Below are positions 1 through 64,000 of a stretch of 64,000 nt of DNA, one piece after another (positions within the stretch are counted from its first letter, which is position 1; the number at the start of each line of letters is the position of its first letter). Below the pieces are notes generated by a model. That model saw only the letters and a program-made list of their open reading frames with translations, did no database searches and had not been told where the DNA came from. The position numbers and the translations under genes were made by a program. The stretch comes from a bacterium (GTDB lineage: Bacteria; Patescibacteriota; Microgenomatia; UBA1400; UBA12108), in the NCBI GenBank assembly GCA_021788365.1, contig JAJYKS010000003.1, forward strand, positions 73,810-137,809, given 5' to 3'.

Positions 1-16
1 CAGCGGTAGAGGAAAA

Positions 17-655
17 ATGCAACAACGTGTAGTGACCCCAATTGTGCTAGAACAAGATGCGCGAGTCATCTCTGAATATGCTGCTGTCGCAAAGACATTT
101 GCACATACCTTTCACATAGATATTATCGATGGAATGTATGCCGACAACATAACGGTGGCTCCCGCCGATCTGCAGGAGGTTGATCTGTCACCACTCGCTG
201 TCGACATCCATCTTTTGGTTGATGACCCCGTTGAATGGATCCCTGAGTGTGTGGCATTGTCGCCGACACGAATATTTGCACAGATAGAAAAGATGGGTAG
301 TATCGACCACTACATTGCAACGCTTCGTGAACATCCTGATGTGGAGGTGGGGCTGGGTCTCGGGATACATACGCCACTTTCTGAGCTCACTGACGAGATA
401 TTGAAAAACGTGGATGGGATCATCCTGATGTCTATTGAGGCTGGATTTTCCGGAAATCCGTTTCTTCCTACTGTCTTACCACGTATAACTGAGCTTCGCG
501 CGCGCTACGATGGCGCAATTATTATCGATGGTGGTATCAATGTTGAGCATGCAAGGTCATGTTTTGCCGCGGGAGCGTCCGAGGTGGGTGCAAACAGCTT
601 TATGTGGAAGGGGAATCCGGCAGAGAATTATCAGAACCTATTGGAGGCCGCATGA
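17..655 (+). CDS. rpe: ribulose-phosphate 3-epimerase
   Basis: 212 aa; N-terminal HIDIIDGMYADNITVAP matches the HxDxMDG epimerase motif; ATG at 17; stop overlaps the next start (ATGA). Confidence 0.85.
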   Translation: MQQRVVTPIVLEQDARVISEYAAVAKTFAHTFHIDIIDGMYADNITVAPADLQEVDLSPLAVDIHLLVDDPVEWIPECVALSPTRIFAQIEKMGSIDHYIATLREHPDVEVGLGLGIHTPLSELTDEILKNVDGIILMSIEAGFSGNPFLPTVLPRITELRARYDGAIIIDGGINVEHARSCFAAGASEVGANSFMWKGNPAENYQNLLEAA

Positions 656-1281
656 GTAGCCATTTTATTCACCCGCTGGTAAAAAATATTGCGTTTTTTG
701 GGGATGCAGCAGTATCTGAGCATACGGATCCGTACCGTATGGCGTATCATGCAGCCGAGCTCCTGGCAAAGGAAGGATATGTGATCGTAAACGGAGGCGG
801 TCCTGGTGTCATGGCGGCAGCAACCAAGGGGGCAGAGGTAGCAGGGGGGGAAACCTTATCGGTGACGTTTTATCCAAAGCATGCTACCGGGTTTGAGGGG
901 CGGTATGTGGGAAATGTAACCGATACAGAAATAAAGACGAGTAATTATGTGGAGCGTATGTTTAAGCTCATGGAGCATGCGGACCTGTACCTTATGTTCC
1001 GGGGAGGGACGGGGACAATTTCGGAATTCGGCACTGCGTGGGTCCTGGCTAAGCTCTATTATGGGCACCATAAGCCGTTTATCCTGGTTGGCTCGTTTTG
1101 GCGACCGGTTATTAAGGCCATTGAAGAGAACCTCTTAATAGACAATAAAGAAAAGGCCGTTTTCGAGATCGTGGATACTGTCGAGGATATTCTACCGGCG
1201 ATGAAGCGACTGGAGAAGGACCTCGTGGGAATAGACCACTCGCACTGCAAGGTCTGCAGTGAGGGTGCGTTTATGAGCTAA
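652..1281 (+). CDS. LOG family protein (TIGR00730, cytokinin riboside 5'-monophosphate phosphoribohydrolase-like Rossmann protein)
   Basis: Start trimmed to the ATG at 652 overlapping the rpe stop; VIVNGGGPGVMAAATKGA and MFRGGTGT motifs are typical of the LOG/YvdD family. Confidence 0.75.
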   Translation: MSSHFIHPLVKNIAFFGDAAVSEHTDPYRMAYHAAELLAKEGYVIVNGGGPGVMAAATKGAEVAGGETLSVTFYPKHATGFEGRYVGNVTDTEIKTSNYVERMFKLMEHADLYLMFRGGTGTISEFGTAWVLAKLYYGHHKPFILVGSFWRPVIKAIEENLLIDNKEKAVFEIVDTVEDILPAMKRLEKDLVGIDHSHCKVCSEGAFMS

Positions 1282-1413
1282 TGTTTCGGCAAATCAGCAA
1301 ATCAGCTAGTCGGCAGGCCAGTGCATCGGTTTGTCGGTGTGTCGGCTGATCTGCTGGTCTACTGATAAGCTGACTAGCTGACTAGCTGGTCTACTGGTAC
1401 ACTGAACATTAGT
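1282..1413. repeat. low-complexity intergenic repeats built from AATCAGC / TAGTCGG / CTGACTAG(C) units
   Basis: Direct reading: caaatcagcaaatcagctagtcggc ... ctgactagctgactagctggtctactgg. The same motif family recurs at 18752-18815 and 23961-24010. Confidence 0.5.
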
Positions 1414-2238
1414 ATGCCTGCCCAGGATTTACATACAATAGCCCAGCAGCTTCGACGTGATGTTATTACGATGGATTACCACGCCGGGGGTGGGCACATT
1501 GCGGGACCATTATCTTCCGCCGATTTGTTTGCGCTTCTCTATTTTGGCGGGGTGGCACACCTCAACCCCACTGACCCCTGGTGGGAGGAGAGGGATAGGA
1601 TCGTTCTTTCGGCAGGACATTATTGTCCGCTCCTTTACGCGTCACTTGCCCGTGTGGGTTATTTTCCTGTAGAAGAGCTATCGACCTTTATGCAGATAAA
1701 CTCGCGGCTGCCGGGACACCCGGAGCGGCGGGGAGACGACAGCACGCTCCCCGGGGTGGAAGCAACGACCGGACCTTTAGGACAGGGTGTATCCGTGGCT
1801 GTAGGGATGGCGCTTGCCCTCTTTTTGCGACGAAGCGAATCACGAGTGTATTGTGTTATGTCTGACGGAGAATTACAGGAGGGCCAGGTGTGGGAGGCTA
1901 TAACTTTTGCGGTGCGGCGGCAGCTCTCGAACCTCACTTTTATCGTGGATGCTAACGGTATACAGATAGAACATTATACGGAGGAGATCGTTACGGGAGA
2001 GATTGCGGCGAAGTTAGAGGGGTTTGGACTTCACGTACTTGAGACAGATGGGAACGATATAGACAAACTGCGCGCGACACTTGAGCTTGCAAAGACGGTT
2101 CGAGACGAGCCAGCGGCAATTGTCATGCATACAACGGCGGGGAAGGGTGTGTCGTTTATGGAACGCTCTCCTGTGTGGCATGATGCGGTTATTACCAAAG
2201 AACAGTATGAGCAGGCAATAAAGGAGTTGGAAAAATAA
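1414..2238 (+). CDS. transketolase, N-terminal (TPP-binding) subunit
   Basis: 274 aa; GHIAGPLSSADLF, GHP...GVEATTGPLGQG and DGELQEG motifs; split transketolase architecture. Confidence 0.85.
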   Translation: MPAQDLHTIAQQLRRDVITMDYHAGGGHIAGPLSSADLFALLYFGGVAHLNPTDPWWEERDRIVLSAGHYCPLLYASLARVGYFPVEELSTFMQINSRLPGHPERRGDDSTLPGVEATTGPLGQGVSVAVGMALALFLRRSESRVYCVMSDGELQEGQVWEAITFAVRRQLSNLTFIVDANGIQIEHYTEEIVTGEIAAKLEGFGLHVLETDGNDIDKLRATLELAKTVRDEPAAIVMHTTAGKGVSFMERSPVWHDAVITKEQYEQAIKELEK

Positions 2239-2366
2239 TATGGCCAGTCGAACGAATTTTTTACTTTCACTTCCGCTCCTTCCAGGAAAAATCTGTTTAC
2301 TTGTGCCTCGTTGCACAGATTTTTCTTGGGCGGTGCTCATAAATCGCAAAAAATTGTTCGCCAGGC

Positions 2367-3377
2367 ATGTTGGAGGCGCGAATGTTCAATGATTCGTATT
2401 TGAGACCAGATTGGCGGACACCGGATGAGCGGCCGATACGGGACGGAGTGGGCGAGGGGCTCTTGCGTGTGGGGGACGACGAGCGGGTTATTGTACTAAC
2501 GGCTGATCTCGGCGGGTCTACCCGTGTAAAAGTATTTCAGGACGTGTACCCTGATCGATACTTTGATGTAGGTGTAGCAGAACAAAATATGGCAGGCGTT
2601 GCTGCAGGACTGGCGCTTGAGGGATATAAACCGTATATGTCGTCGTATGCTACATTTTCACCGGGGCGCAATTGGGAACAAATACGGGTGTCGATCGCAC
2701 TCACTGCGGTTAACGTCAATATAATCGGCAGTCATGGTGGCGTTGCAAGTGGTATTTATGGACCAACACATCAGGGAACCGAAGATATAGCGCTCATGCG
2801 GACGTTGCCCAACATGACAGTTTTGGTGCCAGCGGACGCGACACAGCTATCCGCTGCAATTGTCGCGGCACATGAGCATATGGGTCCGGTGTATATTCGG
2901 GCTGCACGACCGCCAATGCCGGATTTTACTCGGGAGATTCCGTTTACGATAGGGAAGGCTTATGTACTGCGAGAGGTAACGACTACATCGAAGAGAATGG
3001 TGACGCTCTTGGCAACGGGAGCAACTGTATATGAAGCTTTGGTTGCGAGTGAGCAGCTTGCCAAAGAAGGGGTGGAGTGTGAGGTTATCAACGTTTCTAC
3101 GATTATGCCGCTCGACGGTGATACCATCCGGCAAAGTGCAAGAAGAACAGGGTATGTGGTTACCATAGAAGATCACCAGGTAGTGGGAGGGTTGGGTGGG
3201 GCGGTGACAGAGGTCCTCTCAGAAACCTGTCCCGTACCGATAAAGCGAATAGGTTTACAAAACCGGTTTGGGGTATCGGGCTCGTGGCGAGATGTTTATC
3301 GCGAGATGGGTATAGATAGACAAGGTATTGTGCGAGCCGTTCGCGATTTTGTCCTAAACAGGCCTGTGGTACAGTAG
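2367..3377 (+). CDS. transketolase, C-terminal (pyrimidine-binding) subunit
   Basis: 336 aa; FDVGVAEQNMAGVAAGLALEGYKPY motif and a C-terminal domain; follows the N-terminal subunit. Confidence 0.85.
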   Translation: MLEARMFNDSYLRPDWRTPDERPIRDGVGEGLLRVGDDERVIVLTADLGGSTRVKVFQDVYPDRYFDVGVAEQNMAGVAAGLALEGYKPYMSSYATFSPGRNWEQIRVSIALTAVNVNIIGSHGGVASGIYGPTHQGTEDIALMRTLPNMTVLVPADATQLSAAIVAAHEHMGPVYIRAARPPMPDFTREIPFTIGKAYVLREVTTTSKRMVTLLATGATVYEALVASEQLAKEGVECEVINVSTIMPLDGDTIRQSARRTGYVVTIEDHQVVGGLGGAVTEVLSETCPVPIKRIGLQNRFGVSGSWRDVYREMGIDRQGIVRAVRDFVLNRPVVQ

Positions 3378-3382
3378 ATGTC

Positions 3383-4336
3383 ATGAGTAATTACGATGTC
3401 GTGACCGTGGGGAGCGCAGTCCTCGACATTTTTATGAAGAGTGACAAATTCCGTCTTATGCACACCGATGCCGTGCCTGGTGGTGTTGCGATGTGTGAGG
3501 TATACGGAGGGAAGATGGAGGTACAGGAGGTGACCATTGCGTCTGGTGGCGGCGGGACGAATACAGCCGTGTCGTTTGCTCGGAAAGAGCTGAAAACCGC
3601 AACGATCGCAGAAATGGGGAATGACCCGGCGGCGCTCGTGGTGTACAAGGATTTGGAAGAGGCGGGCGTGGAGACACGTTATGTGGTACAAGTGGCTGGC
3701 GAGACCACGGCGGTGTCGGCGATCCTCATTGGTACCGATGGTGGGCGGTCTGTCATCACGTATCGCGGTGCCTCGGCAATGCTTACTAAGCACGACATTC
3801 CCTTTGACGATATTGAGGCGCGGTGGGTACATATTAGTAGCTTGGGGGGTAACCTCTCGCTTCTTAAACAGCTCCTCGACTGGGCGAAGCGAAAACATGT
3901 GCGCATATCCTTGAATCCCGGGATGCCAGAAATAGATCGACGAGAGAAGCTCATCCCGCTTCTCTCCGAAGTTGAGGTGCTTTTTCTCAATCGTGAGGAG
4001 GCGGCAGCACTTTTTGATGTAAATCTTGCTGACGAGATGGTGTGGAAAACACACCCCTTTACCGGTGGGGCAAAAGTGGTGGCCATAACCGATGGATCGC
4101 GTGGAGGAAAAGTTTGTATAGACGGGAAGCAAGTATTTTACGAAGCTGACCGCGTGAAGCACGTCGTAAATACGACGGGAGCAGGGGACGCGTTTGCCTC
4201 GGGGTACGTTGCAGCAATATTGTATGGTAAGGATTACGAGAAAGCGATACTGTGGGGGCGGGCGAATTCGACATCGGTGCTGTCGCAGGTTGGTGCAAAA
4301 AAGGGACTCTTAACTTTGGCGGAGATAAATCGCTAG
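3383..4336 (+). CDS. PfkB-family carbohydrate/ribokinase-like kinase
   Basis: 317 aa; C-terminal NTTGAGDAFASGYV is the PfkB signature; adjacent to pentose-phosphate genes. Confidence 0.75.
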   Translation: MSNYDVVTVGSAVLDIFMKSDKFRLMHTDAVPGGVAMCEVYGGKMEVQEVTIASGGGGTNTAVSFARKELKTATIAEMGNDPAALVVYKDLEEAGVETRYVVQVAGETTAVSAILIGTDGGRSVITYRGASAMLTKHDIPFDDIEARWVHISSLGGNLSLLKQLLDWAKRKHVRISLNPGMPEIDRREKLIPLLSEVEVLFLNREEAAALFDVNLADEMVWKTHPFTGGAKVVAITDGSRGGKVCIDGKQVFYEADRVKHVVNTTGAGDAFASGYVAAILYGKDYEKAILWGRANSTSVLSQVGAKKGLLTLAEINR

Positions 4337-4337
4337 T

Positions 4338-4465
4338 ACGCCCTCATAATTTTTTGGTTTCCTGTTATATTTTCCTTCCACGCTCGCCGCGTTCGACCGC
4401 TTTGCTTGCTCACTAACGGCTCACTTGGGTGGAAAATATAGCGTCACAAAAAATTACGAGGGCGT
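4338..4465. repeat. 18-bp inverted repeat (1 mismatch) spanning the convergent pfkB-kinase / ldh stop codons, arms about 92 nt apart
   Basis: acgccctcataatttttt at 4338-4355 pairs with aaaaaattacgagggcgt at 4448-4465; each arm overlaps the stop codon of one convergent gene. Confidence 0.4.
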
Positions 4466-4467
4466 GT

Positions 4468-5400
4468 TTACACCTCGTCGAGGTGGGAGTGAATGACTTC
4501 GGCGGAGGTGCGGAGGGATTCTAATTCGTCAAGGGCAAGGGGCAGATCTATGATTTCGTGAATGCCATTCCTGCCGACGACGGAAGGGAGCGAAAGTGCA
4601 ACGTTTTCCAGGCCATATTGACCAGAGAGAGGTGAGGAGAGCGGCATAATTTTTTGCTCGTCTCGACTCACGGCTTGTACAATACGGGCGACCACGGAGG
4701 CAATACCATAGTACGTGGCGCCCTTTTCGGCGATAACGTTATATGCATCTTTTCGTGCCTGCTCTAATGCCCAGTCAACGTGTTCTTTGGTCATGCTGTC
4801 AAATGACAAGAGTGGCTTGCCACCAATCGTTGCGGTCGAGATTGGGGCAAACGACGAGTCGCCGTGTTCACCGAGTACGTATGCGTGAATGCTGGTGGGG
4901 TTTACGTCTACCGCTTTTCCTAAGTGTGTGCGGAAACGAGCGGTATCTAGGAGTGTCCCGGAACCAAAAACCCGACCGGTGGGGAGCTTGGCAACTACGG
5001 CTGCCCTGTACGTCATGATGTCTAGGGGGTTTGCCACCATGAGAATAAGTGTGTGGGGGGCGTGTTTGACGATTTTGGGGATGACGGCGTCGACAATGGC
5101 ACAGTTGGTTTTTGTAAGGTCTAGTCGTGTCTGACCTGGTTTTTGTGCACAGCCGGCGGTAAAAATCACCAGGTCGGTACCTTCCAAATCCTCGAACCTG
5201 TCTGTTGCAGTCACTGTTGCGTGGGGGAGAAAAGGCATGCCGTGCTCGAAATCGGCTTTTTCGCCCTCTGCTTTTTTTATCTCACGGGAGTAGAGCACGA
5301 GATCGGAAACGAGACCTTTTAAGAGGAGTGCGTAGGCGCACGTGACGCCTACCCGACCAAGACCAACGACGGCGACTTTGAACGTTTCATGTTTGAGCAT
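4468..5400 (-). CDS. ldh: L-lactate dehydrogenase
   Basis: ORF trimmed from the 521-aa track ORF to the Met at 5400 (MLKHETFKVAVVGLGRVG Rossmann motif). The upstream extension overlaps cmk and is spurious. DxxxxFTAG and MVANPLD motifs, about 311 aa. Confidence 0.8.
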   Translation of the reverse strand: MLKHETFKVAVVGLGRVGVTCAYALLLKGLVSDLVLYSREIKKAEGEKADFEHGMPFLPHATVTATDRFEDLEGTDLVIFTAGCAQKPGQTRLDLTKTNCAIVDAVIPKIVKHAPHTLILMVANPLDIMTYRAAVVAKLPTGRVFGSGTLLDTARFRTHLGKAVDVNPTSIHAYVLGEHGDSSFAPISTATIGGKPLLSFDSMTKEHVDWALEQARKDAYNVIAEKGATYYGIASVVARIVQAVSRDEQKIMPLSSPLSGQYGLENVALSLPSVVGRNGIHEIIDLPLALDELESLRTSAEVIHSHLDEV

Positions 5401-5430
5401 TGCCTTTAGTATACATGTATTCCAGAACCC

Positions 5431-6159
5431 TTGTATGATACGATAGTTGGCGTGGTGAAAACATTTCAGATAGCGATAGATGGGCCGGTTGCGGCGGGGA
5501 AGGGAACGACGGCGAAGCTCGTGGCACAGCGCCTTGGATTTCTCTATGTCGATACTGGTGCGATGTACCGATCTCTTACCTTGTACAGCCAGCGAGCGGG
5601 AGTGGTACTTACGGATGAGGCGGCAGTGGTCGGCCTTTTGCAAAAAGACAAACCCCATGTCGATCTGCGCGTACCATCCGAATCTGAGCGCGATGGTAGG
5701 TTGTGTACTGTACTCTTGAATGGCGAGGATGTTTCTTGGAAAGTGCGGACTGAGGAGGTGTCGCGTGGTGTTTCTATTATTACCCAATATGCGGGTGTCC
5801 GCGATATGATCACGCCTCTTGCGAGAAAAATTGCTGAAACTCAAGACGTCGTCATGGAGGGGCGAGATATTACTAGTGTCGTGCTGCCTCGTGCTGACAT
5901 GCTCATATATATGGACGCGCAGCCAATGGAACGGGCGATAAGGCGCCATCGAGAGCTCCTCATGCGTGGGGAGGATGTTACCCTCGATCAGGTACACGCT
6001 GACCTCGTGGAGCGTGACGAGCGAGATAGTCACCGACAGATCGCTCCCTTAAAGAAAGTGCCGGGTGCGTGGATATTGGACACTACGGGGATGACCATCG
6101 ATCAAGTGGCGGACAAAATAGTGGAGCGTGTCAATGAAAAAAGATCTCAAGAAAATTGA
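5431..6159 (+). CDS. cmk: cytidylate kinase
   Basis: IAIDGPVAAGKGTTAK P-loop typical of Cmk; the start may be a downstream GTG (5452/5455). Confidence 0.8.
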   Translation: MYDTIVGVVKTFQIAIDGPVAAGKGTTAKLVAQRLGFLYVDTGAMYRSLTLYSQRAGVVLTDEAAVVGLLQKDKPHVDLRVPSESERDGRLCTVLLNGEDVSWKVRTEEVSRGVSIITQYAGVRDMITPLARKIAETQDVVMEGRDITSVVLPRADMLIYMDAQPMERAIRRHRELLMRGEDVTLDQVHADLVERDERDSHRQIAPLKKVPGAWILDTTGMTIDQVADKIVERVNEKRSQEN

Positions 6160-6439
6160 GCTTGAAAACGAAACTTCAGACGTAGACGAGAAGGAGCTGA
6201 AGAAAGAGCAGCGGCAGGAGAAACTGGCGCGGCGGAAAAAGGCGAAGCAAAAAGATACTGTCGCGCGGTGGAGCGGACTTATTCTCCTTGGCCTTATCCT
6301 TATCCTCAGCTTTATTTTATGGGTGGCAGGTGAAGTAGAGAATGGGTCCCAAAGTGGTGGGTCTCCTGTTCGTGAACAGGCACCATTTGTAGAGTCAATC
6401 TCGTCACCAACTCCCTCTGGTGTAGTGCAATTTCAGTGA
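6128..6439 (+). CDS. hypothetical small membrane protein (lysine-rich N-terminus, one TM helix)
   Basis: 103-aa ORF overlapping the cmk 3' end by 32 nt; TM segment WSGLILLGLILILSFILWVAG; no recognisable family. Confidence 0.3.
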   Translation: MSMKKDLKKIELENETSDVDEKELKKEQRQEKLARRKKAKQKDTVARWSGLILLGLILILSFILWVAGEVENGSQSGGSPVREQAPFVESISSPTPSGVVQFQ

Positions 6440-8700
6440 ACATAGACAATGCTTGCAGCAGAGTCGGTAATGGTGCCACCTTGGTTATTTGCACAGTCGA
6501 TCTTTGGTTCGGTGCCTGGTATGAAGTAATCGTACACTGGTGTTGTACCCTGGCATCTGGCCACGGCTCGCGCCATGGTGGTCGGCGGGGTAAAGGGTGG
6601 TGTATCCACCCCCTGTAGCAGTGCGCTCATCGTGTGACTCCATATGGGACTGGCACCGGTTATGCCGGAAGCAACTGAGCTCATTGGTGAGTTGTCGTTG
6701 TTCCCAACCCAGGTGGCTACAAGTATGTGAGGTGTGTAGCCGAAGGTCCAATTGTCCCGCAAGTCGTTGGTTGTTCCGGTCTTTACCGCAACGATCTTGC
6801 CAGGAATGTTTAGCACAGAATTGGTACCAAAGGCGAGCGCACGAGCGCCGTTATCAGAAAGTATGCTACTTATTTCGTAGGCGACTGCGGCGGGAATAAC
6901 TTGCTGGTATTTCGAGGAGCCTCCCTGAAGTAGTTCTTTCCCCGACGAATCTTTTATTGAGAGGATGGCACGGAGTGGGACTTTTTCACCACCATCTGCG
7001 AGGATGGAGTAGACCTGGGCCATATCGATCATGCGCACCGCACCTCCGCCTAGGGTGAGTGCCAGGCCATACTGGGAAGGGTCGTTCCATGAGGTGATAC
7101 CCATTTGCCTTCCCAGTTTTACCATATTGTCTACACCGAGCGTGTTTAGAAGTTTGGTTGCTGGAATATTGAGCGAAGAGGCGAGCGCTGTGCGCAAGCT
7201 TACCGTACCGTGGAACGTACCATCGTAATCACGAGGGCACCAGTCTGTGCTACCTATCTGCCGGTAGCAAATGGGTGTGTCATCTATAGTTGAGTTTGGT
7301 GTAAAGCCGTTCATGAATGCAAGGGAATAGGTAACGGGTTTAATGCTGCTCCCGGGTTGGCGCAGTTGTAGGGTAACATTAACTTGCCCATCCTCTTTTG
7401 TGTCGAAAAAGTCGTGTGAGCCAACCATTGCTAGGATGTCGCCGGACTTTGGATCTACAACAAGTCCTGCGCCGTTGCCAACATGTAAATTTTTGAGACG
7501 GGAGAGCTCGGTATTTATTTCCTTTTGTAGCAGATTTTGCGTTTTTAAGTCGAGCGATGTAACTACCGAGAGGCCACCGCGATCAACCATGTCCTCACCG
7601 TATTCTTTTACTAGAAGGTCTTTTATATACATTACGAAGTGTGGAGCAAGGATGCCAACCCCTTCGGGGTGGAAGGCGAGCGTTTTGTCTTTTGCCGCGA
7701 CTGCGTCTTTTTGGGAAATGTATCCAGCCGTAGCCATTGCCTGTAATACGTTTTCTTGGCGCACCTTACCAAGATATGGTGTTGTGCCAAAGGGGGATAG
7801 GGTGGTTGGAGCGACGGGTAGTCCAGCCAGAAGTGCTGCTTCGGGGAGCGACAGGTCTTTTGCGTGCTTGCCGAAATAGCTTTCAGCGGCCTCTTCGATA
7901 CCATAGCTCGTCCCGCCATAGGAAATCTGATTGAGATACATTTCTAGAATCTGATCTTTTGTGTAGGTATGTTCAGCTTCGAGTGAGAGCACTAGTTCTT
8001 TTAACTTACGCGTTAGGGATTTTTGAGGGGAAAGCAGTACATTTTTGACCAGTTGTTGGGTAAGTGTAGAACCACCTTCGAGTGAACAGTTTCCTCGCCC
8101 TAGATTGCAATTCTCAAAATCTGTTATAGCAGCGCGGGCGATGCCCGTTACATCTAGTCCTGGGTGTGAGTAGAAGTTTTTGTCTTCGGCAGCGAGTGTC
8201 GCTTTCCACACATATGGTGGCAGATCTGAGAGGTTTACGAGGGTGCGGTTTTGATCTTTGTATATTTGGTAGAGAAGCATGCCATTTCGGTCGTAAATTT
8301 TTGTAGTCAGTGATGGCGCGTGATCAGCTAGGAGCGTTATGGGGGGAAGGTCTCTTAAAATATACCAGTAGAACAGTCCGCCGATTGTGCCAATTATGCT
8401 TAATATGCAAAATATAATTATCGGAATTTTCAAATTCCAATTCTCAATTCTCAAAAGAGAAACAGCGATGGGCTTGGTAGAATGTCGAGTATGCTTTGAT
8501 TTTTGTAGACGTACTTTGGGGAAACGAAGTGGGGGAAGGCGGACTTTGCTACGTAAAAGTTGGTGAGTAGCTTTTGTGAACAATGAAGTGGCTGTGACAA
8601 AAAATAGGGCAAGCAATGTGAACAATAAATAGGCTGGTTTACCAAGTAATTCTAGAAATTGTACGACAACACTTTTCTCTGGTTTTACCTTCTTTCTCAC
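6433..8700 (-). CDS. class A penicillin-binding protein (PBP1A-type bifunctional transglycosylase/transpeptidase)
   Basis: 755 aa; N-terminal TM; GT51 motifs (EDKNFYSHPG, GGSTLTQQL); transpeptidase SxxK (QPGSSIKP), SxN and KTGTT motifs. Confidence 0.85.
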   Translation of the reverse strand: MRKKVKPEKSVVVQFLELLGKPAYLLFTLLALFFVTATSLFTKATHQLLRSKVRLPPLRFPKVRLQKSKHTRHSTKPIAVSLLRIENWNLKIPIIIFCILSIIGTIGGLFYWYILRDLPPITLLADHAPSLTTKIYDRNGMLLYQIYKDQNRTLVNLSDLPPYVWKATLAAEDKNFYSHPGLDVTGIARAAITDFENCNLGRGNCSLEGGSTLTQQLVKNVLLSPQKSLTRKLKELVLSLEAEHTYTKDQILEMYLNQISYGGTSYGIEEAAESYFGKHAKDLSLPEAALLAGLPVAPTTLSPFGTTPYLGKVRQENVLQAMATAGYISQKDAVAAKDKTLAFHPEGVGILAPHFVMYIKDLLVKEYGEDMVDRGGLSVVTSLDLKTQNLLQKEINTELSRLKNLHVGNGAGLVVDPKSGDILAMVGSHDFFDTKEDGQVNVTLQLRQPGSSIKPVTYSLAFMNGFTPNSTIDDTPICYRQIGSTDWCPRDYDGTFHGTVSLRTALASSLNIPATKLLNTLGVDNMVKLGRQMGITSWNDPSQYGLALTLGGGAVRMIDMAQVYSILADGGEKVPLRAILSIKDSSGKELLQGGSSKYQQVIPAAVAYEISSILSDNGARALAFGTNSVLNIPGKIVAVKTGTTNDLRDNWTFGYTPHILVATWVGNNDNSPMSSVASGITGASPIWSHTMSALLQGVDTPPFTPPTTMARAVARCQGTTPVYDYFIPGTEPKIDCANNQGGTITDSAASIVYVH

Positions 8701-8750
8701 TCTGTTATTGTACGTCTCACCTGTTCTGTGTGTCTATGAGCAGTTGCTGC

Positions 8751-9899
8751 TTATCGCAGATTATTTTCTATAGTATTCCAAAGTGGGGAGTTGCTTCCTT
8801 CGTAGCCTAAGGCCCAAATTGCAATGCCGCCGAGACCAGCGGTTTTAACAAGGTCGAGCTTGAGGCCAATACTGGTTGCGTTCTCGTAGTAGTACTGCTT
8901 AATTTTGCCTGCCTCGGTTGTAATAGAGTAGGGAGAAAGTGTGTCACGGTCCCACAGCTCAGCGAGCGAGCCATTTGTTATGCTTGCCTCTACGGTTGAA
9001 AGCTTGGCTATTCCTCCCATTTTTGTCGGCGCGGCATATTTATCTGTGGATGACGTTGTCCATACGTAGCCGTAAAAGGGAATACCCAGGAGTACTTTCC
9101 TCGGTTCTATATATCGCAAGGTCTCCGCCAGATTTTTGGTAACGTCTTCATTAAAGAGTGTGGGGGCACCACGAAGTGGCGCGACGGGGCCCGTTTGGTC
9201 TGAGCTTGCCTGGAAATAATCATATGCCATGAGTACGAGGTAGTCGACATGAGGTGCGAGGCCAGCTATATCCCATAGACGCGCTCTGGTTGCGGAGATG
9301 GAGTAGATGTCCACGGAAAGCGTCATTGGCTTGCTTTGACGTTTTACCTCCTGGTATAACTCCGCGATAAACATGGTAAAGTTTGCTTGTTCGCTTGGGG
9401 CTATGCCCCCAGATGGCTCAAAATCAATATTTATTCCTGAGGCTTGTAGTGCGATCGACGTGCGTATGATGTTTGTGATCGCGTTTTGTCGAGCGGCAAC
9501 ACTCCCTAATAATACCTCAATCTCGTCCGTACCATTTCCTACGAAGGTGAGTGTCAGTGGTTTTTGTATAGAGACTGTGTCGGCGAGAAGACGTTTGTAG
9601 TTTGTGTATCCCGGCTCTTCTTCTCGACGATTGAGGTATTGTACGACAGAGCCGTTTTTATCGAGCCGTAGGGAGAAATAAGCAATGTCTGTTGTTCCTG
9701 CCAGCTCTTCCGCACTTAGTAGTTTGAGATTCCAGTAGGGGAGGAAGCCCAGGATAGTGTAGTTTTTGGTGGGTAGGTTGTAGGTTGGTGTGGATACTGA
9801 AGAAAACGGTGACAGTGGAATGCTTGGAGGTAAAACGAGATACGTACCAAGGGCGCAGAGCGCAACGATGGGAATAATAAGTAACAGCTTTTTTATCAT
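8751..9899 (-). CDS. glycoside hydrolase family 18 (chitinase/YaaH-like) protein with an N-terminal TM anchor
   Basis: Start trimmed to MIKKLLLIIPIVALCAL (ATG at 9897-9899, overlapping the stop of the upstream PBP). GINIDFE (DxDxE-type) and LVLMAYDY GH18 motifs. Confidence 0.7.
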   Translation of the reverse strand: MIKKLLLIIPIVALCALGTYLVLPPSIPLSPFSSVSTPTYNLPTKNYTILGFLPYWNLKLLSAEELAGTTDIAYFSLRLDKNGSVVQYLNRREEEPGYTNYKRLLADTVSIQKPLTLTFVGNGTDEIEVLLGSVAARQNAITNIIRTSIALQASGINIDFEPSGGIAPSEQANFTMFIAELYQEVKRQSKPMTLSVDIYSISATRARLWDIAGLAPHVDYLVLMAYDYFQASSDQTGPVAPLRGAPTLFNEDVTKNLAETLRYIEPRKVLLGIPFYGYVWTTSSTDKYAAPTKMGGIAKLSTVEASITNGSLAELWDRDTLSPYSITTEAGKIKQYYYENATSIGLKLDLVKTAGLGGIAIWALGYEGSNSPLWNTIENNLR

Positions 9900-12181
9900 T
9901 GGCTTGGTAGAGGTAAGGGAGATGTGGGTACGGGGCCTAGGGAAGAATAGGAGACGTCGACAGGCGGCTCGGTAACTCCATCGGGGTAGGGAGAGCAGTC
10001 GAGGCAATAATCCTTCTCAAATGGGTCTGAAGCAACTTTATGATTTTCTGTGGAGACGTTTGCTAGCTGATCTGGGGTTGCGGGAGGGTGGTGTGTATCG
10101 TTGTTTATCACAATGTCTTTTTGCTCAATTGTAGACACGGTGGGGACCGTGCCCTTTAGGAAGTACTCGTAGCGGGTTTGGCAGGTGTTAGTCGCGTCTG
10201 GCATGACCCCGGAATCCACACAAACACTGTCACCCTCTATGCCATCTTTTGGCATTTGTGGTCCCGGTGTGTCGATACCGCGTAGTGCATAGTGCATGAT
10301 GTCGTGCCATATTGGACTGGCACCAGTGATACCAGAGGCGACATAGCTCATCGGTGAGTTGTCGTTGTTACCCACCCAGGTGGCTACTAGTCGTGTTTTT
10401 GTATAGCCGATAGTCCAGTTGTCGCGGAGATTGTTGGTGGTTCCTGTTTTTACTGAGACGACCTTGCTGGGGATATTAAGGACTGAGTTGGTACCAAATG
10501 CCATGCTGCGGGCGTTGTTGTCGGAGAGGATGTGCGAAATTAAAAAGGCAGTTTGGGGGGAAAGAACCTTTTGGACAGGGCCTGTTTCTTCTGGCACGGG
10601 CTCGTTTTCCCGCATGCTGTCGACTGTCTCAGCGGATTTTGTGGGATCGTATGATTCTAGTATCTTTCCACTTGAATCCTTAACTTCAAGTATGGAGTGG
10701 AGTGGCACGCGGGTGCCCGCATTGGCGAAGACACCATATGCCTCTGCCATGTCTGCCATCGTAACTTCGCCGCCTCCCAGGGTTAATGAGAGTCCATACA
10801 ACGACGGGTCTCCCCAAGTGGAAATGCCCATTTTTCGCGCGAAGGAGATGAAATTTTCGACGCCGTTTAGCGCAAGTACTTTTACTGCAGGAACGTTTAG
10901 CGAGTTGCCGAGGGCAAAGCGTATCTGGACGGGACCATGAAATGTCCCGTCGTAGTCGCGCGGACAGTAGTCTGGCTGACCAACTACTTGAAAGCAGGTA
11001 GGCGTGTCTAGAAGCATGGTCGAGGGAGTGATCACTTTGGTTTCTATCCCGAGTGCATAGTTTAATGGTTTAATGCTACTTCCTGGCTGGCGTAGGCTTG
11101 TCGTCACATTTACTTTGCCATCGATATCGCTACTGAAGTAGTTCTTTGAGCCGACCATAGCCAAAATTTCGCCTGTCTCCGGGTTGGTTACGAGTGCTGC
11201 GCCGTTACTTATCTTGTAGCGTCCCAAACCTTTCATCTCGGCTGCAACTGATGCCTCGGCTGCCTCTTGCAAGCCAAGATCAAGCGTTGTCGTTACACGG
11301 AGACCTCCTTGTTCCACCTTTTGGACACCATACTCGTTTTCGAGCATTTGGCGCACATACATAACGAAGTGGGGGGCGAGAATATTGGTGCCGGGGGAAG
11401 CGAAGTGAAGCGTCTCATTTTTGGCTGCGGTCGCAGTCTCTTTGGTTACGAACCCGTCGGCAACCATTTGATCCAATACCTGTGCCTGTCGTGCTTTCGC
11501 GGCGTCCGGGTTGGCGAACGGTGAATAGGTGGTTGGTGCTTGGGGAAGCCCGGCGACGAGCGCGGCCTCCGCGAGATCTAGATCTTTGGCATGTTTATCG
11601 AAGTAGGTTTCTGCAGCAGTTTCGATGCCGTAGCTTGTACCTCCGTAAGGAATATGATTTAGGTACATTTCGAGAATTTGGTTTTTGGAATAGAGAATTT
11701 CGGTGGCGATCGTAAGAAATGCCTCTTTTATCTTGCGAGTCAGGGTGCGTTCCGGCGTGAGCAGTGCGACTTTGACTAGTTGCTGGGTGATGGTGGAGCC
11801 GCCCTGCAAACCCTGACCAGTTAGCGTTTTCCAGGCAGCGCGGAGAATGCCTGTTGGTGAGATGCCAAAGTCGTGGTAGAAGTTTTTGTCTTCTATTGCG
11901 ATCGTTGCCTCCGGAATATATATCGGCAAATCGCTAAGCTTTACCGGCGTGCGATTTTGGTTGGCATAAATTTCGTAGAGCAGCTTGCCGTTCCGGTCAT
12001 AAATCTTTGTTGTTTGTGGATAGATGTTTTTGCCGAGGTTTGTGGGAGAGGGTAGGTCTTTTAGGAACATAAAAAGACCGAGGATAATGGCGGTAAGCGC
12101 TAGACCAATCCCCGCAACCAGTTTCCAGGAAAATGTTACCTTTTGTTGCTTTTTGTGAATGAATGCAAACATTTGTTCCAT
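9896..12181 (-). CDS. class A penicillin-binding protein (second PBP1A paralog)
   Basis: 761 aa; N-terminal TM; EDKNFYHDFG, GGSTITQQL, QPGSSIKP and KTGTT motifs; paralogous to 6433-8700. Confidence 0.85.
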   Translation of the reverse strand: MEQMFAFIHKKQQKVTFSWKLVAGIGLALTAIILGLFMFLKDLPSPTNLGKNIYPQTTKIYDRNGKLLYEIYANQNRTPVKLSDLPIYIPEATIAIEDKNFYHDFGISPTGILRAAWKTLTGQGLQGGSTITQQLVKVALLTPERTLTRKIKEAFLTIATEILYSKNQILEMYLNHIPYGGTSYGIETAAETYFDKHAKDLDLAEAALVAGLPQAPTTYSPFANPDAAKARQAQVLDQMVADGFVTKETATAAKNETLHFASPGTNILAPHFVMYVRQMLENEYGVQKVEQGGLRVTTTLDLGLQEAAEASVAAEMKGLGRYKISNGAALVTNPETGEILAMVGSKNYFSSDIDGKVNVTTSLRQPGSSIKPLNYALGIETKVITPSTMLLDTPTCFQVVGQPDYCPRDYDGTFHGPVQIRFALGNSLNVPAVKVLALNGVENFISFARKMGISTWGDPSLYGLSLTLGGGEVTMADMAEAYGVFANAGTRVPLHSILEVKDSSGKILESYDPTKSAETVDSMRENEPVPEETGPVQKVLSPQTAFLISHILSDNNARSMAFGTNSVLNIPSKVVSVKTGTTNNLRDNWTIGYTKTRLVATWVGNNDNSPMSYVASGITGASPIWHDIMHYALRGIDTPGPQMPKDGIEGDSVCVDSGVMPDATNTCQTRYEYFLKGTVPTVSTIEQKDIVINNDTHHPPATPDQLANVSTENHKVASDPFEKDYCLDCSPYPDGVTEPPVDVSYSSLGPVPTSPLPLPSQ

Positions 12182-12232
12182 TATACCGCAGAGGAACTAT
12201 CGTAATCTGAACGTGGTATACTCGCTGTCACG

Positions 12233-12868
12233 ATGATGCCAGTTGATGACGTAATGGTTGAGCTTGATCGTCAAAGGAAACGCGGGGTGCTTTTGGTGTT
12301 GTCTGGTCCTTCTGGAGTGGGCAAGGACACCGTCATGCTCCGGCTTCTTGAGAAATATCCCAAGATGGAAAAGTTAGTTACTACGAATAGTAGACCAAAG
12401 CGATCAGACGAACGTGATGGGTATGATTATCATTTTGTCACCCGAGAGGAGTTTGAGAAACTTATAGCCGAGGAGGCGTTTTTCGAGTGGGTAGAGTACC
12501 GTGGCCACTACCGTGGCGGGCAGAAAAAGCATGTACAGCAAGCCCTTGACTCTGGGAAAGACGTTATATGGCGGATTGATGTTCGCGGTGTCAAAAATAT
12601 ACGGGAAAAGGTAAAGGAGATGTTTCCCCACTCTGCATTTGTGCTTTTGGCTGTCCGCGATCTTGATACCCTGAAGAAGCGAATGGAAGAGCGAGCATCT
12701 GAATCTCAGGAAGGTCTGGCGTGGAGTATGGATATGGCGCTGTGGGAACAGCGGCAATGGCACGATTTTGACTATGTGGTGGAGAATGAGAACGGTAATC
12801 TGGATTCGACGGTTGATCGTGTCGCAAAAATCGTTGAGGTGACACGTATGAAAGTTGCCGGTAACTAG
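12233..12868 (+). CDS. gmk: guanylate kinase
   Basis: LVLSGPSGVGKDTV P-loop and the overall Gmk layout. Confidence 0.85.
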   Translation: MMPVDDVMVELDRQRKRGVLLVLSGPSGVGKDTVMLRLLEKYPKMEKLVTTNSRPKRSDERDGYDYHFVTREEFEKLIAEEAFFEWVEYRGHYRGGQKKHVQQALDSGKDVIWRIDVRGVKNIREKVKEMFPHSAFVLLAVRDLDTLKKRMEERASESQEGLAWSMDMALWEQRQWHDFDYVVENENGNLDSTVDRVAKIVEVTRMKVAGN

Positions 12869-12925
12869 CGTTTCAGGGCGTAGTGGTTGCTGAAAATAAC
12901 CTGACAAGGTACAATACTATACATT

Positions 12926-14149
12926 GTGTCTGGCAGTTCGGTAGGCAGCACCATTGCCCGGGCAGTCAAAACCCATTTCGATAGTGAGGTGGCGTTTCTT
13001 TCAACTTTGGTTAAATCTAAAAGCCCTAACCCTTACACGCCCCAAGATTCTCCCTTACACGAGGAGGTTGAAGGTGAGGTACCCACACTTATTTTCGAGG
13101 AGTTGAAAACCATCGGCCTCTCTCCGCGCTACCTAGGGGCAAGTCGTGAGCGGCCAAATGTTGTCGTTGAGTGGGGTGAGAAGCGAGCACGAAATATTCT
13201 TATGCTCAATGGTCACATGGATACGATACCACCCGAGGGGAAAGATGTGGTTCTTCCGTATTCTGGAGCAGTAAGAGGTGGCAAGTTGTATGGCTTGGGG
13301 GCACTTGATATGAAGGCGACTCTTGCCGCATACGTATACGCGGTTCGTGCACTCATTACTGCTAAGGTAAAAATTACTGGTAAGCTTCATCTAGCTTTTG
13401 TTGTCGACGAGGAATCGGGGGCGTGCAGCCCATACGGTACTCGTTATCTTCTTGAGCAGGGCTGTGTGCCAAAAGCCTGCATTATCGGCGAGCATGGAAC
13501 TGATTACGTTCGTGTAGGGCAGCGCGGTAGTTATCGGTTCCGCATTGTTGTCCGCGGTGAGGCGGTTCATACCGGTGTCTCAGCGTGGGAGCGAGGTGAG
13601 ATGGGCCACAATGCCATTGTCGATATGGCAAAGGCGATTGAGGTGTTACAGGGACTCGAGGTTCCGTTTAAGGTGTCGCGGATGTTTATTGGACGCAAAC
13701 CCGTCTTTACCTTTCCTACTCGGATCACGGGTGGTTCGGCGATGAATGTGGTCCCGGATATGTGCGAAGCATATGGTGATGTGCGACTTCTTCCTGGGAA
13801 CTCCGATAGCCAAGTAAAAATGCTCATGGTAGAGCGGTTATCCAAGCTAGGTATTACCTACGAGATACAAGACCTTGCGTATGTGCCGGCGGTAGAAATT
13901 GACCCTCACGACCCACTTGTTCTTACGCTACAAAAGGCTGCGAGGGAGGTAACGGGCAAAACTCCTGAGGTACGTGTGTCTGGACCGGCGACTGACGGAT
14001 GGATGCTTGTCAAGCGTGATATTCCCACTATCATGGGTTACGGACCAAATGGTGGGGGGGAGCATGGAAGGGGAGAGTGGGTGGACCTTGAGTCGCTTCG
14101 CCAGGTGACGGAAGTGTATGCTAGGATGATAGCGAGTTATTTAGCCTAG
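12926..14149 (+). CDS. M20-family metallopeptidase (ArgE/DapE-like deacylase)
   Basis: 407 aa; LMLNGHMDTIPP, a dimerisation domain and C-terminal EHG...GEW typical of M20 enzymes. Confidence 0.75.
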   Translation: MSGSSVGSTIARAVKTHFDSEVAFLSTLVKSKSPNPYTPQDSPLHEEVEGEVPTLIFEELKTIGLSPRYLGASRERPNVVVEWGEKRARNILMLNGHMDTIPPEGKDVVLPYSGAVRGGKLYGLGALDMKATLAAYVYAVRALITAKVKITGKLHLAFVVDEESGACSPYGTRYLLEQGCVPKACIIGEHGTDYVRVGQRGSYRFRIVVRGEAVHTGVSAWERGEMGHNAIVDMAKAIEVLQGLEVPFKVSRMFIGRKPVFTFPTRITGGSAMNVVPDMCEAYGDVRLLPGNSDSQVKMLMVERLSKLGITYEIQDLAYVPAVEIDPHDPLVLTLQKAAREVTGKTPEVRVSGPATDGWMLVKRDIPTIMGYGPNGGGEHGRGEWVDLESLRQVTEVYARMIASYLA

Positions 14150-14155
14150 AGGCGT

Positions 14156-14761
14156 ATGCGATATATTAATGGTTTGCTTGTTGGTTTCTTGGTTTTTAGT
14201 GGGTTTCTTGTTGGGTTTGTCTCGCTCTACCTTTCTTCGCTTTCTGGTGTTATGAATAGACTGGGATTTGTGGGTGGAGATTTGACGCGTGAGGTGAGGG
14301 TAAACGATCTTGTACGGGGTCTCCGCGACATACCGGACAAGCCATTGTGCGATTTTTGGGGAGCTATCGCACCCGTCCCGTCGTACCTATTTGCTCGTGG
14401 TGAACAACGTACCGTATTAGGTTTTACCCTGGGTTATGATCGGGTGGTATGTGGAACCCACTATATTATCTCCGGTAACGCGGAGCGCGGTATCTACACT
14501 ATTCTCAAAGGCATTTACTATCTGAGAAGCAGTTATTTAGAGCTTGGGAAATCGATTCCACAGTCGCCCGCCTTGTGTATGCTTCGTGAGGGAGATACGG
14601 TGGACCCGTGGGTAGCCGCTTATTTGTCTGCCTCGCGTGGTACGGCGCATGACGTCATCTACAACGCGTGGCGAGAGGTATTCGAGGATAGGGCGCATGT
14701 GGCCGAACTATGCAATGTGATACGAAAAAATGCAGTTGACGGAGCTTCGCTTACCTTCTAG
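14156..14761 (+). CDS. hypothetical membrane protein
   Basis: 201 aa; N-terminal TM helix; no recognised motifs. Confidence 0.4.
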   Translation: MRYINGLLVGFLVFSGFLVGFVSLYLSSLSGVMNRLGFVGGDLTREVRVNDLVRGLRDIPDKPLCDFWGAIAPVPSYLFARGEQRTVLGFTLGYDRVVCGTHYIISGNAERGIYTILKGIYYLRSSYLELGKSIPQSPALCMLREGDTVDPWVAAYLSASRGTAHDVIYNAWREVFEDRAHVAELCNVIRKNAVDGASLTF

Positions 14762-14869
14762 GATCTAGCTGTTAACAAGTGAACGATGTGAGAGTGCAAG
14801 GAACCCAGTGACCCGCCTCCCGAGGCAGGAATTCTGGGGCTGTGCCGCAACCGTGAATGAGCCGCCTGT

Positions 14870-16177
14870 TTGGCGAGCCAAGCCGGGAACTTCCTTTCAG
14901 ATTGCCTTATTTCGCGTCTCCCGAGCAAGGAGATGGAGGAGTTCTTTGTGACCGTAGAGTCTTTGCACCAAGAGTTGATTGCCAAACCTGATATGGATAG
15001 TTTACAGGCTTGGATGGTTTTGGGATTTCCTGATATTGGTGGTTTTGATCTGGTAAGTGAAAAAGACCTGCAACAACGTTTTTCTTTGGGAGTATATGTT
15101 CGGATGCATGAAGCGGAGGGAATTAGCAGGGACGAATTGGAGAGTCGCTTTGCGGCAGATGCGGTCACGTACGTAGAAGAATATGTTTTGAGGGTAAAGT
15201 TGGGGCAACGCGAACTTGAGCTTAGGGATCACGACTTGTTTTCGTCAAAATTTGGTTCCAAGTCTGTTCTTTCTATGTGCAAGGATGCGGTAGTTGCCCG
15301 CGAGAAAAAGAATATTGATCCAATCCGTGCAAAACACGAAGGATTGGGTATTTCGAATTTGGTGAAACTTTTGGAAGTAACACGGCCGGGAGAGGTAGTG
15401 GTGATCGTGAGTCCTCCTGATCCGGGCGATAAGAATATGGCGGGGTACACGATGGTGTATTTATATGAGAAACAAGACAACGGAAAGATTTGGTTTGGTG
15501 CGGTTCGTGATGAGGGGAGAGGTATTGGTGATTGGCAGAAATTTGCAGCAGAAACTAGCTTATGGCAGGAGGATTGGGGAGACTACGATCATCTAAAATT
15601 TGTGGCTTTACCCTATGTTGCCAAGAATAGCCTCGGGGAAGTTTTGAATAAGTTAGGGGTGACTAGTGACCCTGATGACATCCCTCTTTGGATACGGCGA
15701 GAAGCACAGACTAGTGCAAAACTCATCGCAGCGAATATTGAGGTAGGAAACAAGGTTATGGCGCAGCGTGTGCTTGATGCATTCAAGACGGCGGTGATTG
15801 CCGGAAGAGATAAGACAGAAGTAGGAGAGCATGGGTATTCGGTGGCGAGGATGACAATGGATCCCCGCTACTTGATGATGGTCCAACGCTTTTTCGATAT
15901 TGGTGGTGGGGGGAGGTTTATCGCTGCTGGCGGAATATGTGGTATAGATGAGATTAACTCATTGACTGGAGAACCTATGAACAACAACAATGCACTATCA
16001 GATGTTATGGGGATAGATGAGCGGAAAACCACTAAAACTTCTAGCAGCGAGAGCACCGGGATGCATTGTGGTGCATGTTGCGGATCCCACGTTGCAAAAG
16101 AGGGGGATATGTACGTTTGTAAGGACTGTGGGGCATCGATTGAGTGCGCAAAAGTAGATAAACCAGCGGGGCCGTAG
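14870..16177 (+). CDS. hypothetical protein with a C-terminal CxxC...CxxC zinc ribbon
   Basis: 435 aa; ends HCGACCGSH...CKDCGASIEC; sits immediately upstream of nrdR; true start uncertain (alternative Met at MEEFFVTV). Confidence 0.45.
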   Translation: MASQAGNFLSDCLISRLPSKEMEEFFVTVESLHQELIAKPDMDSLQAWMVLGFPDIGGFDLVSEKDLQQRFSLGVYVRMHEAEGISRDELESRFAADAVTYVEEYVLRVKLGQRELELRDHDLFSSKFGSKSVLSMCKDAVVAREKKNIDPIRAKHEGLGISNLVKLLEVTRPGEVVVIVSPPDPGDKNMAGYTMVYLYEKQDNGKIWFGAVRDEGRGIGDWQKFAAETSLWQEDWGDYDHLKFVALPYVAKNSLGEVLNKLGVTSDPDDIPLWIRREAQTSAKLIAANIEVGNKVMAQRVLDAFKTAVIAGRDKTEVGEHGYSVARMTMDPRYLMMVQRFFDIGGGGRFIAAGGICGIDEINSLTGEPMNNNNALSDVMGIDERKTTKTSSSESTGMHCGACCGSHVAKEGDMYVCKDCGASIECAKVDKPAGP

Positions 16178-16208
16178 TACCTGCTCCTGTTTGATGTAGT
16201 CGTTCCTA

Positions 16209-16262
16209 GTTGACGCCGCTAACCGTAGGGGTTACGTTAGATGAGCCCTACTATATGTAGGG
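16209..16262 (+). promoter_or_regulatory. candidate sigma70-like promoter (TTGACG-N17-TACGTT) followed by an NrdR-box-like palindrome CCCTACTATATGTAGGG upstream of nrdR
   Basis: Direct reading. The palindrome at 16246-16262 resembles the published NrdR box core (CAC-TATATATA-GTG type) and is 28 nt upstream of the nrdR ATG. Confidence 0.4.
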
Positions 16263-16289
16263 TTTTGGTTTCTACGAGGAGATCCAGAT

Positions 16290-16748
16290 ATGCAATGCCC
16301 TTACTGTCACAACGAAGATACTTCTGTACTCGAGAGTCGGATCACGGAAGATGGGGGCGCTATGCGCCGTCGCCGAGAGTGTGTGAAGTGTGGCAAACGT
16401 TTTACCACCTACGAACGCGCGGAGGGAGTAGATATCAAGGTGGTGAAGAAAACGGGGAAGATAGAGGACTTTGACCGGGAGAAGCTAAAGCGGGGCATCA
16501 TGAAGGCTACCTGGAAACGCCCTGTCTCGATGGAGCAGATTGAGGAGATGGTGGACGAAGTAGAGCGCATCTTACGTCGCAAGAGCTCGACCGAAGTTCG
16601 GAGTTGGGAGATAGGAAATCTTGTGATCAATCGCTTGAAAAAGATCGATCCACTAGCTTATTTACTTTTTGCCTCGGTGTATCGTGAGTTCGAGAACCTC
16701 TCGGATTTTGAGGAGGAAATAAAGAAACTTCAGGAGACAACTCCATGA
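16290..16748 (+). CDS. nrdR: transcriptional repressor NrdR (zinc ribbon + ATP-cone)
   Basis: MQCPYCHNEDTSVLESR...CVKCGKRFTTYE zinc ribbon followed by an ATP-cone. Confidence 0.85.
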   Translation: MQCPYCHNEDTSVLESRITEDGGAMRRRRECVKCGKRFTTYERAEGVDIKVVKKTGKIEDFDREKLKRGIMKATWKRPVSMEQIEEMVDEVERILRRKSSTEVRSWEIGNLVINRLKKIDPLAYLLFASVYREFENLSDFEEEIKKLQETTP

Positions 16749-18751
16749 AGGTAACAAAACTTAACGCCAATGCTGCGGCTATCATGGTAAACCGCTATTC
16801 GTTACGAGATGAGGCGGGGCACCCGGTGGAGTCTCCGACTGAGATATTTATGCGTGCAGCACGGGTAGTTGCCGAGGCGGAGAATAACTATCGGAGTAGC
16901 GGTACCACCGCTATGCAGGTGCAAGAGCAGTTTTTCGAGATTATGTATGAGATGCGGTTCGTGCCAAACGGCCGCACCATGGCCAACGCCGGGACGAAGT
17001 ACGGGCAGCTGGCTAACTGCTTTGTACTGCCAATCGACGATGATTTGGGAAAGGGGACAGATTCGATCTTTTCGGTTCTCCGTAAGGCTATTCTCACGCT
17101 ACAGACTGGCGGGGGAGTGGGGTTTTCGTTTGGACGTATCCGACCGAAGGATGCCTCAATTTCCACCTCGAAGGGCAAGGCGACCGGTGCGGTGTCATTT
17201 ATTAAAGTGTACGATACGGCGTTTTGGGTCATTGGCCAAGGTGGGGGGCGTAGGTCTGCAGCTATGGCAGTCCTCCCCGTGTGGCACCCGGATATTTTTG
17301 AGTTTGTAAAATGCAAGGCAACCGAAGGGCAGATAACCAACTTCAATATCTCTGTGGGCCTTACCGATGAATTTATGAAGGCGGTTGCGAAAGACGATGA
17401 TTTTGCTCTCCGCCACCCGGAGAACGGTGAGCTGTACCGTATGGTGCCTGCCCGCGAACTATTTGCCGAGATCGTGAAGTACGCGTACAAGAACGGTGAG
17501 CCGGGAGTCCTTTTCCTCGATGAGGCAAACCGTTTTAACCCCGTGCCGCACCTTTACAAGCTGGAGGCGACCAACCCGTGCGGCGAGCAATTTTTAGGAC
17601 CATATGAGAACTGCTGCCTAGGCAGTGTAAATCTGCGAGAGCACGCGAAGAAGATAAAAGGAGACGGGTATCAACTAGACTGGAACAAGCTTGCCGAGAC
17701 GGTGGAGCTCTCTGTGCGATTCCTCGATAATGTGGTGGACGCCAACAAGTACGTATCGGCGGTACCAGAGCTTGAAGAAGCGGCGCATAAAGTACGCCGT
17801 ATTGGTCTCTCCATCATGGGACTATCTGACCTCATGTATATTCTGGGAGTGCGATATGGCTCGCCGAAAGGACAGGAGCTAGCAAGTCAGATTATGGAGT
17901 TTATTCGCTACCACGCTATGAGCTCGTCTATCGAGCTTGCTCGCGAGCGTGGGCCATTTCCCGGCATTACCGGTAGTATCTATGACCCACAGAACGTGAC
18001 GTGGAAACCGCCCAAGGGGCTTGTTAAACATATGGCGGACTTCGGCAGGCCCGCACTTGAGTGGAAGCATATTCTGGAGGGTCTTAAGCAATATGGCATC
18101 CGCAACGGAGCACAGACGACGATCGCGCCGACGGGTTCTATTGCGACCATTTCTGGGCTTGAAGGCTATGGGTGTGAGCCGGTATTTGCCCTCTCCTATA
18201 CCCGTCACACGCGAGAAGGGGCGGAAAAAGAGGGTAAGGAGTGGCGAGAGATGTACTATACTTCGACGTTGTTTGAGCAGGCGCTGAAGAGCGAAGGAGT
18301 CGCTGCTGCCGAACGGAGGAAAATATTTGAGGCAGTACGTGAGGCCGGTGGGAGTTGCCAGAAAGTTGCTGGTATTCCAAAGCGCATTCTTGATACGTTT
18401 GTCATATCCTCTGACCTGTCAGTGGAAGAACACGTACGAATGCAGGCTGTTATGCAGAGCTGGCTCGATAACAGTATTAGCAAAACGATTAATTTCCCAC
18501 GGGACGCGACGCCGGATGATGTTGCTAAAGCATATCAACTGGGGTGGGAGCTGAAACTCCGTGGCATGACCGTGTATGTCGAGGGCTCGCGGGAGCAGGT
18601 GGTACTGGAGAAAAAATCGGGACCATTTGAGACGAAGGAAAATAAACAGGTAACCAGTGAGGAACTCTGCCCCGAGTGTGGCACGCCACTACGGATTGCC
18701 GAGGGGTGCTCGACGTGCCCGTCGTGTGCGTATTCGAGATGCGATAAATGA
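16745..18751 (+). CDS. nrdJ: class II (adenosylcobalamin-dependent) ribonucleotide reductase, copy 1
   Basis: 668 aa; NPCGEQ...CCLGSVNL active-site motif, [10 protein letters not shown]-terminal CPECG...CSTCPSC zinc ribbon; start overlaps the nrdR stop. Confidence 0.85.
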
Positions 18752-18815
18752 TCGGTAAGTCAGCGAATCGGCTAGTCAGCTAGTCGGTTCGTCAGTTAAT
18801 CGGAGAATCAGAGAT
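18752..18815. repeat. intergenic short-repeat cluster (AGTCAGCGAATCGGCTAG followed by TAGTCAGC tandem units)
   Basis: tcggtaagtcagcgaatcggctagtcagctagtcggttcgtcagttaatcgg. Same motif family as 1282-1413 and 23961-24010. Confidence 0.5.
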
Positions 18816-19223
18816 ATGACAAATAGTCAGTTAATAGACAAACTAGCGTGGTTGCACTTTGAGGATAAGCAGCTTTTGATGACGTTGAGCAAAGGGAAAG
18901 ATACTTACTATATCCCTGGCGGTAAACGGGAGGGGAGCGAGTCTGATGAAGAAGCGCTGGTAAGGGAAGTAAAGGAGGAGCTGACTGTGGATTTGAATAA
19001 AAGTACGATCAAACATTACGGTACGTTTGAGGCTCAGGCTCATGGGAAGCCAATTGGAACAATAGTGAGAATGACGTGTTATTTCGCCGATTACTCAGGG
19101 AAGTTGCAACCAAGTATGGAGATACAAAACATCGATTATTACACCTATGCACAGCGAGATATTGTTGGCCCAGTGGACCAAATAATTTTTGACGACTTAT
19201 ACGAAAAGGGTCTACTGAAATGA
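18816..19223 (+). CDS. NUDIX hydrolase
   Basis: 135 aa; Nudix box GGKREGSESDEEALVREVKEELTV. Confidence 0.7.
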   Translation: MTNSQLIDKLAWLHFEDKQLLMTLSKGKDTYYIPGGKREGSESDEEALVREVKEELTVDLNKSTIKHYGTFEAQAHGKPIGTIVRMTCYFADYSGKLQPSMEIQNIDYYTYAQRDIVGPVDQIIFDDLYEKGLLK

Positions 19224-19642
19224 AAACAAGAATTGGAGCAGTTGGGATCATACAAAATACGGACGGAGAAGTTCTTATTTGTAAGATGCCGGCAAAGCGG
19301 GGAATGTACCCAGAGCAGTGGGGCATACTCGGTGGTGGCATGGAAGATGGTGAAAAAATTGAAGATACCCTAAAACGCGAGGCAAAGGAAGAGTTGGGAA
19401 TTATCCTCAAAAATATACGACCATTTACCTTCCACGATGATACGCGCACAAAGTATTTTGCCGACGGACACACGGAAGAGGTCTATATGGTCTATTGTAT
19501 TTTTGATTGTGAAATAGCGGGTGGAAACGTAGTTCTTAACGACGAATGGGAAGAGTTTGTGTGGGTAAATCCAGAAAGACTCAGTGAGTATGATTTGAAT
19601 GATCCAACGATAAAGACGTTTACGTTGAAGGGTTGGCTATGA
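19220..19642 (+). CDS. NUDIX hydrolase
   Basis: 140 aa; Nudix box GGGMEDGEKIEDTLKREAKEELGI; start overlaps the previous stop. Confidence 0.75.
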   Translation: MKTRIGAVGIIQNTDGEVLICKMPAKRGMYPEQWGILGGGMEDGEKIEDTLKREAKEELGIILKNIRPFTFHDDTRTKYFADGHTEEVYMVYCIFDCEIAGGNVVLNDEWEEFVWVNPERLSEYDLNDPTIKTFTLKGWL

Positions 19643-21549
19643 CAAAGCCGAAAATTATTGAGCCGAAGCTAACGAAGAACGCAGCGGAGGTCGCAAAGAA
19701 ACGATACCTTCGGACAGATCTAAAAGGCAAGACTTTGGAGACGCCAGGGGAGATGTTGTGGCGGGTGGCGTACCACATGGCAACGGCTGAAGTGAAATGG
19801 GCTGGAAATGGAATTGTTATGGAAACGGCGACGAAATTTTACGAACGGATGGTGTCTATGAAGCTCGTGTGCGCCGGCAAGGCAATGTTCGAGGCCGGGA
19901 ACCCGGGCGGCACCGGACAACTTTCTTCCTGTTTCGTGCTCCCTATAGACGACGCTATTGGCAAGATATTTAAGACTTTGGGTGACGCGGCGGTTGTCCA
20001 CAAAAACAATGGCGGCACCGGTTTTAACTTTAGTAAAATCCGTCCGCACGGGGATAAGGTGCGGAATGTGCCGGGCGCTGCAAGCGGTCCTGTCGATTTT
20101 CTAAAAGCATATTCGGCCGCTCTCGCCCAGATATTGCAGGGAGCGAAACGGCAGGGGGCAAATATCGGCATCTTGAACGCCGATCACCCCGATATCGAAG
20201 AATTTATCGATATGAAAGACACGGACGGGACAATAAAGAACTTTAACGTCTCGGTCGGTGTCACCGACGCGTTTATGGAAGCCGTCGAGTCTGATGGGTG
20301 GTGGAACTTGGTAAACCCGCGAAACCACGAGGTGGTGAAGCGTATGAAAGCGCGAACGCTCTTCAATAAAATCGCCGAGCAGGCGTGGAAGACGGGGGAT
20401 CCTGGTCTCGCATTCCTCGACACCGTGGAAGCGGGTAATACCGTACCGGGATTTGGCGTAATTGACGCCTGCAATCCGTGTGGCGAGATATTCCTCTTCC
20501 CGTACGAGTCGTGCAATCTCACTACCATCGATTTAGCGCGGCATTTGAGGAAGGCAAAAAGGGGGTGGGAAATAGACTGGAGGGAACTCGAAGAGACAGT
20601 GAAACTGGGGGTGCGCTTCCTCGACGACATGATCGAGGTAAATAGCTATCCGGTTCCTGAGATAGAGGCGACCGTTAAGAATGGCAACCGGCGGATTGGG
20701 CTCGGGGTCATGGGATTTGCCCATATGCTCTATAAACTCGGCATTCCCTATAACTCGGCGGAGGCGGTAAAAACTGCCAAAGAGCTTTCGAAATTTATCT
20801 ACGAGCACGCGGCAGAGGCTTCGGCGGAGCTTGCGGAATCTCGTGGTAACTTCCCCAACTGGGACTTGTCTATATATCCTGCCAAGGGGCAGCCCATGCG
20901 CAACTGTGCAGTGACCATGGTTGCGCCGACCGGTACCATCTCTATCCTCGCTGATACTAGTAGCGGTATCGAGCCGGTGTTTTCCTTGGTCACCATCCGC
21001 CGCACGTTCTATGAGGACGATCGCTCCAATCACTCGACCAAAGAACTCACGATGGTGGACCCCGTTTTCCAAGATTACTTGGAAAACAAAGCAAAAATGA
21101 ACAAAAGTAAAATTGCACAAATTTTTAAACATGTAGCGGCGGGAGACTATAGCGACCTAACGCCTGAGGAGAAGAAACTGTTTGTCACGACCCACCAAAT
21201 AGCGCCGGAGTGGCACGTGAAGATACAGGCTGCGTGGCAAAAATATTTTGATAACAGTATCAGCAAAACTATCAACTTTTCCCACGAGGCGACGGTAGAG
21301 GATGTGAAGGTGGCGTATATGCAGGCATGGAAAGCAGGGTGCAAGGGAATCACGATATACCGAGATGGGAGTAAGGGAGATCAGGTGCTGGTAGCGCAAA
21401 CCTCAAACGTCAAAGCTCAAAACCAAAACCTAAAACCAGAAGACCAGGGATCAAGCGGGGACGGGATGTGTCCGGAGTGCGGGGGGAGACTGCACAAAGA
21501 GGATGGGTGTGCCAAGTGCGTGGATTGCGGTTATTCGGTGTGTGGATAG
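19633..21549 (+). CDS. nrdJ: class II ribonucleotide reductase, copy 2
   Basis: 638 aa; [26 protein letters not shown]-terminal CPECGGRLHKEDGCAKCVDCG zinc ribbon. Confidence 0.85.
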   Translation: MAMTKPKIIEPKLTKNAAEVAKKRYLRTDLKGKTLETPGEMLWRVAYHMATAEVKWAGNGIVMETATKFYERMVSMKLVCAGKAMFEAGNPGGTGQLSSCFVLPIDDAIGKIFKTLGDAAVVHKNNGGTGFNFSKIRPHGDKVRNVPGAASGPVDFLKAYSAALAQILQGAKRQGANIGILNADHPDIEEFIDMKDTDGTIKNFNVSVGVTDAFMEAVESDGWWNLVNPRNHEVVKRMKARTLFNKIAEQAWKTGDPGLAFLDTVEAGNTVPGFGVIDACNPCGEIFLFPYESCNLTTIDLARHLRKAKRGWEIDWRELEETVKLGVRFLDDMIEVNSYPVPEIEATVKNGNRRIGLGVMGFAHMLYKLGIPYNSAEAVKTAKELSKFIYEHAAEASAELAESRGNFPNWDLSIYPAKGQPMRNCAVTMVAPTGTISILADTSSGIEPVFSLVTIRRTFYEDDRSNHSTKELTMVDPVFQDYLENKAKMNKSKIAQIFKHVAAGDYSDLTPEEKKLFVTTHQIAPEWHVKIQAAWQKYFDNSISKTINFSHEATVEDVKVAYMQAWKAGCKGITIYRDGSKGDQVLVAQTSNVKAQNQNLKPEDQGSSGDGMCPECGGRLHKEDGCAKCVDCGYSVCG

Positions 21550-21556
21550 GAGGGCT

Positions 21557-21877
21557 ATGGATACAAAACAACTACTAAAAAAAACTCTTGAGATAGATAA
21601 GAAAATGAGTGGCTATGACAAGTTCCAGCGTTTGGCTGACGCCATGGAGGAGCTTGGAGAGACAGCAGCGGCTATGGTAGTTGTTGAGGGAGTTAAGAAG
21701 ACGAACGATCCCAAGAAACAATATACCGTTCGTGATGTTGCCGACGGACTCGCTGACACAATGTACACACTCATTCTTTTGGCAGATCAATATGGCGTTG
21801 ATTTATTTCAAGAGTACGGGGAGATGATTGAGCGATTACAGAAGCGAGTAGAGAGTGGGGAATTTAGACATGATTAA
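21557..21877 (+). CDS. MazG-like nucleotide pyrophosphohydrolase (small all-alpha NTP-PPase)
   Basis: Start trimmed to MDTKQLLKK (after the nrdJ2 stop); EELGETAAAM and ADGLADTMYTLILLADQYGVDL resemble MazG/dCTPase-type motifs. Confidence 0.55.
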   Translation: MDTKQLLKKTLEIDKKMSGYDKFQRLADAMEELGETAAAMVVVEGVKKTNDPKKQYTVRDVADGLADTMYTLILLADQYGVDLFQEYGEMIERLQKRVESGEFRHD

Positions 21878-24164
21878 AGAAATTACTAAGCGGGATGGGC
21901 GGGTGGTGCCGTTTTCCGTCGACAAGCTCGCTGGGGCGATATGGAAAGCGGGGAGGGAAACTGTCGAATTTGACGAGGCAGAGTCGAAGCGACTTTCGGG
22001 AATTGTCGTTACGCTCTTAGAAAAAACTCACACACCCGGTGTGAAGGGCGCCCACACACCGGGTGTTGAGGAGATCCAGGACTTTGTCGAGCAGGTTCTT
22101 ATGGCTGCCGGTCACTATCAGACGGCAAAGGCCTACATTTTGTATCGAGCCAAGCGAAGTGAAGAACGCAGAGCCGAACGCCTTATCGGTGTCACCGATG
22201 ACCTTGGCTTCACCCCCAATCAACTTAAGGTGCTGCAGAGTCGGTATTTATTAAAAGACGAAGACGGCAAAGTAGTAGAAACTCCCAGCGAGCTTTTCCG
22301 CAGAGTGGCAAAAAATTTGGCGATAGTGGAGAAGAAGGAGAAGCGTAAGCAGGTAGAAGCAGATTTTTACGAGGTGATGAGCAAACTTGAGTTTCTCCCG
22401 GCAGGTCGAACCCTCAACAACGCCGGTACCCCTCAGTCGCAGCTCGCCAACTGCTTTGTGCTACCGGTTGAAGACAGTATGGAGGGTATATTCGACTCGG
22501 TGAAATACATGGCGCTTGTACACCAGCGGGGCGGGGGAACGGGCTTTAACTTCTCGAAACTGCGGCCAAAGGGGGATGTCGTGACTAAATCATCCGGTGG
22601 ATTTGCGACGGGGCCGGTCTCGTTTATGAAAATTTTTGACATTGCGACCCGACAGGTCATGCAGGGCGGCAAGAAGCGCGGTGCCAATATGGGTATCCTC
22701 AACGTCGACCATCCCGACATCCTCGAGTTTATTACGGCAAAATCAGAGCGAGGAGAGATAGAAAACTTTAATATCTCGGTTGGTGTGACCGATGCTTTTA
22801 TGAAAGCGGTCGATACCGACTCTGAGTGGGCCCTCAAGAATCCGCGAACCGGTGAGGTGGTGCAGACTATGCGGGCTAGAAGCCTCATGGGACAGCTCAC
22901 CGCCATGGCGTGGCGCACGGGGGACCCCGGCCTCATATTCCTCGACCCCATCAACCGCAACAACCCGCTCCTTTCTAGGTACGGACGGATCGATGCCACG
23001 AACCCGTGTGGGGAGCAACCCCTTCACCCCTTTGATGCGTGCAACCTGGGAAGTGTAAACCTAGCAAAATTTGTCGGACCCTTCACACCCGGTGTGAAGG
23101 GTACCCACACACCGGGTGTGTTGTGGAACAGACTTGCCTTTGTGGTGCGGACGGCGGTGCGGATGCTCGACGACGTTATCGACGCATGTAAATATCCTTT
23201 ACCCCAAATTGCCGAGACCGTGCGGGCAAATCGCCGGATAGGGCTCGGTGTCATGGGGTGGGCAGATATGTTGTACCAGCTCCGTGTGCCATATGACTCT
23301 GACGCGGCGGTAAAGCTTGCCGGCAAAGTAGCCAAATTTATTCAGGATACCAGCTGGGATGAGAGTGCGAGATTGGCAAAGGAAAAAGGGGTATTCCCGC
23401 GGTGGAAAGAATCTAGTTTTGCACTTAGGGGACGGACCTCTAAGTATCGTAACGTGGCAATTACCACAATTGCACCAACCGGCAGCATCTCGATGCTCGC
23501 CGATGCATCATCGGGAATAGAACCGGTGTTTGCACTCGCCTATACCAAAAATGTGGTGGAAGACGCGGGCCTTACCTACATCAACAAGTATTTTGAGCGG
23601 GAGCTGCAAGCGGCTCTTTGGGCAGATGGTGACGCCGAACACAAGGTGCGGGATAGGATAGTTCGTGAAGTCTCGGCGGCTGGGTCGGTTGCCCACGTGT
23701 CCGGGGTACCCGCAGAGGTTGCCGGCGTCTATCGAACGGCGCATGACATATCACCCGAGTGGCATGTGAAGATGCAAGCTGCTTGGCAGAAATACACGGA
23801 TAACGCGGTCTCCAAGACCATTAACTTTCCCAACAGTGCGACTATAGATGACGTGGAGCGAGCATACATGCTAGCCTGGAAATCGGGGTGCAAGGGGATC
23901 ACCATTTACCGGGACGGGAGCAAAGACGTACAGATTTTGTCGGTGGGATCAACAAGCCGGCAAGTCAGCGAATCGGCTAGCCAGCAAGCCAGCAAGCCAG
24001 CAAGCCAGCAGATAATACAGAGTAAAATCAAAACAGAAACGTTGAAAGAGCGGGCAGCAAAGGGAAAACATATGACGGTGTGTCCGGAGTGTGGCGGAAA
24101 ACTTGTTGTCGAAGAGGGGTGTGCCAAGTGTTACGGATGTGGGTTTAGTGTATGCAACGGATAG
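21855..24164 (+). CDS. nrdJ: class II ribonucleotide reductase, copy 3, with an N-terminal ATP-cone
   Basis: 769 aa; N-terminal ATP-cone (MIKEITKRDGRVVPFSVDKL); NPCGEQPLHPFDACNLGSVNL, VSKTINFP, C-terminal CPECGGKLVVEEGCAKCYGCG; alternative start at 21870. Confidence 0.85.
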   Translation: MGNLDMIKEITKRDGRVVPFSVDKLAGAIWKAGRETVEFDEAESKRLSGIVVTLLEKTHTPGVKGAHTPGVEEIQDFVEQVLMAAGHYQTAKAYILYRAKRSEERRAERLIGVTDDLGFTPNQLKVLQSRYLLKDEDGKVVETPSELFRRVAKNLAIVEKKEKRKQVEADFYEVMSKLEFLPAGRTLNNAGTPQSQLANCFVLPVEDSMEGIFDSVKYMALVHQRGGGTGFNFSKLRPKGDVVTKSSGGFATGPVSFMKIFDIATRQVMQGGKKRGANMGILNVDHPDILEFITAKSERGEIENFNISVGVTDAFMKAVDTDSEWALKNPRTGEVVQTMRARSLMGQLTAMAWRTGDPGLIFLDPINRNNPLLSRYGRIDATNPCGEQPLHPFDACNLGSVNLAKFVGPFTPGVKGTHTPGVLWNRLAFVVRTAVRMLDDVIDACKYPLPQIAETVRANRRIGLGVMGWADMLYQLRVPYDSDAAVKLAGKVAKFIQDTSWDESARLAKEKGVFPRWKESSFALRGRTSKYRNVAITTIAPTGSISMLADASSGIEPVFALAYTKNVVEDAGLTYINKYFERELQAALWADGDAEHKVRDRIVREVSAAGSVAHVSGVPAEVAGVYRTAHDISPEWHVKMQAAWQKYTDNAVSKTINFPNSATIDDVERAYMLAWKSGCKGITIYRDGSKDVQILSVGSTSRQVSESASQQASKPASQQIIQSKIKTETLKERAAKGKHMTVCPECGGKLVVEEGCAKCYGCGFSVCNG
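22028..22066. repeat. about 39-bp double-palindrome element inserted in-frame in nrdJ3 (copy 1; encodes HTPGVKGAHTPGV)
   Basis: tcacacacccggtgtgaagggcgcccacacaccgggtgt; near-identical to 23078-23125. Confidence 0.6.
23078..23125. repeat. about 45-bp double-palindrome element inserted in-frame in nrdJ3 (copy 2; encodes FTPGVKGTHTPGV)
   Basis: cccttcacacccggtgtgaaggg is a perfect 11-bp-arm palindrome, followed by tacccacacaccgggtgtgttgtgg; the reverse strand encodes a TPGV-like peptide. Confidence 0.6.
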
Positions 24165-24787
24165 TGTTGGCCAGCGGGAGCCCGAGAAGGAAGGAAATAC
24201 TTGAGCTTCTAGGCTTGGAGTTCGAGGTGGCCGAGAGTCTATTTGATGAAGACCTTATCCAAACAGATGATCCGGTGGAACTCGTTGAGGAACTGGCCAT
24301 ACAGAAAGCACAAAAAGTAGCAGAGCGATATCCCGACGCTATCGTTATCGGTGGGGATACGACTGTCACGTTTGGCGTGGGATGGATGGGGAAAGCAAAT
24401 AGTGCGGAAGAAGCAATAAAAATTTTCGGTGAACTTTTGGGAAAGACACACAAAGTGATTACGGGAGTGGCGGTCGTAAACTCCTTAACTGGTGATACTT
24501 ATGTAGGTAGTGAGGAGGGAGTGGTGACGTTTCGCGAGGGATCGCCCCAAGAGCTCGCTAAGTATGCCGAAAACGAAAAAAACTGGCGGGGATTTGCCGG
24601 GGCGTATGCCTTGCAGGGTGGGGCGGCGCCGTTTGCCCTTTCCCAGTCCGGCAAGCTGTCGGCGATTATCGGGCTGCCAGTCGAGCTCACAACCGACCTT
24701 CTGGAGCAGGCGGGGGTGACGGTGGACGCAGATCCACGCGCGGTTGAAGATATGCTCCACGGAATGAAAGTGGGAATTGGGGACTAG
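24152..24787 (+). CDS. maf: Maf-like nucleoside triphosphate pyrophosphatase (septum formation protein Maf)
   Basis: LASGSPRRKEIL N-terminal Maf signature; 211 aa. Confidence 0.8.
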   Translation: MQRIVLASGSPRRKEILELLGLEFEVAESLFDEDLIQTDDPVELVEELAIQKAQKVAERYPDAIVIGGDTTVTFGVGWMGKANSAEEAIKIFGELLGKTHKVITGVAVVNSLTGDTYVGSEEGVVTFREGSPQELAKYAENEKNWRGFAGAYALQGGAAPFALSQSGKLSAIIGLPVELTTDLLEQAGVTVDADPRAVEDMLHGMKVGIGD

Positions 24788-24822
24788 ATAGAGGGGAGTT
24801 TCTGCGTGTATAATCCGGCCTC

Positions 24823-25623
24823 GTGGGATTGGAGCAGGGAGAGAGAAGGGTGTCTATTTCAACGGGGGCTTTGTGGCCAATTGCTGGAGAGTCGATTGGG
24901 GATAGGGTAGCTTCTGGATTTCAAATGGTTGATGGGTTGTTTGATAGCGGGGTTGTTGCTGGGTTGGAAGTGATGTTTAAGGACAACGGGCAGATCAAAG
25001 ATTTTTTGAGAGTACTGGACATGACAATGCTCTCGGAATTTCGACGTGTGGTTGATAGAGGAGCTGTATTGACGTTACATGCGCCTAAACCTCCTGAAGA
25101 CGTGATTTATGGTTCTGGTTCTAAGACGGAGATGGATATGTACGCTGAACTTCGTGAAGTATATGAAGTCATGAGTGGTATAAACATTTTTTACACGGTT
25201 TTTCATGCGGGTTGGTTTAATGAAGTGTTTATTCAAGAAAAGCTATTTCCTCATCAGACTGCTTACGAAAACAGTGACAAGCAACATACTAAGTGGAGGT
25301 CGGCGAAAGAAATGGGCAAACTTGTCCACAAAACTGGCGCATGGGGAGTTATGGATGCTGCGCATCTTAATAGTATTGGAGCTGGTCCACGGGAGGCTCA
25401 AGCAATGATAGATGCTCTTGGAGATGATCTTGCGGCGTTTCACATGAGTGGTATAAAACCGAGAGAAATTGAGCACATGCCAGTTACACGTATGAATGGT
25501 AGTAAGGCGAGAATGGTAAGTCTTTTAGAACCTATAAAGAAACATCCTGCGGCAGTCATCCTAGAATCACCAGTTGAGAGTGTGGTGGTGGCATTGGATG
25601 AATTGTCACTTGTACTCCAGTGA
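24823..25623 (+). CDS. hypothetical protein (possibly xylose-isomerase-like TIM barrel; weak)
   Basis: 266 aa; no firm motif recognised. Confidence 0.4.
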   Translation: MGLEQGERRVSISTGALWPIAGESIGDRVASGFQMVDGLFDSGVVAGLEVMFKDNGQIKDFLRVLDMTMLSEFRRVVDRGAVLTLHAPKPPEDVIYGSGSKTEMDMYAELREVYEVMSGINIFYTVFHAGWFNEVFIQEKLFPHQTAYENSDKQHTKWRSAKEMGKLVHKTGAWGVMDAAHLNSIGAGPREAQAMIDALGDDLAAFHMSGIKPREIEHMPVTRMNGSKARMVSLLEPIKKHPAAVILESPVESVVVALDELSLVLQ

Positions 25624-25635
25624 TAGGATATTCGT

Positions 25636-26232
25636 ATGAGTAAACTGGGACTGGTTTATGTTTTTACCGGGGAGGGGAAGGGGAAGACGAGCGCGGCCTT
25701 GGGTGTCGCGACGCGGGCGCTGCTCCTTGGTAAAAAAGTTTCGTGGGTAGCCTTTTACAAACAAGCCAGTTGGGGAATCGCGGAGGCAAAACTGGCGGAT
25801 ACGTTTCCTCATATGACGATGTATTTCGGTGGACATGGATTTATGATTCACGATTCACGATTTAAGAGGGGAAATGGGAAGGTAGCACCAGTTGGAGGCA
25901 AGGGAAATGTGGTGGTAGATACGGCGAGTGAAGAGGAGCATCTCCAGGCAGCGCAAGCGTGCTTGGTACAGGCAAGAGAACAGCTTGCGAAGAAACCATT
26001 TTTGCTTGTCATGGACGAAGTACTAAACGCGGTGTCGGAGGGACTTATACAAGAGAACGAGGTTTTGGAGCTTTTGGAAGGGCGAGGAGAGACGCATGTC
26101 GTCTTGACCGGTAGATCCGACCCGCATCTTACAAGGATGATCCTTGTAAAGTGTGATCTAGTTACGGAGTGTAAGAAAGTTAAGCATCCTTATGACGAGG
26201 GGAACCTGGCGGTTGCGGGATTGGATTTTTAA
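25636..26232 (+). CDS. cob(I)yrinic acid a,c-diamide / cob(I)alamin adenosyltransferase (CobA/CobO/BtuR family)
   Basis: VYVFTGEGKGKTSAALG P-loop is characteristic of BtuR/CobO; about 198 aa. Confidence 0.75.
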   Translation: MSKLGLVYVFTGEGKGKTSAALGVATRALLLGKKVSWVAFYKQASWGIAEAKLADTFPHMTMYFGGHGFMIHDSRFKRGNGKVAPVGGKGNVVVDTASEEEHLQAAQACLVQAREQLAKKPFLLVMDEVLNAVSEGLIQENEVLELLEGRGETHVVLTGRSDPHLTRMILVKCDLVTECKKVKHPYDEGNLAVAGLDF

Positions 26233-26287
26233 CTTGTTTTTTGCCGTATAATGAAATGAATAGCGTCCTGTATGGGGGTTTGTTTGT

Positions 26288-26704
26288 ATGGTAGATACGA
26301 AGAAAGAAAAAGAATCCATTCGGCAAGCTCAGGACCGTGGGCCAATAGGTGTGGTGGGGCGGGAACGTGCACCGGAGGAATTCCCCACGGTAGAGTCGCC
26401 GCGAAAAGCAGAGGAGCCACTGGAGGTTGAGAGTTGGATTGAGAAGATAGAGAAGCGCTTTGCGCGGGTACCGCAAAACAATAACATCCAGGATGACACT
26501 GTCGTTGTGACCCAGCCACAGTCCAATCAGCCGCCGGTGACTTTGCCGGTTACGCAGCAGCAAATCAACGATAATCACAATGGTAAGCCGGAGTTTTCGC
26601 TAACATGGCTTGTCACCTGGGCGATACGGCAGATAAAGATGCTCACTCTCGTGGGGAGACATATTCGGCTTCAGGATCTACCGGAAGCTGACAAGAAGAA
26701 GTAA
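26288..26704 (+). CDS. hypothetical protein (Pro/Gln-rich, possibly a partner of the downstream ATPase)
   Basis: 138 aa; low-complexity middle region; translationally close to the downstream gene. Confidence 0.35.
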   Translation: MVDTKKEKESIRQAQDRGPIGVVGRERAPEEFPTVESPRKAEEPLEVESWIEKIEKRFARVPQNNNIQDDTVVVTQPQSNQPPVTLPVTQQQINDNHNGKPEFSLTWLVTWAIRQIKMLTLVGRHIRLQDLPEADKKK

Positions 26705-26706
26705 CT

Positions 26707-29034
26707 ATGCAAGGTATGGAGGCATTTTCACAATTTTTAACCAACATGGCATATGGCTTGGTTGTTTTTGCCATAATCCTTGCTGGCCTCTCTGCTCTTG
26801 CCTACGCATTTCTCCTGTGGATCCGCAATCACAAGCGAGAGGAATACTCGCTTTCATTTGTAACGCTTGAAGTAGCCTTGCCACACGAGAACGAGATAAA
26901 GATAGATGCCGCAGAGCAATTGTTTGCCTCTTTGTACTCTATAAAGAATGAGGAGTGGTATTCATTCCTTCAGTCAGAGCATGCCATATCGTTCGAGCTC
27001 GTCGGAAAGAAAGAGGATATTCGCTTCTACGTGTCGGTGCCGCACGAACTCATGGAGCTTGTAGAGAAGCAGATCCACGGTGCGTATCCGGGTGCGGAAA
27101 TAAAAACCGTTGATGAGCCAACGATATTTTCCGATAATGGTAAGGTGGCATACGAGTCTTTTGTCAAAAAGAACGCCGGCTACTATCCTATTCAGTCGTT
27201 CCGTGATCTACCTACTGACCCGCTTTCGTCCATAACCTCATTTCTCGCTAAGATGCGGGAGGGGGAGGGTGCCATGCTCCAGATAGTGGTGTCGCCGGCC
27301 TCGCACGGCTGGGCGAGTTCGGGACACGGCTATATCAGCCGGTCGAAGAAAGACGAGGCAAATCCAGAGCATGCGACCTACTCCGTAGATCCAAAATCGC
27401 TGGAAGCGGTAGAGCGCTCAACCGGTAAGCCAGGCTTTTCTGTATCTATTCGTATGGTTGTCTCTGCGCCCACGAAGCGTGAAGCACATATGCTTTTGTC
27501 ACAATTCTCCGGAACATTTGCGCAGTTCTCCGGGCCATACAACAAGTTTGTGAAACAACATGTATGGCTGAAGCGTCTGTTTATGATCGATTTTATTTAT
27601 CGTTATCAGGCTATGTTTCGTGGCAAGTCAGTTCTTAATTCTGAGGAGCTTGCGACCATCTTTCACTTTCCCAATAAGCAAGTGGAGACGCCGCACATTC
27701 ATTGGCTGACAGCCAAATCAGCTCCGGCACCGGCACAGATACCCCAATCGGGACTCTTTCTTGGCAAGAGCGTATATCGCGGGCTATCTCGCAACATTTA
27801 TATATCCGATAAAGACCGGGCTCGCCATATGTATATCATCGGGAAAACGGGTGTCGGCAAATCGGAGTTTATGATGGACATGATCTTGCAAGATATACGA
27901 GCGGGTAAGGGGGTATGTTTTATCGACCCGCATGACACTGTTGAAAAAATACTTGAGTATATTCCGCCAGAGCGTGCGGAAGATGTCATCTATTTTGATC
28001 CATCCGACACCGACCGGCCCATGGGTCTTAACATGCTAGAAGCGGCTACGGAAGAGGAAAAACAGTTTGTGGCTAGCTCCATCATCAATCTCATGTACAA
28101 GTTGTACGACCCACACAAGACAGGTATCATCGGTCCGCGATTCGAGCACGCCATTCGCAACGCCATGATGACTGTTATGAGTGAGCCAGGGGCGACGTTT
28201 ATCGAAATCGTTCGCGTTCTTACCGACCAGAAATTTCTCCAAGAGCTTTTGCCGAAGGTGCAAGATCCCATCGTGCGGCGCTATTGGACAGACCAGATTG
28301 CGCAAACGTCGGATTTCCACAAGTCGGAAGTCCTAGACTATATTGTCTCTAAGTTTGGTCGGTTTATTACCGATAAAATGATGCGAAATATCATTGGACA
28401 ATCCCAATCTGCGTTTAATTTCCGCAAGGTTATGGACGAGGGGAAAATACTCCTTATTAACCTGGCAAAAGGAAGGATTGGGGAGGAGAACTCAGCGTTC
28501 TTGGGCCTCATACTTGTCCCTAAGCTTTTGGTTGCGGCTATGAGCCGGCAGGATGTGCCGGAGGCGCAAAGACGAGATTTTAACCTCTACGTTGACGAAT
28601 TTCAGAACTTTGCGACACCCGACTTCGCCACCATTCTTTCGGAGGCACGTAAATATCACTTGAATCTGACTGTTGCGAACCAGTTTATCGGACAGATCGA
28701 CGAAGAGGTAAAGAACGCCGTATTTGGTAACGTGGGTACGCTCATCTCTTTCCGTGTGGGTGTGCAGGACGCAAACTTTTTGCAACATGAGTTTACGCCA
28801 ACGTTTTCAGAATCCGATCTTACCAATGTGGAGCGATATCATACGTTCGTGAAGACCATTGTAGACAACGAACCGATGCCGCCTTTTTCGATGGACCTCA
28901 CACGCGATATCGATGCTTTCCGCAAAGCGGCTAACCCGAAACTTGCTGAGATGGTCAAGAAGCTATCGCGCCTCAAGTACGGAAAAGATAAGAATATTCT
29001 CGAAGTGGAGATCGCGAAGCGCGCGAGGTTGTAG
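26707..29034 (+). CDS. VirB4/TraC-like (type IV secretion / conjugation-type) membrane-anchored ATPase
   Basis: 775 aa; N-terminal TM; Walker A IIGKTGVGKSE around residue 375, Walker B LYVDEFQNF; FtsK/HerA-fold layout typical of VirB4-family ATPases. Confidence 0.65.
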   Translation: MQGMEAFSQFLTNMAYGLVVFAIILAGLSALAYAFLLWIRNHKREEYSLSFVTLEVALPHENEIKIDAAEQLFASLYSIKNEEWYSFLQSEHAISFELVGKKEDIRFYVSVPHELMELVEKQIHGAYPGAEIKTVDEPTIFSDNGKVAYESFVKKNAGYYPIQSFRDLPTDPLSSITSFLAKMREGEGAMLQIVVSPASHGWASSGHGYISRSKKDEANPEHATYSVDPKSLEAVERSTGKPGFSVSIRMVVSAPTKREAHMLLSQFSGTFAQFSGPYNKFVKQHVWLKRLFMIDFIYRYQAMFRGKSVLNSEELATIFHFPNKQVETPHIHWLTAKSAPAPAQIPQSGLFLGKSVYRGLSRNIYISDKDRARHMYIIGKTGVGKSEFMMDMILQDIRAGKGVCFIDPHDTVEKILEYIPPERAEDVIYFDPSDTDRPMGLNMLEAATEEEKQFVASSIINLMYKLYDPHKTGIIGPRFEHAIRNAMMTVMSEPGATFIEIVRVLTDQKFLQELLPKVQDPIVRRYWTDQIAQTSDFHKSEVLDYIVSKFGRFITDKMMRNIIGQSQSAFNFRKVMDEGKILLINLAKGRIGEENSAFLGLILVPKLLVAAMSRQDVPEAQRRDFNLYVDEFQNFATPDFATILSEARKYHLNLTVANQFIGQIDEEVKNAVFGNVGTLISFRVGVQDANFLQHEFTPTFSESDLTNVERYHTFVKTIVDNEPMPPFSMDLTRDIDAFRKAANPKLAEMVKKLSRLKYGKDKNILEVEIAKRARL

Positions 29035-29036
29035 AA

Positions 29037-29112
29037 GGTGGGCCAGCCTGGACTCGAACCAGGAACCTTGAAGGTATAAGCTTCCTGCGCTAACCAATTG
29101 CGCCACTGGCCC
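29037..29112 (-). tRNA. tRNA-Ile (anticodon TAT as read)
   Basis: Manual cloverleaf: acceptor GGGCCAG/CTGGCCC, D-arm GCGC/GCGC, anticodon loop CTTATAC, T-arm CCTGG-TTCGAGT-CCAGG; the 3' CC is encoded. Confidence 0.6.
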
Positions 29113-29335
29113 TTCCAGAGGAAATTGTACCACAGGTCACGTGTGCTAGAATGGACCGACATGACGAATACGGTTGACCCAAAGATGATGCAGGCGGGGG
29201 ACAGAGCATTTTGGGATGAGTTTTATCAGCAGAATAATCCAGGTGATCGGTATATTGTGGTGGATACGAAAAAACAGGAAGTGGTGGTACAGAATGCCAA
29301 ACTTGTCCGGGACATGAAGAAGGTGCGGGTTTAGT

Positions 29336-29650
29336 TTATTGACAAGCGAGTAAGTTAAATAATGCGTCCGCGATAATCCATTCTTTCTGAGCTGTGTTCA
29401 TTGAAACTACGAATTCTGCAAACGGCTTTCCAGTTACGCTCTCTAGGTGTTTTTGAGCAGCAATTACTGCTTGCGGCGATGCGGCAAACGTAACTTTTCT
29501 TGGAGGTTTACCATCTTCCCCGTTCATGTGGGCATCGATATAGCTGAAGGTTTGATATCTGTCGGGTACGGATGAGGCACAATATTCTATATAGTTAGAG
29601 AAACATGAGGGAATGGGGGGAGTTTGGATGATTAAAATATCGTGGGTCAC
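29336..29650 (-). CDS. hypothetical protein
   Basis: 104-aa ORF whose start overlaps the stop of the recombinase gene (ATGA); no motif. Confidence 0.35.
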   Translation of the reverse strand: MTHDILIIQTPPIPSCFSNYIEYCASSVPDRYQTFSYIDAHMNGEDGKPPRKVTFAASPQAVIAAQKHLESVTGKPFAEFVVSMNTAQKEWIIADALFNLLACQ

Positions 29651-30525
29651 AGTTCGGCGATCTTGATTTTCTTGGGTTCGGATTTGGCTCCGTTTAAGAA
29701 TTCGAGGTATTTTTCAGTGGTTGAGAGTCGCTTGTGACCTACCATGTGGGAGAGCTCGACAATCGGGACGCCAGCCTTTAGTTGTTCGACGACAAAAGTG
29801 TGGCGGAGATCGTTGACCTTTGCCCCTTCAATCCCTGCGATTCTGAAGTAACGGTTCACGGCGGTACGAATGTTGCGAATTAGGAAGGGATTGCCGGTTT
29901 TGGTGACGAATAGCGTGGTGTTCTTGGTGCGAGGACGGTCTTTGACATACATTTCGATTGCGTCTTTTGCTGTCTTATTGAGGGGGACTTTGCGTGCGTC
30001 GTGACTCTCATAGGCACGGACTTTGAGGAAACTTTTTTCTATGGAAATGTCTTGCAGTTGGATGGCTGCGAGCTCGCCGATGCGAAGTCCAGTCTGGAGC
30101 AAAAGCTCGACAATGGCGTACATGCGGATATCACCTTTAGCTGCGTCGCGGAGGGCGCGATATTCTAGGGGAGAGAGGACGCGGGGTGGGGTAATCTCGT
30201 ATTTGGGGTGGGAGACACTGGAAGCAGGACTTGATGCGACGGCACTAACACTAATCAGGTATTTGAAAAATGACTTAATGGAATTTAGCTTGCGGGAGAT
30301 ACTTTTTAGGGTGTATTTTTCGTCTTTAAGGCTTTGTTTAAAAGATTCGAGGTGGTCGCTCGTCACTGCTGAGGCTTCTATTACCCCTTGTTTTCCCAGG
30401 AATTCGATAAGCTGATCTAGATCTTTGGCATAGGCAAGGATGGTCGCTCCGGCGCGGCCATTCTTCTGGAGATATTTGATAAACTCTGCTTTTTGTGGTT
30501 GCATACTAGGTACTCGGGGCAGCAC
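29647..30525 (-). CDS. tyrosine recombinase (XerC/XerD-like)
   Basis: 292 aa; N-terminal core-binding domain and C-terminal catalytic residues (R...HxxR in LRHTFVV, GHKRLSTTEKY with the catalytic Y). Confidence 0.8.
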   Translation of the reverse strand: MLPRVPSMQPQKAEFIKYLQKNGRAGATILAYAKDLDQLIEFLGKQGVIEASAVTSDHLESFKQSLKDEKYTLKSISRKLNSIKSFFKYLISVSAVASSPASSVSHPKYEITPPRVLSPLEYRALRDAAKGDIRMYAIVELLLQTGLRIGELAAIQLQDISIEKSFLKVRAYESHDARKVPLNKTAKDAIEMYVKDRPRTKNTTLFVTKTGNPFLIRNIRTAVNRYFRIAGIEGAKVNDLRHTFVVEQLKAGVPIVELSHMVGHKRLSTTEKYLEFLNGAKSEPKKIKIAEL

Positions 30526-30569
30526 GAATTTTTCGTAACTCGGCTAATAATACTATATTATGGGTCATA

Positions 30570-30950
30570 ATGCAATCCCCTGGTGTAGAGGAATATATGC
30601 GGAAAGTATTCTTATATCTCATTATCTTCTTTCAGATCTTGCTTATTATCTCTCTTGTGCAGGGGATACGGGCGTCTCTCAAGTCGCAGCAGCGAGTGTC
30701 AACCCTCACTGCCATGAGGCAGTCGCTCGAGGAAACTAGGCAGAAGTTGTTGCAGGAATACCAATATGTGCAGAGTCCGTATTATCTTGAGGAGATGGCA
30801 CGGGATCAACTTCATCTCTCCAAGCCAGGGGAAACGGTTGTGATCGTACCTCAAGGGGCAGTTGCGACAGCGTCAGCTGCGCCTACTAGCACAGAACACT
30901 TATACCAGGCTAATTGGCAGAAGTGGTGGGGTGTAATCACGGGAGAGTAG
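30570..30950 (+). CDS. FtsB/DivIC-like septum formation initiator (TM + coiled coil)
   Basis: 126 aa; single TM followed by a heptad-rich segment (SLKSQQRVSTLTAMRQSLEETRQKLLQEYQYVQ) and DQLHLSKPGE typical of FtsB/DivIC. Confidence 0.55.
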   Translation: MQSPGVEEYMRKVFLYLIIFFQILLIISLVQGIRASLKSQQRVSTLTAMRQSLEETRQKLLQEYQYVQSPYYLEEMARDQLHLSKPGETVVIVPQGAVATASAAPTSTEHLYQANWQKWWGVITGE

Positions 30951-31045
30951 TCGCCTGGAGGACCGTTCGCCCCTACACTGCACAAAAAGTATCTTCCAGA
31001 CGGTTGGTACTCTATTCCAGATTTGTGATGATAAAATAGGAATGT

Positions 31046-31187
31046 GGAGAGTGGGCAGGACGGTAATGCGCGAGTCTTGAAAACTCGTGTCCGTAAGGAC
31101 TAACAGGTTCGACCCCTGTACTCTCCGCCGAGATAACAGGCTACAGTCCTGAGCTTGTCGAAGGATTCGACCCCTGTACTCTCCGCC
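31046..31187. repeat. left arm of a long inverted repeat (IR-L) with 1.4 copies of a 58-bp tandem unit
   Basis: ggagagtgggcaggacggtaatgcgcgagtcttgaaaactcgtgtccgtaaggactaacaggttcgacccctgtactctccgcc gagataacaggctacagtcctgagcttgtcgaaggattcgacccctgtactctccgcc. Its reverse complement is found at 33231-33429. Confidence 0.8.
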
Positions 31188-31205
31188 ATAAAAGGAGGTA
31201 GCGAT

Positions 31206-31808
31206 ATGCAGAAGACCACACTTGAGGAGCATTCGGCCGGGGGAGTGGTTTTTCGCTATACGCGAAAAACAGGAGATAGGAGAGAGATTCTAGATTCTAG
31301 CGAAGTAGAATTTTTGTTGGGGAAACATAGCGGGTATCACAAATGGGTGTTACCCAAGGGGCTGGTGGAGCGGGGTGAGACGCACGAGGAGGCTGCAGCG
31401 CGGGAGGTAGCGGAGGAGGTGGGGGTGCGGGCTAGAATCGTGGATGTAGCGCCTCTCAAGACCATTACGTATTGGTACTACGCCGATTTTGGGGATCCTT
31501 CGACAAGCTCAGGACTAGTAGGAAAATCGGCAACGGGTGAGGCGAGCGCGCGGCGGGTGAAGACCTATCAGGAGTCGCCTGACTTCGCCAAGGCTACGTC
31601 GGGTAAAAGTGGTGGCAAGGTGCGGGCGCACAAAACGGTGACGTTTTACCTCATGGAAGCGGAAAGTGATTTGGGAAAAGAGGGATGGGAGATGGAGGAG
31701 CGAAAGTGGGTCTCGTATGATGAGGGGATGCAGCTTCTGGCGTTTGATACGGAGCGAGAAGTGTTTGAGGTAGCGGGGGAAGCCCTTCGACTGCGTTCAG
31801 GGTTATAA
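31206..31808 (+). CDS. NUDIX hydrolase with a low-complexity internal insertion
   Basis: Start trimmed to MQKTTLEEHSAGG (RBS aaaggagg upstream). The 5' part of the track ORF lies in the repeat and is spurious. Nudix box GLVERGETHEEAAAREVAEEVGV. The insert region DPSTSSGLVGKSATGEAS contains a 22-nt copy of the flanking repeat. Confidence 0.7.
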   Translation: MQKTTLEEHSAGGVVFRYTRKTGDRREILDSSEVEFLLGKHSGYHKWVLPKGLVERGETHEEAAAREVAEEVGVRARIVDVAPLKTITYWYYADFGDPSTSSGLVGKSATGEASARRVKTYQESPDFAKATSGKSGGKVRAHKTVTFYLMEAESDLGKEGWEMEERKWVSYDEGMQLLAFDTEREVFEVAGEALRLRSGL

Positions 31809-31867
31809 ATTCTGTGCCTCTGGTCAGAATTGTCAGCCATAGGCTGATCGGTCTTTGACCGAAACTG

Positions 31868-31939
31868 TGCTCCTGCCGAGACTTGAACTCGGATTTCATC
31901 CTCCGGAGGGACGCGTCCTATCCATTAGACTACAGAAGC
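31868..31939 (-). tRNA. tRNA-Arg (anticodon CCG)
   Basis: Manual cloverleaf: acceptor GCTTCTG/CAGGAGC (one G-U), anticodon stem CGTCC/GGATG, loop CTCCGGA, T-arm CCGAG-TTCAAGT-CTCGG. Confidence 0.75.
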
Positions 31940-31952
31940 AACCGTTGTGATG

Positions 31953-32024
31953 TGCGCCTGACTGGAATCGAACCAGTATTGGCAGTTCCGCAAACTGCTG
32001 TCCTATCCGTTGAACGACAAGCGC
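31953..32024 (-). tRNA. tRNA-Arg (anticodon GCG as read; unusual, the usual bacterial isoacceptor is ACG)
   Basis: Manual cloverleaf: acceptor GCGCTTG/CAGGCGC, anticodon stem GCAGT/ACTGC, loop TTGCGGA, T-arm ACTGG-TTCGATT-CCAGT. Confidence 0.65.
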
Positions 32025-32056
32025 ATTCGTGCGCCTATTATACCTCAAGATTTGAG

Positions 32057-32596
32057 TTAACTGTTTTCGAGAGGAACTTTGTCAGAAAGCCACTTGCTGG
32101 CACGATCTACCCAGCTGTCTGCGGGCTTCTCGAGCGGAATTTTGTCGCCGATGGCTTTTATAATTTCTTCACGCTTTTTGGGGTCTACGATCATGAGGAC
32201 AACCCCCGGGAGTGGCTTCTTTGTTTTGCAGATCACCATTTCGGTATCCCATTGTTTTTTGAGCCAAAAATTGGTGAACTCGTCCCATTCGTATAGCTTG
32301 TCGTCGGTGCGAATACCCTTGGTGGTCACCTGATGTTTGGTGTCCTCAGGTTTATTTGCGGCCAGTACGTAGGAGAGAAAGGCGAAGGCGATGATGACCC
32401 CTATTAAAAGGAATTCTTTGAGGAGCAGAAGAATCACGCCAAGCAGGAATGCAATGCTCGCGATCGTTGTGTAGAACTCGCGGGTGCGGGCTTTGTATGG
32501 ACGGGAAGGAGCTGTCCACTCGAGTATAACTTTTTCGACCTTTACACTCTCGGGTATTTTTTCACCGTCGGTGTAGATGGGAGTAGGTGAGACCAT
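32057..32596 (-). CDS. hypothetical membrane protein (two TM helices)
   Basis: 179 aa; hydrophobic stretches IASIAFLLGVILLLL and LIGVIIAFAFLSYVL; no family recognised. Confidence 0.45.
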   Translation of the reverse strand: MVSPTPIYTDGEKIPESVKVEKVILEWTAPSRPYKARTREFYTTIASIAFLLGVILLLLKEFLLIGVIIAFAFLSYVLAANKPEDTKHQVTTKGIRTDDKLYEWDEFTNFWLKKQWDTEMVICKTKKPLPGVVLMIVDPKKREEIIKAIGDKIPLEKPADSWVDRASKWLSDKVPLENS

Positions 32597-32613
32597 AGTA
32601 GCAGTATAGCAGA

Positions 32614-33225
32614 CTAGGAATGTATATGTTCCTTGACCGTCGAGATTAGCATGTGGAGTGACGGATCGTTGTATCCTTCAGGGATGATTATGTCTGCGAC
32701 TCGTTTACTGGGCTCTACAAATTCGAGGTGCATCGGACGGACGGTGTCCTGATATTGTTTGAGGACGGATTCGATGGTGCGGCCGCGTTCGGCGGTATCG
32801 CGCCGTAGACGTCGAATAAAGCGAACGTCGGCTTCGGTGTCGACAAAGATTTTCATATCGAAAAGTGGCAATAGCTCGGGGTAGGCGAGGGTGAGAATAC
32901 CTTCCACCACTATGACCGGAGTTGGCTCTAAGCGGACGGTTTTCTCTTCCCTTGTATGGGTGGCAAAATTATAGATGGGGCGGTCAATGGCCACTCCTTT
33001 ACGAAGTACGGTGAGATGTTTTATAAGGAGTTCTACTTCGAGCGCCCGGGGATGGTCAAAGTTGTTTTTTGTGCGCTCCTCGATGGATAGGTTGGAGAGG
33101 TCGTGGTAGTAGTTGTCGAAGGCAATGAGCGTCACCTCGTGAGCGCCAAACTTGCCGACCAGATTCTCGGCTATGGTGGTTTTTCCGGAGCCGGTTCCAC
33201 CGGCTATACCTATTGTGTACGTCAT
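32614..33225 (-). CDS. udk: uridine kinase
   Basis: MTYTIGIAGGTGSGKTTIAENL P-loop; about 203 aa; start codon abuts IR-R. Confidence 0.85.
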   Translation of the reverse strand: MTYTIGIAGGTGSGKTTIAENLVGKFGAHEVTLIAFDNYYHDLSNLSIEERTKNNFDHPRALEVELLIKHLTVLRKGVAIDRPIYNFATHTREEKTVRLEPTPVIVVEGILTLAYPELLPLFDMKIFVDTEADVRFIRRLRRDTAERGRTIESVLKQYQDTVRPMHLEFVEPSKRVADIIIPEGYNDPSLHMLISTVKEHIHS

Positions 33226-33230
33226 ATGTA

Positions 33231-33429
33231 GCGGAGAGTACAGGGGTCGAATCCTTCGACAAGCTCAGGACTGTAGCCTGTTATCTCGGCGGAGAGTACA
33301 GGGGTTGAATCCTTCGACAAGCTCAGGACTGTAGCCTGTTATCTCGGCGGAGAGTACAGGGGTCGAACCTGTTAGTCCTTACGGACACGAGTTTTCGAAA
33401 CTCGCGCATTACCGTCCTGCCCACTCTCC
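33231..33429. repeat. right arm of the long inverted repeat (IR-R) with 2.4 copies of the 58-bp tandem unit
   Basis: Units at 33233-33290 and 33291-33348 plus a partial third, then ...cgcgcattaccgtcctgcccactctcc; reverse complement of IR-L with one extra unit and a few substitutions. Confidence 0.8.
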
Positions 33430-33491
33430 TACGCTAAAGCTACGGAGAGCAAGCTCTCCTGACTTTATTGGATAATTTTAGCAGACGAAGG

Positions 33492-33962
33492 CTAATACCC
33501 GGTGGGAGGCTTGGTTTTCTTGCCAAGCTGGGGGAAGGGGTGGGATTGAAGGAAGGCATGTATCACGTCTACTGCTTTGAGCAATTCATTTAGGTTACCG
33601 TCGCGCGAAACCACGAGATCCTGGCAGTACTTTTCGGTTTTCGTCCAGTCGTTCTTAAACGTTTGATTTATATCTTTCCATTCAATATCGGCGAGGAGAG
33701 CCGCCGCCGTCTCGGAAAAAGGGACGACGCCGATTTTCATGAGGTAGGCGATAGCAGGATAGCCGAGGTAGTCCTGCCAGTAGCTCCCATTGTCGTTTGT
33801 CATGATAGCCCCCGTTTTGGGGTCGTATGACACTGTGTAGTATTTATTGCGGGAGGAGCTGTAAACTTTTGCCGTGTTTTCTAAGACCTCGATACGTCCA
33901 TCGGCAAGCGCCCCCAACGCTTCGTAGATTTTAATTCTCGGTGGAAGTTTCCAGGAAGCCAT
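33492..33962 (-). CDS. hypothetical protein
   Basis: Start trimmed to MASWKLPPRIK so it does not overlap tRNA-Ser; no motif. Confidence 0.4.
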   Translation of the reverse strand: MASWKLPPRIKIYEALGALADGRIEVLENTAKVYSSSRNKYYTVSYDPKTGAIMTNDNGSYWQDYLGYPAIAYLMKIGVVPFSETAAALLADIEWKDINQTFKNDWTKTEKYCQDLVVSRDGNLNELLKAVDVIHAFLQSHPFPQLGKKTKPPTGY

Positions 33963-33985
33963 ATACCTGTATAATACATATATCT

Positions 33986-34070
33986 GGAGGAGTCGCCTAG
34001 CGGCTATGGCACAGCATTGGAAATGCTGCGTGCGCAAGCACTCGCGGGTTCGAGTCCCGCCTCCTCCGCC
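33986..34070 (+). tRNA. tRNA-Ser (anticodon GGA), class II with a long variable arm
   Basis: Manual cloverleaf: acceptor GGAGGAG/CTCCTCC, discriminator G, anticodon loop TTGGAAA, 16-nt variable arm, T-arm GCGGG-TTCGAGT-CCCGC. Confidence 0.8.
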
Positions 34071-34120
34071 TTTGTTCTTACTTCGGCGGACAGGTCCGCA
34101 GGAAGGGTATAATTAGCGGT

Positions 34121-34744
34121 ATGCAACTTTTATTCGACGCGACCGATTTTGAGGCGCCATACACAAATCTTGTGTTCCCTGGCAAGGCAGAAGATGAAAA
34201 GCTCCTGTATGTGACCCGCGAAGCACCGCTTGTGCTGTCTGTACGCCTTACAACGTTTTTCTTGATTGTTGCTCTGGGAATGGTGGCAGGTTCTATTATG
34301 CTTTCATATACGGGGAAGCTCATCGGATTTGATACGACTATGATCGTGCTCCTCCTCCTGCTCCTTGGTGCCGTTGTTATTTTTGGCGGATTGTGGTGGA
34401 TATGGCAGGTGTACCGTAAGACCGTGTTTATTATTACCACCCGTCGCCTTACCAAATTTATCCATACGACTCCATGGACACGGTATCAGATGTCACTCGG
34501 CCTTGATAAAGTGGTCGACTCTGCTGCCTATAGCAAGGGCTATGTGCAGGCAATGTTCGGCCTCGGTACGTTTGTCGCGCGTTCCTCGGCCGGAAATATC
34601 AAGAACTTTAAGATTGAGAACATCCACTATGCCGAAGATCTCCACAACTGGATGAACAAACTCATGTTTACCTTTAACAAAGAAATAGAGAAGTTGGACC
34701 AAATGAAGCCATTTGTGGCAAAGCCAATGGGGAAACGGGATTAG
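34121..34744 (+). CDS. hypothetical membrane protein (possibly bacterial PH-like/DUF304-type)
   Basis: 207 aa; two TM helices followed by a soluble domain. Confidence 0.45.
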   Translation: MQLLFDATDFEAPYTNLVFPGKAEDEKLLYVTREAPLVLSVRLTTFFLIVALGMVAGSIMLSYTGKLIGFDTTMIVLLLLLLGAVVIFGGLWWIWQVYRKTVFIITTRRLTKFIHTTPWTRYQMSLGLDKVVDSAAYSKGYVQAMFGLGTFVARSSAGNIKNFKIENIHYAEDLHNWMNKLMFTFNKEIEKLDQMKPFVAKPMGKRD

Positions 34745-34791
34745 GTCGTAGCATAAATCGTAGGCTGTAGAATTGGGAGCAGAGGAGAGAC

Positions 34792-36564
34792 ATGGCAACG
34801 GATCAGGTAGAACTCGTCAAAAGTAAAACAGATATCGTACAAGTCATTGGTGAGCGGGTGACTCTTAAGCGAGCGGGGCGGCATTTCAAGGGACTCTGCC
34901 CCTTCCATTCGGAGAAGTCGCCGTCGTTTATAGTTTCTCCCGAGCGGCAGAGCTTCAAGTGTTTTGGCTGCCAAGAGGGGGGTGATGCGATCGCTTTCTT
35001 ACAAAAATACGACGGCATGAGTTTTTTTGAGGCGCTTGAGTCTTTGGCAAAACGGGCAGGGGTAACGCTCGAGGACTACCGTCCTTCTGCAGCCGATTCT
35101 GAGCGGAAGCGACTCCTTTCCCTTCTATCACTTGCAGCAGAGTATTACCATTATCTGCTCACCAAACATGAGAGCGGGAGAGTGGCGCGTGAGTACCTCA
35201 AAAAGCGTGGGATAACGAATGAAGCGATTTCCCAGTTTTATCTCGGATTTGCTCCAGCACAGTGGCGGAGTGTGTCTGACTTTCTTATCAAGAAAAAGCA
35301 GTACACTCCCCAGGAGCTTGAAAAAACCGGTATGGTCATACGGCAAGAGCGGTCCACTGGGTACTACGACCGGTTCCGTGGGCGGGTTATGTTCCCTCTA
35401 AAAGACCACAAAGGGGTGGTGGTGGGGTTCTCCGGCCGTACGCTCTCTTCGGACACAACGGAAGCCAAGTATATCAATTCACCCGAGACTAGCCTCTATA
35501 GCAAGGGGCGAATGCTTTATGGCCTGTGGGAAAACCGCGAGGCAATACGCAAGGCTGACCAACTCGTACTTGTTGAAGGCGAGCTCGATGTTATCCCATC
35601 GTGGCAGGCTGGGGTAAAACAGGTGGCGGCTATAAAGGGGAGTGCGTTTACCTCCGAGCAGGCGCAGCTCGTGTCTCGCTATACCAAGAACGTCGCGATA
35701 TCACTTGACGCAGATGCTGCGGGACAGGAAGCTATAAAAAGAGCGGTGATAGTTGCAGAACCACTTGACATGAGTATAAGAGTTGTACAAGTGACGGGAG
35801 GGAAGGACCCCGGCGAGGTGGCCAGTGCGAATCCTCGTGCGTGGCGGGAGCAGGTTGCCCGGGCAGCTCTTTACTGGGACTTTCTTTTGGATAGCGCAAT
35901 TGCTCGTCATGATCCGGACAGTGGCGAGGGGACGAGTGCCATCTCGCGTGAGGTAGTGCCAGCTATAGCGGGAATTAGCAATCTGGTCATGCGTGCACAT
36001 TATGTTGGTGAGCTAGCCGCGCGTCTTCATGTTCCGGAGACAAGTATTTATGACGAAATTACGCGTCTAGCCAAACGACGAGAGCTGTCGACGCTCAAAG
36101 AAACGGTAGCAAAGATAGAACGGGGGGCGACAAATCGACGGGAAGAGCTATCTTTATATGTTCTTTCTCTGGCGCTGCAATACTACGACGCCCTCCATGA
36201 ATTTTTTGGAGTGGTACAGAAGACTTGGTTTTCCCATCCTGCCGCCGCCAAGCTCTTTGCCGCTTTGACCGACTGGGATACGAAGCAGCCATTTACCATA
36301 CAGGCTTTTGCCACAAAACTACCTCCAGAGCTCGCACCAACGCTCGACGAATGCTACCTCCGAGACCTCTCTATTCAGGCAGATGAGGCAGTAAAAGAAT
36401 GGCAACACAGCAGTGTGGAGCTTGAGATTTTGGCCATTCGTGATCGACAAAAGGCGCTTGCCTCCGAGATTGCAAAAGCAGAGAGCGGTACGAGTGGGGA
36501 GACTCTCCTGCCACTTCAAGAAGAGTTCTCCCGCCTGTCTCGCCGCTTGTCCGAGATTACGTAA
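34792..36564 (+). CDS. dnaG: DNA primase
   Basis: CHC2 zinc finger ([11 protein letters not shown]...[13 protein letters not shown]), TOPRIM region (LVEGELDV), 590 aa; upstream of rpoD. Confidence 0.85.
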
Positions 36565-36605
36565 TCTCAAGTATCTGGTATACTACGAGACCAGCGTGCG
36601 GTATC

Positions 36606-37925
36606 ATGGAGGAGTACATGGCAACAAAAAATTCTAAGGCTAGATCACAGAAAAAATCACCGACACGTGTGGCGAAGAAGGTCGCGCCTTTGCGGGCAAA
36701 AAAAGCGATTCCTAAAAGCGTGGCAAAGAAGCCTGCTAAGAAAGCAGCAAAGACTTCAAAGATTTTGTCCTCTAAAACACCCAAAATACTTCCTGCGGTG
36801 CGGCACGCTGCCACCCCAGAAATCCCTGGTCAGGCAATGTCGGACGCACGCCGAAAAAAAGTGCGGGAACTCGTTCTTCATGGTATGAGTCAGGGATATG
36901 TTACCCAAGATGATATCTTTATCCTGTTCCCCGATGCTGAAGATCACATACCCGAACTTGACGATCTTTACGACGAACTTTTGCAAAAGGACATTGACGT
37001 ATTCGAGAGTACCGCCGAGACGCCAGAGGAAGTGGAGGCACGGGCGACCAGTGACCTCGAGAAAGAGCTCGAAGTGTTGTCTACCCTCGATTCGCGCTCT
37101 ATTTCTGACCCTGTCCGTATGTATCTTCGCGAGATTGGACGTATCCCGCTCCTGACGCGCGACCAAGAGATCGAGCTTGCGCAAAAGACGGAAGCAGGAG
37201 ACCAGCGGGCGAAAGACAAACTTACTTCGTCTAATCTGCGACTTGTCGTCTCTATTGCGAAGAAATACATTGGTCGTGGCATGAGCTTCCTGGATCTTAT
37301 ACAGGAGGGGAATAAGGGACTCATACGGGCAGTTGAGAAATACCAGTGGAAGAAGGGATTCAAGTTCTCGACGTACGCGACGTGGTGGATACGCCAGGCT
37401 ATTACCCGTGCCATTGCCGACCAGGCACGTACCATCCGCATACCCGTGCACATGGTGGAGACTATAAACAAGCTGATCCGGGTATCACGCAAGCTCATGC
37501 AGACTCTCGGTCGGGAGCCGACACCCGAAGAGATAGCAGAGAAGATGGAGATCTCTACAGACAAAGTACGAGAGATATTGAAGATTTCGCAAAAGACTAC
37601 TAGTTTGGAGACCCCCATTGGTGACGACGAGGATAGCTATCTCGGCGACTTTATCGAAGACACAAAACAGGCCTCGCCGTATGAGCTTACCTCGCAGCGG
37701 CTACTTCGCGAGAATATTGAAGAAGTTCTATCCGGCCTCTCCGATCGCGAATCAAAAGTGCTCGAGATGCGGTTTGGACTGCGGGGAGCTAAGCCGATGA
37801 CCCTCGAAGAAGTGGGGCGGGAGTTTGGCGTCACCCGCGAGCGTATCCGACAGATTGAAGCCAAGGCTCTACGCAAACTCAAGCATCCCAGCAAGCGACG
37901 CATGCTGCAGGACTACCTCGACTAA
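36606..37925 (+). CDS. rpoD: RNA polymerase sigma-70 factor (primary sigma)
   Basis: Lys/Ala-rich N-terminus; regions 1.2-4 ([16 protein letters not shown]...[41 protein letters not shown]); alternative start at 36618. Confidence 0.85.
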
Positions 37926-37963
37926 GTCGAGAGATTCACGATTTAAGATTCAAGATTCACGAA

Positions 37964-38254
37964 TCATTTTCGGCGGGAGCGGCTGCTGCTCTTTTTTGGT
38001 GGTTCGGCGATGAGTGACAGCTTCTCTTTGGCAAATACGAAGAGGTACAGGATCTCGAGTATGCCGAGTGTGTTTATGACCAGAAGGGCGACGAACCAAT
38101 AGCGCTGATCATTTCTCGCGCTTTTCCACAGTGCTAGACCTTTCCACACAAACGTCCAGAGCAGGATGAGGATGAGCCAGCCGCCACCCATGAAAGGTGA
38201 GCCGAGACCCCAGCCGCTGTGCATCATGTCCCAATTGTTCCAGTAGTTCATCAT
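37964..38254 (-). CDS. hypothetical small membrane protein
   Basis: 96 aa; two hydrophobic helices; basic C-terminus. Confidence 0.4.
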   Translation of the reverse strand: MMNYWNNWDMMHSGWGLGSPFMGGGWLILILLWTFVWKGLALWKSARNDQRYWFVALLVINTLGILEILYLFVFAKEKLSLIAEPPKKSSSRSRRK

Positions 38255-38344
38255 AGCGTCTCCTTTTGCCTCGAGGGCAGTTCGTTTAGCGTGTTATAAT
38301 TTCCAGTGTAGCACAACCGTGCTGGTTGACAATTGAATAACCGA

Positions 38345-38420
38345 TCCCCTGTAGCTCAGTCGGTAGAGCGCCTCGCTGTTAACGAGGATGTCGCAGGTTC
38401 GAGCCCTGCCGGGGGAGCCA
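38345..38420 (+). tRNA. tRNA-Asn (anticodon GTT)
   Basis: Manual cloverleaf: acceptor TCCCCTG/CGGGGGA, D-arm GCTC/GAGC, anticodon loop CTGTTAA, T-arm GCAGG-TTCGAGC-CCTGC, encoded CCA. Confidence 0.85.
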
Positions 38421-39995
38421 AATTGGATTGGCTGGTCGCAAAGATGGGTTTTTGATCAATAGTTCCGTGTATTTTTGAGGTTCGAGCCGCTTCTTGTACT
38501 TTTCTTCCCATTTTTCGGGATTTTGTATAGCCAGAAAATGGTTTAACAGGTGTATCCGTATATTCTTATTGAAGTAGGTGAGGTTCGAACTGAGATCGAG
38601 TAGCAGCTTATGCTTTTCTTCTCTGGTTCCCGTCTTGAATTTGTGCTCTGCAGCGTAGGCTAGGTCAAGTGCATTTTCTATTCGCCTGCGATTATCGTCG
38701 AGATCCTGACTTGTGTTGGTTAGCTGCTGCTCCAGGGTATGTTTTTCACTCTCTAGCTTGCGTTTCTTCTCGTTGTATACAGCTTCGTCGATGTTATTTT
38801 CAAGACGCATATCCAAAAGGGTATTTAATTTGTTCTCTACGATTTGGAGAGCGCTTTGGCGTGAAGCCATGACGTTTTCTTGGAACAGGTGCTCGTCTTT
38901 ATGAGCGTATCTAAGCCATTTTTTGGCCCATTCGACAAACTCTTGGGGTGGGCGAATGGAAAGTAATACTTCTTTGATTTGGTCATTGAGCTCAGATTCC
39001 GTTATCGGTTTTTGATTACAGCGAGGGAACCGTCTTTTCTTCGAGCAATGATAGTAAGTGTATATGGCGGTACGATTGGTTTTTTTGTAATGCTTGGGTT
39101 TACGGCTAGCGGTAATAGAGCACCCACATTCTTCACAACGCATGAGTCCGGTTAAGTTAAACAAATGTGATCTCCTAATCGGCTTGCCGAGTTTGCCGAG
39201 CATGCGTTGAATGATGTCGAATTCGACTCTGGTAATCATTGCTTCATGTTTACCTTGAATCCAATGTCCTGATTGCGCTGGCCACTCGTATTCTCCGTAG
39301 TAGAAGGGGTTATTGAGTATATTGTAAAAAGTAGAGCCGGAGAGTTTACCTCCTTGTTGTCCGGTGAGTTTCCATTCGTTGCGTGCCATTAGCCATACGT
39401 CGCAAGCTTGTGAACCTGCGAGAATTTCGTGGAAGCATCGTTTTACGAGCGCGAACTTGAGCGGGTCATTTTTTATGGTTTTATATCCTTTGGCAAGTTC
39501 GGGTGTGTTGATGTAGCCTAATGGAGCTACGGTAGGGTACCAGCCCATTTCGGCTTTTTGTTTCATGCCTCTTACAACATCAACTCCTTTTTTATCGTTC
39601 TCATACTTGGCTTGGATCATACAGAATGCCAGCCACATTTTGTCATTGGGGTTGTTGAGGAAAGTTTGGGAGGGGGTGATAATGCGGATCAGCAGTTTTC
39701 TATCCATGAGGTCGATAATTCGAGCGGAGTCTACCGGGTTACGGGAGAGACGATCAGCGTGCCATACCATTATGGTGTCGACCTCCCCGTTTTCTATTAG
39801 CTCCATGAGCCTGTTAAACTGCTCTCGTCGCCCGGAGATTTTGGCGGATTTAGATTCGTAGAGCTCAATTCTTTCTTTGGGGAGATCAGGTGTTCTTTCG
39901 GCTAGTTTGTTCATTTCTTCCATTTGTGCCGGAATGGAAAGCATTTGCCGATCTTCTGTTTCACTGGATTTACGTGCGTAAATTGCATATTTCAT
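38379..39995 (-). CDS. large serine recombinase (resolvase/invertase catalytic domain + recombinase domain + zinc ribbon)
   Basis: 538 aa; N-terminal YARKSSETEDRQMLSIPAQ with the catalytic Ser; recombinase domain; CEECGC...CSKK zinc ribbon; C-terminal coiled coil; the last about 14 codons read into the tRNA-Asn 3' half. Confidence 0.8.
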   Translation of the reverse strand: MKYAIYARKSSETEDRQMLSIPAQMEEMNKLAERTPDLPKERIELYESKSAKISGRREQFNRLMELIENGEVDTIMVWHADRLSRNPVDSARIIDLMDRKLLIRIITPSQTFLNNPNDKMWLAFCMIQAKYENDKKGVDVVRGMKQKAEMGWYPTVAPLGYINTPELAKGYKTIKNDPLKFALVKRCFHEILAGSQACDVWLMARNEWKLTGQQGGKLSGSTFYNILNNPFYYGEYEWPAQSGHWIQGKHEAMITRVEFDIIQRMLGKLGKPIRRSHLFNLTGLMRCEECGCSITASRKPKHYKKTNRTAIYTYYHCSKKRRFPRCNQKPITESELNDQIKEVLLSIRPPQEFVEWAKKWLRYAHKDEHLFQENVMASRQSALQIVENKLNTLLDMRLENNIDEAVYNEKKRKLESEKHTLEQQLTNTSQDLDDNRRRIENALDLAYAAEHKFKTGTREEKHKLLLDLSSNLTYFNKNIRIHLLNHFLAIQNPEKWEEKYKKRLEPQKYTELLIKNPSLRPANPIWLPRQGSNLRHPR

Positions 39996-40060
39996 GTTTT
40001 CCTTTCAAGGTAAATAAAAGCATTTAATGAGTTATATAGCTACCATAAAGGGAAGTAGGA

Positions 40061-40104
40061 GTTACTTTATAGTTACTTTTCCTATAGTTACTATAGTTAC
40101 TATA
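40061..40104. repeat. four tandem copies of a TAGTTACT-type unit (iteron/arm-site-like) upstream of the integrase gene
   Basis: gttactttatagttacttttcctatagttactatagttactata; a related pair gtagttatttgtagttata occurs at 43374-43395. Confidence 0.5.
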
Positions 40105-40432
40105 TTGGTATTTCCTCCGGATTAACTGACATGAGTGGCTCGTAGGGGAGGTCTAGCCTGCGAAACTCGTCATAGATTTTTTCTTCAATAGCTTGCCACA
40201 GTTCCTTATCTTCGAAATAAACAACTTTCATCCAATATGGACCTGTGGGAATAGACGGTGGTTCTATCTGGATTTTCTCTTGAAAACGAGGATGTGTGAA
40301 TTGAGACTTCTGTATCCGTATTCCGTGTATCCTTAATCCTCCGATAAGGATGTCGGCACGTGCTATTACGCTAGTTTTTTTGGTTACCGGTCTGACCGAT
40401 ATGTCTTGCAGGTCGTAAATGTTGAGTGTCAT
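40100..40432 (-). CDS. hypothetical protein (weak SpoVG-like resemblance)
   Basis: 110 aa; pattern IxVRPV...IARADILIGGLRIHGIRI loosely recalls SpoVG; not secure. Confidence 0.35.
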   Translation of the reverse strand: MTLNIYDLQDISVRPVTKKTSVIARADILIGGLRIHGIRIQKSQFTHPRFQEKIQIEPPSIPTGPYWMKVVYFEDKELWQAIEEKIYDEFRRLDLPYEPLMSVNPEEIPI

Positions 40433-40453
40433 CTTTCATCTCCTTTCGTACTT

Positions 40454-40681
40454 TTAATCTTTTTCCATGAACGCGTGCAGTGCATGAGTAAGCTGTTCGG
40501 TTGTTTTGTACACACCCTCGTTTGTAAGACCGTGTTGGTAGGCAACACGCAGCTTAAATATGATTTCTGAGCTTTTTGCCGTCTGGATGAAATGGTAAAT
40601 GCGTTTGATTTTGCGGGATCTGATAGATTGGATCGTGCCGGTAGGATCAATGGCTTGAATGGCGATTTGAGGAGGTTTCAT
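40454..40681 (-). CDS. hypothetical small protein
   Basis: 75 aa; start ATG overlaps the stop of the upstream 49-aa ORF (ATGA). Confidence 0.35.
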   Translation of the reverse strand: MKPPQIAIQAIDPTGTIQSIRSRKIKRIYHFIQTAKSSEIIFKLRVAYQHGLTNEGVYKTTEQLTHALHAFMEKD

Positions 40682-40827
40682 TGTTTCAACTCCGATGGTT
40701 TGGTGACTAGCTCTACAAAGTTGAATAACTTGTTTGCGTATTCGGAAGCTTCCTCAAAGGACAATATAACCCCGTATAGTTTTTTGTAGATGTCCTGGTA
40801 TTCGATCACAGCTTCTCTAGGTAGCAT
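40679..40827 (-). CDS. hypothetical small protein (49 aa, not in the ORF track)
   Basis: Reverse strand ATGCTACCTAGAGAAGCTGTGATCGAATACCAG... gives MLPREAVIEYQDIYKKLYGVILSFEEASEYANKLFNFVELVTKPSELKQ; stop overlaps the downstream start; begins 1 nt after the upstream stop. Confidence 0.3.
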
Positions 40828-40828
40828 G

Positions 40829-41074
40829 TCATAATCCTTGGTGAAGCCTCGTTTTTAATTCGTTTATGGCGTCAATGACTGCTTTGGTGGGAAGTACAAG
40901 TTTGCCATTCCAATGCTGCTCTATAAGGTTGTTGGCTTGTAAAGGAGAGATGTCGAAGTGGAACAGGTATGTTTTGCTGTCTATTGGTTCCAGGTGGGTA
41001 AGTGTGGCGCCGGCTGCACGAAGACATGCGCTTAGGTAGAAATCGCGTGATTGAAAAGTTATTCCATTGTTCAT
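40829..41074 (-). CDS. hypothetical small protein (possibly DUF5659-like)
   Basis: 81 aa; DFYLSACLRAAG...YLFHF...LKTRL pattern. Confidence 0.35.
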   Translation of the reverse strand: MNNGITFQSRDFYLSACLRAAGATLTHLEPIDSKTYLFHFDISPLQANNLIEQHWNGKLVLPTKAVIDAINELKTRLHQGL

Positions 41075-41149
41075 TATGCTCTCGACTTTATGTCAAAAGC
41101 ATAGGACTAAATACCACAGTAAAAGTTTAGAAAAAGTGTTGGAAACTGT

Positions 41150-41887
41150 CTATTTTAGGAGTTTTTCGATGGGCTCGTTTGACATAACGTAGGTTAGTAG
41201 GTCTTTGTGAGTGAAGAGGCTTGAAAGATAGTCATTTAGCCTTGTTACGCGGGTGTCCATGTCTTTATATGTCATTTCTTGGAACATGATGTCTTCTGGA
41301 TCAAATTTGCTTCTAATCCTCTCCAAGAGCTTAATGTTTTTCCTTGCTTTGCCGGATTTTGAGTATGTTGTGACTAGATTGTAGATTTGGCGAATAGACA
41401 AATCCACCGAAAGTGTTTTCTTGTTGATTTGGATTTTGTTGACGGGAAGAGTATCGAGTTGATCTTTTAAAGCCTTGTTTTTTCTGATCAATTCTGCCAG
41501 TTCTGTTCGTGACATTTGTTCGTTTACCGTAATGGTCACTTTTCCGTTTCCTTTCGTACTTGAGATTGGAGGTATGCATACCCGATGTTTCACGAGCGGC
41601 AGTCCTATGAGTAGAGCAGTGATTGTTGTTGTCCAATTCCACGCGAGATTTAGTCGGCTGGTTAGTAAGATGGCGATATTGATAAGTCGCTTGTGGTCGA
41701 TATTGCGAAATGCGTCGGAATCAGTTGCTATTCCATCCACGGGTATGCCGCATGCTTTTCTGGTTTTGGATATAACTATTTGGAAAGTTGGGATTTCCAT
41801 GAGTAGAAAAAAATACTTTTTTTCGCCCGGTGTGAATTCAATCTCATTGGGATCTGTTGGTTTAGCAAACTTGATATTCATTTTCAT
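41150..41887 (-). CDS. hypothetical protein
   Basis: Trimmed to MKMNIKFAKP (ATG at 41885-41887); 245 aa; no motif recognised; could be a replication/regulatory protein of the element. Confidence 0.45.
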   Translation of the reverse strand: MKMNIKFAKPTDPNEIEFTPGEKKYFFLLMEIPTFQIVISKTRKACGIPVDGIATDSDAFRNIDHKRLINIAILLTSRLNLAWNWTTTITALLIGLPLVKHRVCIPPISSTKGNGKVTITVNEQMSRTELAELIRKNKALKDQLDTLPVNKIQINKKTLSVDLSIRQIYNLVTTYSKSGKARKNIKLLERIRSKFDPEDIMFQEMTYKDMDTRVTRLNDYLSSLFTHKDLLTYVMSNEPIEKLLK

Positions 41888-41895
41888 GTACGTAC

Positions 41896-42108
41896 ATTTT
41901 ACTCTGGTTGAAGACCCATAGGCTATGCTACAATCGTTTTGTTCGCCTAAACCTCGAGTAATCGAGGCATGGTGAGAAATACCGCTACAGAACGAGGGAG
42001 CTCCTCGTTTAGGTGCTGTAGCGGTCGCATCTCGAAAGGGGTGTGGGTGGCGCAAGCCACTGCCTAGCGGGGAGCTTTTTGTAGCTCCTAGCCTAGGGTT
42101 AGGAGATC
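41896..42108 (+). promoter_or_regulatory. extended -10 promoter (TTGAAG ... TGcTACAAT) plus an about 185-nt structured leader with three hairpins and alternative pairings, ending in an AGGAGA RBS
   Basis: Hairpins CCTCGAGTAATCGAGG, GCTACAG-aaCGAGGgagctCCTCG-tttaggtg-CTGTAGC and GGAGCTttttgtAGCTCC; CCTAAAC can alternatively pair with GTTTAGG. Confidence 0.4.
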
Positions 42109-42891
42109 ATGCTACTAGACCGTAAGAAGATAGGACATTATTTCGCAGAAGCAGTAAAGATACTGGTGGCTTCTGTCATTGTTATCTATTTGGTCTTTAC
42201 AGCCCTCCATTCCAGTGACAAAGTTGCTGATGTCCCATCACCAGCCCCAGCTAGTAATACATGTATCCGACAATCCCCATACCCATTAAAGCCGGAGTTT
42301 GACCGTGTGCTGAGCCTACTGCTGCAGCGATATCAACAAGCTAACTCTCCCCAATATGCCACTTTCTCTATAATGCGAAATTGTCTTGACGTGCAGTTTG
42401 CTGACCTTGGTAATCAAGGAGCCGAGGGAGTATTCTATTTTGATCAAAAACTGTCTAATCCTCAACGTCTATTGATTGAGGTTGATTCCAAATACTCGTC
42501 CACCGATGATCTTACGACGGCTTTTCTATTGTCACACGAGATGGCTCATGCCAGGCAATATGTCGAAAGTACAAGTAGTAATAAGCAGTGGGGCTGTGTT
42601 GATGCTGAGGTGGATGCGTTCTATTCCCAACTTCTGTTTGGTGCCATGCTTAACAAAGAGGAAAGTAGTTCAATTGTTTCGAGGCTAGAGCGAGGATCCA
42701 ACAACAGCCAACTGAAAGAATATGAGCATCTATTGGACGTCAGCTACACGGCGATCGGTGAGTGTCGAAGTGGCAATAGCGCTCAAGGCAAGGTTGATAC
42801 AGTTTGTTACAAAGACAAATTGTACAAAGCAATGCGTGCCGAAATTGTCTCAAATCCGTTTTACCAAGAAGAATGCAAAGGGGACCTGTGA
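42109..42891 (+). CDS. membrane-anchored HExxH zinc metallopeptidase-like protein
   Basis: 260 aa; N-terminal TM; HEMAH motif (LSHEMAHARQY); no further family assignment. Confidence 0.55.
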   Translation: MLLDRKKIGHYFAEAVKILVASVIVIYLVFTALHSSDKVADVPSPAPASNTCIRQSPYPLKPEFDRVLSLLLQRYQQANSPQYATFSIMRNCLDVQFADLGNQGAEGVFYFDQKLSNPQRLLIEVDSKYSSTDDLTTAFLLSHEMAHARQYVESTSSNKQWGCVDAEVDAFYSQLLFGAMLNKEESSSIVSRLERGSNNSQLKEYEHLLDVSYTAIGECRSGNSAQGKVDTVCYKDKLYKAMRAEIVSNPFYQEECKGDL

Positions 42892-42915
42892 TCTACTACA
42901 TAATCTTCATACCCA

Positions 42916-43067
42916 TGGTACTTGGGATCGCTTATTATCTTTGGTCGGCTAAATATCCGGAACTTGGAGAGAAACTCGAAGAGAGACTTGAACCAGTGGT
43001 ACAGTTCTGCGGATACTGTCTGGGGATCGGAATTATCCTTGTTCTTTTATGGGGAATGTTTTCGTAA
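42916..43067 (+). CDS. hypothetical small hydrophobic peptide
   Basis: MVLGIAYYLWSAKYPELGEKLEERLEPVVQFCGYCLGIGIILVLLWGMFS; start ambiguous (the track ORF starts earlier in an overlapping frame). Confidence 0.3.
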
Positions 43068-43450
43068 GGAGATTGGCATCAGTCTTCATATACTAGGGAT
43101 ATAGGAGGCATGGTTTAGTGCATTTTGTTGCTCACGGGGCCACCTGAGGGTGTAACGCCTCGTAAGGATTTTTTGGTGCGGACATTGTCTTATCGACAAA
43201 ACATTGCCCCAAGAGCCTTTAAGCGGCCAAACACATAAATTTGCCTTTTATGTGTGTGTTTCCTCTGAAAACCTTTAGTATCCTTAAGTTTGTCCAGAAA
43301 ACATGGAATACTTTTGAATCGTTGATCTTGGCAGAACGTATATTTTTAGTTAGCGACTTGAGTAATAGTTGTAGTTATTTGTAGTTATATTTCTGGTTAC
43401 CTTGAGCATCCTTGAGTTATTTAGTCTATGATACCCTCAATAGTTGATGG

Positions 43451-45244
43451 TTAAAGTTGATTTTTATCTCTAAGTCTCCGATATAGTTCTGCAACCCATG
43501 GCGAATAGTGTTTTGTCTGAAATACTAAATGTAGCTCATATTTTGCCCTGGTTACCCCCACATAAAACAATCTTCTCGCTTCATACATGTCTTCGGAATT
43601 ATCCGGTTCGTATTGATTCGGGAAATGGCCTTGGTTCATATTGAACAGAATCACAATATCAAATTCTCTGCCTTTTGAACTGTGAAGCGTACTTAGATTG
43701 AGTCTTCCCTCATTAGTCATGTGACCCGAAAATTGCAGTAGAGATAGGTCCGAGTTATTCATGGAGCCATCAGTCCTTTGTATCATCGTATCAATTGTTG
43801 ACCAATCATCGATTTTTGTTTTAGCTAATGCAAGCCATGGTGTAATTAACTCTTCTTTAAATTTTAATAGCCAATCATGAGTTGAGCCTGTTGAGTTTAT
43901 AGTCTTGTGTAGAAATCCCAAAAGGGTGGTTTCTATGTATCTTTGTTCTTCTCTAGAGATTGTATGTCCGTATACTAGTCTGATTGCCTCGGTGGTGAGA
44001 TGCTGGAATGATGGACTTGCGTTTTTCCATCCGCCCGTAATCCATGATGAGCATGCTTCAATGAACCGAGATAATCGATTGTTTCTTAGGATTAGTGCAT
44101 TTCTGTCTGCACGAATAACAGGAATATTCTGGGATGCTGCAATTGAGGATAGTAAGTCTCCATCTTTAGAGTCACGATAAAGTACGGCGATTTTTTCAAG
44201 CGGTACTCCATTTTCACTTAGCTTAGGTATTAACTCTTTGATTACATAATTTGCTTGTTCTGTGAGATTTCCATCAACTTTGTCAAAGGATATCAATCCT
44301 TTGCTCGTTCCTGAAGGAGCTTTGTGGTTTCGATCTTGACCAAGTGCAGAGTTGGACGCTTCAATAATGCTTGTTCCACATCTGTAATTAAAAGGAAGTT
44401 GTATAGTTTTAACTTGTGGGTAAGTGGTTAGGCTCTTTAATAGTTCAGGATTTGCGCCAGTAAACCGATAGATTGATTGATCTGGATCCCCGACCGCGAA
44501 AAGTCGAATATTCGATTTGAAGCAGAGTTGTAATACTAATTCATGTAGAGCGGTGCCAAGATCCTGATATTCGTCAATAAAGAGTACTGGGTATTTTGCA
44601 TGCATTGCCTCCCTTATCCACTCGTTTTCGATTACTAATCTAGCTGCTAACAATGGCATGTCTTCAAAATCAATTAGACCATTTTTGCGAAGATCATTTT
44701 CATACGAGTTGATAATCGCAATAATGCCCTTATCCTGATTATTCCAATTTTCGCTATTTCTATTGACTACTGTTCGCCTTATTAATTCAGCAGTTTTCCA
44801 TGTGTTGTTTTGTATTATCGGTTTTCCAGTAACGACTTGAAAAGAATTTAGCTTAGACTGTTTTGTTTGCTGAAGCGTAGCTATTTGAGGTTCTATTGGA
44901 AAATCCTTGTAAACACATCTTGCATAGGGCAATATGATCTGCGAATATGCAAAGCTATGTACTGTTCCAATAAAAATTCTATCACTTGGCTCTATTCCTA
45001 TTTTCAGTAGTTTTCCTTCTAACTCTAGTGCACACTCGTTGTTATATGTTACACAAGCAATTCCCCGCGGCTCTACAACATCGTCTAATAATGCGCGCGC
45101 AATTGCTGTTGTAAGCGTTCTTGTTTTTCCACTGCCTGGACCGGCTAAAACTACACAGTGTCCTTTTTCCTGAACTGCCTCAATTTGCTGAGGGTTGCCA
45201 TCCATTTCTTCGAGCGTTTGTTGAAAAAGACTACGACTGGACAT
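43451..45244 (-). CDS. gajB: UvrD/PcrA-like superfamily 1 helicase, Gabija GajB-like
   Basis: 597 aa; Q-motif/Walker A VVLAGPGSGKTRTL, Walker B FIDEYQD, motifs III-VI; start overlaps the upstream OLD-family gene by 14 nt. Confidence 0.7.
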   Translation of the reverse strand: MSSRSLFQQTLEEMDGNPQQIEAVQEKGHCVVLAGPGSGKTRTLTTAIARALLDDVVEPRGIACVTYNNECALELEGKLLKIGIEPSDRIFIGTVHSFAYSQIILPYARCVYKDFPIEPQIATLQQTKQSKLNSFQVVTGKPIIQNNTWKTAELIRRTVVNRNSENWNNQDKGIIAIINSYENDLRKNGLIDFEDMPLLAARLVIENEWIREAMHAKYPVLFIDEYQDLGTALHELVLQLCFKSNIRLFAVGDPDQSIYRFTGANPELLKSLTTYPQVKTIQLPFNYRCGTSIIEASNSALGQDRNHKAPSGTSKGLISFDKVDGNLTEQANYVIKELIPKLSENGVPLEKIAVLYRDSKDGDLLSSIAASQNIPVIRADRNALILRNNRLSRFIEACSSWITGGWKNASPSFQHLTTEAIRLVYGHTISREEQRYIETTLLGFLHKTINSTGSTHDWLLKFKEELITPWLALAKTKIDDWSTIDTMIQRTDGSMNNSDLSLLQFSGHMTNEGRLNLSTLHSSKGREFDIVILFNMNQGHFPNQYEPDNSEDMYEARRLFYVGVTRAKYELHLVFQTKHYSPWVAELYRRLRDKNQL

Positions 45245-47018
45245 TGTTTGAAATATACTCCAGAGCTACTTTTATGTATTCTGGCGGATTCAGGCCGATA
45301 CTTGCTTCGGAGAGTTTCCCAGCGAGCCTACCTTTTCCTATGTCAGAAATCATGGATAGTAACTGCTCTCCATTTATTGGACTCTCTCCATTTTTCCATG
45401 ATTCAATTCTTTGCTGTCTGACTGATCCAAAATTCTGTGCTTGAATGACCTCGAGAAGGGCGGTTCCTAATTCAGGAGTTTCTGCGACTTCGATTTCTAA
45501 AGTTGAGTTATTGCAAAATATACCATTTTCCATCCCTAAGCTTTTTAGTTTCTCTTCATCATTTGATAATTCTTGTTTTTCTGTTTCTGACATTTGCTCT
45601 TCATTTTTGAGTTCATTATTTAACTGGATTAACGAGAGTAGCCTATTAATACCTAGTGGTTGTTTGCCAGTAAGAGGATCCCAGTCTGTGATGATGCAAA
45701 AAGGAAGAGATAGCGATCTGGCGAGACGAACATAAGGGTCAAAGTTGACCCCGCCAACATTACATACGCTAATACCTAGGTCATCGAGATTTATGTTTAG
45801 GGTTTTGGAGAAAACAGGCATAAGAGCTTCTTCAGCGTCTCCTTCAACAAAAATAACACCTTTGGCAAACAAAATCTCTGCTCGAGTAGTATCCAAGTAT
45901 CTTTGTAAATCTTCCATCAACTCTGGCTGTAGAGCTAAACTTGCCAAGGAATGTCCTACGGTACCAAGCCCGTTTTCTTGTTTTAACACTACGATGGAGT
46001 TGAGTTGAGCAACACTCGCAATATTGGGTGAATGGGTGGTCATCAACAGACATAACGGTTCGTCTTTACTACTTTCAAAGAGCTTCTTAAAAACAGTTCG
46101 CTGAAGGTGTGGATGCAGATGTGCTTCTGGTTCCTCTATACACATTATCGTAAAATTTTGATCATTTTTTGTTCTAAGCCATTCGTATTCTGCTAACTTA
46201 AGGGTAAGGAGAACAAGATTTGCCGAGCCGAGGCTGGCATCGGATATTCCTCGTTTTCCATTGTCAATTAGCATGCGTACTGATCTGAATAATCGTTGCG
46301 GATTTGTTGGTGCAATGCCAAATTTAGCGTTTACATCGTTCATGGGGCCAGTAAGCGTCGAAATTTTGGAAGTGAGAGATGATTCCAAATCTTTAATGGA
46401 AGTGATGTTCGTTACTTGGGCAGTTGCATCTTCAACATTTTTTGCTACTTCTATAATTGTTTCTTTGGGAACTTTGCTAATGGCATCATCTAATAGTGGT
46501 CGAAGTGGAGAAGTTTGCCAGTTTCCGAGTTCTGTTTCAGCATCTCTGAGTGCATGTAAAATTTCAATGCATATTTTGTTTCTAACACTATTGGAAATAC
46601 CACCTCTGGATTCGTCACCCGCACCATAAACTTTAAATTCATAATCTGTTTCGGACTGCGCTTCCCCTGATACTTCTGGTTTTTTCCGATATACATAGCT
46701 TAATCTAGAAATTGTGTGGTCTTCAGCAAGTCTGTAGTCGGTTAGGAGGGCTAGTATTGCTTCATCACTATCAAAATCTGAAAAATCGAGATGTATTTCC
46801 ACTGTTGGGTTAGGATCGGTACATTCATCCCAAATATCCGTTTGCTTAAGTTGTCTAGCTGAGTCAGGTAGTGAAGCGTCTAAAACTAGCCTTAGCGCAA
46901 ATAGAAAATTGCTTTTACCGACTCTATTTTCGCCAACTATTACGGTATTTCCGCTTAGAGGAATGTCAAGCGATTTGAAGTTTCTAAAGTTTTTTATTTG
47001 AACTCTGGATAGTCTCAT
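45231..47018 (-). CDS. gajA: OLD-family ATPase-TOPRIM nuclease, Gabija GajA-like
   Basis: 595 aa; RecF/ABC-like N-terminus (MRLSRVQIKNFRNFKSL, Walker A GENRVGKSN, IEEPEAHLHP Walker B/H-loop) and C-terminal TOPRIM (FVEGDAEE, ITDWD). Confidence 0.75.
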   Translation of the reverse strand: MRLSRVQIKNFRNFKSLDIPLSGNTVIVGENRVGKSNFLFALRLVLDASLPDSARQLKQTDIWDECTDPNPTVEIHLDFSDFDSDEAILALLTDYRLAEDHTISRLSYVYRKKPEVSGEAQSETDYEFKVYGAGDESRGGISNSVRNKICIEILHALRDAETELGNWQTSPLRPLLDDAISKVPKETIIEVAKNVEDATAQVTNITSIKDLESSLTSKISTLTGPMNDVNAKFGIAPTNPQRLFRSVRMLIDNGKRGISDASLGSANLVLLTLKLAEYEWLRTKNDQNFTIMCIEEPEAHLHPHLQRTVFKKLFESSKDEPLCLLMTTHSPNIASVAQLNSIVVLKQENGLGTVGHSLASLALQPELMEDLQRYLDTTRAEILFAKGVIFVEGDAEEALMPVFSKTLNINLDDLGISVCNVGGVNFDPYVRLARSLSLPFCIITDWDPLTGKQPLGINRLLSLIQLNNELKNEEQMSETEKQELSNDEEKLKSLGMENGIFCNNSTLEIEVAETPELGTALLEVIQAQNFGSVRQQRIESWKNGESPINGEQLLSMISDIGKGRLAGKLSEASIGLNPPEYIKVALEYISNNVQS

Positions 47019-47078
47019 AGTTGTATTTTACTCTTCTGGAGATAGACTTACATAAATTGGTCATAATTAGGCTAAAAT

Positions 47079-47558
47079 ATGGTTATGGATTCACAGACGG
47101 TAATAAGCTATGTGCTTGGGGCTATTTCTGGCTTGGCACTGGCTGTTCTCAAAACCGTTCCAAAGATTGTCGAGGATATTTGGACTGATCATCGCGAGGC
47201 TCGAAAAGCGATAAAACTAGATAAAAACAATCTTGTTAGCCAGTTGCTATACGACCTGCCAAAAGGAAAGGCTCAAGATTTTTACTATACTACCGTTAAG
47301 AAAAGTGATGGGGAACACATCGTTGCTCGAATGTCGAAGTATGACAAGAAAATGGCACAACAGATTGACGCGTACCTTGATCTCTGGAGGCACTATGCCA
47401 CCTCAAAACGTTTAATTGACGATAACCATGAAATTGTCCTGATGGATGAGTACGATGAACCGGTTTCTAAAGGGCCGTTATACGTTGAAGGGTTGCTAGA
47501 CAGACTTTGCAAGGAGTATGGTTCGATAATTGACCTCTTGAACAAATGGAAGGTTTAA
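47079..47558 (+). CDS. hypothetical protein with an N-terminal TM helix
   Basis: 159 aa; TM VISYVLGAISGLALAVL; no family recognised. Confidence 0.45.
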   Translation: MVMDSQTVISYVLGAISGLALAVLKTVPKIVEDIWTDHREARKAIKLDKNNLVSQLLYDLPKGKAQDFYYTTVKKSDGEHIVARMSKYDKKMAQQIDAYLDLWRHYATSKRLIDDNHEIVLMDEYDEPVSKGPLYVEGLLDRLCKEYGSIIDLLNKWKV

Positions 47559-47617
47559 GGGGCCTCTGTAATTCATAGTCGTAAGGATGGGGTAGAGTAG
47601 AGGAGAACGGCGTCCGA

Positions 47618-47642
47618 AATTGACTCTAGTACGGGGAGCAAG
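47618..47642. repeat. 25-bp direct repeat, copy A (AATTGACTCTAGTACGGGGAGCAAG)
   Basis: Identical 25-mer at 48541-48565; lies 65 nt upstream of the NTase-fold gene start. Confidence 0.6.
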
Positions 47643-47707
47643 CATTTTTACCTCTGGAAGTTGAAATGACCCGCATTGGAATAGAGAACTTCTGATAACA
47701 TGTATTC

Positions 47708-48502
47708 ATGTCTGAAACAAACTTAGTTGACGAGAAGCTGATACAAAATCCTGCTAAGAGCAAATTTGACAGTGTTTTGAGAAATATACAGGAACACCTT
47801 TTTGTTACTCCAGATAGTGTTGTATATCGGAACGTTATGAAGAATTGGCTTCAATCTACCAAAAATAAAGTTGGAGTTGATGATCTGGTATTTTTTCCTA
47901 CTGGGTCAGTGGCAGTGGGAATGGTTAGTATAGAAGCTGGAAGTGATATTGATGGAGTGGTTGTATACAGTTGTACTTCGGATAAAACTGACTCGGTTAG
48001 CACAGCTCTTGTAAACGTAGATTTACCAGAAGAATTTAATCCATTTTTGGTAATGTCTCGAGTAGAAAACAGGATTGAAGGTTTTTTTGAGCGAGTTGAT
48101 GATGTTCTTATGATGAATAGACCTAGCATGACAGATGAGATAGCGCTGCTGTTTGCTCCAAGCCTATCTGAGTTGAGTGATGAGGCAGAAAAGTCACTTG
48201 TTGATGGATGGAGAAAACAGGTTATCGCTAAACTTGCTTTGTTACCGGAAGGAAAAGGTGAGTTGGTGTGGGGCTTGATGTGTGGATGGCTTGAGAAGCA
48301 GTTTGTCCACTATGAGGAGAGTGATGGGGGCGACCAAGAGAAAAGAAAAATCCGAGTAGAGTCTGTGATTGACAAAAAGATTTCTGAAAGAATCTCAGAT
48401 GATGGTGAGCGAAGGGAGAGGGCAAAGACTTTTATTGATAGTCTTAGGAGTACTTTTCACTACCCGAGTTTTGATGAAATGGTACTAGCTTATTTCAACT
48501 AG
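47708..48502 (+). CDS. nucleotidyltransferase-fold protein (Pol-beta superfamily; minimal NTase/CD-NTase-like)
   Basis: 264 aa; TGSVAVGMVSIEAGSDIDGVVV matches hG[GS]-x(9-13)-DhDh including the GS-x3-G-x7-SDID spacing; acidic residues downstream; acidic C-terminal tail. Confidence 0.5.
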   Translation: MSETNLVDEKLIQNPAKSKFDSVLRNIQEHLFVTPDSVVYRNVMKNWLQSTKNKVGVDDLVFFPTGSVAVGMVSIEAGSDIDGVVVYSCTSDKTDSVSTALVNVDLPEEFNPFLVMSRVENRIEGFFERVDDVLMMNRPSMTDEIALLFAPSLSELSDEAEKSLVDGWRKQVIAKLALLPEGKGELVWGLMCGWLEKQFVHYEESDGGDQEKRKIRVESVIDKKISERISDDGERRERAKTFIDSLRSTFHYPSFDEMVLAYFN

Positions 48503-48540
48503 CTACATCAGACTGGTTTTGATGCCACGATTGCGTTCTG

Positions 48541-48565
48541 AATTGACTCTAGTACGGGGAGCAAG
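48541..48565. repeat. 25-bp direct repeat, copy B
   Basis: Same 25-mer as 47618-47642; lies 100 nt upstream of the next gene start. Confidence 0.6.
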
Positions 48566-48664
48566 GCGTCTGAGAACTTATAATCTCAAGGCGTAATTTG
48601 GTAAAAATGACCTAGGTAGGTCAGTCTTCAGAGGTCACTCGGATAAGCCCTATAGTTTGTTTAT

Positions 48665-48943
48665 GTGATATACTGCTCGGTTATGCCAGAGACATTTAAG
48701 TGTTTTACGCTGTGTCCATATTTTGAGTGGGTGAGTGAAGATGGGCGTTCTGCATTTGTCCGATGCAAGGCACTCCCAGGTGGAACCGAATTTGAGGTGA
48801 TACCGGCAGGCGACTCTGCACCGGAGTTTTTTGAGGGTGTTAGAGAAGGGAAAGATATGAAACTCCCATATCCCTGCCAGGTGGTGGAGCCAACATTGAT
48901 TACCACAATTGCTTTATATATTTCTAATAAGAACAAAGATTGA
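48665..48943 (+). CDS. hypothetical small protein (Cys-rich N-terminus)
   Basis: 92 aa; stop overlaps the start of the HTH gene (ATGA). Confidence 0.35.
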   Translation: MIYCSVMPETFKCFTLCPYFEWVSEDGRSAFVRCKALPGGTEFEVIPAGDSAPEFFEGVREGKDMKLPYPCQVVEPTLITTIALYISNKNKD

Positions 48944-49221
48944 TAGGCAGCAATATGACCTATTCACCTGAAGATGTTGCCGCGATGTATGAGACGATGA
49001 CCGGCGAGGAAATCGCTGCGCTTACTGGACTTGCTTTGCTGAAGGTGTATGAGTTGGCGCGTGAGGGTGGAGCTGATATTCGTCCCCGTGGTCACAGACC
49101 TGTTTTAGAGAGCCCGGGACTTGATGTGCTTCAAGAAATGCTTGCCAATGCTTCACAACGTGAAGTTGCAGAGCAGCTGGGTGTTAGCAAACGGACAGTC
49201 CAGAGGTGGCTGGGTAAGTAG
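48940..49221 (+). CDS. small helix-turn-helix DNA-binding protein
   Basis: 93 aa; C-terminal SQREVAEQLGVSKRTVQRWL HTH (resolvase/sigma-70 region 4-like). Confidence 0.5.
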   Translation: MIGSNMTYSPEDVAAMYETMTGEEIAALTGLALLKVYELAREGGADIRPRGHRPVLESPGLDVLQEMLANASQREVAEQLGVSKRTVQRWLGK

Positions 49222-49334
49222 GTTGTCGAGCGTCCGAGTAAGCTCGTGAACTGAGTGCAGCGTTTGATTTTGACATAACTAGGGAAGTTAATATTAGATA
49301 TGGTTAAGTAGAAGGTATCGAGGTGTGGAAACTT

Positions 49335-49366
49335 CAGTTGACATCCTAGTCTTATAGTATAATACA
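49335..49366 (+). promoter_or_regulatory. sigma70-like promoter TTGACA-N14/16-TATAAT upstream of 49368
   Basis: ttgacatcctagtcttatagtataatac read directly; spacing is slightly short. Confidence 0.4.
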
Positions 49367-49367
49367 C

Positions 49368-49736
49368 TTGATGAGTGAACATCTGAGTCAATTTGTCGAA
49401 ATTGTACATATTGATCGAGCAAGTGTTGCGACTGGAGAAGGCCTTGTAGAGCAGAACATTAGGCGACTGATAAGTGCTGGGATAGAAGTACACTTTGTGT
49501 CTCCTGACGTAGATCTAGCAGTTCCTGTTTATACGGCGATGCCAGACAAAGATGTGAGTATAGTTTTGGGAGGAAAATATTTTAGCAATGGTCCAACAAT
49601 GCATGGACATGATTGTGTCGACAGAAGGGCAGCAGCTTGGAAAACTTTGGGATACTGCGTAATAATAAATCCGGAGATTACAATGACGGATGCAGAGGCT
49701 CAGTGGACGAGGTCGGATCAGGAATTCTCTGACTAG
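49368..49736 (+). CDS. hypothetical protein
   Basis: 122 aa; no motif. Confidence 0.4.
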   Translation: MMSEHLSQFVEIVHIDRASVATGEGLVEQNIRRLISAGIEVHFVSPDVDLAVPVYTAMPDKDVSIVLGGKYFSNGPTMHGHDCVDRRAAAWKTLGYCVIINPEITMTDAEAQWTRSDQEFSD

Positions 49737-49902
49737 CGTGAGATGGTGATCGACGACTCTTGTGAGTGGGGGATTTGGAAATGATAATGTAGTCGGAACA
49801 AGCTAACTACTTTCCGAGTAGTTTGAACGTTCTCCACGATGGGGAACACTACCTTAGGTTTTCTTAGAGTTTCTACAGAATTAGGTAGTCAGTGAATGAT
49901 AA

Positions 49903-50115
49903 GAAGAATCAACAAATTTTACAATAGAAAAGGCGAGGGCACGGTGGGTGCTCTATTATGTGGACACGCCAATGGACAAGATGCGGGTCCGCACGGCACA
50001 GCGGACGATACACCCAGGTACTGACTCGTTCGAGATTAGTGAGGAACTGTTTGAGAGCTACGTGAAATATTGGGAGCCGCCCGCGGCGGACGAGCAGTAT
50101 ACGCTCGCCGCATAA
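49903..50115 (+). pseudogene. possible 3' fragment of a truncated P-loop kinase/ATPase-like gene (no start codon)
   Basis: In-frame reading ...IEKARARWVLYYVDTPMDKMRVRTAQRTIHPGTDSFEISEELFESYVKYWEPPAADEQYTLAA* with no Met and an in-frame stop at 49900; lies at the presumed right edge of the island. Confidence 0.25.
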
Positions 50116-50119
50116 ACGC

Positions 50120-51172
50120 TTACTTTTGCGGGAATGATTTCTTCATGTCGATTACATATCTTTTCGACATTTTTTTGCCAATGAGTGCGTCCCAGGCCTT
50201 ATTAATATCTTGGATTTGTATAACCTCAATTTCGGGGAGGATATTGTACTTGGCGCTGTAGTCTAGCATCTCCTGGGTTTCTTTGATGCCGCCTATGCCT
50301 GAGCCCGCGATGGATTTTTGGCCATTTATAACCATGCCCGAATGAAAGCCCGGCATTGGTTCTATGGGTCCTACCAGACAAAGCGTGCCGTGGACATTCA
50401 GGAGACTGAGATATGGTGTGACGTCGTGTCCTGACGGGATTGTGTCGAGAAGAAAGTCGAATGTATGCGCCGCGCGTGCTAAATCTTCCTTGGAGGTTGA
50501 GACGATGATCCCTTTTGCCCCGTACGCCTTTGCGGCCTTTTCTTTGGCCTTTGAGGAGGTTATGACCCAGACCTCGGCACCCATTTTCTTGGCGTATTTG
50601 ACTCCCATGTGTCCGAGTCCGCCAAGGCCGATAATGCCGACTTTCATGTTTTTCCCGATTTTCCAGTGCCGCAGAGGGGAGTAGGTCGTGATACCTGCGC
50701 AAAGTAGCGGTGCAGCTTGTGCCATATCCAGCGATTTGGGTAGATGTAGCACGAAATGCTCGGGTACCACTATCAGTGTCGAGTAGCCGCCTTTTGTATC
50801 CGTCCCATCGACGGGGTCTTTTGAGCTATATGTCCAGACAGTTTCATTGAAACAGCTGTTTTCGTACCCCTTTTTACAGGCTTCGCACGTTCCACAGCTC
50901 CCCACCATGCAGCCCACACCAACCCTATCACCGGGCTTGAAGTGCTTTACGGATTTGCCAACGCGCGTGACGATACCTACGATTTCGTGACCTGGCACAC
51001 ACGGGTACGCTACCTCTCCCCATTCACCTTTTGCCGTGTGGATGTCACTATGGCAGACGCCACAGTAGTGAATGTCGATTTCTACATCGGTGCTTTTGGG
51101 CTCGCGCCGCTCGAATTCGTAGTATTCGAGTGGCTTTTTTGACGAGGGAGCGGCGAACGACTTTGCTTTCAT
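50120..51172 (-). CDS. zinc-dependent alcohol dehydrogenase (cinnamyl-alcohol/YahK-like, NADP-dependent)
   Basis: 350 aa; GHEIVGIVTRVG, structural-zinc CxxCxxC...C cluster (CGTCEACKKGYENSC), GIIGLGGLGHMG Rossmann. Confidence 0.8.
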   Translation of the reverse strand: MKAKSFAAPSSKKPLEYYEFERREPKSTDVEIDIHYCGVCHSDIHTAKGEWGEVAYPCVPGHEIVGIVTRVGKSVKHFKPGDRVGVGCMVGSCGTCEACKKGYENSCFNETVWTYSSKDPVDGTDTKGGYSTLIVVPEHFVLHLPKSLDMAQAAPLLCAGITTYSPLRHWKIGKNMKVGIIGLGGLGHMGVKYAKKMGAEVWVITSSKAKEKAAKAYGAKGIIVSTSKEDLARAAHTFDFLLDTIPSGHDVTPYLSLLNVHGTLCLVGPIEPMPGFHSGMVINGQKSIAGSGIGGIKETQEMLDYSAKYNILPEIEVIQIQDINKAWDALIGKKMSKRYVIDMKKSFPQK

Positions 51173-51191
51173 AGGCTATATTGTACAGTAT

Positions 51192-51884
51192 ATGGCTATG
51201 GTGATACATAAATATTTTGGTATCGACGGCGCGGCAGAATCCACGGGAGTAACCGTTGTCATCGATATTTTTCGTGCCGCAACGACGGCAGCATATTTAC
51301 TCGGTAGAGGGGTGGATAAAGTATTGCCGGTTGCGACAAAAGAGGAAGCCTTCCTGTATAAGAAGCAGAATCCCGATTGTTTACTTGTGGGGGAGGAGCA
51401 CGGTATAAAAATTGAAGGATTTAATCTTGGGAATTCTCCGTACGAAGTTAGTAGCGCAAGCGGCTTGAAAGGGAAAATTGCAGTCCATAGGAGCTCGGCG
51501 GGGACACAGGGGGTGGTAAACGCTACAGGGGCGTCTGAAATTATATTTGGTAGCTTTGCCACCTGCAGTGCGGTTGCCGGCTATATAGAGGCAAGAAATC
51601 CGATGACTGTTTCGATTGTAGCGATGGATGGGGCGGGGAGCGAGGACGATCTGTACGCTGATTACTTGATCGCGAAGCTCACTAAAAAAGAGCCAAAACC
51701 CATTGAAGAGATTGTTGAGTTTATGCGGCATCACCCTGGGGGTTGGCGGTTCTTGGATCCCAATAATAGAGAATTTCCTGAGCAGGATTTTTACCTTTGC
51801 CTGTCACTGGACGCCTTCCATTTTGTACCTTTGTTGCGAGGGGGCTATCTTGAAAAGGTAGTACGCGTTGCGGATGACGGATAA
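51192..51884 (+). CDS. 2-phosphosulfolactate phosphatase (ComB) family protein
   Basis: VVIDIFRAATTAAY motif typical of the ComB family; 230 aa. Confidence 0.6.
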   Translation: MAMVIHKYFGIDGAAESTGVTVVIDIFRAATTAAYLLGRGVDKVLPVATKEEAFLYKKQNPDCLLVGEEHGIKIEGFNLGNSPYEVSSASGLKGKIAVHRSSAGTQGVVNATGASEIIFGSFATCSAVAGYIEARNPMTVSIVAMDGAGSEDDLYADYLIAKLTKKEPKPIEEIVEFMRHHPGGWRFLDPNNREFPEQDFYLCLSLDAFHFVPLLRGGYLEKVVRVADDG

Positions 51885-51909
51885 TACTTTTTATTGATAA
51901 AATTACGTT

Positions 51910-52212
51910 ATGGTTCGACAGATTTCGGGTGGTGTTGTGCATGAGTTGCCAGATGATTTGCGGGTGGCGCTTGCTGCCGACCCAGCGTCGCATGCTTTGT
52001 GGGAATCTCTGACTCCCTTGGCTCGCAATGAGTGGATCTGCTGGACAATGTTCCCCAAACGCGAAGCAACGAGGTCTCAGCATGTGGCGCGTGTCGTTAG
52101 CGAGCTTAAAGAGGGGATGCGGCGGCCCTGCTGCTGGATTGGGTGTATCCACCGAAAGGATAAAGAGATTAGTCCATCGGTGAAAGGAATTCTGGCTAGG
52201 CGAGCGAAGTAG
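51910..52212 (+). CDS. YdeI/OmpD-associated (OmdA) family protein
   Basis: 100 aa; LTPLARNEWICWT...KREATR pattern. Confidence 0.45.
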   Translation: MVRQISGGVVHELPDDLRVALAADPASHALWESLTPLARNEWICWTMFPKREATRSQHVARVVSELKEGMRRPCCWIGCIHRKDKEISPSVKGILARRAK

Positions 52213-52220
52213 TTGTGGTT

Positions 52221-53066
52221 TTAGTGCATGTTGCCGCGAGTCCCTTGGTTGACGTTCTCTTGGTTCATGAGACCGGCGTAGGGATTCTCGCGGAGCTGTA
52301 CGTAGCCCTCGAGCGGATTGCCATAGGGATAGCCGGGGGCGGGAGTGTGGACGAACTGTCCGTTATCGCACTGGTATCCGGCATTATCTGCCTGTTGTTT
52401 TGTCAGGATAAAGTCGCTCGGCTTGTAACCCATGGCAGCGTAGGGGGCAAAGGCTTCCGGTGTCATGTACTGGAAGATGGAAAGATAGACCATTCTACCC
52501 GTCACGAGTGGCGCTTCGTAGGCGATGTCCATACCGTCCATGGGGCCGATCGTGCCCACGAGCTCTCCCGACTTGACCTTGCTCCCCACGTGGAGCGAGG
52601 GGAGAAGATCGATGTGGAAGAGACGTACGTAAAAAGCGGGATTTTTGGCGGCGGCGATGTGGACCTGCGTCCCAATCGGCGTTTGCTCGGCAACATTTGC
52701 TGTAATCGTGCCGTCGAACGGCGCATACACATTTATGTTCGGGTGGCCGGGGGTGGGATGGGAGCGTACCGGCATGTTGTTTGCCGAGTTTTGACTCCAG
52801 TTAAAGTAGTTTTTCATGCTGCGGCACGTCTCGCCGTCCCAAGAGTTCATGGAATAGTCGTGGCCAGCGTCGGAGCGGAAGCGGGAGACGGCAAAGATCT
52901 GATCCAGCTGCACGGGGTTGGCGGTTATCGGGGGCACGTCCGTTGGGTTGAACGATAGGAGGGGGTGAAACGTGAAGTAGCCATATGTCCCCATGCCAAG
53001 CACACTGAGTACTATGGCACCGAGTATATACCTCCAGACATTTTTCTTTGCTACTGGTTTACTCAT
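52221..53066 (-). CDS. M23/LytM-domain peptidase-like protein with an N-terminal TM
   Basis: 281 aa; VYAPFDGTI...GTQVHI...YVRLFHIDL...VGSKVKSGELVGTIG follows the LytM topology, though the second His of HxH is replaced (HID), so it is possibly degenerate. Confidence 0.45.
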   Translation of the reverse strand: MSKPVAKKNVWRYILGAIVLSVLGMGTYGYFTFHPLLSFNPTDVPPITANPVQLDQIFAVSRFRSDAGHDYSMNSWDGETCRSMKNYFNWSQNSANNMPVRSHPTPGHPNINVYAPFDGTITANVAEQTPIGTQVHIAAAKNPAFYVRLFHIDLLPSLHVGSKVKSGELVGTIGPMDGMDIAYEAPLVTGRMVYLSIFQYMTPEAFAPYAAMGYKPSDFILTKQQADNAGYQCDNGQFVHTPAPGYPYGNPLEGYVQLRENPYAGLMNQENVNQGTRGNMH

Positions 53067-53096
53067 ACTACAACGGTACTGCTTTTATGGAAGAAG

Positions 53097-53690
53097 TCAA
53101 CGAGTCTGTTTGGTTTTGTGGGGTGGGGGGAATTTGAGGAGTGCGGGCCAATTGATTTTGCCGACTACAACGACAGCGGCAATCGTGAAGAGCGAGGCGA
53201 ATAGGCTCTTGCCGGCAAGACCGTGGGCCTTGAAAATAATGTCGAGGCTACTGACAAAGTGATACGTGGCTGTGGTCCAGAATGAGTAGCTTACTGTTTT
53301 GCCTATGATAAAGGCAAGTATGAGTACATCGAGACGTACATTTGATAGTCCAGCCATAATGAAAAGTGCATTGCTCGAAATGGGGGCGAAGGCGTATCCC
53401 AAGACGAGGGGTATGGTTATTTTTTGATTGTGCTCCAGGTAATGACCGAGATAGGCGTAGTTGGCGTAGAATTTCTTTGGGAGGAATGGACCTAACCAGT
53501 ACCGAGAAATAAGGGCGAGCGCGATGCGTCCAAACGTTGACCCTGCAACGCCAACCGCGACGGTTATGGGAAGGGGGAGGTGATAGGTTAGGTAGAAAAA
53601 AGAGACAACGGTCCAAGTGGGCGGCATAAATGCAGGGAAGGCGTTTATCGCAAATACGACGATGAAGAAAATGAGCAGTGTTGTGGGCAT
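53097..53690 (-). CDS. polytopic membrane protein (DedA/VTT-like, tentative)
   Basis: 197 aa; five to six hydrophobic helices; assignment weak. Confidence 0.35.
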   Translation of the reverse strand: MPTTLLIFFIVVFAINAFPAFMPPTWTVVSFFYLTYHLPLPITVAVGVAGSTFGRIALALISRYWLGPFLPKKFYANYAYLGHYLEHNQKITIPLVLGYAFAPISSNALFIMAGLSNVRLDVLILAFIIGKTVSYSFWTTATYHFVSSLDIIFKAHGLAGKSLFASLFTIAAVVVVGKINWPALLKFPPPHKTKQTR

Positions 53691-53698
53691 GGGATCGA

Positions 53699-54787
53699 TT
53701 ATACCGATAGGTGATGTTTAGTAGGCGTGAGTTTTAGGCGTTTGGCTGCTGCATCTAAGACTTGGCCAATCAGCATAGTAAAGTCCCACCCCGCCGCGCG
53801 AGCGGCTATCGTAAAGAATGACGATTCGGCTGGATCTGACATGAGGCCAGGGGGATGGTTGATTTCTAATACAAATGGCTTTCCGGCGGAGTCGAGACGA
53901 ATATCAAGTCTGCCGAAATCACGACAGCCAATCGCGTGGTAGGCACGGAGACTTATGTCTATTAACTCCTCTTCGAGTTTTTTCTCAATCTTTGCGGGGC
54001 AGAACTCGGTTTCTTCTGCCACGCCGGTTACCCCATACACAAACTTGGCTTCGTACGTATCGATTGCGGCGCTACCTTTGGGGAAAGCAGCGAAGTTAAT
54101 CTCGATAATCGGCAGGGTACGTGCTTCTCTTCCATTTCCGACGATACCGATCGTAAACTCTCGGCCAGGAAGAAATTGCTCCACAAGCGCGTCTTCGTGA
54201 TAGGTATCTAGAATGGTTGCGACGGCGTGATCCAACTCTTTTTGGTTGTGTACGATCGAGGTGTTGTGAATACCTACGCCGGATCCGTCGGCGTTTGGTT
54301 TTACGAGGAGTGGATAGGTGAGTCCGGGATCTAGCGTCACTTTTTTATGACTTATTAATTGGGAAGGGGTGACGGGGACACCTGCATATTTCCAGATTTG
54401 CTTGGTACGGAATTTGTTGAGAATGAGCGCTGAGGCAAGTGGACCGGGCCCGGTGTAGGGGATGCCGAGAATTTCGCAGAGCATGGGAACCTGTGCTTCC
54501 CTGTCTGCTCCCTGCATGTTTACGCCTTCAGTGTAGTTGAAGAGTAGATCGGTCGTCGCTTTTACTTCCTGGAGCTTTGTGTAGAAGTCAGCTTCTATCG
54601 GGAGGTAGTGTACGCTGTTCCCATTTGCCTCTATGGCATCTCCGATTGCCTTGATCGTTTTCCATTCGTCACCTTCGATATATCGCTCAAGCGACGGATC
54701 GTTCCGATCGATATTTGTTGGGCGGAGATTGTAGGCAAGTGTTATCTGCATGTAGGTAATAATAGGGTATGGTAGCGCATGCTGCAA
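53699..54787 (-). CDS. ddl: D-alanine--D-alanine ligase family (ATP-grasp)
   Basis: MLCEILGIPYTGPGPLASALILNK and LVKPNADGSGVGI ATP-grasp motifs; 362 aa. Confidence 0.7.
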   Translation of the reverse strand: MQHALPYPIITYMQITLAYNLRPTNIDRNDPSLERYIEGDEWKTIKAIGDAIEANGNSVHYLPIEADFYTKLQEVKATTDLLFNYTEGVNMQGADREAQVPMLCEILGIPYTGPGPLASALILNKFRTKQIWKYAGVPVTPSQLISHKKVTLDPGLTYPLLVKPNADGSGVGIHNTSIVHNQKELDHAVATILDTYHEDALVEQFLPGREFTIGIVGNGREARTLPIIEINFAAFPKGSAAIDTYEAKFVYGVTGVAEETEFCPAKIEKKLEEELIDISLRAYHAIGCRDFGRLDIRLDSAGKPFVLEINHPPGLMSDPAESSFFTIAARAAGWDFTMLIGQVLDAAAKRLKLTPTKHHLSV

Positions 54788-54949
54788 TTCATTTTGTCCT
54801 ATAACTTGTATTTAATCTTTGTGTGTGATAGACTTTGCTTCTTAGATAACACCGAATTTTTAGGTGCGAGATTTTGAACTAGAAGAGATCTGCTTAATTG
54901 CAGACAGGTTTGGGGTCTTTCCTAAAGGTTATTTGGTAGAAAGATAGAT

Positions 54950-56116
54950 ATGACGTATCCACGTCGACATTTTGGTCGCGGCCGCTCTGGTGGCCAACGC
55001 GCAAATAAAATTCGCTACATGCAGGTAGATCCGCGTATGCTGATCAAAAAGGCTGAGCCGCGTGAGGCACATGCCTACCTGCCGCAGCATACCTTTGCCG
55101 AGCTTGGTCTTGCCGAGATTCTTGCGGGGAATGTGGCGGCAAAAGGGTATACCACCCCCACCGCAATCCAGGACCAGATTATTCCCGCAATACTTACGGG
55201 TCGCGACGCCATGGGGCTTGCTGCAACGGGCACGGGTAAAACGGCGGCATTCTTGCTGCCAATTCTGACGAAACTACTTCGTGATCCTGGGCAAAAGGCA
55301 CTCATTATCACTCCGACTCGCGAGCTTGCTGCGCAGATTGTCGAGGAGGGTCGCGCGCTTTCCCGTACAGCTCGCCTGTATTTTGCAATCGTCATCGGTG
55401 GAATGAATATCAACCGGCAAATATCTGACTTGCGGCGACACCCGCAGATAGTCGTTGGTACACCAGGTCGCATCAAGGACTTGACGGAGCGCGGTGAACT
55501 GCGGCTTTCGGAATACGCGACGGTAGTTCTCGACGAAGTAGATCGTATGCTCGACATGGGTTTTGTTCATGATATAACCGAAATTGTGTCGCGTTTGCCC
55601 TCTGTGCGTCAGTCGCTTTTCTTTTCTGCCACTATGGGTGATAAAGCGCGCGCGGTTGCAGCAACCTTCTTACACGACCCAGTCGTCGTGCAAACAGAGT
55701 CGCAGCGGGCGAGTGACAATGTAGATCAGGATATTGTGAAACTAGAGGGACGGAACAAGATCGATGTTTTGCATGACCTGCTCATACAGCCTGGTTTTGA
55801 TAGAGTCCTTGTTTTTGGGCGTACGAAGCACGGCATGGAACGATTGTCTCGAACGCTCACCGAGCGGGGGTTTCGGACTGCGGCAATACACGGAAACAAA
55901 ACTCAGAGCCAAAGACAGCGGGCACTTTCCGCATTTAAAAATAGCGAAGTAAAAGTACTTCTCGCAACAGACGTGGCGGCGCGAGGAATAGATATCGACA
56001 GCGTGACGCACGTCATCAACTACGAGCTGCCAGAGACGTACGACGACTATATCCACCGCATCGGCCGCACCGGCCGGGCAGACAAAACGGGGGTAGCCCT
56101 CACGTTTATCGACTAA
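54950..56116 (+). CDS. DEAD-box ATP-dependent RNA helicase
   Basis: Motifs Q, I (AATGTGKT), Ia (PTRELAAQI), II (DEVDRM, a DEAD variant), III (SAT), VI (HRIGRTGRA). Confidence 0.85.
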   Translation: MTYPRRHFGRGRSGGQRANKIRYMQVDPRMLIKKAEPREAHAYLPQHTFAELGLAEILAGNVAAKGYTTPTAIQDQIIPAILTGRDAMGLAATGTGKTAAFLLPILTKLLRDPGQKALIITPTRELAAQIVEEGRALSRTARLYFAIVIGGMNINRQISDLRRHPQIVVGTPGRIKDLTERGELRLSEYATVVLDEVDRMLDMGFVHDITEIVSRLPSVRQSLFFSATMGDKARAVAATFLHDPVVVQTESQRASDNVDQDIVKLEGRNKIDVLHDLLIQPGFDRVLVFGRTKHGMERLSRTLTERGFRTAAIHGNKTQSQRQRALSAFKNSEVKVLLATDVAARGIDIDSVTHVINYELPETYDDYIHRIGRTGRADKTGVALTFID

Positions 56117-56427
56117 GACTCTTTTAATTCGAGTTTTTGGAACCAGCCGCGACGATACATCTCGAGGATAACGGCGTAGACGGCAATGTCTTTGACGTTG
56201 TCTTCGATGCTCTCATTTTCCGGTTTTTTGCTGGGGTCCATGAGCAAGTTTTTCAGCCGCTCGATTTTTTCTGCGAGGCGAAAGGTGATACCCAGCTCTT
56301 TAATGGAGAGGATATTGCCCTTGCCGTAGTCGTGATGTTTTTTGACGAATGTTTTGCCCATTTCGTCGCAAATCTGCATGAACGCTTCGTCCAAATATTG
56401 TGGGTCTTGCATACTGACTCCTTTCAA
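56113..56427 (-). CDS. hypothetical protein (small all-alpha; possibly DUF1599-like)
   Basis: 104 aa; KKHHDYGKGNI motif; weak. Confidence 0.35.
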   Translation of the reverse strand: MKGVSMQDPQYLDEAFMQICDEMGKTFVKKHHDYGKGNILSIKELGITFRLAEKIERLKNLLMDPSKKPENESIEDNVKDIAVYAVILEMYRRGWFQKLELKES

Positions 56428-56441
56428 TTCCTCCGTGCCAA

Positions 56442-56942
56442 TTATCTAGTGACGAGTTTTTGAGTAGCGGTGTTGTAGCACTCGGGGATAAGGGAAGTGG
56501 GGAAGGTGGGATAGGGGACAAGTGCGGTACAGTCAATTATCCCGTTGCCATCCCAGACGAGGTGCCAGGACCCCCCAGTTTTGGCGGCGAACCAGATGCC
56601 GCCGCCCGCGCCGGCGCTCGCCATACCCTTGGCGTAGTCGCTTGATAGGGTAGAGACGGTGATAGCCATACTGGCTGCGTCCGCGCCGTGCTCGGCTACG
56701 AGACCGGCTTTCACGGCGGCAACTAGCGTTCCCGTTTCGTCTACCGATGCGGCGGGCTTTGGTGAGGGAGTGGTAGCGGCAGCGCTATCTGCGGGCGCGG
56801 CGCTACGCACCGGATTTGTAGAGGGAATCGGCGCTGTACCGTGAGACGCGCCGAACGTGTAGGCCGCGTAGGCGACGGCGCCCATTACCATGAGAACAAG
56901 GGTAATTTTTCCGAAAACAGCAAAGAAGGTGTTACCGTTCAT
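56442..56942 (-). CDS. hypothetical secreted/anchored protein (N-terminal TM, Ala/Ser-rich linker)
   Basis: 166 aa. Confidence 0.4.
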   Translation of the reverse strand: MNGNTFFAVFGKITLVLMVMGAVAYAAYTFGASHGTAPIPSTNPVRSAAPADSAAATTPSPKPAASVDETGTLVAAVKAGLVAEHGADAASMAITVSTLSSDYAKGMASAGAGGGIWFAAKTGGSWHLVWDGNGIIDCTALVPYPTFPTSLIPECYNTATQKLVTR

Positions 56943-56975
56943 ACTACTAGCATAGCAAAGTGTGCAATGGGGGTG

Positions 56976-57380
56976 TTAGCCCTTTCTGGTGAGACCCCAG
57001 CAGTAGGCGAAGACGGCGAGAAGGAACCCTAGTGACATGAGGTAGGAGAAGATGTCTATTTGGGTGGAGACAAAGCGTTCCCCGCCTACCCACGAAAGGA
57101 GAATGCCGACAAGGCCGAGATAGGCGGGGATTTTCCAGGCAGCCGCCCGTAATTTCGCAGCGCGAACCACGAGGGCAACGGCGCCGAGGAGGAGGCCGGT
57201 GCCAATAACTACGTGGAGGGCAACGAACGGGTTGCCCATGGCGTAGATCCAGCGAGTGTGAATGTCGGCGGATTTGGAAAATTCGACAAAAAGATTAGCA
57301 TACATGCCGAGCGCGTACTGGATGGCTAGGAAAGAAAGAAGGCCATAGGTATGGTAGTGAAGTTTTTTGTTTGTGTCCAT
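56976..57380 (-). CDS. hypothetical membrane protein (four TM helices)
   Basis: 134 aa. Confidence 0.4.
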   Translation of the reverse strand: MDTNKKLHYHTYGLLSFLAIQYALGMYANLFVEFSKSADIHTRWIYAMGNPFVALHVVIGTGLLLGAVALVVRAAKLRAAAWKIPAYLGLVGILLSWVGGERFVSTQIDIFSYLMSLGFLLAVFAYCWGLTRKG

Positions 57381-57458
57381 AACTATAGACTATGATAGCA
57401 CTAGTTTATGATTTGTGCTTAAGTAGTGCTAGTAATGTTTAGCTAGAAAGGAGCCTTT

Positions 57459-57593
57459 ATGGCAGGATACGGAAACCGATCAGTGTGGCAGTGGATAGTG
57501 TTGTATCTGATAATCGGCGGCGCCATCTACTACGCCGTGTATTATTTCTTTTTTCGGCATACTGGATATAGCTACCCACGTTATTCATACTAA
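57459..57593 (+). CDS. hypothetical 44-aa membrane peptide (not in the ORF track)
   Basis: RBS aaaggag 5 nt upstream of the ATG; MAGYGNRSVWQWIVLYLIIGGAIYYAVYYFFFRHTGYSYPRYSY. Confidence 0.3.
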   Translation: MAGYGNRSVWQWIVLYLIIGGAIYYAVYYFFFRHTGYSYPRYSY

Positions 57594-57601
57594 GAAAATT
57601 T

Positions 57602-57979
57602 ATGCGTAGAGCGGCAAGTGTAGAGCAGTATATTGCTGAGTCGTCGGGAGAAGTGCGAGGGAGGCTCAGAGAGCTGCGCGCTCTTATACTGAAAACGGCT
57701 CCTGAGGCCGTGGAGTCGATTTCCTATGGTATGCCGTTTTATGCGTACCACGGGCGACTCGTGTACTTTGCCGCGCAGCACGGATATATTGGCCTCTATG
57801 TTCCACCTCCCATTATCGCCAATCACGCAAAAGAACTAGCAGGCTATACGACGACCAAGTCGGCAATCCATTTTCCTAAAGACGAAAAACTACCAACGAC
57901 TTTGATTACTCAACTTATCAAGGCGCGGATGCGACACAACGTGGCGGAAGAGCGATTGTGTGCAAAACATGTGAGGTAG
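57602..57979 (+). CDS. DUF1801 (YdhG-like) domain protein
   Basis: 125 aa; ISYGMPFYAYHGRLVYFAAQHGYIGLY pattern. Confidence 0.5.
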   Translation: MRRAASVEQYIAESSGEVRGRLRELRALILKTAPEAVESISYGMPFYAYHGRLVYFAAQHGYIGLYVPPPIIANHAKELAGYTTTKSAIHFPKDEKLPTTLITQLIKARMRHNVAEERLCAKHVR

Positions 57980-58008
57980 CTGCATGCGAGGCGTAAAATA
58001 ATCTGGCT

Positions 58009-59250
58009 ATGAACGAATTGACGCGGAGAGATTTTCTGAAGTTTGGTACGTTAATCGCTGGAAGTTTTTTGCTTGACGCGTGTGTTCCCAATATGCAGCC
58101 CTCTGAGGGGCAGCGGGAAGTGACGAAGAGCTACGAGGTGCATGATACGCGACTTGGGGCGGAGAATGTGCAATTTGCTCGTGATGGGAGGATGTTTGTG
58201 CGGGAGGCTGATAACCAATATCGTGCCTTTTTTACTCGTATGGTTCATGGAAGCGTAGGTACAGATCAGAACAACCCCGTAGGCTGGGAAAATGCAAAGG
58301 CCATGGGTGCGAATACGGTAACAATGTGTTTTGTAGACCGAGATGTGGTTATGCAGGGTATTAGAGATGCTGGTCTTAAAGTTGTCGTTCAATTTGAGTA
58401 CCTTTTCCCCAATATGCAGTACGACAAACAAACACTCGTCAATTTTATGGAGAAGTATGGCGATATGGTCGTTGGTTTTAGCTTGGATGAGCCTTTAACT
58501 GATCGGCCTCAGCCTGGTTGGGATCCGGCGAATGTAAAATCTCTGATTTCGCAGTTTACGACTGACTGCGCACTTCCAATCAATATTTTTACTATAGGCG
58601 TGACTGGATCTGACTCGCATGCACGAGCACAACGCCGTTATCTATTAGACATCATCGCTCTTGCAGAACGGAATGATAGCAAGTGTGTGTTGCTGCCAGA
58701 CAACTATGTGGACGTGTCAGAAAAGACGCGTGTCACTGACGATGTTCTAAATATCGGCATCCCTGGAGTGACCGACCCGTTAGAGGGGATCATAATTCCG
58801 GCTTTTTCTGACAAGCCGGATATACCTGGCGACCAAATACAGATTCTCCGCCAAACATTTGCCTATGCACTAGCGAACGATCACATCTTTTCTCTTGATT
58901 TCTATGATACGCCTTGGGATGTGAGTGAATATAATTTCACGGGAGCACGGGTGAATGGGGTTACAAACGCGTATGGGAGTACGCGTGAGGTACTAACGGG
59001 CTTACTTACGGCTATTGCTAAATACGAGGATATAAACATGGCACCGATGGATATATCCCAGGGAGGGCTTAAAGGCTGCAGGCGGGGAGATATCATTTCA
59101 TTGTTTAATGAATCTGATCAGAGTCGGCGGGGCAGCGTACAGCTGGATTCTGCTAAGACGTATACGGACTTATTAACGGGTACGACTTATCATGATGTGG
59201 CCGAGTTCGAGCTGACTCCATATACTGGTGTGGTGCTGTTACCGGGCTGA
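58009..59250 (+). CDS. hypothetical exported protein with a twin-arginine signal peptide
   Basis: N-terminal MNELTRRDFLKFGTLIAGSFLLDAC (Tat motif RRDFLK, possible lipobox LDAC); 413 aa; TIM-barrel-like glycosidase only speculative. Confidence 0.5.
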   Translation: MNELTRRDFLKFGTLIAGSFLLDACVPNMQPSEGQREVTKSYEVHDTRLGAENVQFARDGRMFVREADNQYRAFFTRMVHGSVGTDQNNPVGWENAKAMGANTVTMCFVDRDVVMQGIRDAGLKVVVQFEYLFPNMQYDKQTLVNFMEKYGDMVVGFSLDEPLTDRPQPGWDPANVKSLISQFTTDCALPINIFTIGVTGSDSHARAQRRYLLDIIALAERNDSKCVLLPDNYVDVSEKTRVTDDVLNIGIPGVTDPLEGIIIPAFSDKPDIPGDQIQILRQTFAYALANDHIFSLDFYDTPWDVSEYNFTGARVNGVTNAYGSTREVLTGLLTAIAKYEDINMAPMDISQGGLKGCRRGDIISLFNESDQSRRGSVQLDSAKTYTDLLTGTTYHDVAEFELTPYTGVVLLPG

Positions 59251-59259
59251 TGTAAAGCC

Positions 59260-59442
59260 TTAACCGTTCACGAATTTCCAGACGATGATAATGCCAATAA
59301 TGCCACCTACTGCGTTGCCGGTAACTGATGCATATGAAAGCCAACTGGCGCCCCACATGGTGGGTACCCAGCCACCGAGGTAGCCGCCGACAAATGCGGC
59401 AAGGTAGTACCAAAATTTATCGCTCACACACCAATGGTACAC
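59260..59442 (-). CDS. GlsB/YeaQ/YmgE-family small membrane protein (tentative)
   Basis: 60 aa; Gly-zipper pattern AAFVGGYLGGW...GNAVGGIIGIIIV. Confidence 0.45.
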   Translation of the reverse strand: MYHWCVSDKFWYYLAAFVGGYLGGWVPTMWGASWLSYASVTGNAVGGIIGIIIVWKFVNG

Positions 59443-59443
59443 C

Positions 59444-60220
59444 TCACGCTAGTTTGTTGGCGACGTGATCCCAGAGGAAGTTAAAAATCTGTTTGTAGGA
59501 GTTTATGAGGAGTTCATCGCGAATTTCGATACCATATTGGTCGCTGTCCGTTTTTAGGCTGCAGACAGTGAGAACATCGTTGTAAATCAAGGTTAAGCGG
59601 TCAAATTTAATCTTTTCTTCGTCCAAAGTTTTGGCTTCAACATTTTCCTCAAGGAAACCCGGGACATCTGACCATTTTAGAGGTTTGGGACGGTTGAAGA
59701 TAATTTTATTATGCATCCCACGACGCATAAACTCGGCTCGCCATTTCTCGGCGAAGCTGCGATCGGTGACGTGCTCTAGCTGTCCGGGACTGAAGCCGAT
59801 GACGAGAGGGGAACGGGAAAGAATAATGTTCCATAAAATTTGTTTTACCCCCTCTGACCCTTTGTACAAGTTAACTGTTTTGGGCGGCTCTTCGGTTATC
59901 TGTGAATTGCGAATTTTTTTGCTAAAATCGGGGAGATTTTTACGGAGATATTGGAGTTTTGCCGCCTCGTCTTCGAGGGTAAGCTCGAGAATTTTGGGGT
60001 CAGTGATTTTGTAAAGTGTGCTTTTACCAATTTTTTTAGAGATTACGAATCCTTTACCCATGAGGCGTTCGAGTTCGAGATAGATGGAGCTACGAGGCTC
60101 ATGAATGTGTTTGCTAATCTCTACCACCGTTGAGTCAGGGTGGGCGGCGAGATTCAAGTAAATTTCTCGTTGCTTTTCCGAGAGACCAAATTTTTCCAGA
60201 TATTCTGCTTCTGTCACCAT
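59444..60220 (-). CDS. TrmB-family transcriptional regulator
   Basis: N-terminal winged HTH (FGLSEKQREIYLNLAAHPDSTVVEISKHIHEPRSSIYLELERLMGKGFV); 258 aa. Confidence 0.7.
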   Translation of the reverse strand: MVTEAEYLEKFGLSEKQREIYLNLAAHPDSTVVEISKHIHEPRSSIYLELERLMGKGFVISKKIGKSTLYKITDPKILELTLEDEAAKLQYLRKNLPDFSKKIRNSQITEEPPKTVNLYKGSEGVKQILWNIILSRSPLVIGFSPGQLEHVTDRSFAEKWRAEFMRRGMHNKIIFNRPKPLKWSDVPGFLEENVEAKTLDEEKIKFDRLTLIYNDVLTVCSLKTDSDQYGIEIRDELLINSYKQIFNFLWDHVANKLA

Positions 60221-60295
60221 CTGTCAACAATTATGACATCACGTTGTAAGATGTCAAATACGATATATAGTAGGCGCTATCAGGGAGGCATTTTT

Positions 60296-61207
60296 ATGAA
60301 AAATAAAATAGTAGTTACGTGTCCGATGGGTCTTTCTCCGGAGCAAAAGGCTAGATTAGAGAAGCTGGGAGAAGTCACCTATTACGATACTCACCCTAGT
60401 GTCGAAGAATGGCTCGAACGTGCGAAAGGCCATGATATTGTTTGCTCGTGGATTGGTGGACTGCGAGAAAAATACGGCGAACTTCGAGATACATTCATTA
60501 GTGTGCCATTTGTGGGGGTGAGTAGCTTTGCCGACCCTGCGATTGTGAAGGCAAATAACCTAACAATTAGCAACAGCCCGGGGTGTAATCGACATGCCGT
60601 GTCTGAGTGGATAATCTACATGATGCTTTCGGCGACGAGGCATATAAGCGATTATGTTAATGTGCAAGATCCTGTGGCCGTCCCATTAGAAAACCCTTCT
60701 ATTGGGCTTGCGGGAAAGCACATAACAATCCTTGGGAAGGGTAGTGTGGGGTCAAGGGTGGGGGCGATCTGTGAGGCGTTGGAAATGAAAGTAGCATACT
60801 TTACCCGCGATGGTGATCTCCGAGCGAGCGTGAAGGATGCCGATATTGTGGTGGATGCCCTCAGCGCAAATCCGATCTCAAGGGGACTTTTGGGAAAAGA
60901 TTTTTTTGCAGCTATCAAGGACGGGGCAATATTTATCTCGGTGACAGTTGATTCAATTGTTGATATAGATGCAATGCTTGCTGCACTTGAAACGGGGAAG
61001 TTGTCCCGTGTTGCCCACGACGTCATGAATGCAAAGCTGGGAGATGCCCACGACCCTCTCTATGACAGGCTGCGACGTCATCCGAGAGTGCTTGCAACAC
61101 CACATATTGCTGCCTTTACCGACGTGACTACTACAATCGGCAACGACATGATGATAGACAACATCGAGGCGTGGCTCAAGGGTAAACCCATACATGTATT
61201 TGGTTAA
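60296..61207 (+). CDS. D-isomer-specific 2-hydroxyacid dehydrogenase family protein
   Basis: Start trimmed to MKNKIVVT; NAD-binding ILGKGSVGSRVGA; C-terminal catalytic region (ATPHIA). Confidence 0.7.
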   Translation: MKNKIVVTCPMGLSPEQKARLEKLGEVTYYDTHPSVEEWLERAKGHDIVCSWIGGLREKYGELRDTFISVPFVGVSSFADPAIVKANNLTISNSPGCNRHAVSEWIIYMMLSATRHISDYVNVQDPVAVPLENPSIGLAGKHITILGKGSVGSRVGAICEALEMKVAYFTRDGDLRASVKDADIVVDALSANPISRGLLGKDFFAAIKDGAIFISVTVDSIVDIDAMLAALETGKLSRVAHDVMNAKLGDAHDPLYDRLRRHPRVLATPHIAAFTDVTTTIGNDMMIDNIEAWLKGKPIHVFG

Positions 61208-61236
61208 CATATACTACTTTGTGAGAAAATAACCTC

Positions 61237-61821
61237 ATGCAGCAGTATTCGTATGACCCCATCGCAACGGCGTATTTGGCGGAGCGGGAGCGGCTCAAAA
61301 GCGGCAAGTATGTGCAGAAACTATTAAAGCTCCTGCCAAAACACGCGACCATACTCGACGTAGGGTGCGGGGCAGGGGTGCCGGTGGACGACCTACTCCT
61401 AAAAGCGGGCCACACCGTTCTTGGCATAGACAACTCTTCTGAGCAGATACGACTGGCACGTGGACGCTGCCCCGGCGGGGAATACGCCGTGCGCGATATG
61501 CGCGAACTGCGGGTGGGCGAGTACAGAGATGACGCCGTTGTCAGCTTTTACGCGCTCTTCCACGTACCGCGGGGCGAACACGCCAGGATTTTGTCGGTTT
61601 GGCGAAGTTACCTGCCAAAGGGCGGATATCTTTTGGCGACGTTTGGGGATCGGGAGTGGGAAGGGGAACACGAGCTGTATGGGACCACCGTGTGGAGCTC
61701 GCAGTGGGGGCGCCCCAAAAACAGAGTGCTTGTCGAGCGGGCCGGATTTGAGGTGATTGTGGACGAGGTGGACCGCTCCGGCGGCGAAAGCCACCAAGTT
61801 ATTTTGGCGAAAGCACGCTAA
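61237..61821 (+). CDS. class I SAM-dependent methyltransferase
   Basis: ILDVGCGAGVP motif I; 194 aa. Confidence 0.75.
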   Translation: MQQYSYDPIATAYLAERERLKSGKYVQKLLKLLPKHATILDVGCGAGVPVDDLLLKAGHTVLGIDNSSEQIRLARGRCPGGEYAVRDMRELRVGEYRDDAVVSFYALFHVPRGEHARILSVWRSYLPKGGYLLATFGDREWEGEHELYGTTVWSSQWGRPKNRVLVERAGFEVIVDEVDRSGGESHQVILAKAR

Positions 61822-61838
61822 CGTGATAGGGTAGACCT

Positions 61839-64000
61839 ATGCCCACCGGACTATCCAACCAACAAGCCGAGGCGCTCCGCGCGAAGTATGGCTACAACGA
61901 AATTCCCGAAAAGAAAGTGAGCCTGCTCGCCAAAATTTTTAAGAATATCTTTTCTCCCATTGGTCTCATGCTTATCTTTGCCGCAGCGTTGTCGTTTTTC
62001 CTCGGTAAAGATTTTGATGGGAACTTTATCCTAGTACTCCTCATTCTCAATGTGGTAATCACTCTTTGGCAGGAGGGGAAGGCCGACCAGGCTATACAGA
62101 AGCTAAACGAACATTTGGAGCAGAAAATCCGCGTCATGCGGGACGGGACGTGGGATTACCTCCCGTCGCGGCTCCTAGTCCCCGGCGACCTCGTACAATT
62201 GGCGTCTGGCGAAGTGGTACCCGCGGACGGGAGAGTCGAGGAGTCGCAGCACGGCTCCCTCAACGAATCGGCGATAACCGGTGAGTCGCTCCCCAAAGAC
62301 AAGGAGGCGGGCGACAGCGTGTATTCCGGCTCGTTTGTTGCCTCCGGTATTATCACCGTTTCTATTACTCATACCGGGGCGGGGACGAGCTTTGGTAAAA
62401 CATTGTTCTCCGTCGAACGCGTGCGCAAGCGCAGCGAACTGGAGCGCGATATCGTCTCCATCTCCCGCTTCCTCACCATTTTGGCGCTTGTCGCTGTGCT
62501 CATCCTCACCGTGGTTTTTATATTGAAGCGTGCCCCGTTCCTCGAACTTCTGACCCTTGACCTTTCGCTCATTATCGCTGGTATTCCCGTATCGCTCCCG
62601 ACAGTCATGACTCTTATCATCGAATTCGGGGTGCTGGCGCTGGCGAAAAAAGAGGTTATCATCCGGCGACTCTCGGCCCTGGAAGACCTGGCAAACGTCA
62701 CTTATTTATTAACCGATAAAACCGGTACACTAACGAAAAACCATATTACCGTACAAGATCTTTACTCATATGGAACATTCAGCCACGACGATATTTTGAC
62801 GTATGCCGCGACCCTTGCGCAGTACGAGAGCGATAATCCTATAGACGGTGCAATCTCCGCGCGAGCGCGTGAAGGTAATATCCCACTCCAAACTATTATC
62901 AAAAAAGATTTCACCCCGGCCGATTCCGAGCGAAAGCGTAGTACGCTGGTTGCCACGCGCGAGGGGAAGCCGCTTACCATTACGGTGGGGGCGCCGCAGA
63001 TCGTGGCAACGCTTGCCACCATGCCGAAGGACGAGGCGGCCAAGTATGCGCTCGACGTGCAAACCTTGGCTTCGAGCGGGTATCGCACGCTCGCTGTCGC
63101 CTATGCAGAGGGGGAGCGGGAAGAACGTATGCGGGTGGTGGGGCTCATCGCGCTCTCCGACACGCTGCGTGACGACGCCCCCGAGACCTTGCAGTTTTTG
63201 GAGGAAAACGGCGTGGACGTCACGATGGTGACCGGAGACAACCGCGCCATTGCCGGACAGATCGCGAACAAACTGCACCTCAAAGACGGGAAGGTGATAA
63301 CGAAAGACGAGCTCGACCGGGTGGGTCTCCAGGCCTTAACCGCCCAGTTCTTTGCCGAGACGGGGGCGTTTGCGGAAGTACTCCCGGCGGACAAATTCCA
63401 TCTGGTGGAGGCCGCTAAGCGCTATTTTGTCGTGGCAGCCAACGGCGACGGGATCAACGATTTACCCGCTGTCAAATCGGCGACTGTCGGGATGGCGGTG
63501 TCAAACGCGGTCACCGCGCTCAAGGCAACAGCCGACATAGTGCTGTTATCACCCGGCATTGCCGTCATAAAAGACGCGATTATCGAGAGTAGAAAAATAT
63601 TTGAGCGGGTCTATACCTATAGCTTGTACCGCATCTCCGAGAGTTTGCGCCTCATCGTGACCATCGCGATCCTCGGTATCCTCTACGGCGTGTACCCCAT
63701 GACGGCGCTCCAGATTATCCTCATTGCGTTCCTCAACGATATCCCCATCATTAGTTTGGCGTTTGACCGAATTCGTGTCACCAAGCGGCCGGCAAAGATC
63801 AACGCTAAAGTTCGTTTTACCTTGAGTAGCTTGTACGGACTCACGGGTGTTGCCAACAGCCTTCTTTTGTTTTATATAATGAGCGTCTTATTCCATCTTT
63901 CGTGGCCTGTCATCCAGACTATGTATTTCCTCAAGATGACCGTGTCGGGGCACATGCTCATTTATGTGGCGCATACCAAAGAACGATGGTGGAAATTCCT
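61839..64000 (+). CDS. P-type cation-transporting ATPase (partial, runs off the window end)
   Basis: ATG at 61839; TGES, DKTGTLT phosphorylation site, GDGINDLPA and further TM segments; no stop within the window. Confidence 0.85.
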   Translation, partial: MPTGLSNQQAEALRAKYGYNEIPEKKVSLLAKIFKNIFSPIGLMLIFAAALSFFLGKDFDGNFILVLLILNVVITLWQEGKADQAIQKLNEHLEQKIRVMRDGTWDYLPSRLLVPGDLVQLASGEVVPADGRVEESQHGSLNESAITGESLPKDKEAGDSVYSGSFVASGIITVSITHTGAGTSFGKTLFSVERVRKRSELERDIVSISRFLTILALVAVLILTVVFILKRAPFLELLTLDLSLIIAGIPVSLPTVMTLIIEFGVLALAKKEVIIRRLSALEDLANVTYLLTDKTGTLTKNHITVQDLYSYGTFSHDDILTYAATLAQYESDNPIDGAISARAREGNIPLQTIIKKDFTPADSERKRSTLVATREGKPLTITVGAPQIVATLATMPKDEAAKYALDVQTLASSGYRTLAVAYAEGEREERMRVVGLIALSDTLRDDAPETLQFLEENGVDVTMVTGDNRAIAGQIANKLHLKDGKVITKDELDRVGLQALTAQFFAETGAFAEVLPADKFHLVEAAKRYFVVAANGDGINDLPAVKSATVGMAVSNAVTALKATADIVLLSPGIAVIKDAIIESRKIFERVYTYSLYRISESLRLIVTIAILGILYGVYPMTALQIILIAFLNDIPIISLAFDRIRVTKRPAKINAKVRFTLSSLYGLTGVANSLLLFYIMSVLFHLSWPVIQTMYFLKMTVSGHMLIYVAHTKERWWKF

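Follow-up and report, generated by a model that had tools for sequence, protein, structure and literature searches.

Introduction

Why does a bacterium of the candidate phyla radiation (CPR) carry three class II ribonucleotide reductases (RNRs) of the NrdJ family in a single operon? The presence of several NrdJ enzymes in one genome has been recorded for 1108 organisms and termed a puzzle (Schell et al., 2021, J Biol Chem; PMC8365446). The locus considered here lies in a 64,000-nucleotide stretch of a Microgenomates contig (JAJYKS010000003.1), hereafter the window. An initial annotation had described three apparently intact reductase paralogs behind nrdR and an operator, interleaved with nucleotide-sanitizing enzymes, and had offered specialized specificities or repeated acquisition as explanations. 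The reading that we favor, with a probability of roughly 65%, is that the locus encodes three class II RNRs that are not redundant and probably reduce NTPs, set in a salvage-fed, NrdR-repressed dNTP operon of the Microgenomates. The copies are probably non-redundant because the set is kept across the whole group and is partly fused in related groups.

Organization of the Operon

The operon-like cluster occupies positions 16210-26232 of the plus strand, opening with a probable two-box promoter and nrdR and closing with cobA/btuR, and family models and coordinates place every gene named in the initial annotation on that strand. The first gene, nrdR (16290-16748), encodes a repressor with a zinc ribbon and an ATP-cone (TIGR00244, 186 bits against a cut-off of 125; PF22811, PF03477), and its stop overlaps by 4 nt the start of nrdJ1 (16745-18751), which specifies a class II RNR without an ATP-cone. 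Two NUDIX genes follow: nudA (18816-19223), for a small hydrolase (PF00293, 1.4e-8; PHROG MutT/NUDIX, 2.9e-10), and nudB (19220-19642), for a NudI-type nucleoside triphosphatase (NF012016, 163 bits against a cut-off of 95; PDB NudI 3OGA, E = 4e-42). The second reductase gene, nrdJ2 (19639-21549), likewise lacks an ATP-cone; its reading frame opens at 19633, and the probable ATG at 19639 was set from a near-identical protein (P0001; 636 aa, 99% identity). A gene for a MazG-like, all-alpha NTP pyrophosphohydrolase of 106 aa (21557-21877) has a frame open from 21503 and a probable ATG at 21557 preceded by the ribosome-binding site GGAGGG. The third reductase, nrdJ3 (21870-24164; frame open from 21855, probable ATG at 21870 set from the 764-aa ortholog of strain L086), bears an N-terminal ATP-cone. 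It is followed by maf (24152-24787), encoding a Maf-family nucleotide pyrophosphatase (TIGR00172, 147 bits against a cut-off of 117; PDB Bacillus subtilis Maf, E = 5e-27). Rather than ending there, where the initial annotation had stopped, the cluster extends through a called ORF of 266 aa (24823-25623), which has no Pfam or PHROG match and no counterpart in the other loci compared, to a cobA/btuR-type ATP:corrinoid adenosyltransferase gene (25636-26232; PF02572, 130 bits), whose product makes AdoCbl.

From nrdR to maf the junctions are start/stop overlaps or, between nrdJ2 and the MazG-like gene, a 7-nt gap, with a single exception of 64 nt. The reported adjacency of the NrdJ paralogs to NTP pyrophosphatase genes is borne out by the family-model matches, although such genes number four instead of three. 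Genes for guanylate kinase and uridine kinase also lie in the window, which supplies a salvage context. An assembly accident can be ruled out, as 26 independent Microgenomates contigs, and also the near-identical strain L086, show the same arrangement.

The Probable Promoter and Its NrdR Boxes

A probable sigma-70 promoter is inferred at 16210-16238 of the plus strand, with the -35 element TTGACG (16210-16215) and the -10 element TACGTT (16233-16238) separated by 17 nt. Comparison of upstream regions shows that about 15 related loci keep the blocks TTGAC and TACGG/TACGT in register; a generic promoter scan did not include this site among its listed candidates. The spacer is filled by a distal predicted NrdR box, ccgCTAaccgTAGggg (16216-16231, plus strand), with a CwA-N4-TwG core, and the same position in more diverged loci reads ACACTACGAATAGTGT (L016) or GCGCTACGACTAGCGT (L045). 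Just 3' of the -10 element lies a proximal predicted box, ctaCTAtatgTAGggt (16248-16263, plus strand), inside a 17-bp palindrome. This proximal box is invariant in 14 loci, and its variants comprise a 16-bp form, CCACTATATGTAGGGT, in L011, as well as GCACTACACTTAGTGC in L045 and ACACTACCAGTAGTGT in L018. The palindrome noted earlier, CCCTACTATATGTAGGG, is indeed upstream of nrdR at 16246-16262 and occurs only once within the window, but it is not the sole box. The two boxes are separated by 16 bp, with centers 32 bp apart, and the arrangement over the promoter is kept in about 15 loci. NrdR boxes are 16-bp palindromes found in pairs (PMC4409342), with a canonical spacer of 15-16 bp that the present 16 bp matches (PMC12051234).

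The search for further boxes before nrdJ2 and nrdJ3 that had been suggested returned none, and at those junctions the overlap of genes leaves no space for one. With two NrdR boxes, spaced 16 bp apart, lying across a single promoter, the repressor in its ATP- and dATP-loaded form would be expected to silence the whole operon, its own gene included. A close parallel is the nrdRJ operon of Streptomyces, where NrdR is co-transcribed with nrdJ and represses it via two boxes (PMC4409342). There too nrdR comes first, with a class II RNR, and paired 16-bp boxes 15-16 bp apart overlie the promoter (PMC4409342; PMC12051234). Unlike that system, the present operon adds three nrdJ genes, pyrophosphatases and cobA after nrdR, and the box flanks of its main clade are CCC/GGG instead of ACA/TGT.

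Three Apparently Competent Reductases

The three NrdJ proteins score 615, 631 and 704 bits against TIGR02504 (NrdJ_Z), whose trusted equivalog cut-off is 400 bits. All retain the first redox cysteine (NCFVLP/SCFVLP), NPCGE, the second redox cysteine (CNLG/CNLT/CCLG), SKTINF and a C-terminal six-cysteine array, which every one of the 59 complete orthologs possesses. Across 19 J1, 24 J2 and 17 J3 orthologs no substitution occurs at either redox cysteine, at the Asn, the thiyl Cys or the Glu within NPCGE, or at D141 and R171 (Thermotoga maritima numbering). The effector-site residues D141 and R171 being intact in all three window enzymes, there is no sign of fixed or narrowed specificity in any copy. 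Alignment thus reveals no loss of radical-transfer cysteines in any group, and the original description of three intact class II RNRs, none a pseudogene, holds; all three are apparently catalytically competent. In each, homolysis of AdoCbl, which CobA would make from scavenged corrinoid, would place a thiyl radical on the NPCGE cysteine; the redox pair would reduce the substrate, and the six-cysteine zinc-finger tail would then re-reduce the pair. Loss of RNR function by one or two copies, with recruitment to other radical chemistry or a purely regulatory role, might be suspected from the unusual apical loops of J1 and J2 and from their loop 2 changes (G209S in J1, R208Q in J2). We consider this very improbable: none of the three groups varies in any residue needed for RNR catalysis, in the specificity-site residues D141 and R171, or in the re-reduction tail, and every copy exceeds the equivalog cut-off.

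The label "monomeric AdoCbl-RNR" does not survive comparison, as the monomeric RTPR model (TIGR02505), whose cut-off is 340 bits, yields no more than 59-94 bits. By both sequence and fold the nearest solved structure is the dimeric T. maritima NrdJ (PDB 1XJE, 3O0O), which J3 matches at E = 1e-116 and the AF2 model of J2 at a TM of 0.67-0.69 with 35-36% identity. On this sequence and fold evidence the window enzymes are of the dimeric T. maritima type, with which they share the catalytic Cys/Asn/Glu set, the loop 1 and loop 2 region and the dimer-type architecture. They differ from it in the apical loop, which is PNSP (NDP type) in T. maritima, and in context, as that enzyme is not reported in a three-paralog operon. 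Only J3 carries an ATP-cone (full-length PF03477 match, 72.6 bits).

Conservation and Ancestry of the Set

Every one of 26 Microgenomates loci carries the core nrdR-J1-J2-J3-maf-cobA over the extent that its contig covers, and the core is retained down to 57-60% protein identity. In 20 loci maf comes after nrdJ3; in 17 Microgenomates loci cobA in turn comes after maf, and in L080, L082 and L083 it comes after the final NrdJ unit. The interleaved sanitizing enzymes, in contrast, cannot serve as a defining trait, for the NUDIX and MazG-like genes vary by strain, which leaves maf and cobA as the sole conserved partners. Neither the 97%-identical strain L086 nor any other locus compared has nudA, and nudB is present in L086 but in none of the remaining loci. 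Only four other loci carry the MazG-like gene, and one of identical length, 106 aa, is called in L086; its assignment rests on Pfam PRA-PH (22.5 bits, cut-off 21.3), PHROG MazG-like (4.3e-5), the motifs EELGE and DGLAD and a four-helix AF2 model with a pLDDT of only 55. Such variation weakens the case for obligatory coupling to NrdJ.

"Triplication" likewise misdescribes the reductases. They share 41-49% pairwise identity, each forms its own clade with 100% bootstrap support, and J2 and J3 never pair as sisters; in this phylogeny, which is neighbor-joining only and has short deep branches, the copies are old lineages and not products of a recent triplication. J1 falls inside a Chloroflexi-type clade in 100 of 100 bootstraps, consistent with the repeated acquisition proposed earlier. 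Such kinship, together with frequent horizontal transfer of RNRs and common same-class redundancy (PMC3019208), might instead suggest that the extra copies are recent xenologs awaiting loss, which is what Lundin et al. (2010) take as their null hypothesis. We give it scant credence, given that three copies persist in every locus of a clade diverged to 57-60% identity, with invariant catalytic residues and equally low dN (0.12-0.18 for all three paralogs, synonymous sites being saturated), in genomes known for reduction.

Substrate Loops and Phosphate Specificity

Loop 2 couples effector to substrate, and the apical loop reads the substrate phosphates. Both are fixed inside each paralog group and different between groups. 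The apical loop is PNGR in J1, C[AS]GK in J2 (CAGK in the window) and P[AG]GR in J3 (PAGR in the window), and loop 2 reads LQGAKRQGAN in J2 and MQGGKKRGAN in J3. These motifs are consistent with the specialized specificities first suggested. Loop 2 is highly variable among ordinary single-copy RNRs, and a loop difference is not proof of a functional one. From the conserved differences in the phosphate-reading loop, loop 2 and the ATP-cone, we infer that the three presumed NTP reductases may divide labor in both substrate and regulation.

The apical loop was used to predict phosphate specificity by Schell et al. (2021; PMC8365446), in whose scheme a Gly-Arg pair marks NTP reducers. All three window enzymes have a Gly-plus-basic ("triphosphate" type) loop, and none has the S-P pair; for J1 and J2, NTP specificity would be an extrapolation of the published Gly-basic rule to the uncharacterized PNGR and C[AS]GK, motifs absent from that description. 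Multi-nrdJ genomes usually mix PNSP with PAGR, whereas the present set is Gly-plus-basic throughout, like those of 113 of the 1108 organisms, which are NTP-only (PMC8365446), and it lies as three tandem copies in one operon. The explanation proposed for most such genomes is that at least one copy reduces NDPs and the others NTPs, 69% of the 1108 organisms mixing predicted NDP and NTP reducers (PMC8365446). Among CPR units, diversification is most obvious in the apical loop (PNGR, CAGK, PAGR, PNSP, PASP, PNSA and CGGA), and J1 and the J2 superclade are placed among PNSP relatives of the NDP type on the neighbor-joining tree, where the change from PNSP to PNGR in J1 looks like a second, independent switch from S-P to G-R. 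We nevertheless judge such a split unlikely, since the published rule, albeit extrapolated to variant motifs, puts all three enzymes on the NTP side.

Fused Reductases in Other CPR Lineages

Other CPR lineages combine nrdR or SOD with three NrdJ units and cobA, drawn from different NrdJ lineages. Two of the three units are joined in one ORF, with a Ham1 pyrophosphatase between them in two cases (fused in L081 and L084). NrdJ-NrdJ fusion ORFs (P0121, P0122, P0123, P0162 and P0236; no internal stops under code 11) fall in at least five clusters with less than 50% identity to one another. Recurrent fusion raises the possibility of hetero-oligomers, for instance a J2/J3 heterodimer with both subunits under the control of the J3 ATP-cone, giving one composite reductase or a homodimer plus a heterodimer. 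The first unit of the Uhrbacteria fusion P0123 clusters with J2 in 99 of 100 bootstraps, and for the partner unit the best-scoring model is that of J3. The complete fusions P0121 and P0122 have the zinc-finger tail on unit 2 and not on unit 1, with catalytic residues in every unit, and in most Microgenomates loci J2 and J3 lie end to end or overlap. RNR specificity sites sit at the dimer interface, as in the T. maritima structure, so a heterodimer would yield two different specificity sites. The window, however, has three separate genes, each with its own tail, and the MazG-like gene separates J2 from J3. In most fusions the second units make up a clade of their own instead of being clear J3 orthologs, and fusion implies functional linkage but not necessarily a canonical dimer. 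We therefore hold hetero-oligomeric assembly to be a tentative proposal, less probable than three separate non-redundant reductases. In Pseudomonas aeruginosa, NrdJa and NrdJb likewise spread a class II core and Cys-rich tail over more than one polypeptide (PMC4520616; PMC5704485), but there one enzyme is split in two, whereas the window holds three complete enzymes and its relatives fuse two complete ones.

Pyrophosphatases and a Probable Salvage Lifestyle

Pyrophosphatases of five families, including NUDIX, MazG-like, Maf and Ham1, have joined nrdJ clusters, and they may filter or convert the nucleotide pool of a presumably salvage-living organism, acting for example on dUTP, modified NTPs or inosine NTPs. 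In this tiny-genome bacterium of the candidate phyla, three different, apparently functional B12-dependent reductases are retained in one operon together with nucleotide-cleaning and B12-activating genes.

Organization of the Gene Cluster

Between 16.2 and 26.2 kb of the window, a tightly packed row of plus-strand genes bears out the cluster described in the initial annotation, which had proposed three tandem class II ribonucleotide reductase (RNR) paralogs and dNTP-sanitizing enzymes under nrdR, and the row reaches beyond the limit set there, up to the cofactor-activating cobA. It opens with nrdR (16290-16748; zinc ribbon plus ATP-cone, TIGR00244 186 bits against a cut-off of 125) and nrdJ1 (16745-18751; 668 aa), followed by two NUDIX genes, the small nudA (18816-19223) and the NudI-type nudB (19220-19642; NF012016 163 bits; PDB 3OGA, E = 4e-42). 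The listed ORF of nrdJ2, which ends at 21549, begins at a TTG at 19633, and its start was placed at ATG 19639 in accordance with the 99%-identical homolog P0001, called as 636 aa. The MazG-like gene that follows (ORF from 21503, end 21877) has a probable start at ATG 21557, which is preceded by a GGAGGG ribosome-binding site and agrees with L086, a near-identical strain of a different assembly, in which the gene was called with 106 aa. Thereafter come nrdJ3 with its N-terminal ATP-cone (probable start ATG 21870, end 24164), maf (24152-24787; TIGR00172 147 bits versus 117; PF02545 158 bits), an ORF of 266 aa (24823-25623) and cobA, coding for a CobA/BtuR-type ATP:corrinoid adenosyltransferase (25636-26232; PF02572 130 bits versus 25.7). 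No nrdB-like gene was found in the cluster. From nrdR to maf the genes overlap by 4-13 nt or, at the nrdJ2/MazG-like junction, are parted by 7 nt, with the exception of the 64 nt between nrdJ1 and nudA.

That gap (18752-18815), the sole real intergenic space in the operon, contains short AATCGG/GTCAG-like repeats and no NrdR box. A promoter-like site (TAGATA-18-TATAAT, 24785-24814) lies directly upstream of the 266-aa ORF, which gave no Pfam or PHROG match and has no counterpart among the related loci.

Enzyme Type and Catalytic Integrity

All three NrdJ proteins match the NrdJ_Z equivalog model TIGR02504 over its full length, with 615 (NrdJ1), 631 (NrdJ2) and 704 bits (NrdJ3) against a trusted cut-off of 400. 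The earlier description of these enzymes as monomeric is wrong, because TIGR02505, the model of monomeric RTPR (NrdJm, Lactobacillus leichmannii type), scores far below its cut-off of 340 (59, 81, and 94 bits) and the structural matches are of the dimeric Thermotoga maritima type: the T. maritima NrdJ is the best solved structure for NrdJ3 (E = 1e-116), and its chains are the top 21 PDB matches of an AlphaFold model of NrdJ2 (pLDDT 66, pTM 0.70; TM 0.67-0.69), with monomeric RTPR absent among the top 50 fold matches. With T. maritima NrdJ as the nearest structure, and with D141, R171, and both loop regions (1 and 2) present, the enzymes may be dimers with an interfacial specificity site.

The statement that none of the copies is a pseudogene stands after alignment. 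Each retains the first redox cysteine (NCFVLP/SCFVLP), the second (CNLG/CNLT/CCLG), NPCGE (Asn, thiyl Cys, Glu), the APTG phosphate loop and SKTINF, and the catalytic residues and the specificity-site D141/R171 (T. maritima numbering) are invariant in 19 NrdJ1, 24 NrdJ2, and 17 NrdJ3 orthologs. All three, like 59/59 complete orthologs, carry a six-cysteine tail, C..C-x(6-12)-C..C..C-x(3-5)-C; such a C-terminal zinc-finger domain is specific to class II and mediates re-reduction (Loderer et al., 2017, PMC5704485). As far as can be judged from sequence, pseudogenization or neofunctionalization of any NrdJ can be rejected, with catalytic residues and tail intact. The three paralogs are also under comparably strong purifying selection, because dN against four related loci is 0.12-0.18 for each, with synonymous sites so saturated (pS 0.81-0.89) that no dN/dS ratio was formed. 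Adenosylcobalamin is the predicted radical generator, on the basis of family membership, the conserved adjacent cobA/btuR and the absence of nrdB from the cluster.

A Single Putative NrdR Operator

When the 160-nt regions preceding nrdR were compared between loci, a conserved block became apparent, in which TTGAC(G) and a 16-bp NrdR box come first, then TACGG/TACGT, and a second NrdR box follows after about 9 nt. The distal box of the window, ccgCTAaccgTAGggg (16216-16231, plus strand), fills the 17-nt spacer between a -35 TTGACG and a -10 TACGTT, and the proximal box ctaCTAtatgTAGggt (16248-16263, plus strand) lies within the 17-bp palindrome that the initial annotation had pointed out, which occurs only once in the window. 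The pair, spaced by 16 bp, overlaps the promoter and is conserved across loci, with textbook NrdR boxes at the same places in more distant ones (e.g., ACACTACGAATAGTGT, GCACTACACTTAGTGC, and ACACTACCAGTAGTGT). NrdR boxes are known as 16-bp palindromes that come in pairs with 15-16 bp spacing and are bound by ATP- and dATP-loaded NrdR tetramers (PMC12051234; PMC4409342), and we regard 16216-16263 as a putative NrdR operator of this kind. A generic promoter scan did not pick up the nrdR promoter, so the promoter itself is inferred from conservation.

The palindrome could instead be read as an intrinsic terminator, and a terminator scan does list 16243-16265 with a T-rich tail. Terminator-like sites are, however, as frequent in shuffled sequence (10 versus 10.0), and diverged loci preserve the NrdR-box pattern rather than the stem, and we therefore reject the terminator in favor of the operator. 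A search for further boxes upstream of nrdJ2 and nrdJ3 had been suggested; a scan of the operon with the palindrome (≤3 mismatches) and two degenerate CNCTA-N(6/7)-TAGNG patterns, which also miss the distal box with its CTA-N4-TAG core, yielded none, the only other pattern match being at 61816-61831, far outside the operon. No cobalamin riboswitch was detected, and the cluster is without any Rfam match.

Conservation across Microgenomates

A scan with NrdJ1, taking one genome per species, returned 79 loci that were then mapped by tblastn, the closest being metagenome-assembled genomes (MAGs) of Microgenomates, Woesebacteria, and other Patescibacteria. The order nrdR-nrdJ1-nrdJ2-nrdJ3 is found in 26 of them, and as far as the contigs extend none of these is missing a copy; among the mapped loci, maf follows nrdJ3 in 20 and cobA follows maf in 17. 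The gene set is conserved down to 57-60% protein identity with the window proteins. Among the 26 loci, the NUDIX pair was found by tblastn in none and the MazG-like gene in two only (L004 and L013). The gene order of L086 is that of the window, but without nudA.

Relative to L086, nudA is an indel (window 18824-19216; L086 9579-9588). Identity to that strain is 85-88% on the left, from the upstream genes to nrdJ1, and 96.7% on the right, from nudB to maf, and the jump at nudA looks like a recombination breakpoint. In other Microgenomates, inteins interrupt orthologs of all three paralogs (L004, L009, L029, L031, L035, L041, and L045; P0002, P0084, and P0100), at NP|CGE of the active-site motif in NrdJ1 and NrdJ2 (~aa 279 and ~aa 283) and at ~aa 228 in NrdJ3; the window copies are intein-free. 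Several MAGs with a Microgenomates-type operon (L001-L004, L008, L010, L012, L029, L041, and L043) carry the record title "uncultured Pseudomonadales bacterium," which is probably an error of taxonomic labeling at the source.

The stretch after cobA (26288-30525) begins with two genes whose synteny extends to most Microgenomates loci at 85-88% identity, an ORF of 138 aa and a TraG/VirD4-like ATPase of 775 aa; beyond the ATPase lie a tRNA gene (29039-29112) and a tyrosine recombinase (29647-30525, minus strand). Elsewhere in the window, a complete Gabija anti-phage system on the minus strand (43451-47018; GajA 45231-47018, PADLOC 6e-225; GajB 43451-45244, 5e-220) sits in a low-GC stretch (~40000-48500; GC 0.40-0.42 versus ~0.50 elsewhere), which also holds a match to LOOT RNA (Rfam RF03000; 41944-42061, plus strand; 80 bits, gathering score 46). 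At the edge of this stretch, a tRNA gene (38345-38417, plus strand) and the terminal part of an ORF for a large serine recombinase (38379-39995, minus strand) overlap, which suggests an element integrated at the tRNA gene.

Origin of the Paralogs

The term triplication would imply recent tandem duplication, and this part of the initial annotation is not upheld by phylogeny. The paralogs share only 41% (NrdJ1/NrdJ2), 44% (NrdJ1/NrdJ3), and 49% (NrdJ2/NrdJ3) identity. A profile of the three was searched against 1.8 billion cluster representatives, and the best 150 matches were added to a neighbor-joining tree (566 columns, 100 bootstraps). Deep branches in this tree are short and the method is simple; we therefore rely on well-supported groupings alone. 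The NrdJ1, NrdJ2, and NrdJ3 groups are each monophyletic (bootstrap 100), and NrdJ2 and NrdJ3 were recovered as sisters in 0/100 bootstraps. NrdJ1 falls within a clade of otherwise Chloroflexi-type single-copy NrdJ (bootstrap 100), a placement that fits exchange with Chloroflexi, and NrdJ2 groups with unit 1 of P0123, a fusion protein from Candidatus Uhrbacteria (bootstrap 99). The low identities and the tree therefore point to an old assembly of diverged lineages, not a recent triplication.

Features That Distinguish the Copies

Three features differ between the copies, namely the ATP-cone, loop 2, and the apical loop, and each is constant within its paralog group. Only NrdJ3 carries an ATP-cone (N-terminal PF03477, 72.6 bits, profile positions 2-88 of 88), from which activity regulation of this copy is predicted. 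The comparison of specificity loops that had been proposed earlier showed loop 2, the effector-to-substrate relay, to be paralog-specific and fixed within groups: it reads LQGAKRQGAN in NrdJ2 and MQGGKKRGAN in NrdJ3, with AQGGTRRGAN in the Chloroflexi relatives of NrdJ1 and KQGSRRRGAL in T. maritima NrdJ. The apical loop is PNGR in the NrdJ1 group (19/19), CAGK or CSGK in the NrdJ2 group (24/24), and PAGR or PGGR in the NrdJ3 group (16/17).

NTP-reducing NrdJ are characterized by an apical loop of P-[ASG]-G-R, not P-N-S-P (Schell et al., 2021, PMC8365446). The PAGR of NrdJ3 has this pattern, the PNGR of NrdJ1 shares its G-R pair, and the C[AS]GK of NrdJ2 has Gly followed by Lys. All three loops would accordingly be placed on the Gly-plus-basic, triphosphate side, whereas 69% of multi-NrdJ organisms mix NDP and NTP apical-loop types (Schell et al., 2021, PMC8365446). 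Because PNGR and C[AS]GK are uncharacterized variants, we consider NTP specificity secure, by analogy, for NrdJ3 only. In the 61-member clade that contains NrdJ1, PNSP is present in 39/41 of the other members and PNGR in 20/20 NrdJ1, which on the neighbor-joining tree places an S-P to G-R change on the NrdJ1 stem; this feature, believed to have changed in essence a single time, would then have switched twice.

Fused NrdJ Units Elsewhere in the CPR

At the top of the profile-search results are P0121 (1351 aa) and P0122 (1600 aa), both of which comprise two complete NrdJ units; P0123, P0162, and P0236 are contig- or gene-truncated fusions of the same kind. All fused units keep their catalytic residues, and in the complete fusions P0121 and P0122 the zinc-finger tail is on the second unit only. 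In P0122 and P0236 a Ham1/ITPase-like domain lies between the two NrdJ units; the corresponding loci L081 (292-5094) and L084 (1505-4759) have single NrdJ-Ham1-NrdJ ORFs, the second NrdJ of which carries the tail, so that one chain joins a house-cleaning pyrophosphatase to a reductase on either side. Read in the standard bacterial code, the fusion ORFs are free of internal stops.

Further NrdJ units accompany such proteins. Locus L080 has nrdR, a 720-aa NrdJ, an NrdJ-NrdJ fusion and cobA; L085 (Uhrbacteria) has SOD, a 592-aa NrdJ and a fusion running off the contig end; and L082 and L083 have a 589-aa NrdJ (524 aa in L083, at a contig end), a split middle unit, a third unit and cobA. Taken with the Microgenomates, clusters of these types mean that sets of three NrdJ units are a recurring feature, seen in at least two branches of the CPR. 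By group-specific HMM scores, the first units of other CPR lean toward NrdJ3 and none is NrdJ1-like, and here, too, each unit has specificity loops of its own. Among the fused units, only P0123 unit 1 can be assigned as an ortholog of one of the three paralogs (NrdJ2), the other HMM scores being too close. The break in the middle unit (L082 6488-10811; L083 1597-5920) is a +1 frame change that leaves a gene of 486 aa and a tail joined to the third unit; it is identical in two assemblies and may reflect a genuine split, programmed frameshifting, or an error common to both.

These recurrent three-unit sets and fusions are the strongest hint that the units act together, and heteromers of two or more NrdJ are therefore kept as a serious rival to three separately working enzymes. 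We judge this main rival possible, at well under even odds, and it is compatible with the copies being non-redundant.

Accessory Genes and the Salvage Context

The accessory genes differ in how firmly they can be named. The product of maf, placed in the family by scores above the TIGR00172 and PF02545 cut-offs and of either the YhdE or the YceF type, is closest to Bacillus subtilis Maf, and nudB is clearly a NudI relative by sequence. The MazG-like protein has a borderline Pfam PRA-PH match (22.5 bits versus 21.3), a PHROG MazG-like match (4.3e-5), EELGE and DGLAD motifs (the fold is marked by EExxE and ExxD-type metal motifs), and no PDB sequence match; its AF2 model comprises four helices at pLDDT 55, too low for a fold search. 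Guanylate kinase, uridine kinase, and another NUDIX gene are also encoded in the window and fit a salvage lifestyle.

The preferred substrates are modified or non-canonical (d)NTPs for Maf and Ham1 enzymes and pyrimidine dNTPs for NudI. If a salvaged, RNA-derived pool were reduced at the NTP level, dUTP and reduced modified nucleotides could be produced directly, which would explain the repeated recruitment or fusion of several pyrophosphatase families.

Discussion

What emerges is a real and conserved cluster, in which enzymes of a known kind are arranged in a new way. The initial interpretation was partly right, with the copies intact, and it erred on the monomeric type and the triplication. 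Our favored reading, to which we assign a probability of roughly 0.65, is that three non-redundant, catalytically active and probably NTP-reducing class II RNRs are placed under one NrdR operator together with genes for cofactor activation and pool cleaning. The retention of more than one oxygen-independent NrdJ in some genomes is recognized as a puzzle (Schell et al., 2021, PMC8365446), for which transient redundancy is the standing null (Lundin et al., 2010, PMC3019208). These are minimal genomes, yet three copies are kept jointly throughout a CPR class and analogous, partly fused sets occur elsewhere, which argues against transient redundancy. A search of the open-access literature for nrdJ or class II RNR in Microgenomates, Parcubacteria, Patescibacteria, and CPR returned nothing on this operon or on NrdJ-NrdJ fusions, and PMC9669993, too, yielded no mention of NrdJ in tandem or fused form.

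A bolder and rather doubtful proposal is that CPR possess a three-unit class II system of obligately different partners that replaces the single allosterically switched enzyme of other organisms. The partners might form heterodimers, already hard-wired as NrdJ-NrdJ and NrdJ-Ham1-NrdJ single chains in Parcubacteria-like lineages, or each unit might be biased to one classical specificity state (pyrimidines, G, or A), and the phosphate loop of NrdJ1 would record a second and independent switch from NDP to NTP.

The three natural apical-loop variants and the paralog-specific loop 2 sequences offer experimental handles, PNGR corresponding in nature to a graft (S-to-G/P-to-R) that was unsuccessful in the laboratory, and the natural single-chain NrdJ-NrdJ proteins could reveal whether class II RNRs work as heterodimers. 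For salvage-dependent organisms, the arrangement suggests a coupling of dNTP synthesis, pool cleaning, and scavenged B12. Should the three-unit proposal prove true, it would represent the first heteromeric or division-of-labor class II RNR.

Follow-up and report, generated by a model that had tools for sequence, protein, structure and literature searches.

The window—the whole stretch of 64,000 nucleotides analyzed here—encodes the ribonucleotide reductase (RNR) gene nrdJ3 and two RNR paralogs. The protein of nrdJ3 bears the Pfam domains PF03477, PF00317, and PF02867, and its closest solved relative is the B12-dependent RNR of T. maritima (E=1e-116). Two near-identical double-palindrome segments had been described within this gene by the initial annotation, which is confirmed here: both are 37-nt units lying in the frame of the ORF 21855-24164, where they read xTPGVKGxHTPGV (Table 1). 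A repeat search returned them as the single direct-repeat family of the window (22031-22066 vs 23084-23119; 36 nt, 94% identity). Both the 18-mer CACACCCGGTGTGAAGGG and the 16-mer CCCACACACCGGGTGT are confined to these two copies within the 64 kb—with shuffle expectations of 0.03 and 0.32 matches, respectively, and the observed counts reached in 0 of 100 shuffles. Additional or degenerate copies were not found in the 64-kb window, and Rfam gave no match for positions 21500-24300 at E<=1 and none in nine loci at the gathering score.

Table 1. Coordinates of the double-palindrome copies, their host gene, and the homologous empty sites in the window
Feature	Position	Strand	Description
Host gene nrdJ3	21855..24164	+	Class II (adenosylcobalamin-type) RNR; N-terminal ATP-cone, C-terminal Cys-rich tail
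Copy 1, 37-nt double-palindrome core	22031..22067	+	CACACCCGGTGTG-AAGGGCGCCCA-CACACCGGGTGTT, final base G>T; translated as H59-V71 = HTPGVKGAHTPGV; ATP-cone loop ("site 1")
Copy 2, 37-nt core	23084..23120	+	CACACCCGGTGTG-AAGGGTACCCA-CACACCGGGTGTG; translated as F410-V422 = FTPGVKGTHTPGV; loop following the CNLGSVNLAKF strand of the barrel ("site 2")
Copy 2, extended left hairpin	23078..23102	+	25-nt perfect odd palindrome ACCCTTCACACC-C-GGTGTGAAGGGT
Empty target in paralog-1 RNR	17650..17667	+	Between 17658 and 17659 (...GATAAA/AGGAGAC..., slash at the junction)
Empty homologous site in paralog-2 RNR	20545..20570	+	From comparison with L167 and L001

Each unit starts with the 13-nt odd palindrome CACACC-C-GGTGTG, followed by an 11-nt spacer and by CACACC-G-GGTGT(G/T), in which the first arm recurs as its reverse complement. 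The spacers AAGGGCGCCCA and AAGGGTACCCA both bear a palindromic centre, and the CCCTT/AAGGG extension of the left hairpin of copy 2 is also present in other copies of the element. The two adjacent small hairpins per segment that had been proposed earlier are another fold that these bases can take; as single-stranded DNA, however, the segments fold well into one 12–13 bp hairpin per copy at about -18 kcal/mol (z-scores of -6.6 for copy 1 and -2.3 for copy 2). A more fitting description of the unit is a 13-bp inverted repeat with 11 nt of spacer between the arms, each of which is also self-palindromic.

The coding copies are located in variable loops. At site 2, 10 residues are inserted that the solved NrdJ of T. 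maritima lacks, and the motif is missing there in most of 120 orthologs; site 1 lengthens the ATP-cone, for which 87 profile positions are matched by 95 residues. Both sites are coil in the AF2 model, with pLDDT <50 at residues 411-418—in agreement with the loop insertions expected at the outset. Site 2 of the RNR also gathers microsatellites and other hairpins. Inteins and homing-endonuclease insertions encode splicing or endonuclease domains and sit at conserved catalytic sites, whereas the 13-aa segments carry no domain and occupy variable loops. The likeness to the inteins and introns of RNR genes drawn by the initial annotation holds as an analogy only: a homing enzyme for the element was not seen, and the element is not peculiar to RNR. 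True inteins are present at other places in some orthologs (P0017, P0063, and L047).

The element is absent from both paralogs of this window, as stated before, but not from the paralogs of related genomes. In the relative L167, the paralog-1 site is longer by exactly 39 nt, CATACCAGGTATGAAGGGAGCCCACATACCTGGTATGTC, while the window and L169 are empty there, and no target-site duplication is visible at this insertion. At the paralog-2 site, L167 bears 57 additional nt including a CATACC-type copy; L001 has a copy with a net gain of 13 aa there and the same net gain in paralog 1. Up to four copies are found in the RNR genes of relatives. Sites 1 and 2 of nrdJ3 show patchy occupancy across orthologs of 90–98% identity, and in their filled alleles, part of the ancestral loop has been exchanged instead of a plain 39 nt being added, which patch recombination explains no worse than transposition does. 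Between P0016 and P0028—98% identical, the latter being empty—11 of the 24 differences fall within residues 62-72, and the filled site-1 alleles have flank changes in common (EKS to EKT/A and VEK to VEE/Q). For the pair P0007/P0058 (86% nt identity), the insertion boundary is not clean because the loop itself diverged. The flanks of 32 copies revealed neither a target-site duplication nor a strict target motif, only a weak bias with A/T at -1, T/A at +1, and C-rich positions at -4/-3.

The degenerate pattern CAYWCCSGGWRTG-N11-CAYWCCSGGWRTG was scanned over the contigs of 185,579 species genomes and matched at least 80 loci, with about one expected by chance from an information-content estimate; as the spacer is fixed at 11 nt, copies with longer spacers are under-counted. 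The matches listed belong mainly to Patescibacteria (CPR), with copies in unrelated genes as well as at intergenic positions, but also to Omnitrophota, whose copies are mostly extragenic and adjoin Shine-Dalgarno-like flanks. Among the matches listed, 8 strict copies stem from the complete 1.05-Mb genome of a Beckwithbacteria member (CP011210.1) and at least 5–8 from other single assemblies. The centres are complementary in 83 of the 84 matches listed—a feature not imposed by the pattern—and arm 2 is the exact reverse complement of arm 1 in 79 of the 84 (1/32 by chance). ORFs of at least 600 nt and of many families contain 54 of the 84 (~64%): 35 of these are read in the TPGV frame, 16 as HTRC/HSRS, and 3 in the third frame. 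Host genes encode LeuRS, LepA, IF-2, ComM, Sua5-TsaE, TsaD, DNA ligase, DnaE, CCA-adding enzyme, Fic, Wzy, and RNR. Genes for an RNR paralog, a Fic protein, IF-2, and others, located in different assemblies, share the 37-mer CACACCCGGTGTGAAGGGCGCCCACACACCGGGTGTG without a single difference. The reading frame is kept in every long-ORF copy examined. The initial view of a miniature palindromic repeat that has invaded coding sequence without breaking the frame is supported by all three checks suggested with it: the segments are loop insertions, the same pair recurs in many other genes and genomes, and the single strand folds well. Within about 1 Mb surrounding RNR orthologs, RNR is over-represented among the hosts, with copies in RNR genes only. 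No copy was found in a scan of viral contigs, which gives no sign of a phage vector.

An assembly or sequencing artefact from palindromic reads might be suspected since the data are all metagenome-assembled, yet this can practically be dismissed: L001 and L002, which stem from ENA and JGI assemblies made independently, share the same filled alleles, copies are present in a genome recorded as complete, the frame in long ORFs is always kept, and the compensatory variants described below are lineage-specific. A second possibility is that xTPGVKGxHTPGV represents a selected protein motif—e.g., a turn or a binding loop—whose origin or recruitment served the function of the RNR. The TPGV frame and the K-G orientation do predominate strongly among the coding copies, and the frame bias implies that filtering at the peptide level matters; the presence of two copies in RNR genes, and of up to four in relatives, points in the same direction. 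However, the same DNA is found in other frames (HTRC/HSRS) and outside of genes, its hosts are functionally unrelated, most orthologs lack it—including ones of 96–98% identity—the model confidence for the segment is low, and its DNA symmetry is kept by synonymous covariation. A peptide function as origin of the segments is thus improbable.

At least as improbable are cis-regulatory sites for nrd expression inside the gene, either as NrdR boxes or as mRNA structure. NrdR boxes are operator palindromes upstream of nrd operons, with a consensus that starts with ACAC and ends with GTGT, and the arms of the element start and finish likewise. In related loci, the three RNR genes are immediately preceded by an nrdR-type gene, which a 152-aa ORF at 16290-16748 in the window matches, and the Shine-Dalgarno-like flanks of the Omnitrophota copies would also be compatible with regulation. 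On the contrary, the copies lie inside coding sequences, most of them in genes other than nrd, the sites are missing in most orthologs, Rfam returned no match in the loci named above, and the arm sequence is not conserved but varies freely while the symmetry is retained. More generally, NrdR boxes, DNA-uptake sequences, lox-like recombinase scars, restriction-site effects, and CRISPR-like repeats were considered, and none of them fits the distribution since the copies are only paired and few, with variable arms and many host genes.

The symmetry itself was assessed on copies found solely by protein homology. Their arms occur as CACACC, CATACC (centre A/T), CACTCC, CATTCC, AACTCC/GGAGTT, and CGATCC, some of which form synonymous pairs such as ACA/GGT vs ACT/GGA. 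The long hairpin is 99.3% paired, with a two-sided change in 9 of 13 pairs and a one-sided change in none, and G-U intermediates between the arm variants were not seen. In these copies, the 13-bp inverted repeat is maintained through changes on both arms. The strict Watson-Crick pairing together with the nested second palindrome indicates a mechanism that might be based on a DNA hairpin. Decay is seen as well: P0001 has TPGA at V414, for which an arm base must be altered, and a solo palindrome in L087 equals the copy of L003 minus 24 nt.

Perfect arms of this kind without one-sided changes would also be expected if no transposition took place and the palindromes arose or were perfected locally by replication template switching—i.e., quasi-palindrome correction—followed by ectopic or homologous short-patch gene conversion. 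The flank residues common to the filled site-1 alleles and the clustered differences between P0016 and P0028 agree with the conversion step. Template switching might further account for the unrelated perfect palindromes in 7 sequence variants at one fixed site of a CobA-like gene, and for the other hairpins and microsatellites at RNR site 2. Nevertheless, local template switching alone cannot produce one sequence at many sites, and identical 37-mers reside in unrelated genes without flanking homology, the insertion in paralog 1 is precise at 39 nt, and the same core is present in extragenic hairpins of other phyla. Such an origin is therefore rather unlikely, though clearly less remote than the three alternatives above.

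No description of the element was found when its DNA strings and peptides were searched in the literature, the sole match being an unrelated paper, and a keyword search returned only RPE, REP, MITE, and mitochondrial precedents. Rickettsia palindromic elements were first reported with about 150 bp and as restricted to the genus (Ogata et al. 2000, 2002; as summarized in PMC10969869 and PMC3733652). They resemble the present element in being palindromic repeats placed in frame in a reduced genome, in genes that are unrelated to each other and mostly serve housekeeping; the repeats are translated as extra loops, sometimes occur twice per gene, and have no known transposase; the in-frame copies in unrelated ORFs reported above correspond to this. 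Their description also sets the element apart, whose unit of 37–39 nt bears self-palindromic arms and is found in several CPR lineages and in Omnitrophota rather than in a single genus.

REPs are palindromes of 20–40 bp, often paired in inverted orientation so that the dimer may form one larger hairpin, with extragenic copies downstream of genes (Di Nocera et al. 2013, PMC3733652). This source also reports intragenic singles and dimers, 'many within replication and repair genes' and sometimes twice per ORF, and does not appear to name CPR among the REP hosts. The inverted 13-bp arms, the 11-nt spacer, and the hairpin of about -18 kcal/mol are REP/REPIN-like. In contrast to the mainly extragenic, high-copy REPs, about 64% of the matches listed lie in long ORFs, and the strict copies per assembly among the matches listed—at least 5–8, and 8 in the complete genome—stay far below the tens to thousands of classical REPs. 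The GTAG or CGTC end tag is missing in the flank profile of the 32 copies. In REP/REPIN systems, a RAYT (Y1/HUH) transposase gene flanked by REPs is encoded in the same genome; no RAYT gene was recognized here, where the ORFs neighbouring extragenic copies are annotated in part.

MITEs are IS-derived and bear terminal inverted repeats and target-site duplications. The element is similarly short, non-autonomous, dispersed, sometimes in frame, and ended by inverted repeats, but falls below their usual size range, shows no target-site duplication, neither in the 32 flanks nor where the 39 nt are cleanly inserted, and has no parent IS that was seen. Finally, the apparent maintenance of symmetry at the DNA level and the double-hairpin architecture recall mitochondrial coding palindromes and the double-hairpin or GC-cluster elements of mitochondrial genes, i.e., Allomyces DHEs and yeast GC clusters. 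Nematomorpha mitochondria carry perfect inverted repeats inside translated genes, whose arms encode conserved protein regions (PMC6649704), not inserted loops as in the present element. These systems are organellar, and there is no evidence of relatedness.

Taken together, the segments in nrdJ3 are probably copies of a palindromic DNA element that is dispersed, non-autonomous, and low in copy number—with a core of 37 nt and an inserted unit of about 39 nt—and that is tolerated without a dedicated function. Points that weigh against this reading are the lack of a target-site duplication or strict target motif in the flanks, the partial loop replacement at sites 1 and 2, the over-representation of RNR near its orthologs, the bias to the TPGV frame, and the low copy number. 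The element might spread as DNA via a cut-and-join or copy process that depends on the hairpin or palindrome, possibly driven by an HUH/RAYT-like enzyme or by some other enzyme that acts around the CCNGG core, which is invariant; among the loci examined, with neighbours of extragenic copies annotated in part, no transposase or other mobilizing gene was recognized. Afterward, alleles would pass between lineages through short-patch recombination. In nrdJ3, the copies would represent selfish or neutral DNA in two permissive loops. Their persistence inside ORFs may be owed to five of six frames being stop-free in the AAGGG-spacer class, to an added length that is a multiple of three bases, and to the preferred translation, which would form a flexible Pro-Gly-rich surface loop.

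More tentatively, and with somewhat less than even confidence, CPR and Omnitrophota might host an unrecognized class of minimal palindromic mobile DNAs that are symmetric, insert precisely, and are mobilized by an enzyme. This class might comprise the 37–39-nt TPGV double palindrome, the 18-nt perfect palindrome CCTGCCTGCGCAGGCAGG ("LPAQAG"), and others. Its members would enter coding sequences of essential genes without target duplication and might even nest in one another, with their symmetry held by a process at the DNA level and their mobility provided by a putative hairpin- or CCNGG-specific enzyme.

So far, translated palindromic selfish DNA in essential genes is on record mainly for Rickettsia, with few reports of intragenic REPs. 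The finding would extend such in-gene DNA to a much smaller unit across CPR—a large group with tiny genomes in which each gene matters. Some of the loop insertions in CPR proteins that had lacked an explanation are accounted for by the element, and annotators and structure predictors should be cautious not to take such 13-aa segments for functional motifs. Its filled and empty sites are countable markers for recombination and mobile DNA in uncultivated bacteria. If the proposed class of minimal mobile palindromes is real, these would be the smallest known protein-coding selfish elements and would provide minimal genomes with a steady supply of new surface loops.

Re-reading of the window at 22020–22075 and 23072–23130 returned the sequence reported in the initial annotation, and an artefact can practically be discounted. 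The repeat search finds one direct-repeat family in nrdJ3, a class II ribonucleotide reductase (RNR) gene: 22031–22066 against 23084–23119 (36 nt, 94% identity). Both constituent words are confined to these two copies within the 64 kb—shuffling predicts 0.03 and 0.32 matches, and the observed counts were reached in 0 of 100 shuffles—and a relaxed scan of the 64-kb window gave no further copies of the NNNNCCNGGNNNN palindromes above background. Each copy of this TPGV element, named after its in-frame peptide, has a left arm, CACACC-C-GGTGTG, that forms an odd palindrome of 13 nt, and a right arm (CACACC-G-GGTGTG; final base T in copy 1) that is its reverse complement; the 11 nt between them (AAGGGCGCCCA or AAGGGTACCCA) make up a spacer with a likewise palindromic centre. 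As the arms are both self-palindromic and mutually reverse complementary, they can form two small hairpins or one hairpin of 12–13 bp. The two small hairpins described initially are possible, but the minimum-energy fold is the single hairpin of the same bases, at about −18 kcal/mol (z-score −6.6 for copy 1 and −2.3 for copy 2).

Features of the window and of loci from other genomes (L-numbers)
Feature	Position	Remark
RNR paralog 1	16745–18751	upstream of nrdJ3; without ATP-cone
RNR paralog 2	19633–21549	upstream of nrdJ3; without ATP-cone
nrdJ3	21855–24164 (+)	ATP-cone, RNR all-alpha, RNR barrel
TPGV copy 1	22031–22067	site 1, ATP-cone loop; H59–V71
TPGV copy 2	23084–23120	site 2; F410–V422
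Palindrome TCGGTGTCACCGA, 13 nt	20255–20267; 22186–22198	paralog 2; nrdJ3
Palindrome TTACAAGGATGATCCTTGTAA, 21 nt, perfect	26129–26149	in CobA/CobO/BtuR-like ORF 25636–26232
CobA-like ortholog palindromes	L001:14050–14072; L004:3958–3980; L098; L102; L145; L096	
RNR site 2 insertions	L088:1714; L097:3133, 5352; L098:5019, 9819; L106:2253; L158:6830, 12596	
LPAQAG palindrome	L003:1730–1747, 2633–2650, 4137–4154; L100:11052–11069; L098:11940–11957; L038:1200–1217	

Among solved structures, the nrdJ3 product matches the B12-dependent T. maritima RNR best (E=1e-116), and its database relatives, from Woesebacteria and Microgenomates, are annotated as adenosylcobalamin-dependent RNRs. Both segments sit in loops, as had been proposed: at site 2, ten extra residues relative to the T. 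maritima chain directly follow the CNLGS..AKF strand, and at site 1 the ATP-cone match is lengthened to 95 residues over 87 profile positions. An AF2 model, moderate in quality with a mean pLDDT of 65, shows both as coil between helices and gives residues 411–418 a pLDDT below 50. Among 120 orthologs (72–99% identity), occupancy is patchy—site 1 alone, site 2 alone, or both—with the exact TPGV string in 14 and IPGM-type variants in a few more. Some orthologs (L047:1044–4751 and the proteins P0017 and P0063) carry a LAGLIDADG intein plus the site-1 element. The low-complexity Ser/Gln/Ala-rich C-terminal linker at 23950–24000 (SESASQQASKPASQQ), ahead of the Cys-rich tail, differs by short indels among close relatives. 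The gene lies in a conserved cluster (16290–29034; synteny maintained in L001, L087, L167, and L169), which starts with a 152-aa ORF at the position of nrdR in related loci, continues with the three RNR paralogs (class II, in tandem), between which lie ORFs at NUDIX positions and a weak PRA-PH/MazG-like ORF (21503–21877), and ends with Maf, the CobA-like gene and a VirD4/TraG-like ATPase. Within it, a 404-nt presence/absence difference at 18816–19223 provides the window and L169, where the counterpart is annotated as a NUDIX hydrolase, with an extra ORF missing in L167.

The initial annotation proposed that the palindrome is a miniature invading repeat, and it does recur elsewhere, in many genes and genomes: the pattern CAYWCCSGGWRTG-N11-CAYWCCSGGWRTG, scanned across one genome for each of 185,579 species, matched at least 80 loci against about one by chance (our information-content estimate). 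The matches listed come mainly from Patescibacteria (Beckwith-, Woese-, Curtiss-, Gottesman-, Pacei-, Nomura-, and Berkelbacteria, plus Microgenomates), and also from Omnitrophota and from MAGs auto-labelled "Pseudomonadales" or "Gammaproteobacteria". At least one of these MAGs, CAYGFS01, is probably a Microgenomates relative, as it shares the ATP-cone RNR, site-1 element, and intein architecture of orthologs with ∼80% identity to the window protein. Single assemblies hold at least 5–8 strict copies—at least 8 in the complete 1.05-Mb genome CP011210.1—and IMG/VR viral contigs scanned with the pattern hold none. One match, L021:3578–3614 (Cyanobacteria FACHB-471), is not an inverted-repeat element but a tandem repeat of 24 nt whose two units share their centre base, and was left out of the statistics.

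Among the matches listed, 54 of 84 lie within open frames of at least 600 nt, read as xTPGV...TPGV in 35, as HTRC/HSRS in 16, and in the third frame in 3; a selected peptide motif is a quite improbable explanation. The TPGV element is not RNR-specific, and a role as nrd regulatory site is hardly credible: the host proteins include LeuRS (three genomes), LepA (two genomes, same inter-domain site), IF-2, a ComM-like Mg-chelatase, Sua5-TsaE, TsaD, an ATP-dependent DNA ligase, DnaE, the CCA-adding enzyme, Fic, an O-antigen ligase, and an intein-containing RNR. Different assemblies share the identical 37-mer CACACCCGGTGTGAAGGGCGCCCACACACCGGGTGTG in unrelated genes, among them those for IF-2, a Fic protein, and an RNR paralog, which excludes a convergent origin. 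This sharing also speaks against purely local palindrome generation with gene conversion, which we regard as unlikely. Extragenic copies, mostly in Omnitrophota, Paceibacteria, and Nomurabacteria, are positioned just 3′ of genes or next to Shine–Dalgarno-like flanks, with a mean stem extension of 3.1 bp (maximum 16 bp) versus 1.0 bp. Those of Omnitrophota JACPXM01 (L009, L024, L036, L074, and L083) are bordered by CCTCC...GGAGG-like inverted flanks; in L074, the 3′ flank resembles a Shine–Dalgarno sequence followed by a start codon, so that a hairpin could mask the ribosome-binding site.

Although the pattern left the relation of the arms free, the arm centres are complementary in 83 of the 84 matches listed, arm 2 is the exact reverse complement of arm 1 in 79 (expected 1/32), and both arms are self-palindromic in 76. 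Covariation was assessed solely on copies found through protein homology and is hence free of pattern bias. Arm variants comprise CACACC/GGTGTG, CATACC/GGTATG (centre A then T), CACTCC/GGAGTG, CATTCC/GGAATG, AACTCC/GGAGTT, and CGATCC.../...GGATCG; several substitutions keep the encoded residue on either side (Thr ACA with Gly GGT in some copies, Thr ACT with Gly GGA in others). Across 12 such copies, pairing in the long hairpin reaches 99.3%—slid controls fall to 26–61%—and the two-hairpin reading almost matches it at 97.7%. Changes are double-sided in 9 of 13 pairs and one-sided in none, and this lack of G-U intermediates favours a constraint on DNA symmetry rather than on RNA structure. Arm symmetry is not obligatory, judging from altered, decayed, or solo copies: P0001, which shares 99% identity with the window protein, has TPGA at V414, necessarily an altered arm base; at site 1, P0002 bears a copy decayed to IPGL/KPGM; and the solo palindrome of L087 equals the L003 copy less one 24-nt period.

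Aligning 12 kb of the window with L169 (GCA_021843025.1, 93% nucleotide identity) and L167 (85%) reveals a precise 39-nt difference in the paralog-1 RNR: L167 carries CATACCAGGTATGAAGGGAGCCCACATACCTGGTATGTC at 17658|17659, where the window and L169 are empty (...GATAAA|AGGAGAC...), and no target duplication accompanies the insertion in this alignment. The initially noted absence from the two paralogs holds for the window, but paralog 2 of L167 is filled as well, and L001 bears a copy at the homologous loop of all three paralogs (net +13 aa each). Flanking preferences, compiled over 32 copies, are weak (A/T at −1, T/A at +1, C-rich −4/−3); they extend the inverted repeat and hence the unit to 39 nt, possibly 45 nt, and either length is divisible by three. 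In filled alleles of RNR sites 1 and 2, part of the ancestral loop is replaced and changed flanking residues are shared; between P0016 and the 98%-identical empty P0028, 11 of 24 differences fall within residues 62–72. The patchy occupancy is probably due in part to short-patch recombination between alleles.

Dispersal, copy identity across unrelated genes, DNA-level symmetry, the precise 39-nt indel without duplication, and the loop location together make it probable that the TPGV element is a non-autonomous REP/RPE-like mobile palindrome tolerated in frame. Its spread might involve hairpin-dependent cut-and-join or copying, for which the leading candidate is an HUH/RAYT-like enzyme or another one centred on CCNGG; alleles would then spread by patch recombination, and the element may be neutral for RNR. 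The element comes closest to two precedents: RPEs, which in Rickettsia are palindromes inserted in frame (PMC10969869), and REPs and their dimers where these are intragenic, described as "many within replication and repair genes" (PMC3733652). Like REPs, extragenic copies lie downstream of genes or at Shine–Dalgarno-like flanks. However, the element lacks a GTAG or CGTC tag and is neither predominantly extragenic nor high-copy; unlike RPEs, it is neither ∼150 bp nor rickettsial, and the target duplication of MITEs is missing. It works like RPEs and REPs, yet belongs to neither. Our literature search found no paper containing its DNA sequence or peptide.

RNR site 2, the loop following CNLGS/CCLGS/CNLTS, is hypervariable in all three paralogs of related genomes and a hotspot of small insertions: microsatellites (e.g., (AAATTCTC)n, (AGTCAAA)n), other hairpins (GGTTGATCCCT...AGGGATCAACC, TCGGCCAAAGGCCGA, CCCGGCGCCGGG), and arrays (CACGTCAG then AACGTGGA), some of which are also found in other genes. 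Another palindrome is dispersed too: CCTGCCTGCGCAGGCAGG, perfect, 18 nt long and read LPAQAG, occurs 18 times in 12 loci, with three sites in NrdJ3, one in Maf, and some in other ORFs, and never in the window. Compared with the window, it adds a clean 18 nt at nrdJ3 DDL|GF (near 22203–22212) and LWAD|GD, and it is nested within the TPGV-element spacer in L003, L133, and L038. The TCGGTGTCACCGA copies, at non-homologous positions, both extend to 15-nt palindromes (rough chance estimate ∼0.01). At the position of TTACAAGGATGATCCTTGTAA in the corrinoid adenosyltransferase-like ORF, orthologs bear six other perfect palindromes of 15–23 nt and differing sequence (e.g., CCTGCGAGGACAGTCCTCGCAGG, CCTTCCGGGAGACTCCCGGAAGG), and further orthologs have none there and are 3 aa shorter. 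The TPGV element may thus be part of a wider phenomenon of small palindromes and insertions in these related genomes.

Follow-up and report, generated by a model that had tools for sequence, protein, structure and literature searches.

Organization of the locus

Within the window, the whole stretch of 64,000 nt that was analysed, a segment at positions 31046-33429 is bounded by two tRNA-Ser genes that face inward, each followed by broken copies of its own tail. A NUDIX hydrolase gene, two tRNA-Arg genes, an ORF encoding 179 aa (ORF179) and the uridine kinase gene udk lie between them, and a tyrosine recombinase gene is located at 29647-30525, 520 bp to the left of the segment. The features are listed below; the two -10-like boxes are inferred from the sequence.

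31032..31037, + strand: candidate -10-like box TAAAAT in unique left-flank sequence, 8 nt before tRNA-Ser(UGA)
31046..31129, + strand: tRNA-Ser(UGA), left inverted-repeat arm (ARAGORN; Rfam tRNA, RF00005, 45.6 bits)
31130..31187, + strand: left 58 nt unit, comprising linker GAGA, TAACAGG (copy of the 5' T-stem region), a 25 nt insertion and a 22 nt copy of the tRNA 3' end
31145..31166, + strand: hairpin module AGTCCTGAGCTTGTCGAAGGAT, copy 1, in the left unit
31192..31198, + strand: Shine-Dalgarno-like AAGGAGG for NUDIX, identified by eye
31206..31808, + strand: NUDIX hydrolase, 200 aa (Pfam PF00293; NCBIfam NUDIX matches weak)
31495..31516, - strand: hairpin module copy 2, inverted, in frame in NUDIX, encoding DPSTSSG
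31867..31939, - strand: tRNA-Arg(CCG) (ARAGORN, Rfam)
31952..32024, - strand: tRNA-Arg(GCG) (ARAGORN, Rfam)
32057..32596, - strand: conserved hydrophobic protein, 179 aa, no NCBIfam match
32614..33225, - strand: uridine kinase, udk (NCBIfam NF004018, 269.6 bits against a cut-off of 180)
33231..33287, - strand: right distal unit, comprising a 21 nt 3'-end copy (33231-33251) and a 36 nt spacer (33252-33287)
33251..33272, - strand: hairpin module copy 3
33288..33345, - strand: right proximal unit, comprising a 22 nt 3'-end copy with a G-to-A change in the T-loop (33288-33309) and a 36 nt spacer (33310-33345)
33309..33330, - strand: hairpin module copy 4
33346..33429, - strand: tRNA-Ser(CGA), right inverted-repeat arm (ARAGORN; Rfam tRNA, RF00005, 43.5 bits)
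33475..33480, - strand: candidate -10-like box TAAAAT in unique right-flank sequence, 46 nt before tRNA-Ser(CGA)

A preliminary description of this DNA had reported near-perfect inverted repeats adjoining the starts of two inward-facing genes, NUDIX on the + strand and udk on the - strand, with two tRNA-Arg genes inside the segment, and all of this is borne out. The arms (31046-31187 and 33288-33429) are 142 nt each, 98% complementary with three mismatches, and lie 2100 nt apart; NUDIX starts at 31206, 18 nt past the left arm, and udk at 33225, 5 nt past the right array. The possibility that the repeat was an assembly artefact was ruled out, as three MAGs and no fewer than six independent metagenome assemblies contain the arms and units.

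The complete tRNA-Ser gene in each arm had been overlooked. Both genes are 84 nt long, carry the long variable arm in the ARAGORN calls, and score above the Rfam tRNA gathering score of 29 bits. They are near-identical, with differences confined to the anticodon loop. The tRNA-Ser pair itself is ordinary.

The 58 nt units are pseudo copies of the tRNA 3' end

One 58 nt unit trails the tRNA on the left and two trail it on the right, each composed, as first described, of the 22-mer TTCGACCCCTGTACTCTCCGCC and a 36 nt spacer. The spacer is identical in all three copies, where the number of matches expected in shuffled sequence was zero. The repeated 22-mer corresponds to the T-loop, 3' T-stem and 3' acceptor strand of the tRNA-Ser itself, and the unit as a whole is a pseudo copy of the last 29 nt of tRNA-Ser (the end of the variable region, the T-arm and the 3' acceptor strand), interrupted between the 5' T-stem and the T-loop by a 25 nt insertion that consists mostly of a 22 nt hairpin module. 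The 7-mer TAACAGG is common to the units, and is also kept in the diverged unit of a sister strain. No noteworthy ORF is present inside the units. The first unit could have originated by tandem duplication followed by insertion of the module; alternatively, the module could have inserted first, with subsequent repair from the paralog. The GTCGAA-GGA-TTCGAC hairpin that had been noted within the unit exists, but is a by-product of the junction between the widespread hairpin module and the T-loop.

A CRISPR array was considered and rejected, in agreement with the earlier dismissal of the CRISPR-like layout: the repeats number no more than two to three and are separated by identical 36-mers. No match to Cas families was found among six neighbouring proteins, and no cas-like Pfam domain was found in the genes within 10 kb on each side.

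Homogenization of the tRNA-Ser pair and variation among relatives

The same synteny and UGA/CGA pair were identified at 17 related loci, none of which carries tandem 3'-end copies or the hairpin module in its tRNA trailers. The related Microgenomates keep the tRNA-Ser pair, lack the units and mostly lack udk. The two tRNA-Ser genes of the window differ at 2 of 82 positions, compared with 10-14 of 82 in seven related genomes, and the two remaining differences are isoacceptor-specific loop bases found in all relatives. The CGA gene of the window has a UGA-type acceptor stem and variable arm, and the two arms are more alike than each is to its own ortholog. Given relatives that lack the units and whose tRNA genes differ at 10-14 of 82 positions, the 142 nt inverted repeat is best explained by recent gene conversion.

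We propose that the tRNA-Ser pair, with NUDIX, the two tRNA-Arg genes and the 179 aa ORF between them, is ancestral in the lineage. The CGA gene would then have been overwritten by UGA-type sequence except in the anticodon loop, in a tract that ran into the 3' trailer, and this conversion would have produced the 142 nt, 98% identical inverted repeat of the species cluster to which the window belongs. With the inverted repeat traced to two isoacceptor genes homogenized by gene conversion, neither a new regulatory cassette nor an exotic mobile element need be invoked. In two contigs of related species (L024 and L029), the trailers of the UGA and CGA genes are swapped.

Unit number varies on the udk side: two units are present in the window and one in L002, L003, L004 and L185. 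A sister strain retains tRNA-Ser(CGA) and a two-unit array, but a convergent K+ transporter gene (K_trans) replaces udk, and the distal unit has decayed (linker changed, 1 nt inserted in the module, terminal CC lost). Because the tRNA and every unit share their terminal 22 nt, slippage or unequal exchange is the probable cause of unit gain and loss in the array.

Integration classically leaves direct repeats of a tRNA 3' end, and the repeated 3' ends might be att scars left by integrase insertions at tRNA-Ser, with udk or K_trans as the cargo of a small degraded islet. The region downstream of tRNA-Ser(CGA) differs between strains (udk or K_trans) and between species, where gaps of 0.4-3 kb hold different content, and a tyrosine recombinase gene lies 520 bp away. 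However, every 3'-end copy is located between the tRNA and the supposed cargo, and none was found past udk at up to four mismatches or past K_trans in the sister strain at up to three. The identical 36-mer spacers point to tandem duplication and argue against separate insertion events. Additionally, the unit also trails tRNA-Ser(UGA), whose neighbour NUDIX is ancestral, and the interior encodes only NUDIX, udk, ORF179 and two tRNA-Arg genes, without an integrase. The nearby recombinase looks like a housekeeping Xer by its sequence: its best NCBIfam matches are XerA, XerC and XerD, each below the curated cut-off, the tyrosine-type DNA invertase model scores 27 bits, and the gene is approximately 80% conserved in the same place in relatives without units or a homogenized repeat. 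We consider an origin of the 3'-end copies by integration quite unlikely.

A probable inversion of the 2.1 kb interior

The suggestion that the inverted repeats mediate DNA inversion found partial support. In metagenome contig L004, the left flank, tRNA-Ser(UGA) and one unit are joined to udk, whilst in L003 and L185 the right flank, tRNA-Ser(CGA) and a unit are joined to the udk of L004, the interiors being 100% identical. Orientation A is represented by the window, L003, L007, L177, L185 and L176, and orientation B by L004. On its udk side, contig L002 breaks off precisely at the final base that distinguishes a UGA from a CGA loop. The inverted orientation is thus represented by one short MEGAHIT contig and one contig-end coincidence, and the reciprocal junction (right flank, CGA gene, unit, NUDIX) was not found among the contigs. 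The exact shared stretch of 108 nt is shorter than the assembler k of 141, which speaks for the junction in L004. This contig may nevertheless be a low-coverage chimera. L004 supports natural inversion without proving it.

The tRNA-Ser pair probably lets the 2 kb between the genes flip. In the mechanism that we propose, the arms recombine by homology: non-crossover events would yield the homogenization seen in the window, and crossover events would flip the 2.1 kb interior. Such a flip would swap only which tRNA leads which operon, and for this reason is probably close to neutral.

In several related species, tRNA-Ser(UGA) alone is flipped relative to both of its neighbours, an arrangement that simple recombination between two arms does not account for.

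A short gene cassette bracketed by inverted repeats, next to a tyrosine recombinase gene and with signs of both orientations, also has the appearance of a programmed site-specific invertible switch, in which the recombinase would alter expression of NUDIX and udk; in Thermococcales, an integrase can invert the DNA between tRNA gene pairs (PMC5495485). We regard such a switch as highly improbable here. The arms are whole tRNA genes with their trailers (142 nt) and not short dedicated recombinase sites, and the recombinase falls below all curated cut-offs and is kept in relatives that lack the homogenized repeat. Furthermore, a tRNA-led unit, with its putative promoter, would precede each operon in either orientation, so that no on/off logic is visible.

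Probable co-transcription and RNA processing

Each arm probably has its own promoter in the unique flank, where the candidate -10-like boxes lie. TAnAAT boxes occur close upstream of the orthologous tRNA in relatives, and the sister strain has GATAAAATATCG at a similar distance upstream of tRNA-Ser(CGA). A consensus promoter scan and terminator prediction gave nothing above the shuffled expectation. Each arm is followed, on its own strand, by an operon: NUDIX on one side, and udk, ORF179 and the two tRNA-Arg genes on the other. With a tRNA gene leading each operon in this way, co-transcription is likely. In five related contigs (L023, L028, L043, L046 and L180), the NUDIX ATG lies 2-12 nt past the tRNA 3' end, which leaves no room for a separate promoter and suggests that co-transcription is the rule in the lineage. 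Both operons are probably made as tRNA-mRNA precursors and freed by tRNA-processing nucleases.

The idea that the repeat is a duplicated promoter/5'UTR cassette co-regulating two salvage genes survives only in part: the arms do lie upstream on the same strand, with co-transcription likely, but they are tRNA genes and not promoters. A cassette dedicated to regulating udk and NUDIX is hard to square with the sister strain, which has the array but where a K+ transporter gene occupies the place of udk.

It is possible that the pseudo-tRNA units are functional RNA processing signals, their fold mimicking the acceptor and T arms for RNase P, RNase Z or the CCA-adding enzyme. If the precursor were cut at the final pseudo 3' end, the downstream mRNA would be freed, with udk left nearly leaderless. 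Within the unit, GAGA/UCUC and ACAGG/CCUGU are predicted to pair around the module hairpin. Folding of the repeat as RNA, which had been suggested as a check, gave a divided result: z values of -3.8 and -3.0 were obtained for precursors of tRNA plus one unit (142 and 145 nt), and of -4.1 for the right precursor with both units (208 nt), but the unit alone barely beats shuffled sequences (z -1.5). The udk ATG is positioned 6 nt past the discriminator-equivalent G of the last pseudo-tRNA 3' end (GCtacatATG), with no Shine-Dalgarno sequence in its upstream sequence, and resembles the junctions of real tRNA 3' ends with the NUDIX ATG in L023, L028, L043 and L180. The left distal copy reads GCCA, equivalent to an encoded CCA end. 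However, NUDIX of the window has its own 18 nt leader with AAGGAGG, and the array of the K_trans strain, with its decayed distal unit, precedes a convergent gene, indicating that units persist and drift without a gene to release. A processing role for the units, which would be compatible with our main explanation, seems to us unlikely on balance.

Taken together, we assign a probability of roughly 70% to the reading that the locus is a homogenized, inward-facing tRNA-Ser pair with recombining arms, a unit array that carries the hairpin module, and tRNA-led operons. It offers a compact natural case, in a reduced CPR genome, of tRNA genes as recombination substrates (gene conversion, change in unit number and a probable 2 kb flip). 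With start codons abutting real or pseudo tRNA 3' ends, the lineage is also suited to testing for leaderless mRNAs produced by tRNA-processing enzymes in CPR bacteria.

A widespread hairpin module

The hairpin is the unexplained part of the locus. Exact matches to the module numbered >120 in unrelated metagenome contigs of 29-69% GC, and were located inside coding genes, 23S rRNA and group I introns; 53 of 113 contexts were stop-free frames of at least 150 codons. The module is 19-22 nt long, has an invariant 11 nt apex, GAGCYTGTCGA, which in RNA form (GAGCYUGUCGA) contains tandem G.A pairs, and is stop-free in five of six reading frames. In a set of 26 family members retrieved via the invariant 11-mer, the stem covaries with a score of 0.478, compared with at most 0.176 in slid registers, and none of 500 shuffles reached 0.478. 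At the locus studied here, the DPSTSSG insertion in NUDIX is confined to the species cluster of the window, and orthologs lack it. Its presence as an in-frame insertion in one species cluster, and absence from the corresponding site in orthologs, is a pattern expected of small palindromic mobile elements. No GTAG/CGTC tag, the hallmark of REP elements, was enriched in the flanks of the module, and no transposase, such as the RAYT associated with REPs, lies close by in the window. We found no published description of the module.

These observations lead us to speculate that the module is a hitherto undescribed element of extremely small size, spreading among widely different bacteria and inserting in frame into genes as well as into 23S rRNA, the helices of group I introns and a pseudo T-arm. 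At this locus it would have seeded the tail array as well as the copy that lies inverted in NUDIX. The identical 22 nt in hosts of 29-69% GC would be explained by a conserved partner acting in trans, either an apex-binding protein or a templating enzyme. We put this forward as a tentative possibility. If mobile or templated, the module would be among the smallest known elements, and a recurrent source of short in-frame insertions and of spurious ORFs in metagenomes. The recurrence of its exact sequence in genes, rRNA and introns of unrelated organisms is worth keeping.

The module copies could also act as an antisense pair, in which trailer RNA pairs with NUDIX mRNA, acting in cis as part of the NUDIX leader or in trans as part of the udk leader, and couples the two operons. 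Copies 31145-31166 and 31495-31516 share perfect complementarity over 22 nt, or 26 nt with one bulge, as the pairing extends to CTAC on one side and, across a 4 nt TCGA gap, to CCCC on the other. This complementarity is kept in strains in which NUDIX is otherwise down to 77% identity, but the NUDIX sequence around the module is equally conserved in those strains. In-frame copies of the module also occur in many unrelated genes that lack a second copy in the vicinity, which makes an insertion footprint the simpler reading, and we give antisense coupling very little credence.

Comparison with known systems

The closest parallel for the unit array is the tRNA-Tyr locus tyrT/tyrV of Escherichia coli (rttR sRNA, tpr), which has same-strand tandem units directly 3' of the tRNA, each containing the 3'-terminal ~19-22 nt. 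In E. coli K-12, we found three 178 bp units after tyrV, each with the last 19 nt of the tRNA, starting at locus positions 405, 583 and 761; the proximal unit overlaps the last 19 nt of tyrV. Units of the tyrT type are the source of rttR, an RNA that is processed and stable, or of the small peptide Tpr. Those of the present locus measure 58 nt compared with 178, the tRNA copy within them spans 29 nt and is split by a hairpin module, and the arrays are found on two inverted paralogous tRNA genes with protein-coding genes immediately after.

Recombination between inverted paralogs has precedents, such as the rrn-mediated inversions of enterobacteria. On Saccharomyces chromosome XIV, a flip/flop (FF) region is bounded by homogenized inverted paralogs (PMC9731477). 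As in that region, inverted paralogous genes here appear to be kept identical by gene conversion, and the interior may occur in either orientation in natural populations, to judge in our case from metagenome contigs; the repeat is only 142 nt (108 nt exact) compared with 4 kb, and the interior only 2.1 kb. In Thermococcales, inversion breakpoints lie in oppositely oriented tRNA gene pairs, where identical segments as short as 104 bp suffice for recombination, and catalysis by a plasmid integrase has been demonstrated (PMC5495485). The two cases share oppositely oriented tRNA genes at the inversion endpoints, which are putative here, and a tyrosine recombinase as a suspect, but no mobile-element integrase is present here, and the neighbouring recombinase is Xer-like.

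For the hairpin module, the comparison is with short palindromic repeats. Rickettsia palindromic elements (RPEs) are ~100-150 nt long and occur in frame in protein-coding genes, in RNA genes and in intergenic regions, and REP-type palindromes are marked by a GTAG/CGTC tag and an associated RAYT transposase. The module resembles both in being a small palindrome with a covarying stem that is found between genes, in frame in genes and in RNA genes. It differs from RPEs, which are mentioned in PMC1779305, in its length of only 19-22 nt, its invariant 11 nt apex and its identical sequence in hosts of 29-69% GC.

Finally, the arrangement of tRNA and protein-coding genes recalls tRNA punctuation, in which a same-strand tRNA lies upstream and start codons abut its 3' end; release of the mRNA would follow the same logic here. 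Punctuation of polycistronic transcripts by tRNAs operates in mitochondria and in the bacterial tRNA-tufB operon. Unlike these, the udk junction uses a pseudo-tRNA 3' end instead of a real one.

A pair of inverted tRNA-Ser genes forms the repeat

The inverted repeat that brackets the NUDIX/udk segment spans 142 nt (31046-31187 against 33288-33429), is 98% complementary and has its arms 2100 nt apart. The preliminary description had reported inverted repeats carrying 58-bp tandem units, and these proved to be real: three exact copies of a 36-nt spacer, GAGATAACAGGCTACAGTCCTGAGCTTGTCGAAGGA, are present (expectation in shuffled sequence, 0). They alternate with the 22-mer TTCGACCCCTGTACTCTCCGCC, so that the left side carries a single additional 58-nt unit and the right side two. 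This 22-mer is made up of the T-loop, 3' T-stem, 3' acceptor strand and discriminator of tRNA-Ser, followed by CC. Each arm contains a complete tRNA-Ser gene, and the two genes differ solely in the anticodon loop (CUUGAAA in the UGA gene, UUCGAAA in the CGA gene). ARAGORN also confirmed the two tRNA-Arg genes said to lie inside the segment. An Rfam search of 30900-33600 (E<=1) returned the four tRNAs only, and assigned neither the unit nor the hairpin module within it to a family.

Genes of the arms and adjoining the arrays
31046-31129, plus strand: tRNA-Ser, anticodon UGA (ARAGORN; Rfam tRNA 45.6 bits, gathering score 29)
31206-31808, plus strand: NUDIX gene, starting 18 nt past the left array
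32614-33225, minus strand: udk, starting 5 nt past the right array (uridine kinase model 269.6 bits, cut-off 180)
33346-33429, minus strand: tRNA-Ser, anticodon CGA (ARAGORN; Rfam tRNA 43.5 bits, gathering score 29)

The unit runs in the order linker GAGA, TAACAGG, a 25-nt insertion (CTAC followed by AGTCCTGAGCTTGTCGAAGGA) and TTCGACC-CCTGT-ACTCTCC-G-CC. TAACAGG, the 7 nt directly before the T-loop in the tRNA, recurs in the spacer, so that the tail copy exceeds 22 nt; we estimate the chance of a 7-mer match within a 15-nt stretch at ~5e-4. The same heptamer is kept in the diverged unit of a sister strain, where the linker differs. Judged by its sequence, the unit duplicates the tRNA's final 29 nt as a pseudo copy, broken between the 5' T-stem and the T-loop. 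In the predicted fold, GAGA/UCUC and ACAGG/CCUGU pair around the hairpin.

A short way upstream of tRNA-Ser(CGA), at 33444-33459, lies a further hairpin, GGAGAGCAAGCTCTCC (GGAGAGCTTGCTCTCC on the tRNA-sense strand), with arms identical to the tRNA acceptor stem strands and a loop, CTTG, identical to the module's centre. This hairpin might be left over from a tRNA since deleted, or act as a weak terminator of UCP014422.

Relatives and gene conversion

The window belongs to MAG GCA_027372535.1, contig DAHXIW010000001.1. A scan of species-representative genomes with the tRNA 3' end returned 43 loci, of which those named belong to Microgenomates-group MAGs (Collierbacteria, Shapirobacteria and Woesebacteria). 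Many of the loci have in common the order XerC/D-like recombinase, DivIC, tRNA-Ser(UGA), NUDIX, tRNA-Arg(CCG), tRNA-Arg(GCG), ORF179 (a 179-aa hydrophobic protein), then a variable stretch, tRNA-Ser(CGA), UCP014422, tRNA-Ser(GGA), p207 and DnaG. The tRNA pair bracketing the segment is therefore ancestral. The tRNA-Ser trailers of the relatives all lack both tandem 3'-end copies and the hairpin module, and the sequence of the tRNA-NUDIX spacer is not conserved among them. In the nearest relatives beyond the species cluster (NUDIX 65% identical), the tRNA is followed directly by NUDIX, GCAAATATG.

The UGA and CGA genes of seven relatives show 10-14 differences over 82 positions, spread across the acceptor stem, anticodon stem and variable arm. 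Those of the source genome show 2, at precisely the loop bases by which the isoacceptors are told apart in every relative; its CGA gene bears a UGA-type acceptor stem and variable arm, and identity runs on through the first unit. This combination is the signature of gene conversion between inverted paralogs, which would homogenise the tRNA-Ser pair while selection keeps the anticodon loops. Further evidence of recombination among these tRNA genes comes from the loci L024 and L029, in which, on comparison between species, the trailers of the UGA and CGA genes are exchanged. We conclude that the inverted repeat is a tRNA-Ser pair homogenised by gene conversion, with pseudo-3'-end repeats of the tyrT type.

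Several features of the relatives' loci were also recorded. A two-hairpin element (ACaTCgAG..cGAGAAGTGtATCCAGAt...ATCTGGGATgCC) is conserved 3' of tRNA-Ser genes in the trailers of L019, L024, L029 and L037, and is inverted and upstream of tRNA-Ser(UGA) in L043; the L024/L029 swap covers this trailer plus one other. Across related species, tRNA-Ser(UGA) alone is found in either orientation between DivIC and NUDIX (L024, L026, L027, L036, L040 and L047 against L019, L023, L028, L029, L037, L043, L046 and L050), and where it faces the opposite way to NUDIX the two genes have a quasi-palindromic double -10 region (tattatacctgagatataat) between them. Such solo flips cannot arise via recombination between the two tRNA-Ser arms.

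Strain variation and inversion of the interior

Junctions in independent assemblies show that unit number varies from 1 to 2. Three MAGs and several ENA and Logan assemblies carry the arms and units, and an assembly artefact or collapsed duplication was rejected on this ground.

Arrangement of tRNA-Ser genes, units and adjoining genes
Window and L001: left flank, UGA, 1 unit, NUDIX; right flank, CGA, 2 units, udk
L007 and L177: left flank, UGA, 1 unit, NUDIX
L003 and L185: right flank, CGA, 1 unit, udk
L176 and L184 (sister strain): UGA, 1 unit, NUDIX ... ORF179, K_trans (convergent), 2 units, CGA
L004: left flank, UGA, 1 unit, udk

Assembly GCA_021842825.1 holds two versions of the DivIC-tRNA-Ser-NUDIX region, on JAKBYJ010000159.1 (L007) and JAKBYJ010000219.1 (L177), with NUDIX proteins of 192 aa and 180 aa, and this bin therefore mixes two strains. 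In the sister strain (L176 and L184), a 646-aa Kup-type potassium transporter, K_trans, stands in the opposite orientation between ORF179 and tRNA-Ser(CGA) instead of udk, and the distal unit has decayed. The slot 3' of tRNA-Ser(CGA) varies by strain and species, measuring 0.4-3 kb with differing content in relatives.

In contig L004 the interior is inverted, and its 1273-1279-nt sequence is 100% identical to L003 and to L002. The exact stretch common to both paths is 108 nt, below the assembler k of 141. On its udk side, contig L002 ends at exactly the last base separating the UGA loop from the CGA loop, as expected of a graph branch if both tRNA types join udk in that sample. A search for the reciprocal inversion junction, via exact and variant right-flank proteins, recovered only junctions in the orientation of the window. 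The earlier suggestion that such repeats can mediate inversion is upheld in part: the window orientation was seen in L003, L007, L176, L177 and L185 and the flipped interior in L004 only, with the reciprocal junction not found. These assemblies support, short of proof, a natural inversion polymorphism of the interior, and the tRNA-Ser pair probably mediates a near-neutral flip of these 2.1 kb.

Other readings of the segment were considered. It lacks the defining features of a CRISPR-like array, the 36-nt spacers all being identical. Tests likewise did not find the short dedicated recombination sites of a site-specific invertible switch or, going by the predicted promoters, a promoter link that changes with orientation, nor did they find the defining features of an integrated element with att duplication.

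Probable expression from the arms

Each arm lies upstream of an operon and on the same strand as that operon. The unique flanks each carry a TAAAAT box, 8 nt ahead of tRNA-Ser(UGA) on one side and 46 nt ahead of tRNA-Ser(CGA) on the other, and similar boxes are present in relatives and in the sister strain; counts in a consensus promoter and terminator scan of 30500-34200 were not above those in shuffles. In the relatives L023, L028, L043, L046 and L180, the NUDIX ATG stands 2-12 nt past the tRNA 3' end, leaving no space for a promoter or ribosome-binding site, so that co-transcription with the tRNA is the simplest explanation. For this lineage, we infer that the mRNA would be co-transcribed with the tRNA and then freed by tRNA 3' processing. 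The udk ATG in the window stands at an equivalent junction, in this case after the final pseudo 3' end (GCtacatATG), and NUDIX has acquired an AAGGAGG leader. It is conceivable that the pseudo T-arm/acceptor mimic of the unit may itself be recognised by RNase P or RNase Z; the decay of the distal unit in the K_trans strain argues against general selection on the units.

The hairpin module

The unusual element here is the module found in the units and in NUDIX, which merits separate study. This 22-mer, AGTCCTGAGCTTGTCGAAGGAT, lies within the spacer, with an inverted copy in NUDIX, and all four true copies of the 64-kb window sit within the studied segment.

Module copies in the window
31145-31166
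31495-31516 (inverted, in NUDIX)
33251-33272
33309-33330

The NUDIX copy reads DPSTSSG in translation and adds 6-7 residues to a variable loop, an insertion confined to the source species cluster. Both it and the unit copy are flanked by CTAC and, past a 4-nt TCGA gap, by CCCC; one was therefore probably derived from the other. A fifth exact GAGCTTGTCGA, at 21919-21929 on the minus strand in the N-terminal coding region of ribonucleotide reductase (FSVDKLAG), has unpaired flanks and is probably a coincidence.

Scanning of JGI metagenomes yielded >120 exact module matches, and those listed fall into 113 unrelated contexts whose hosts span 29-69% GC. Among these listed matches, the module lies in stop-free frames of at least 150 codons in 53 of the 113 contexts, using all five open frames (xPSTSSGL 24 times, SPELVEG 11 times, and also VLSLSKD, SFDKLRT and ILRQAQD); these are presumably peptides that occur in many 'hypothetical proteins'. 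The flanks add 5 bp or more to the helix in 37 of 111 contexts, compared with 9 of 111 controls, again among the matches listed. IMG/VR gave one match, so the module is not mainly viral, and a tRNA lies within 300 nt at only 1 of 121 listed loci elsewhere, so its association with tRNA is not general. The 284 kb of related Microgenomates loci contain no copy of the module.

Rfam placed other copies, always in sense orientation, in 23S rRNA (L171), at a helix tip, and in group I introns (L151, L073 and L103), where they cap intron helices. In L151, a CCUAAG...UAUGG receptor-like motif lies directly below the module, which caps P5, and P6 is capped by a second hairpin with identical arms. The wider family has an invariant 11-mer, GAGCYTGTCGA, between covarying stems (for example TCCT/AGGA, CTGC/GCAG, CCCT/AGGG and TGGT/ACCA). 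Across 26 family members, none picked via the 22-mer, the covariation score was 0.478, compared with <=0.176 for slid registers, and was reached by 0 of 500 shuffles. Counts of G.U versus A.C, taken for the folding strand, were 16 versus 18 overall and 10 versus 4 in the inner stem, and gave no clear preference for either strand. Hammerhead, K-turn and box C/D motifs, compared by eye only, gave no clean fit. Literature searches by sequence, encoded peptides and description found no account of the module in the paper library covered, the last returning general REP/MITE papers only.

Two metagenome contigs, L061 and L141, read (GAGTCCT)n-GAGCTTGT-(CGAAGGAT)n, with the module arms tandemly amplified either side of the loop, and many other contexts have one nested layer (CCTG-[module]-CGAAGG). 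This suggests that the hairpins grow by symmetrical duplication of their arms.

Neighbouring features

A 538-aa large serine recombinase (Resolvase/Recombinase/Zn_ribbon_recom domains; 38379-39995, minus strand) overlaps the 3' part of tRNA-Asn(GUU) (38345-38420) by ~40 nt, with several small ORFs after it. Together these may make up a small element integrated at tRNA-Asn; the locus showed no flanking direct repeat. A LOOT RNA (Rfam RF03000; 41944-42061, plus strand; 80.1 bits, gathering score 46.4) adjoins the small-ORF cluster.

Comparison with known systems

In its landing places the module resembles the Rickettsia palindromic elements, but it is much smaller and has a much wider distribution. 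The Escherichia coli tyrT/tyrV repeats belong to the same class as the tail repeats; on inspection of that sequence there are three units of 178 bp, and the final 19 nt of tyrV fall within the proximal unit. In Thermococcales, inversion breakpoints lie at tRNA pairs, and 104 bp of identity is enough for an integrase (PMC5495485); the tRNA-Ser pair described here is a match for such breakpoints. Likewise, the homogenised inverted tRNA-Ser paralogs follow the logic of the yeast FF region, in which inverted paralogs are homogenised and the interior flips (PMC9731477).
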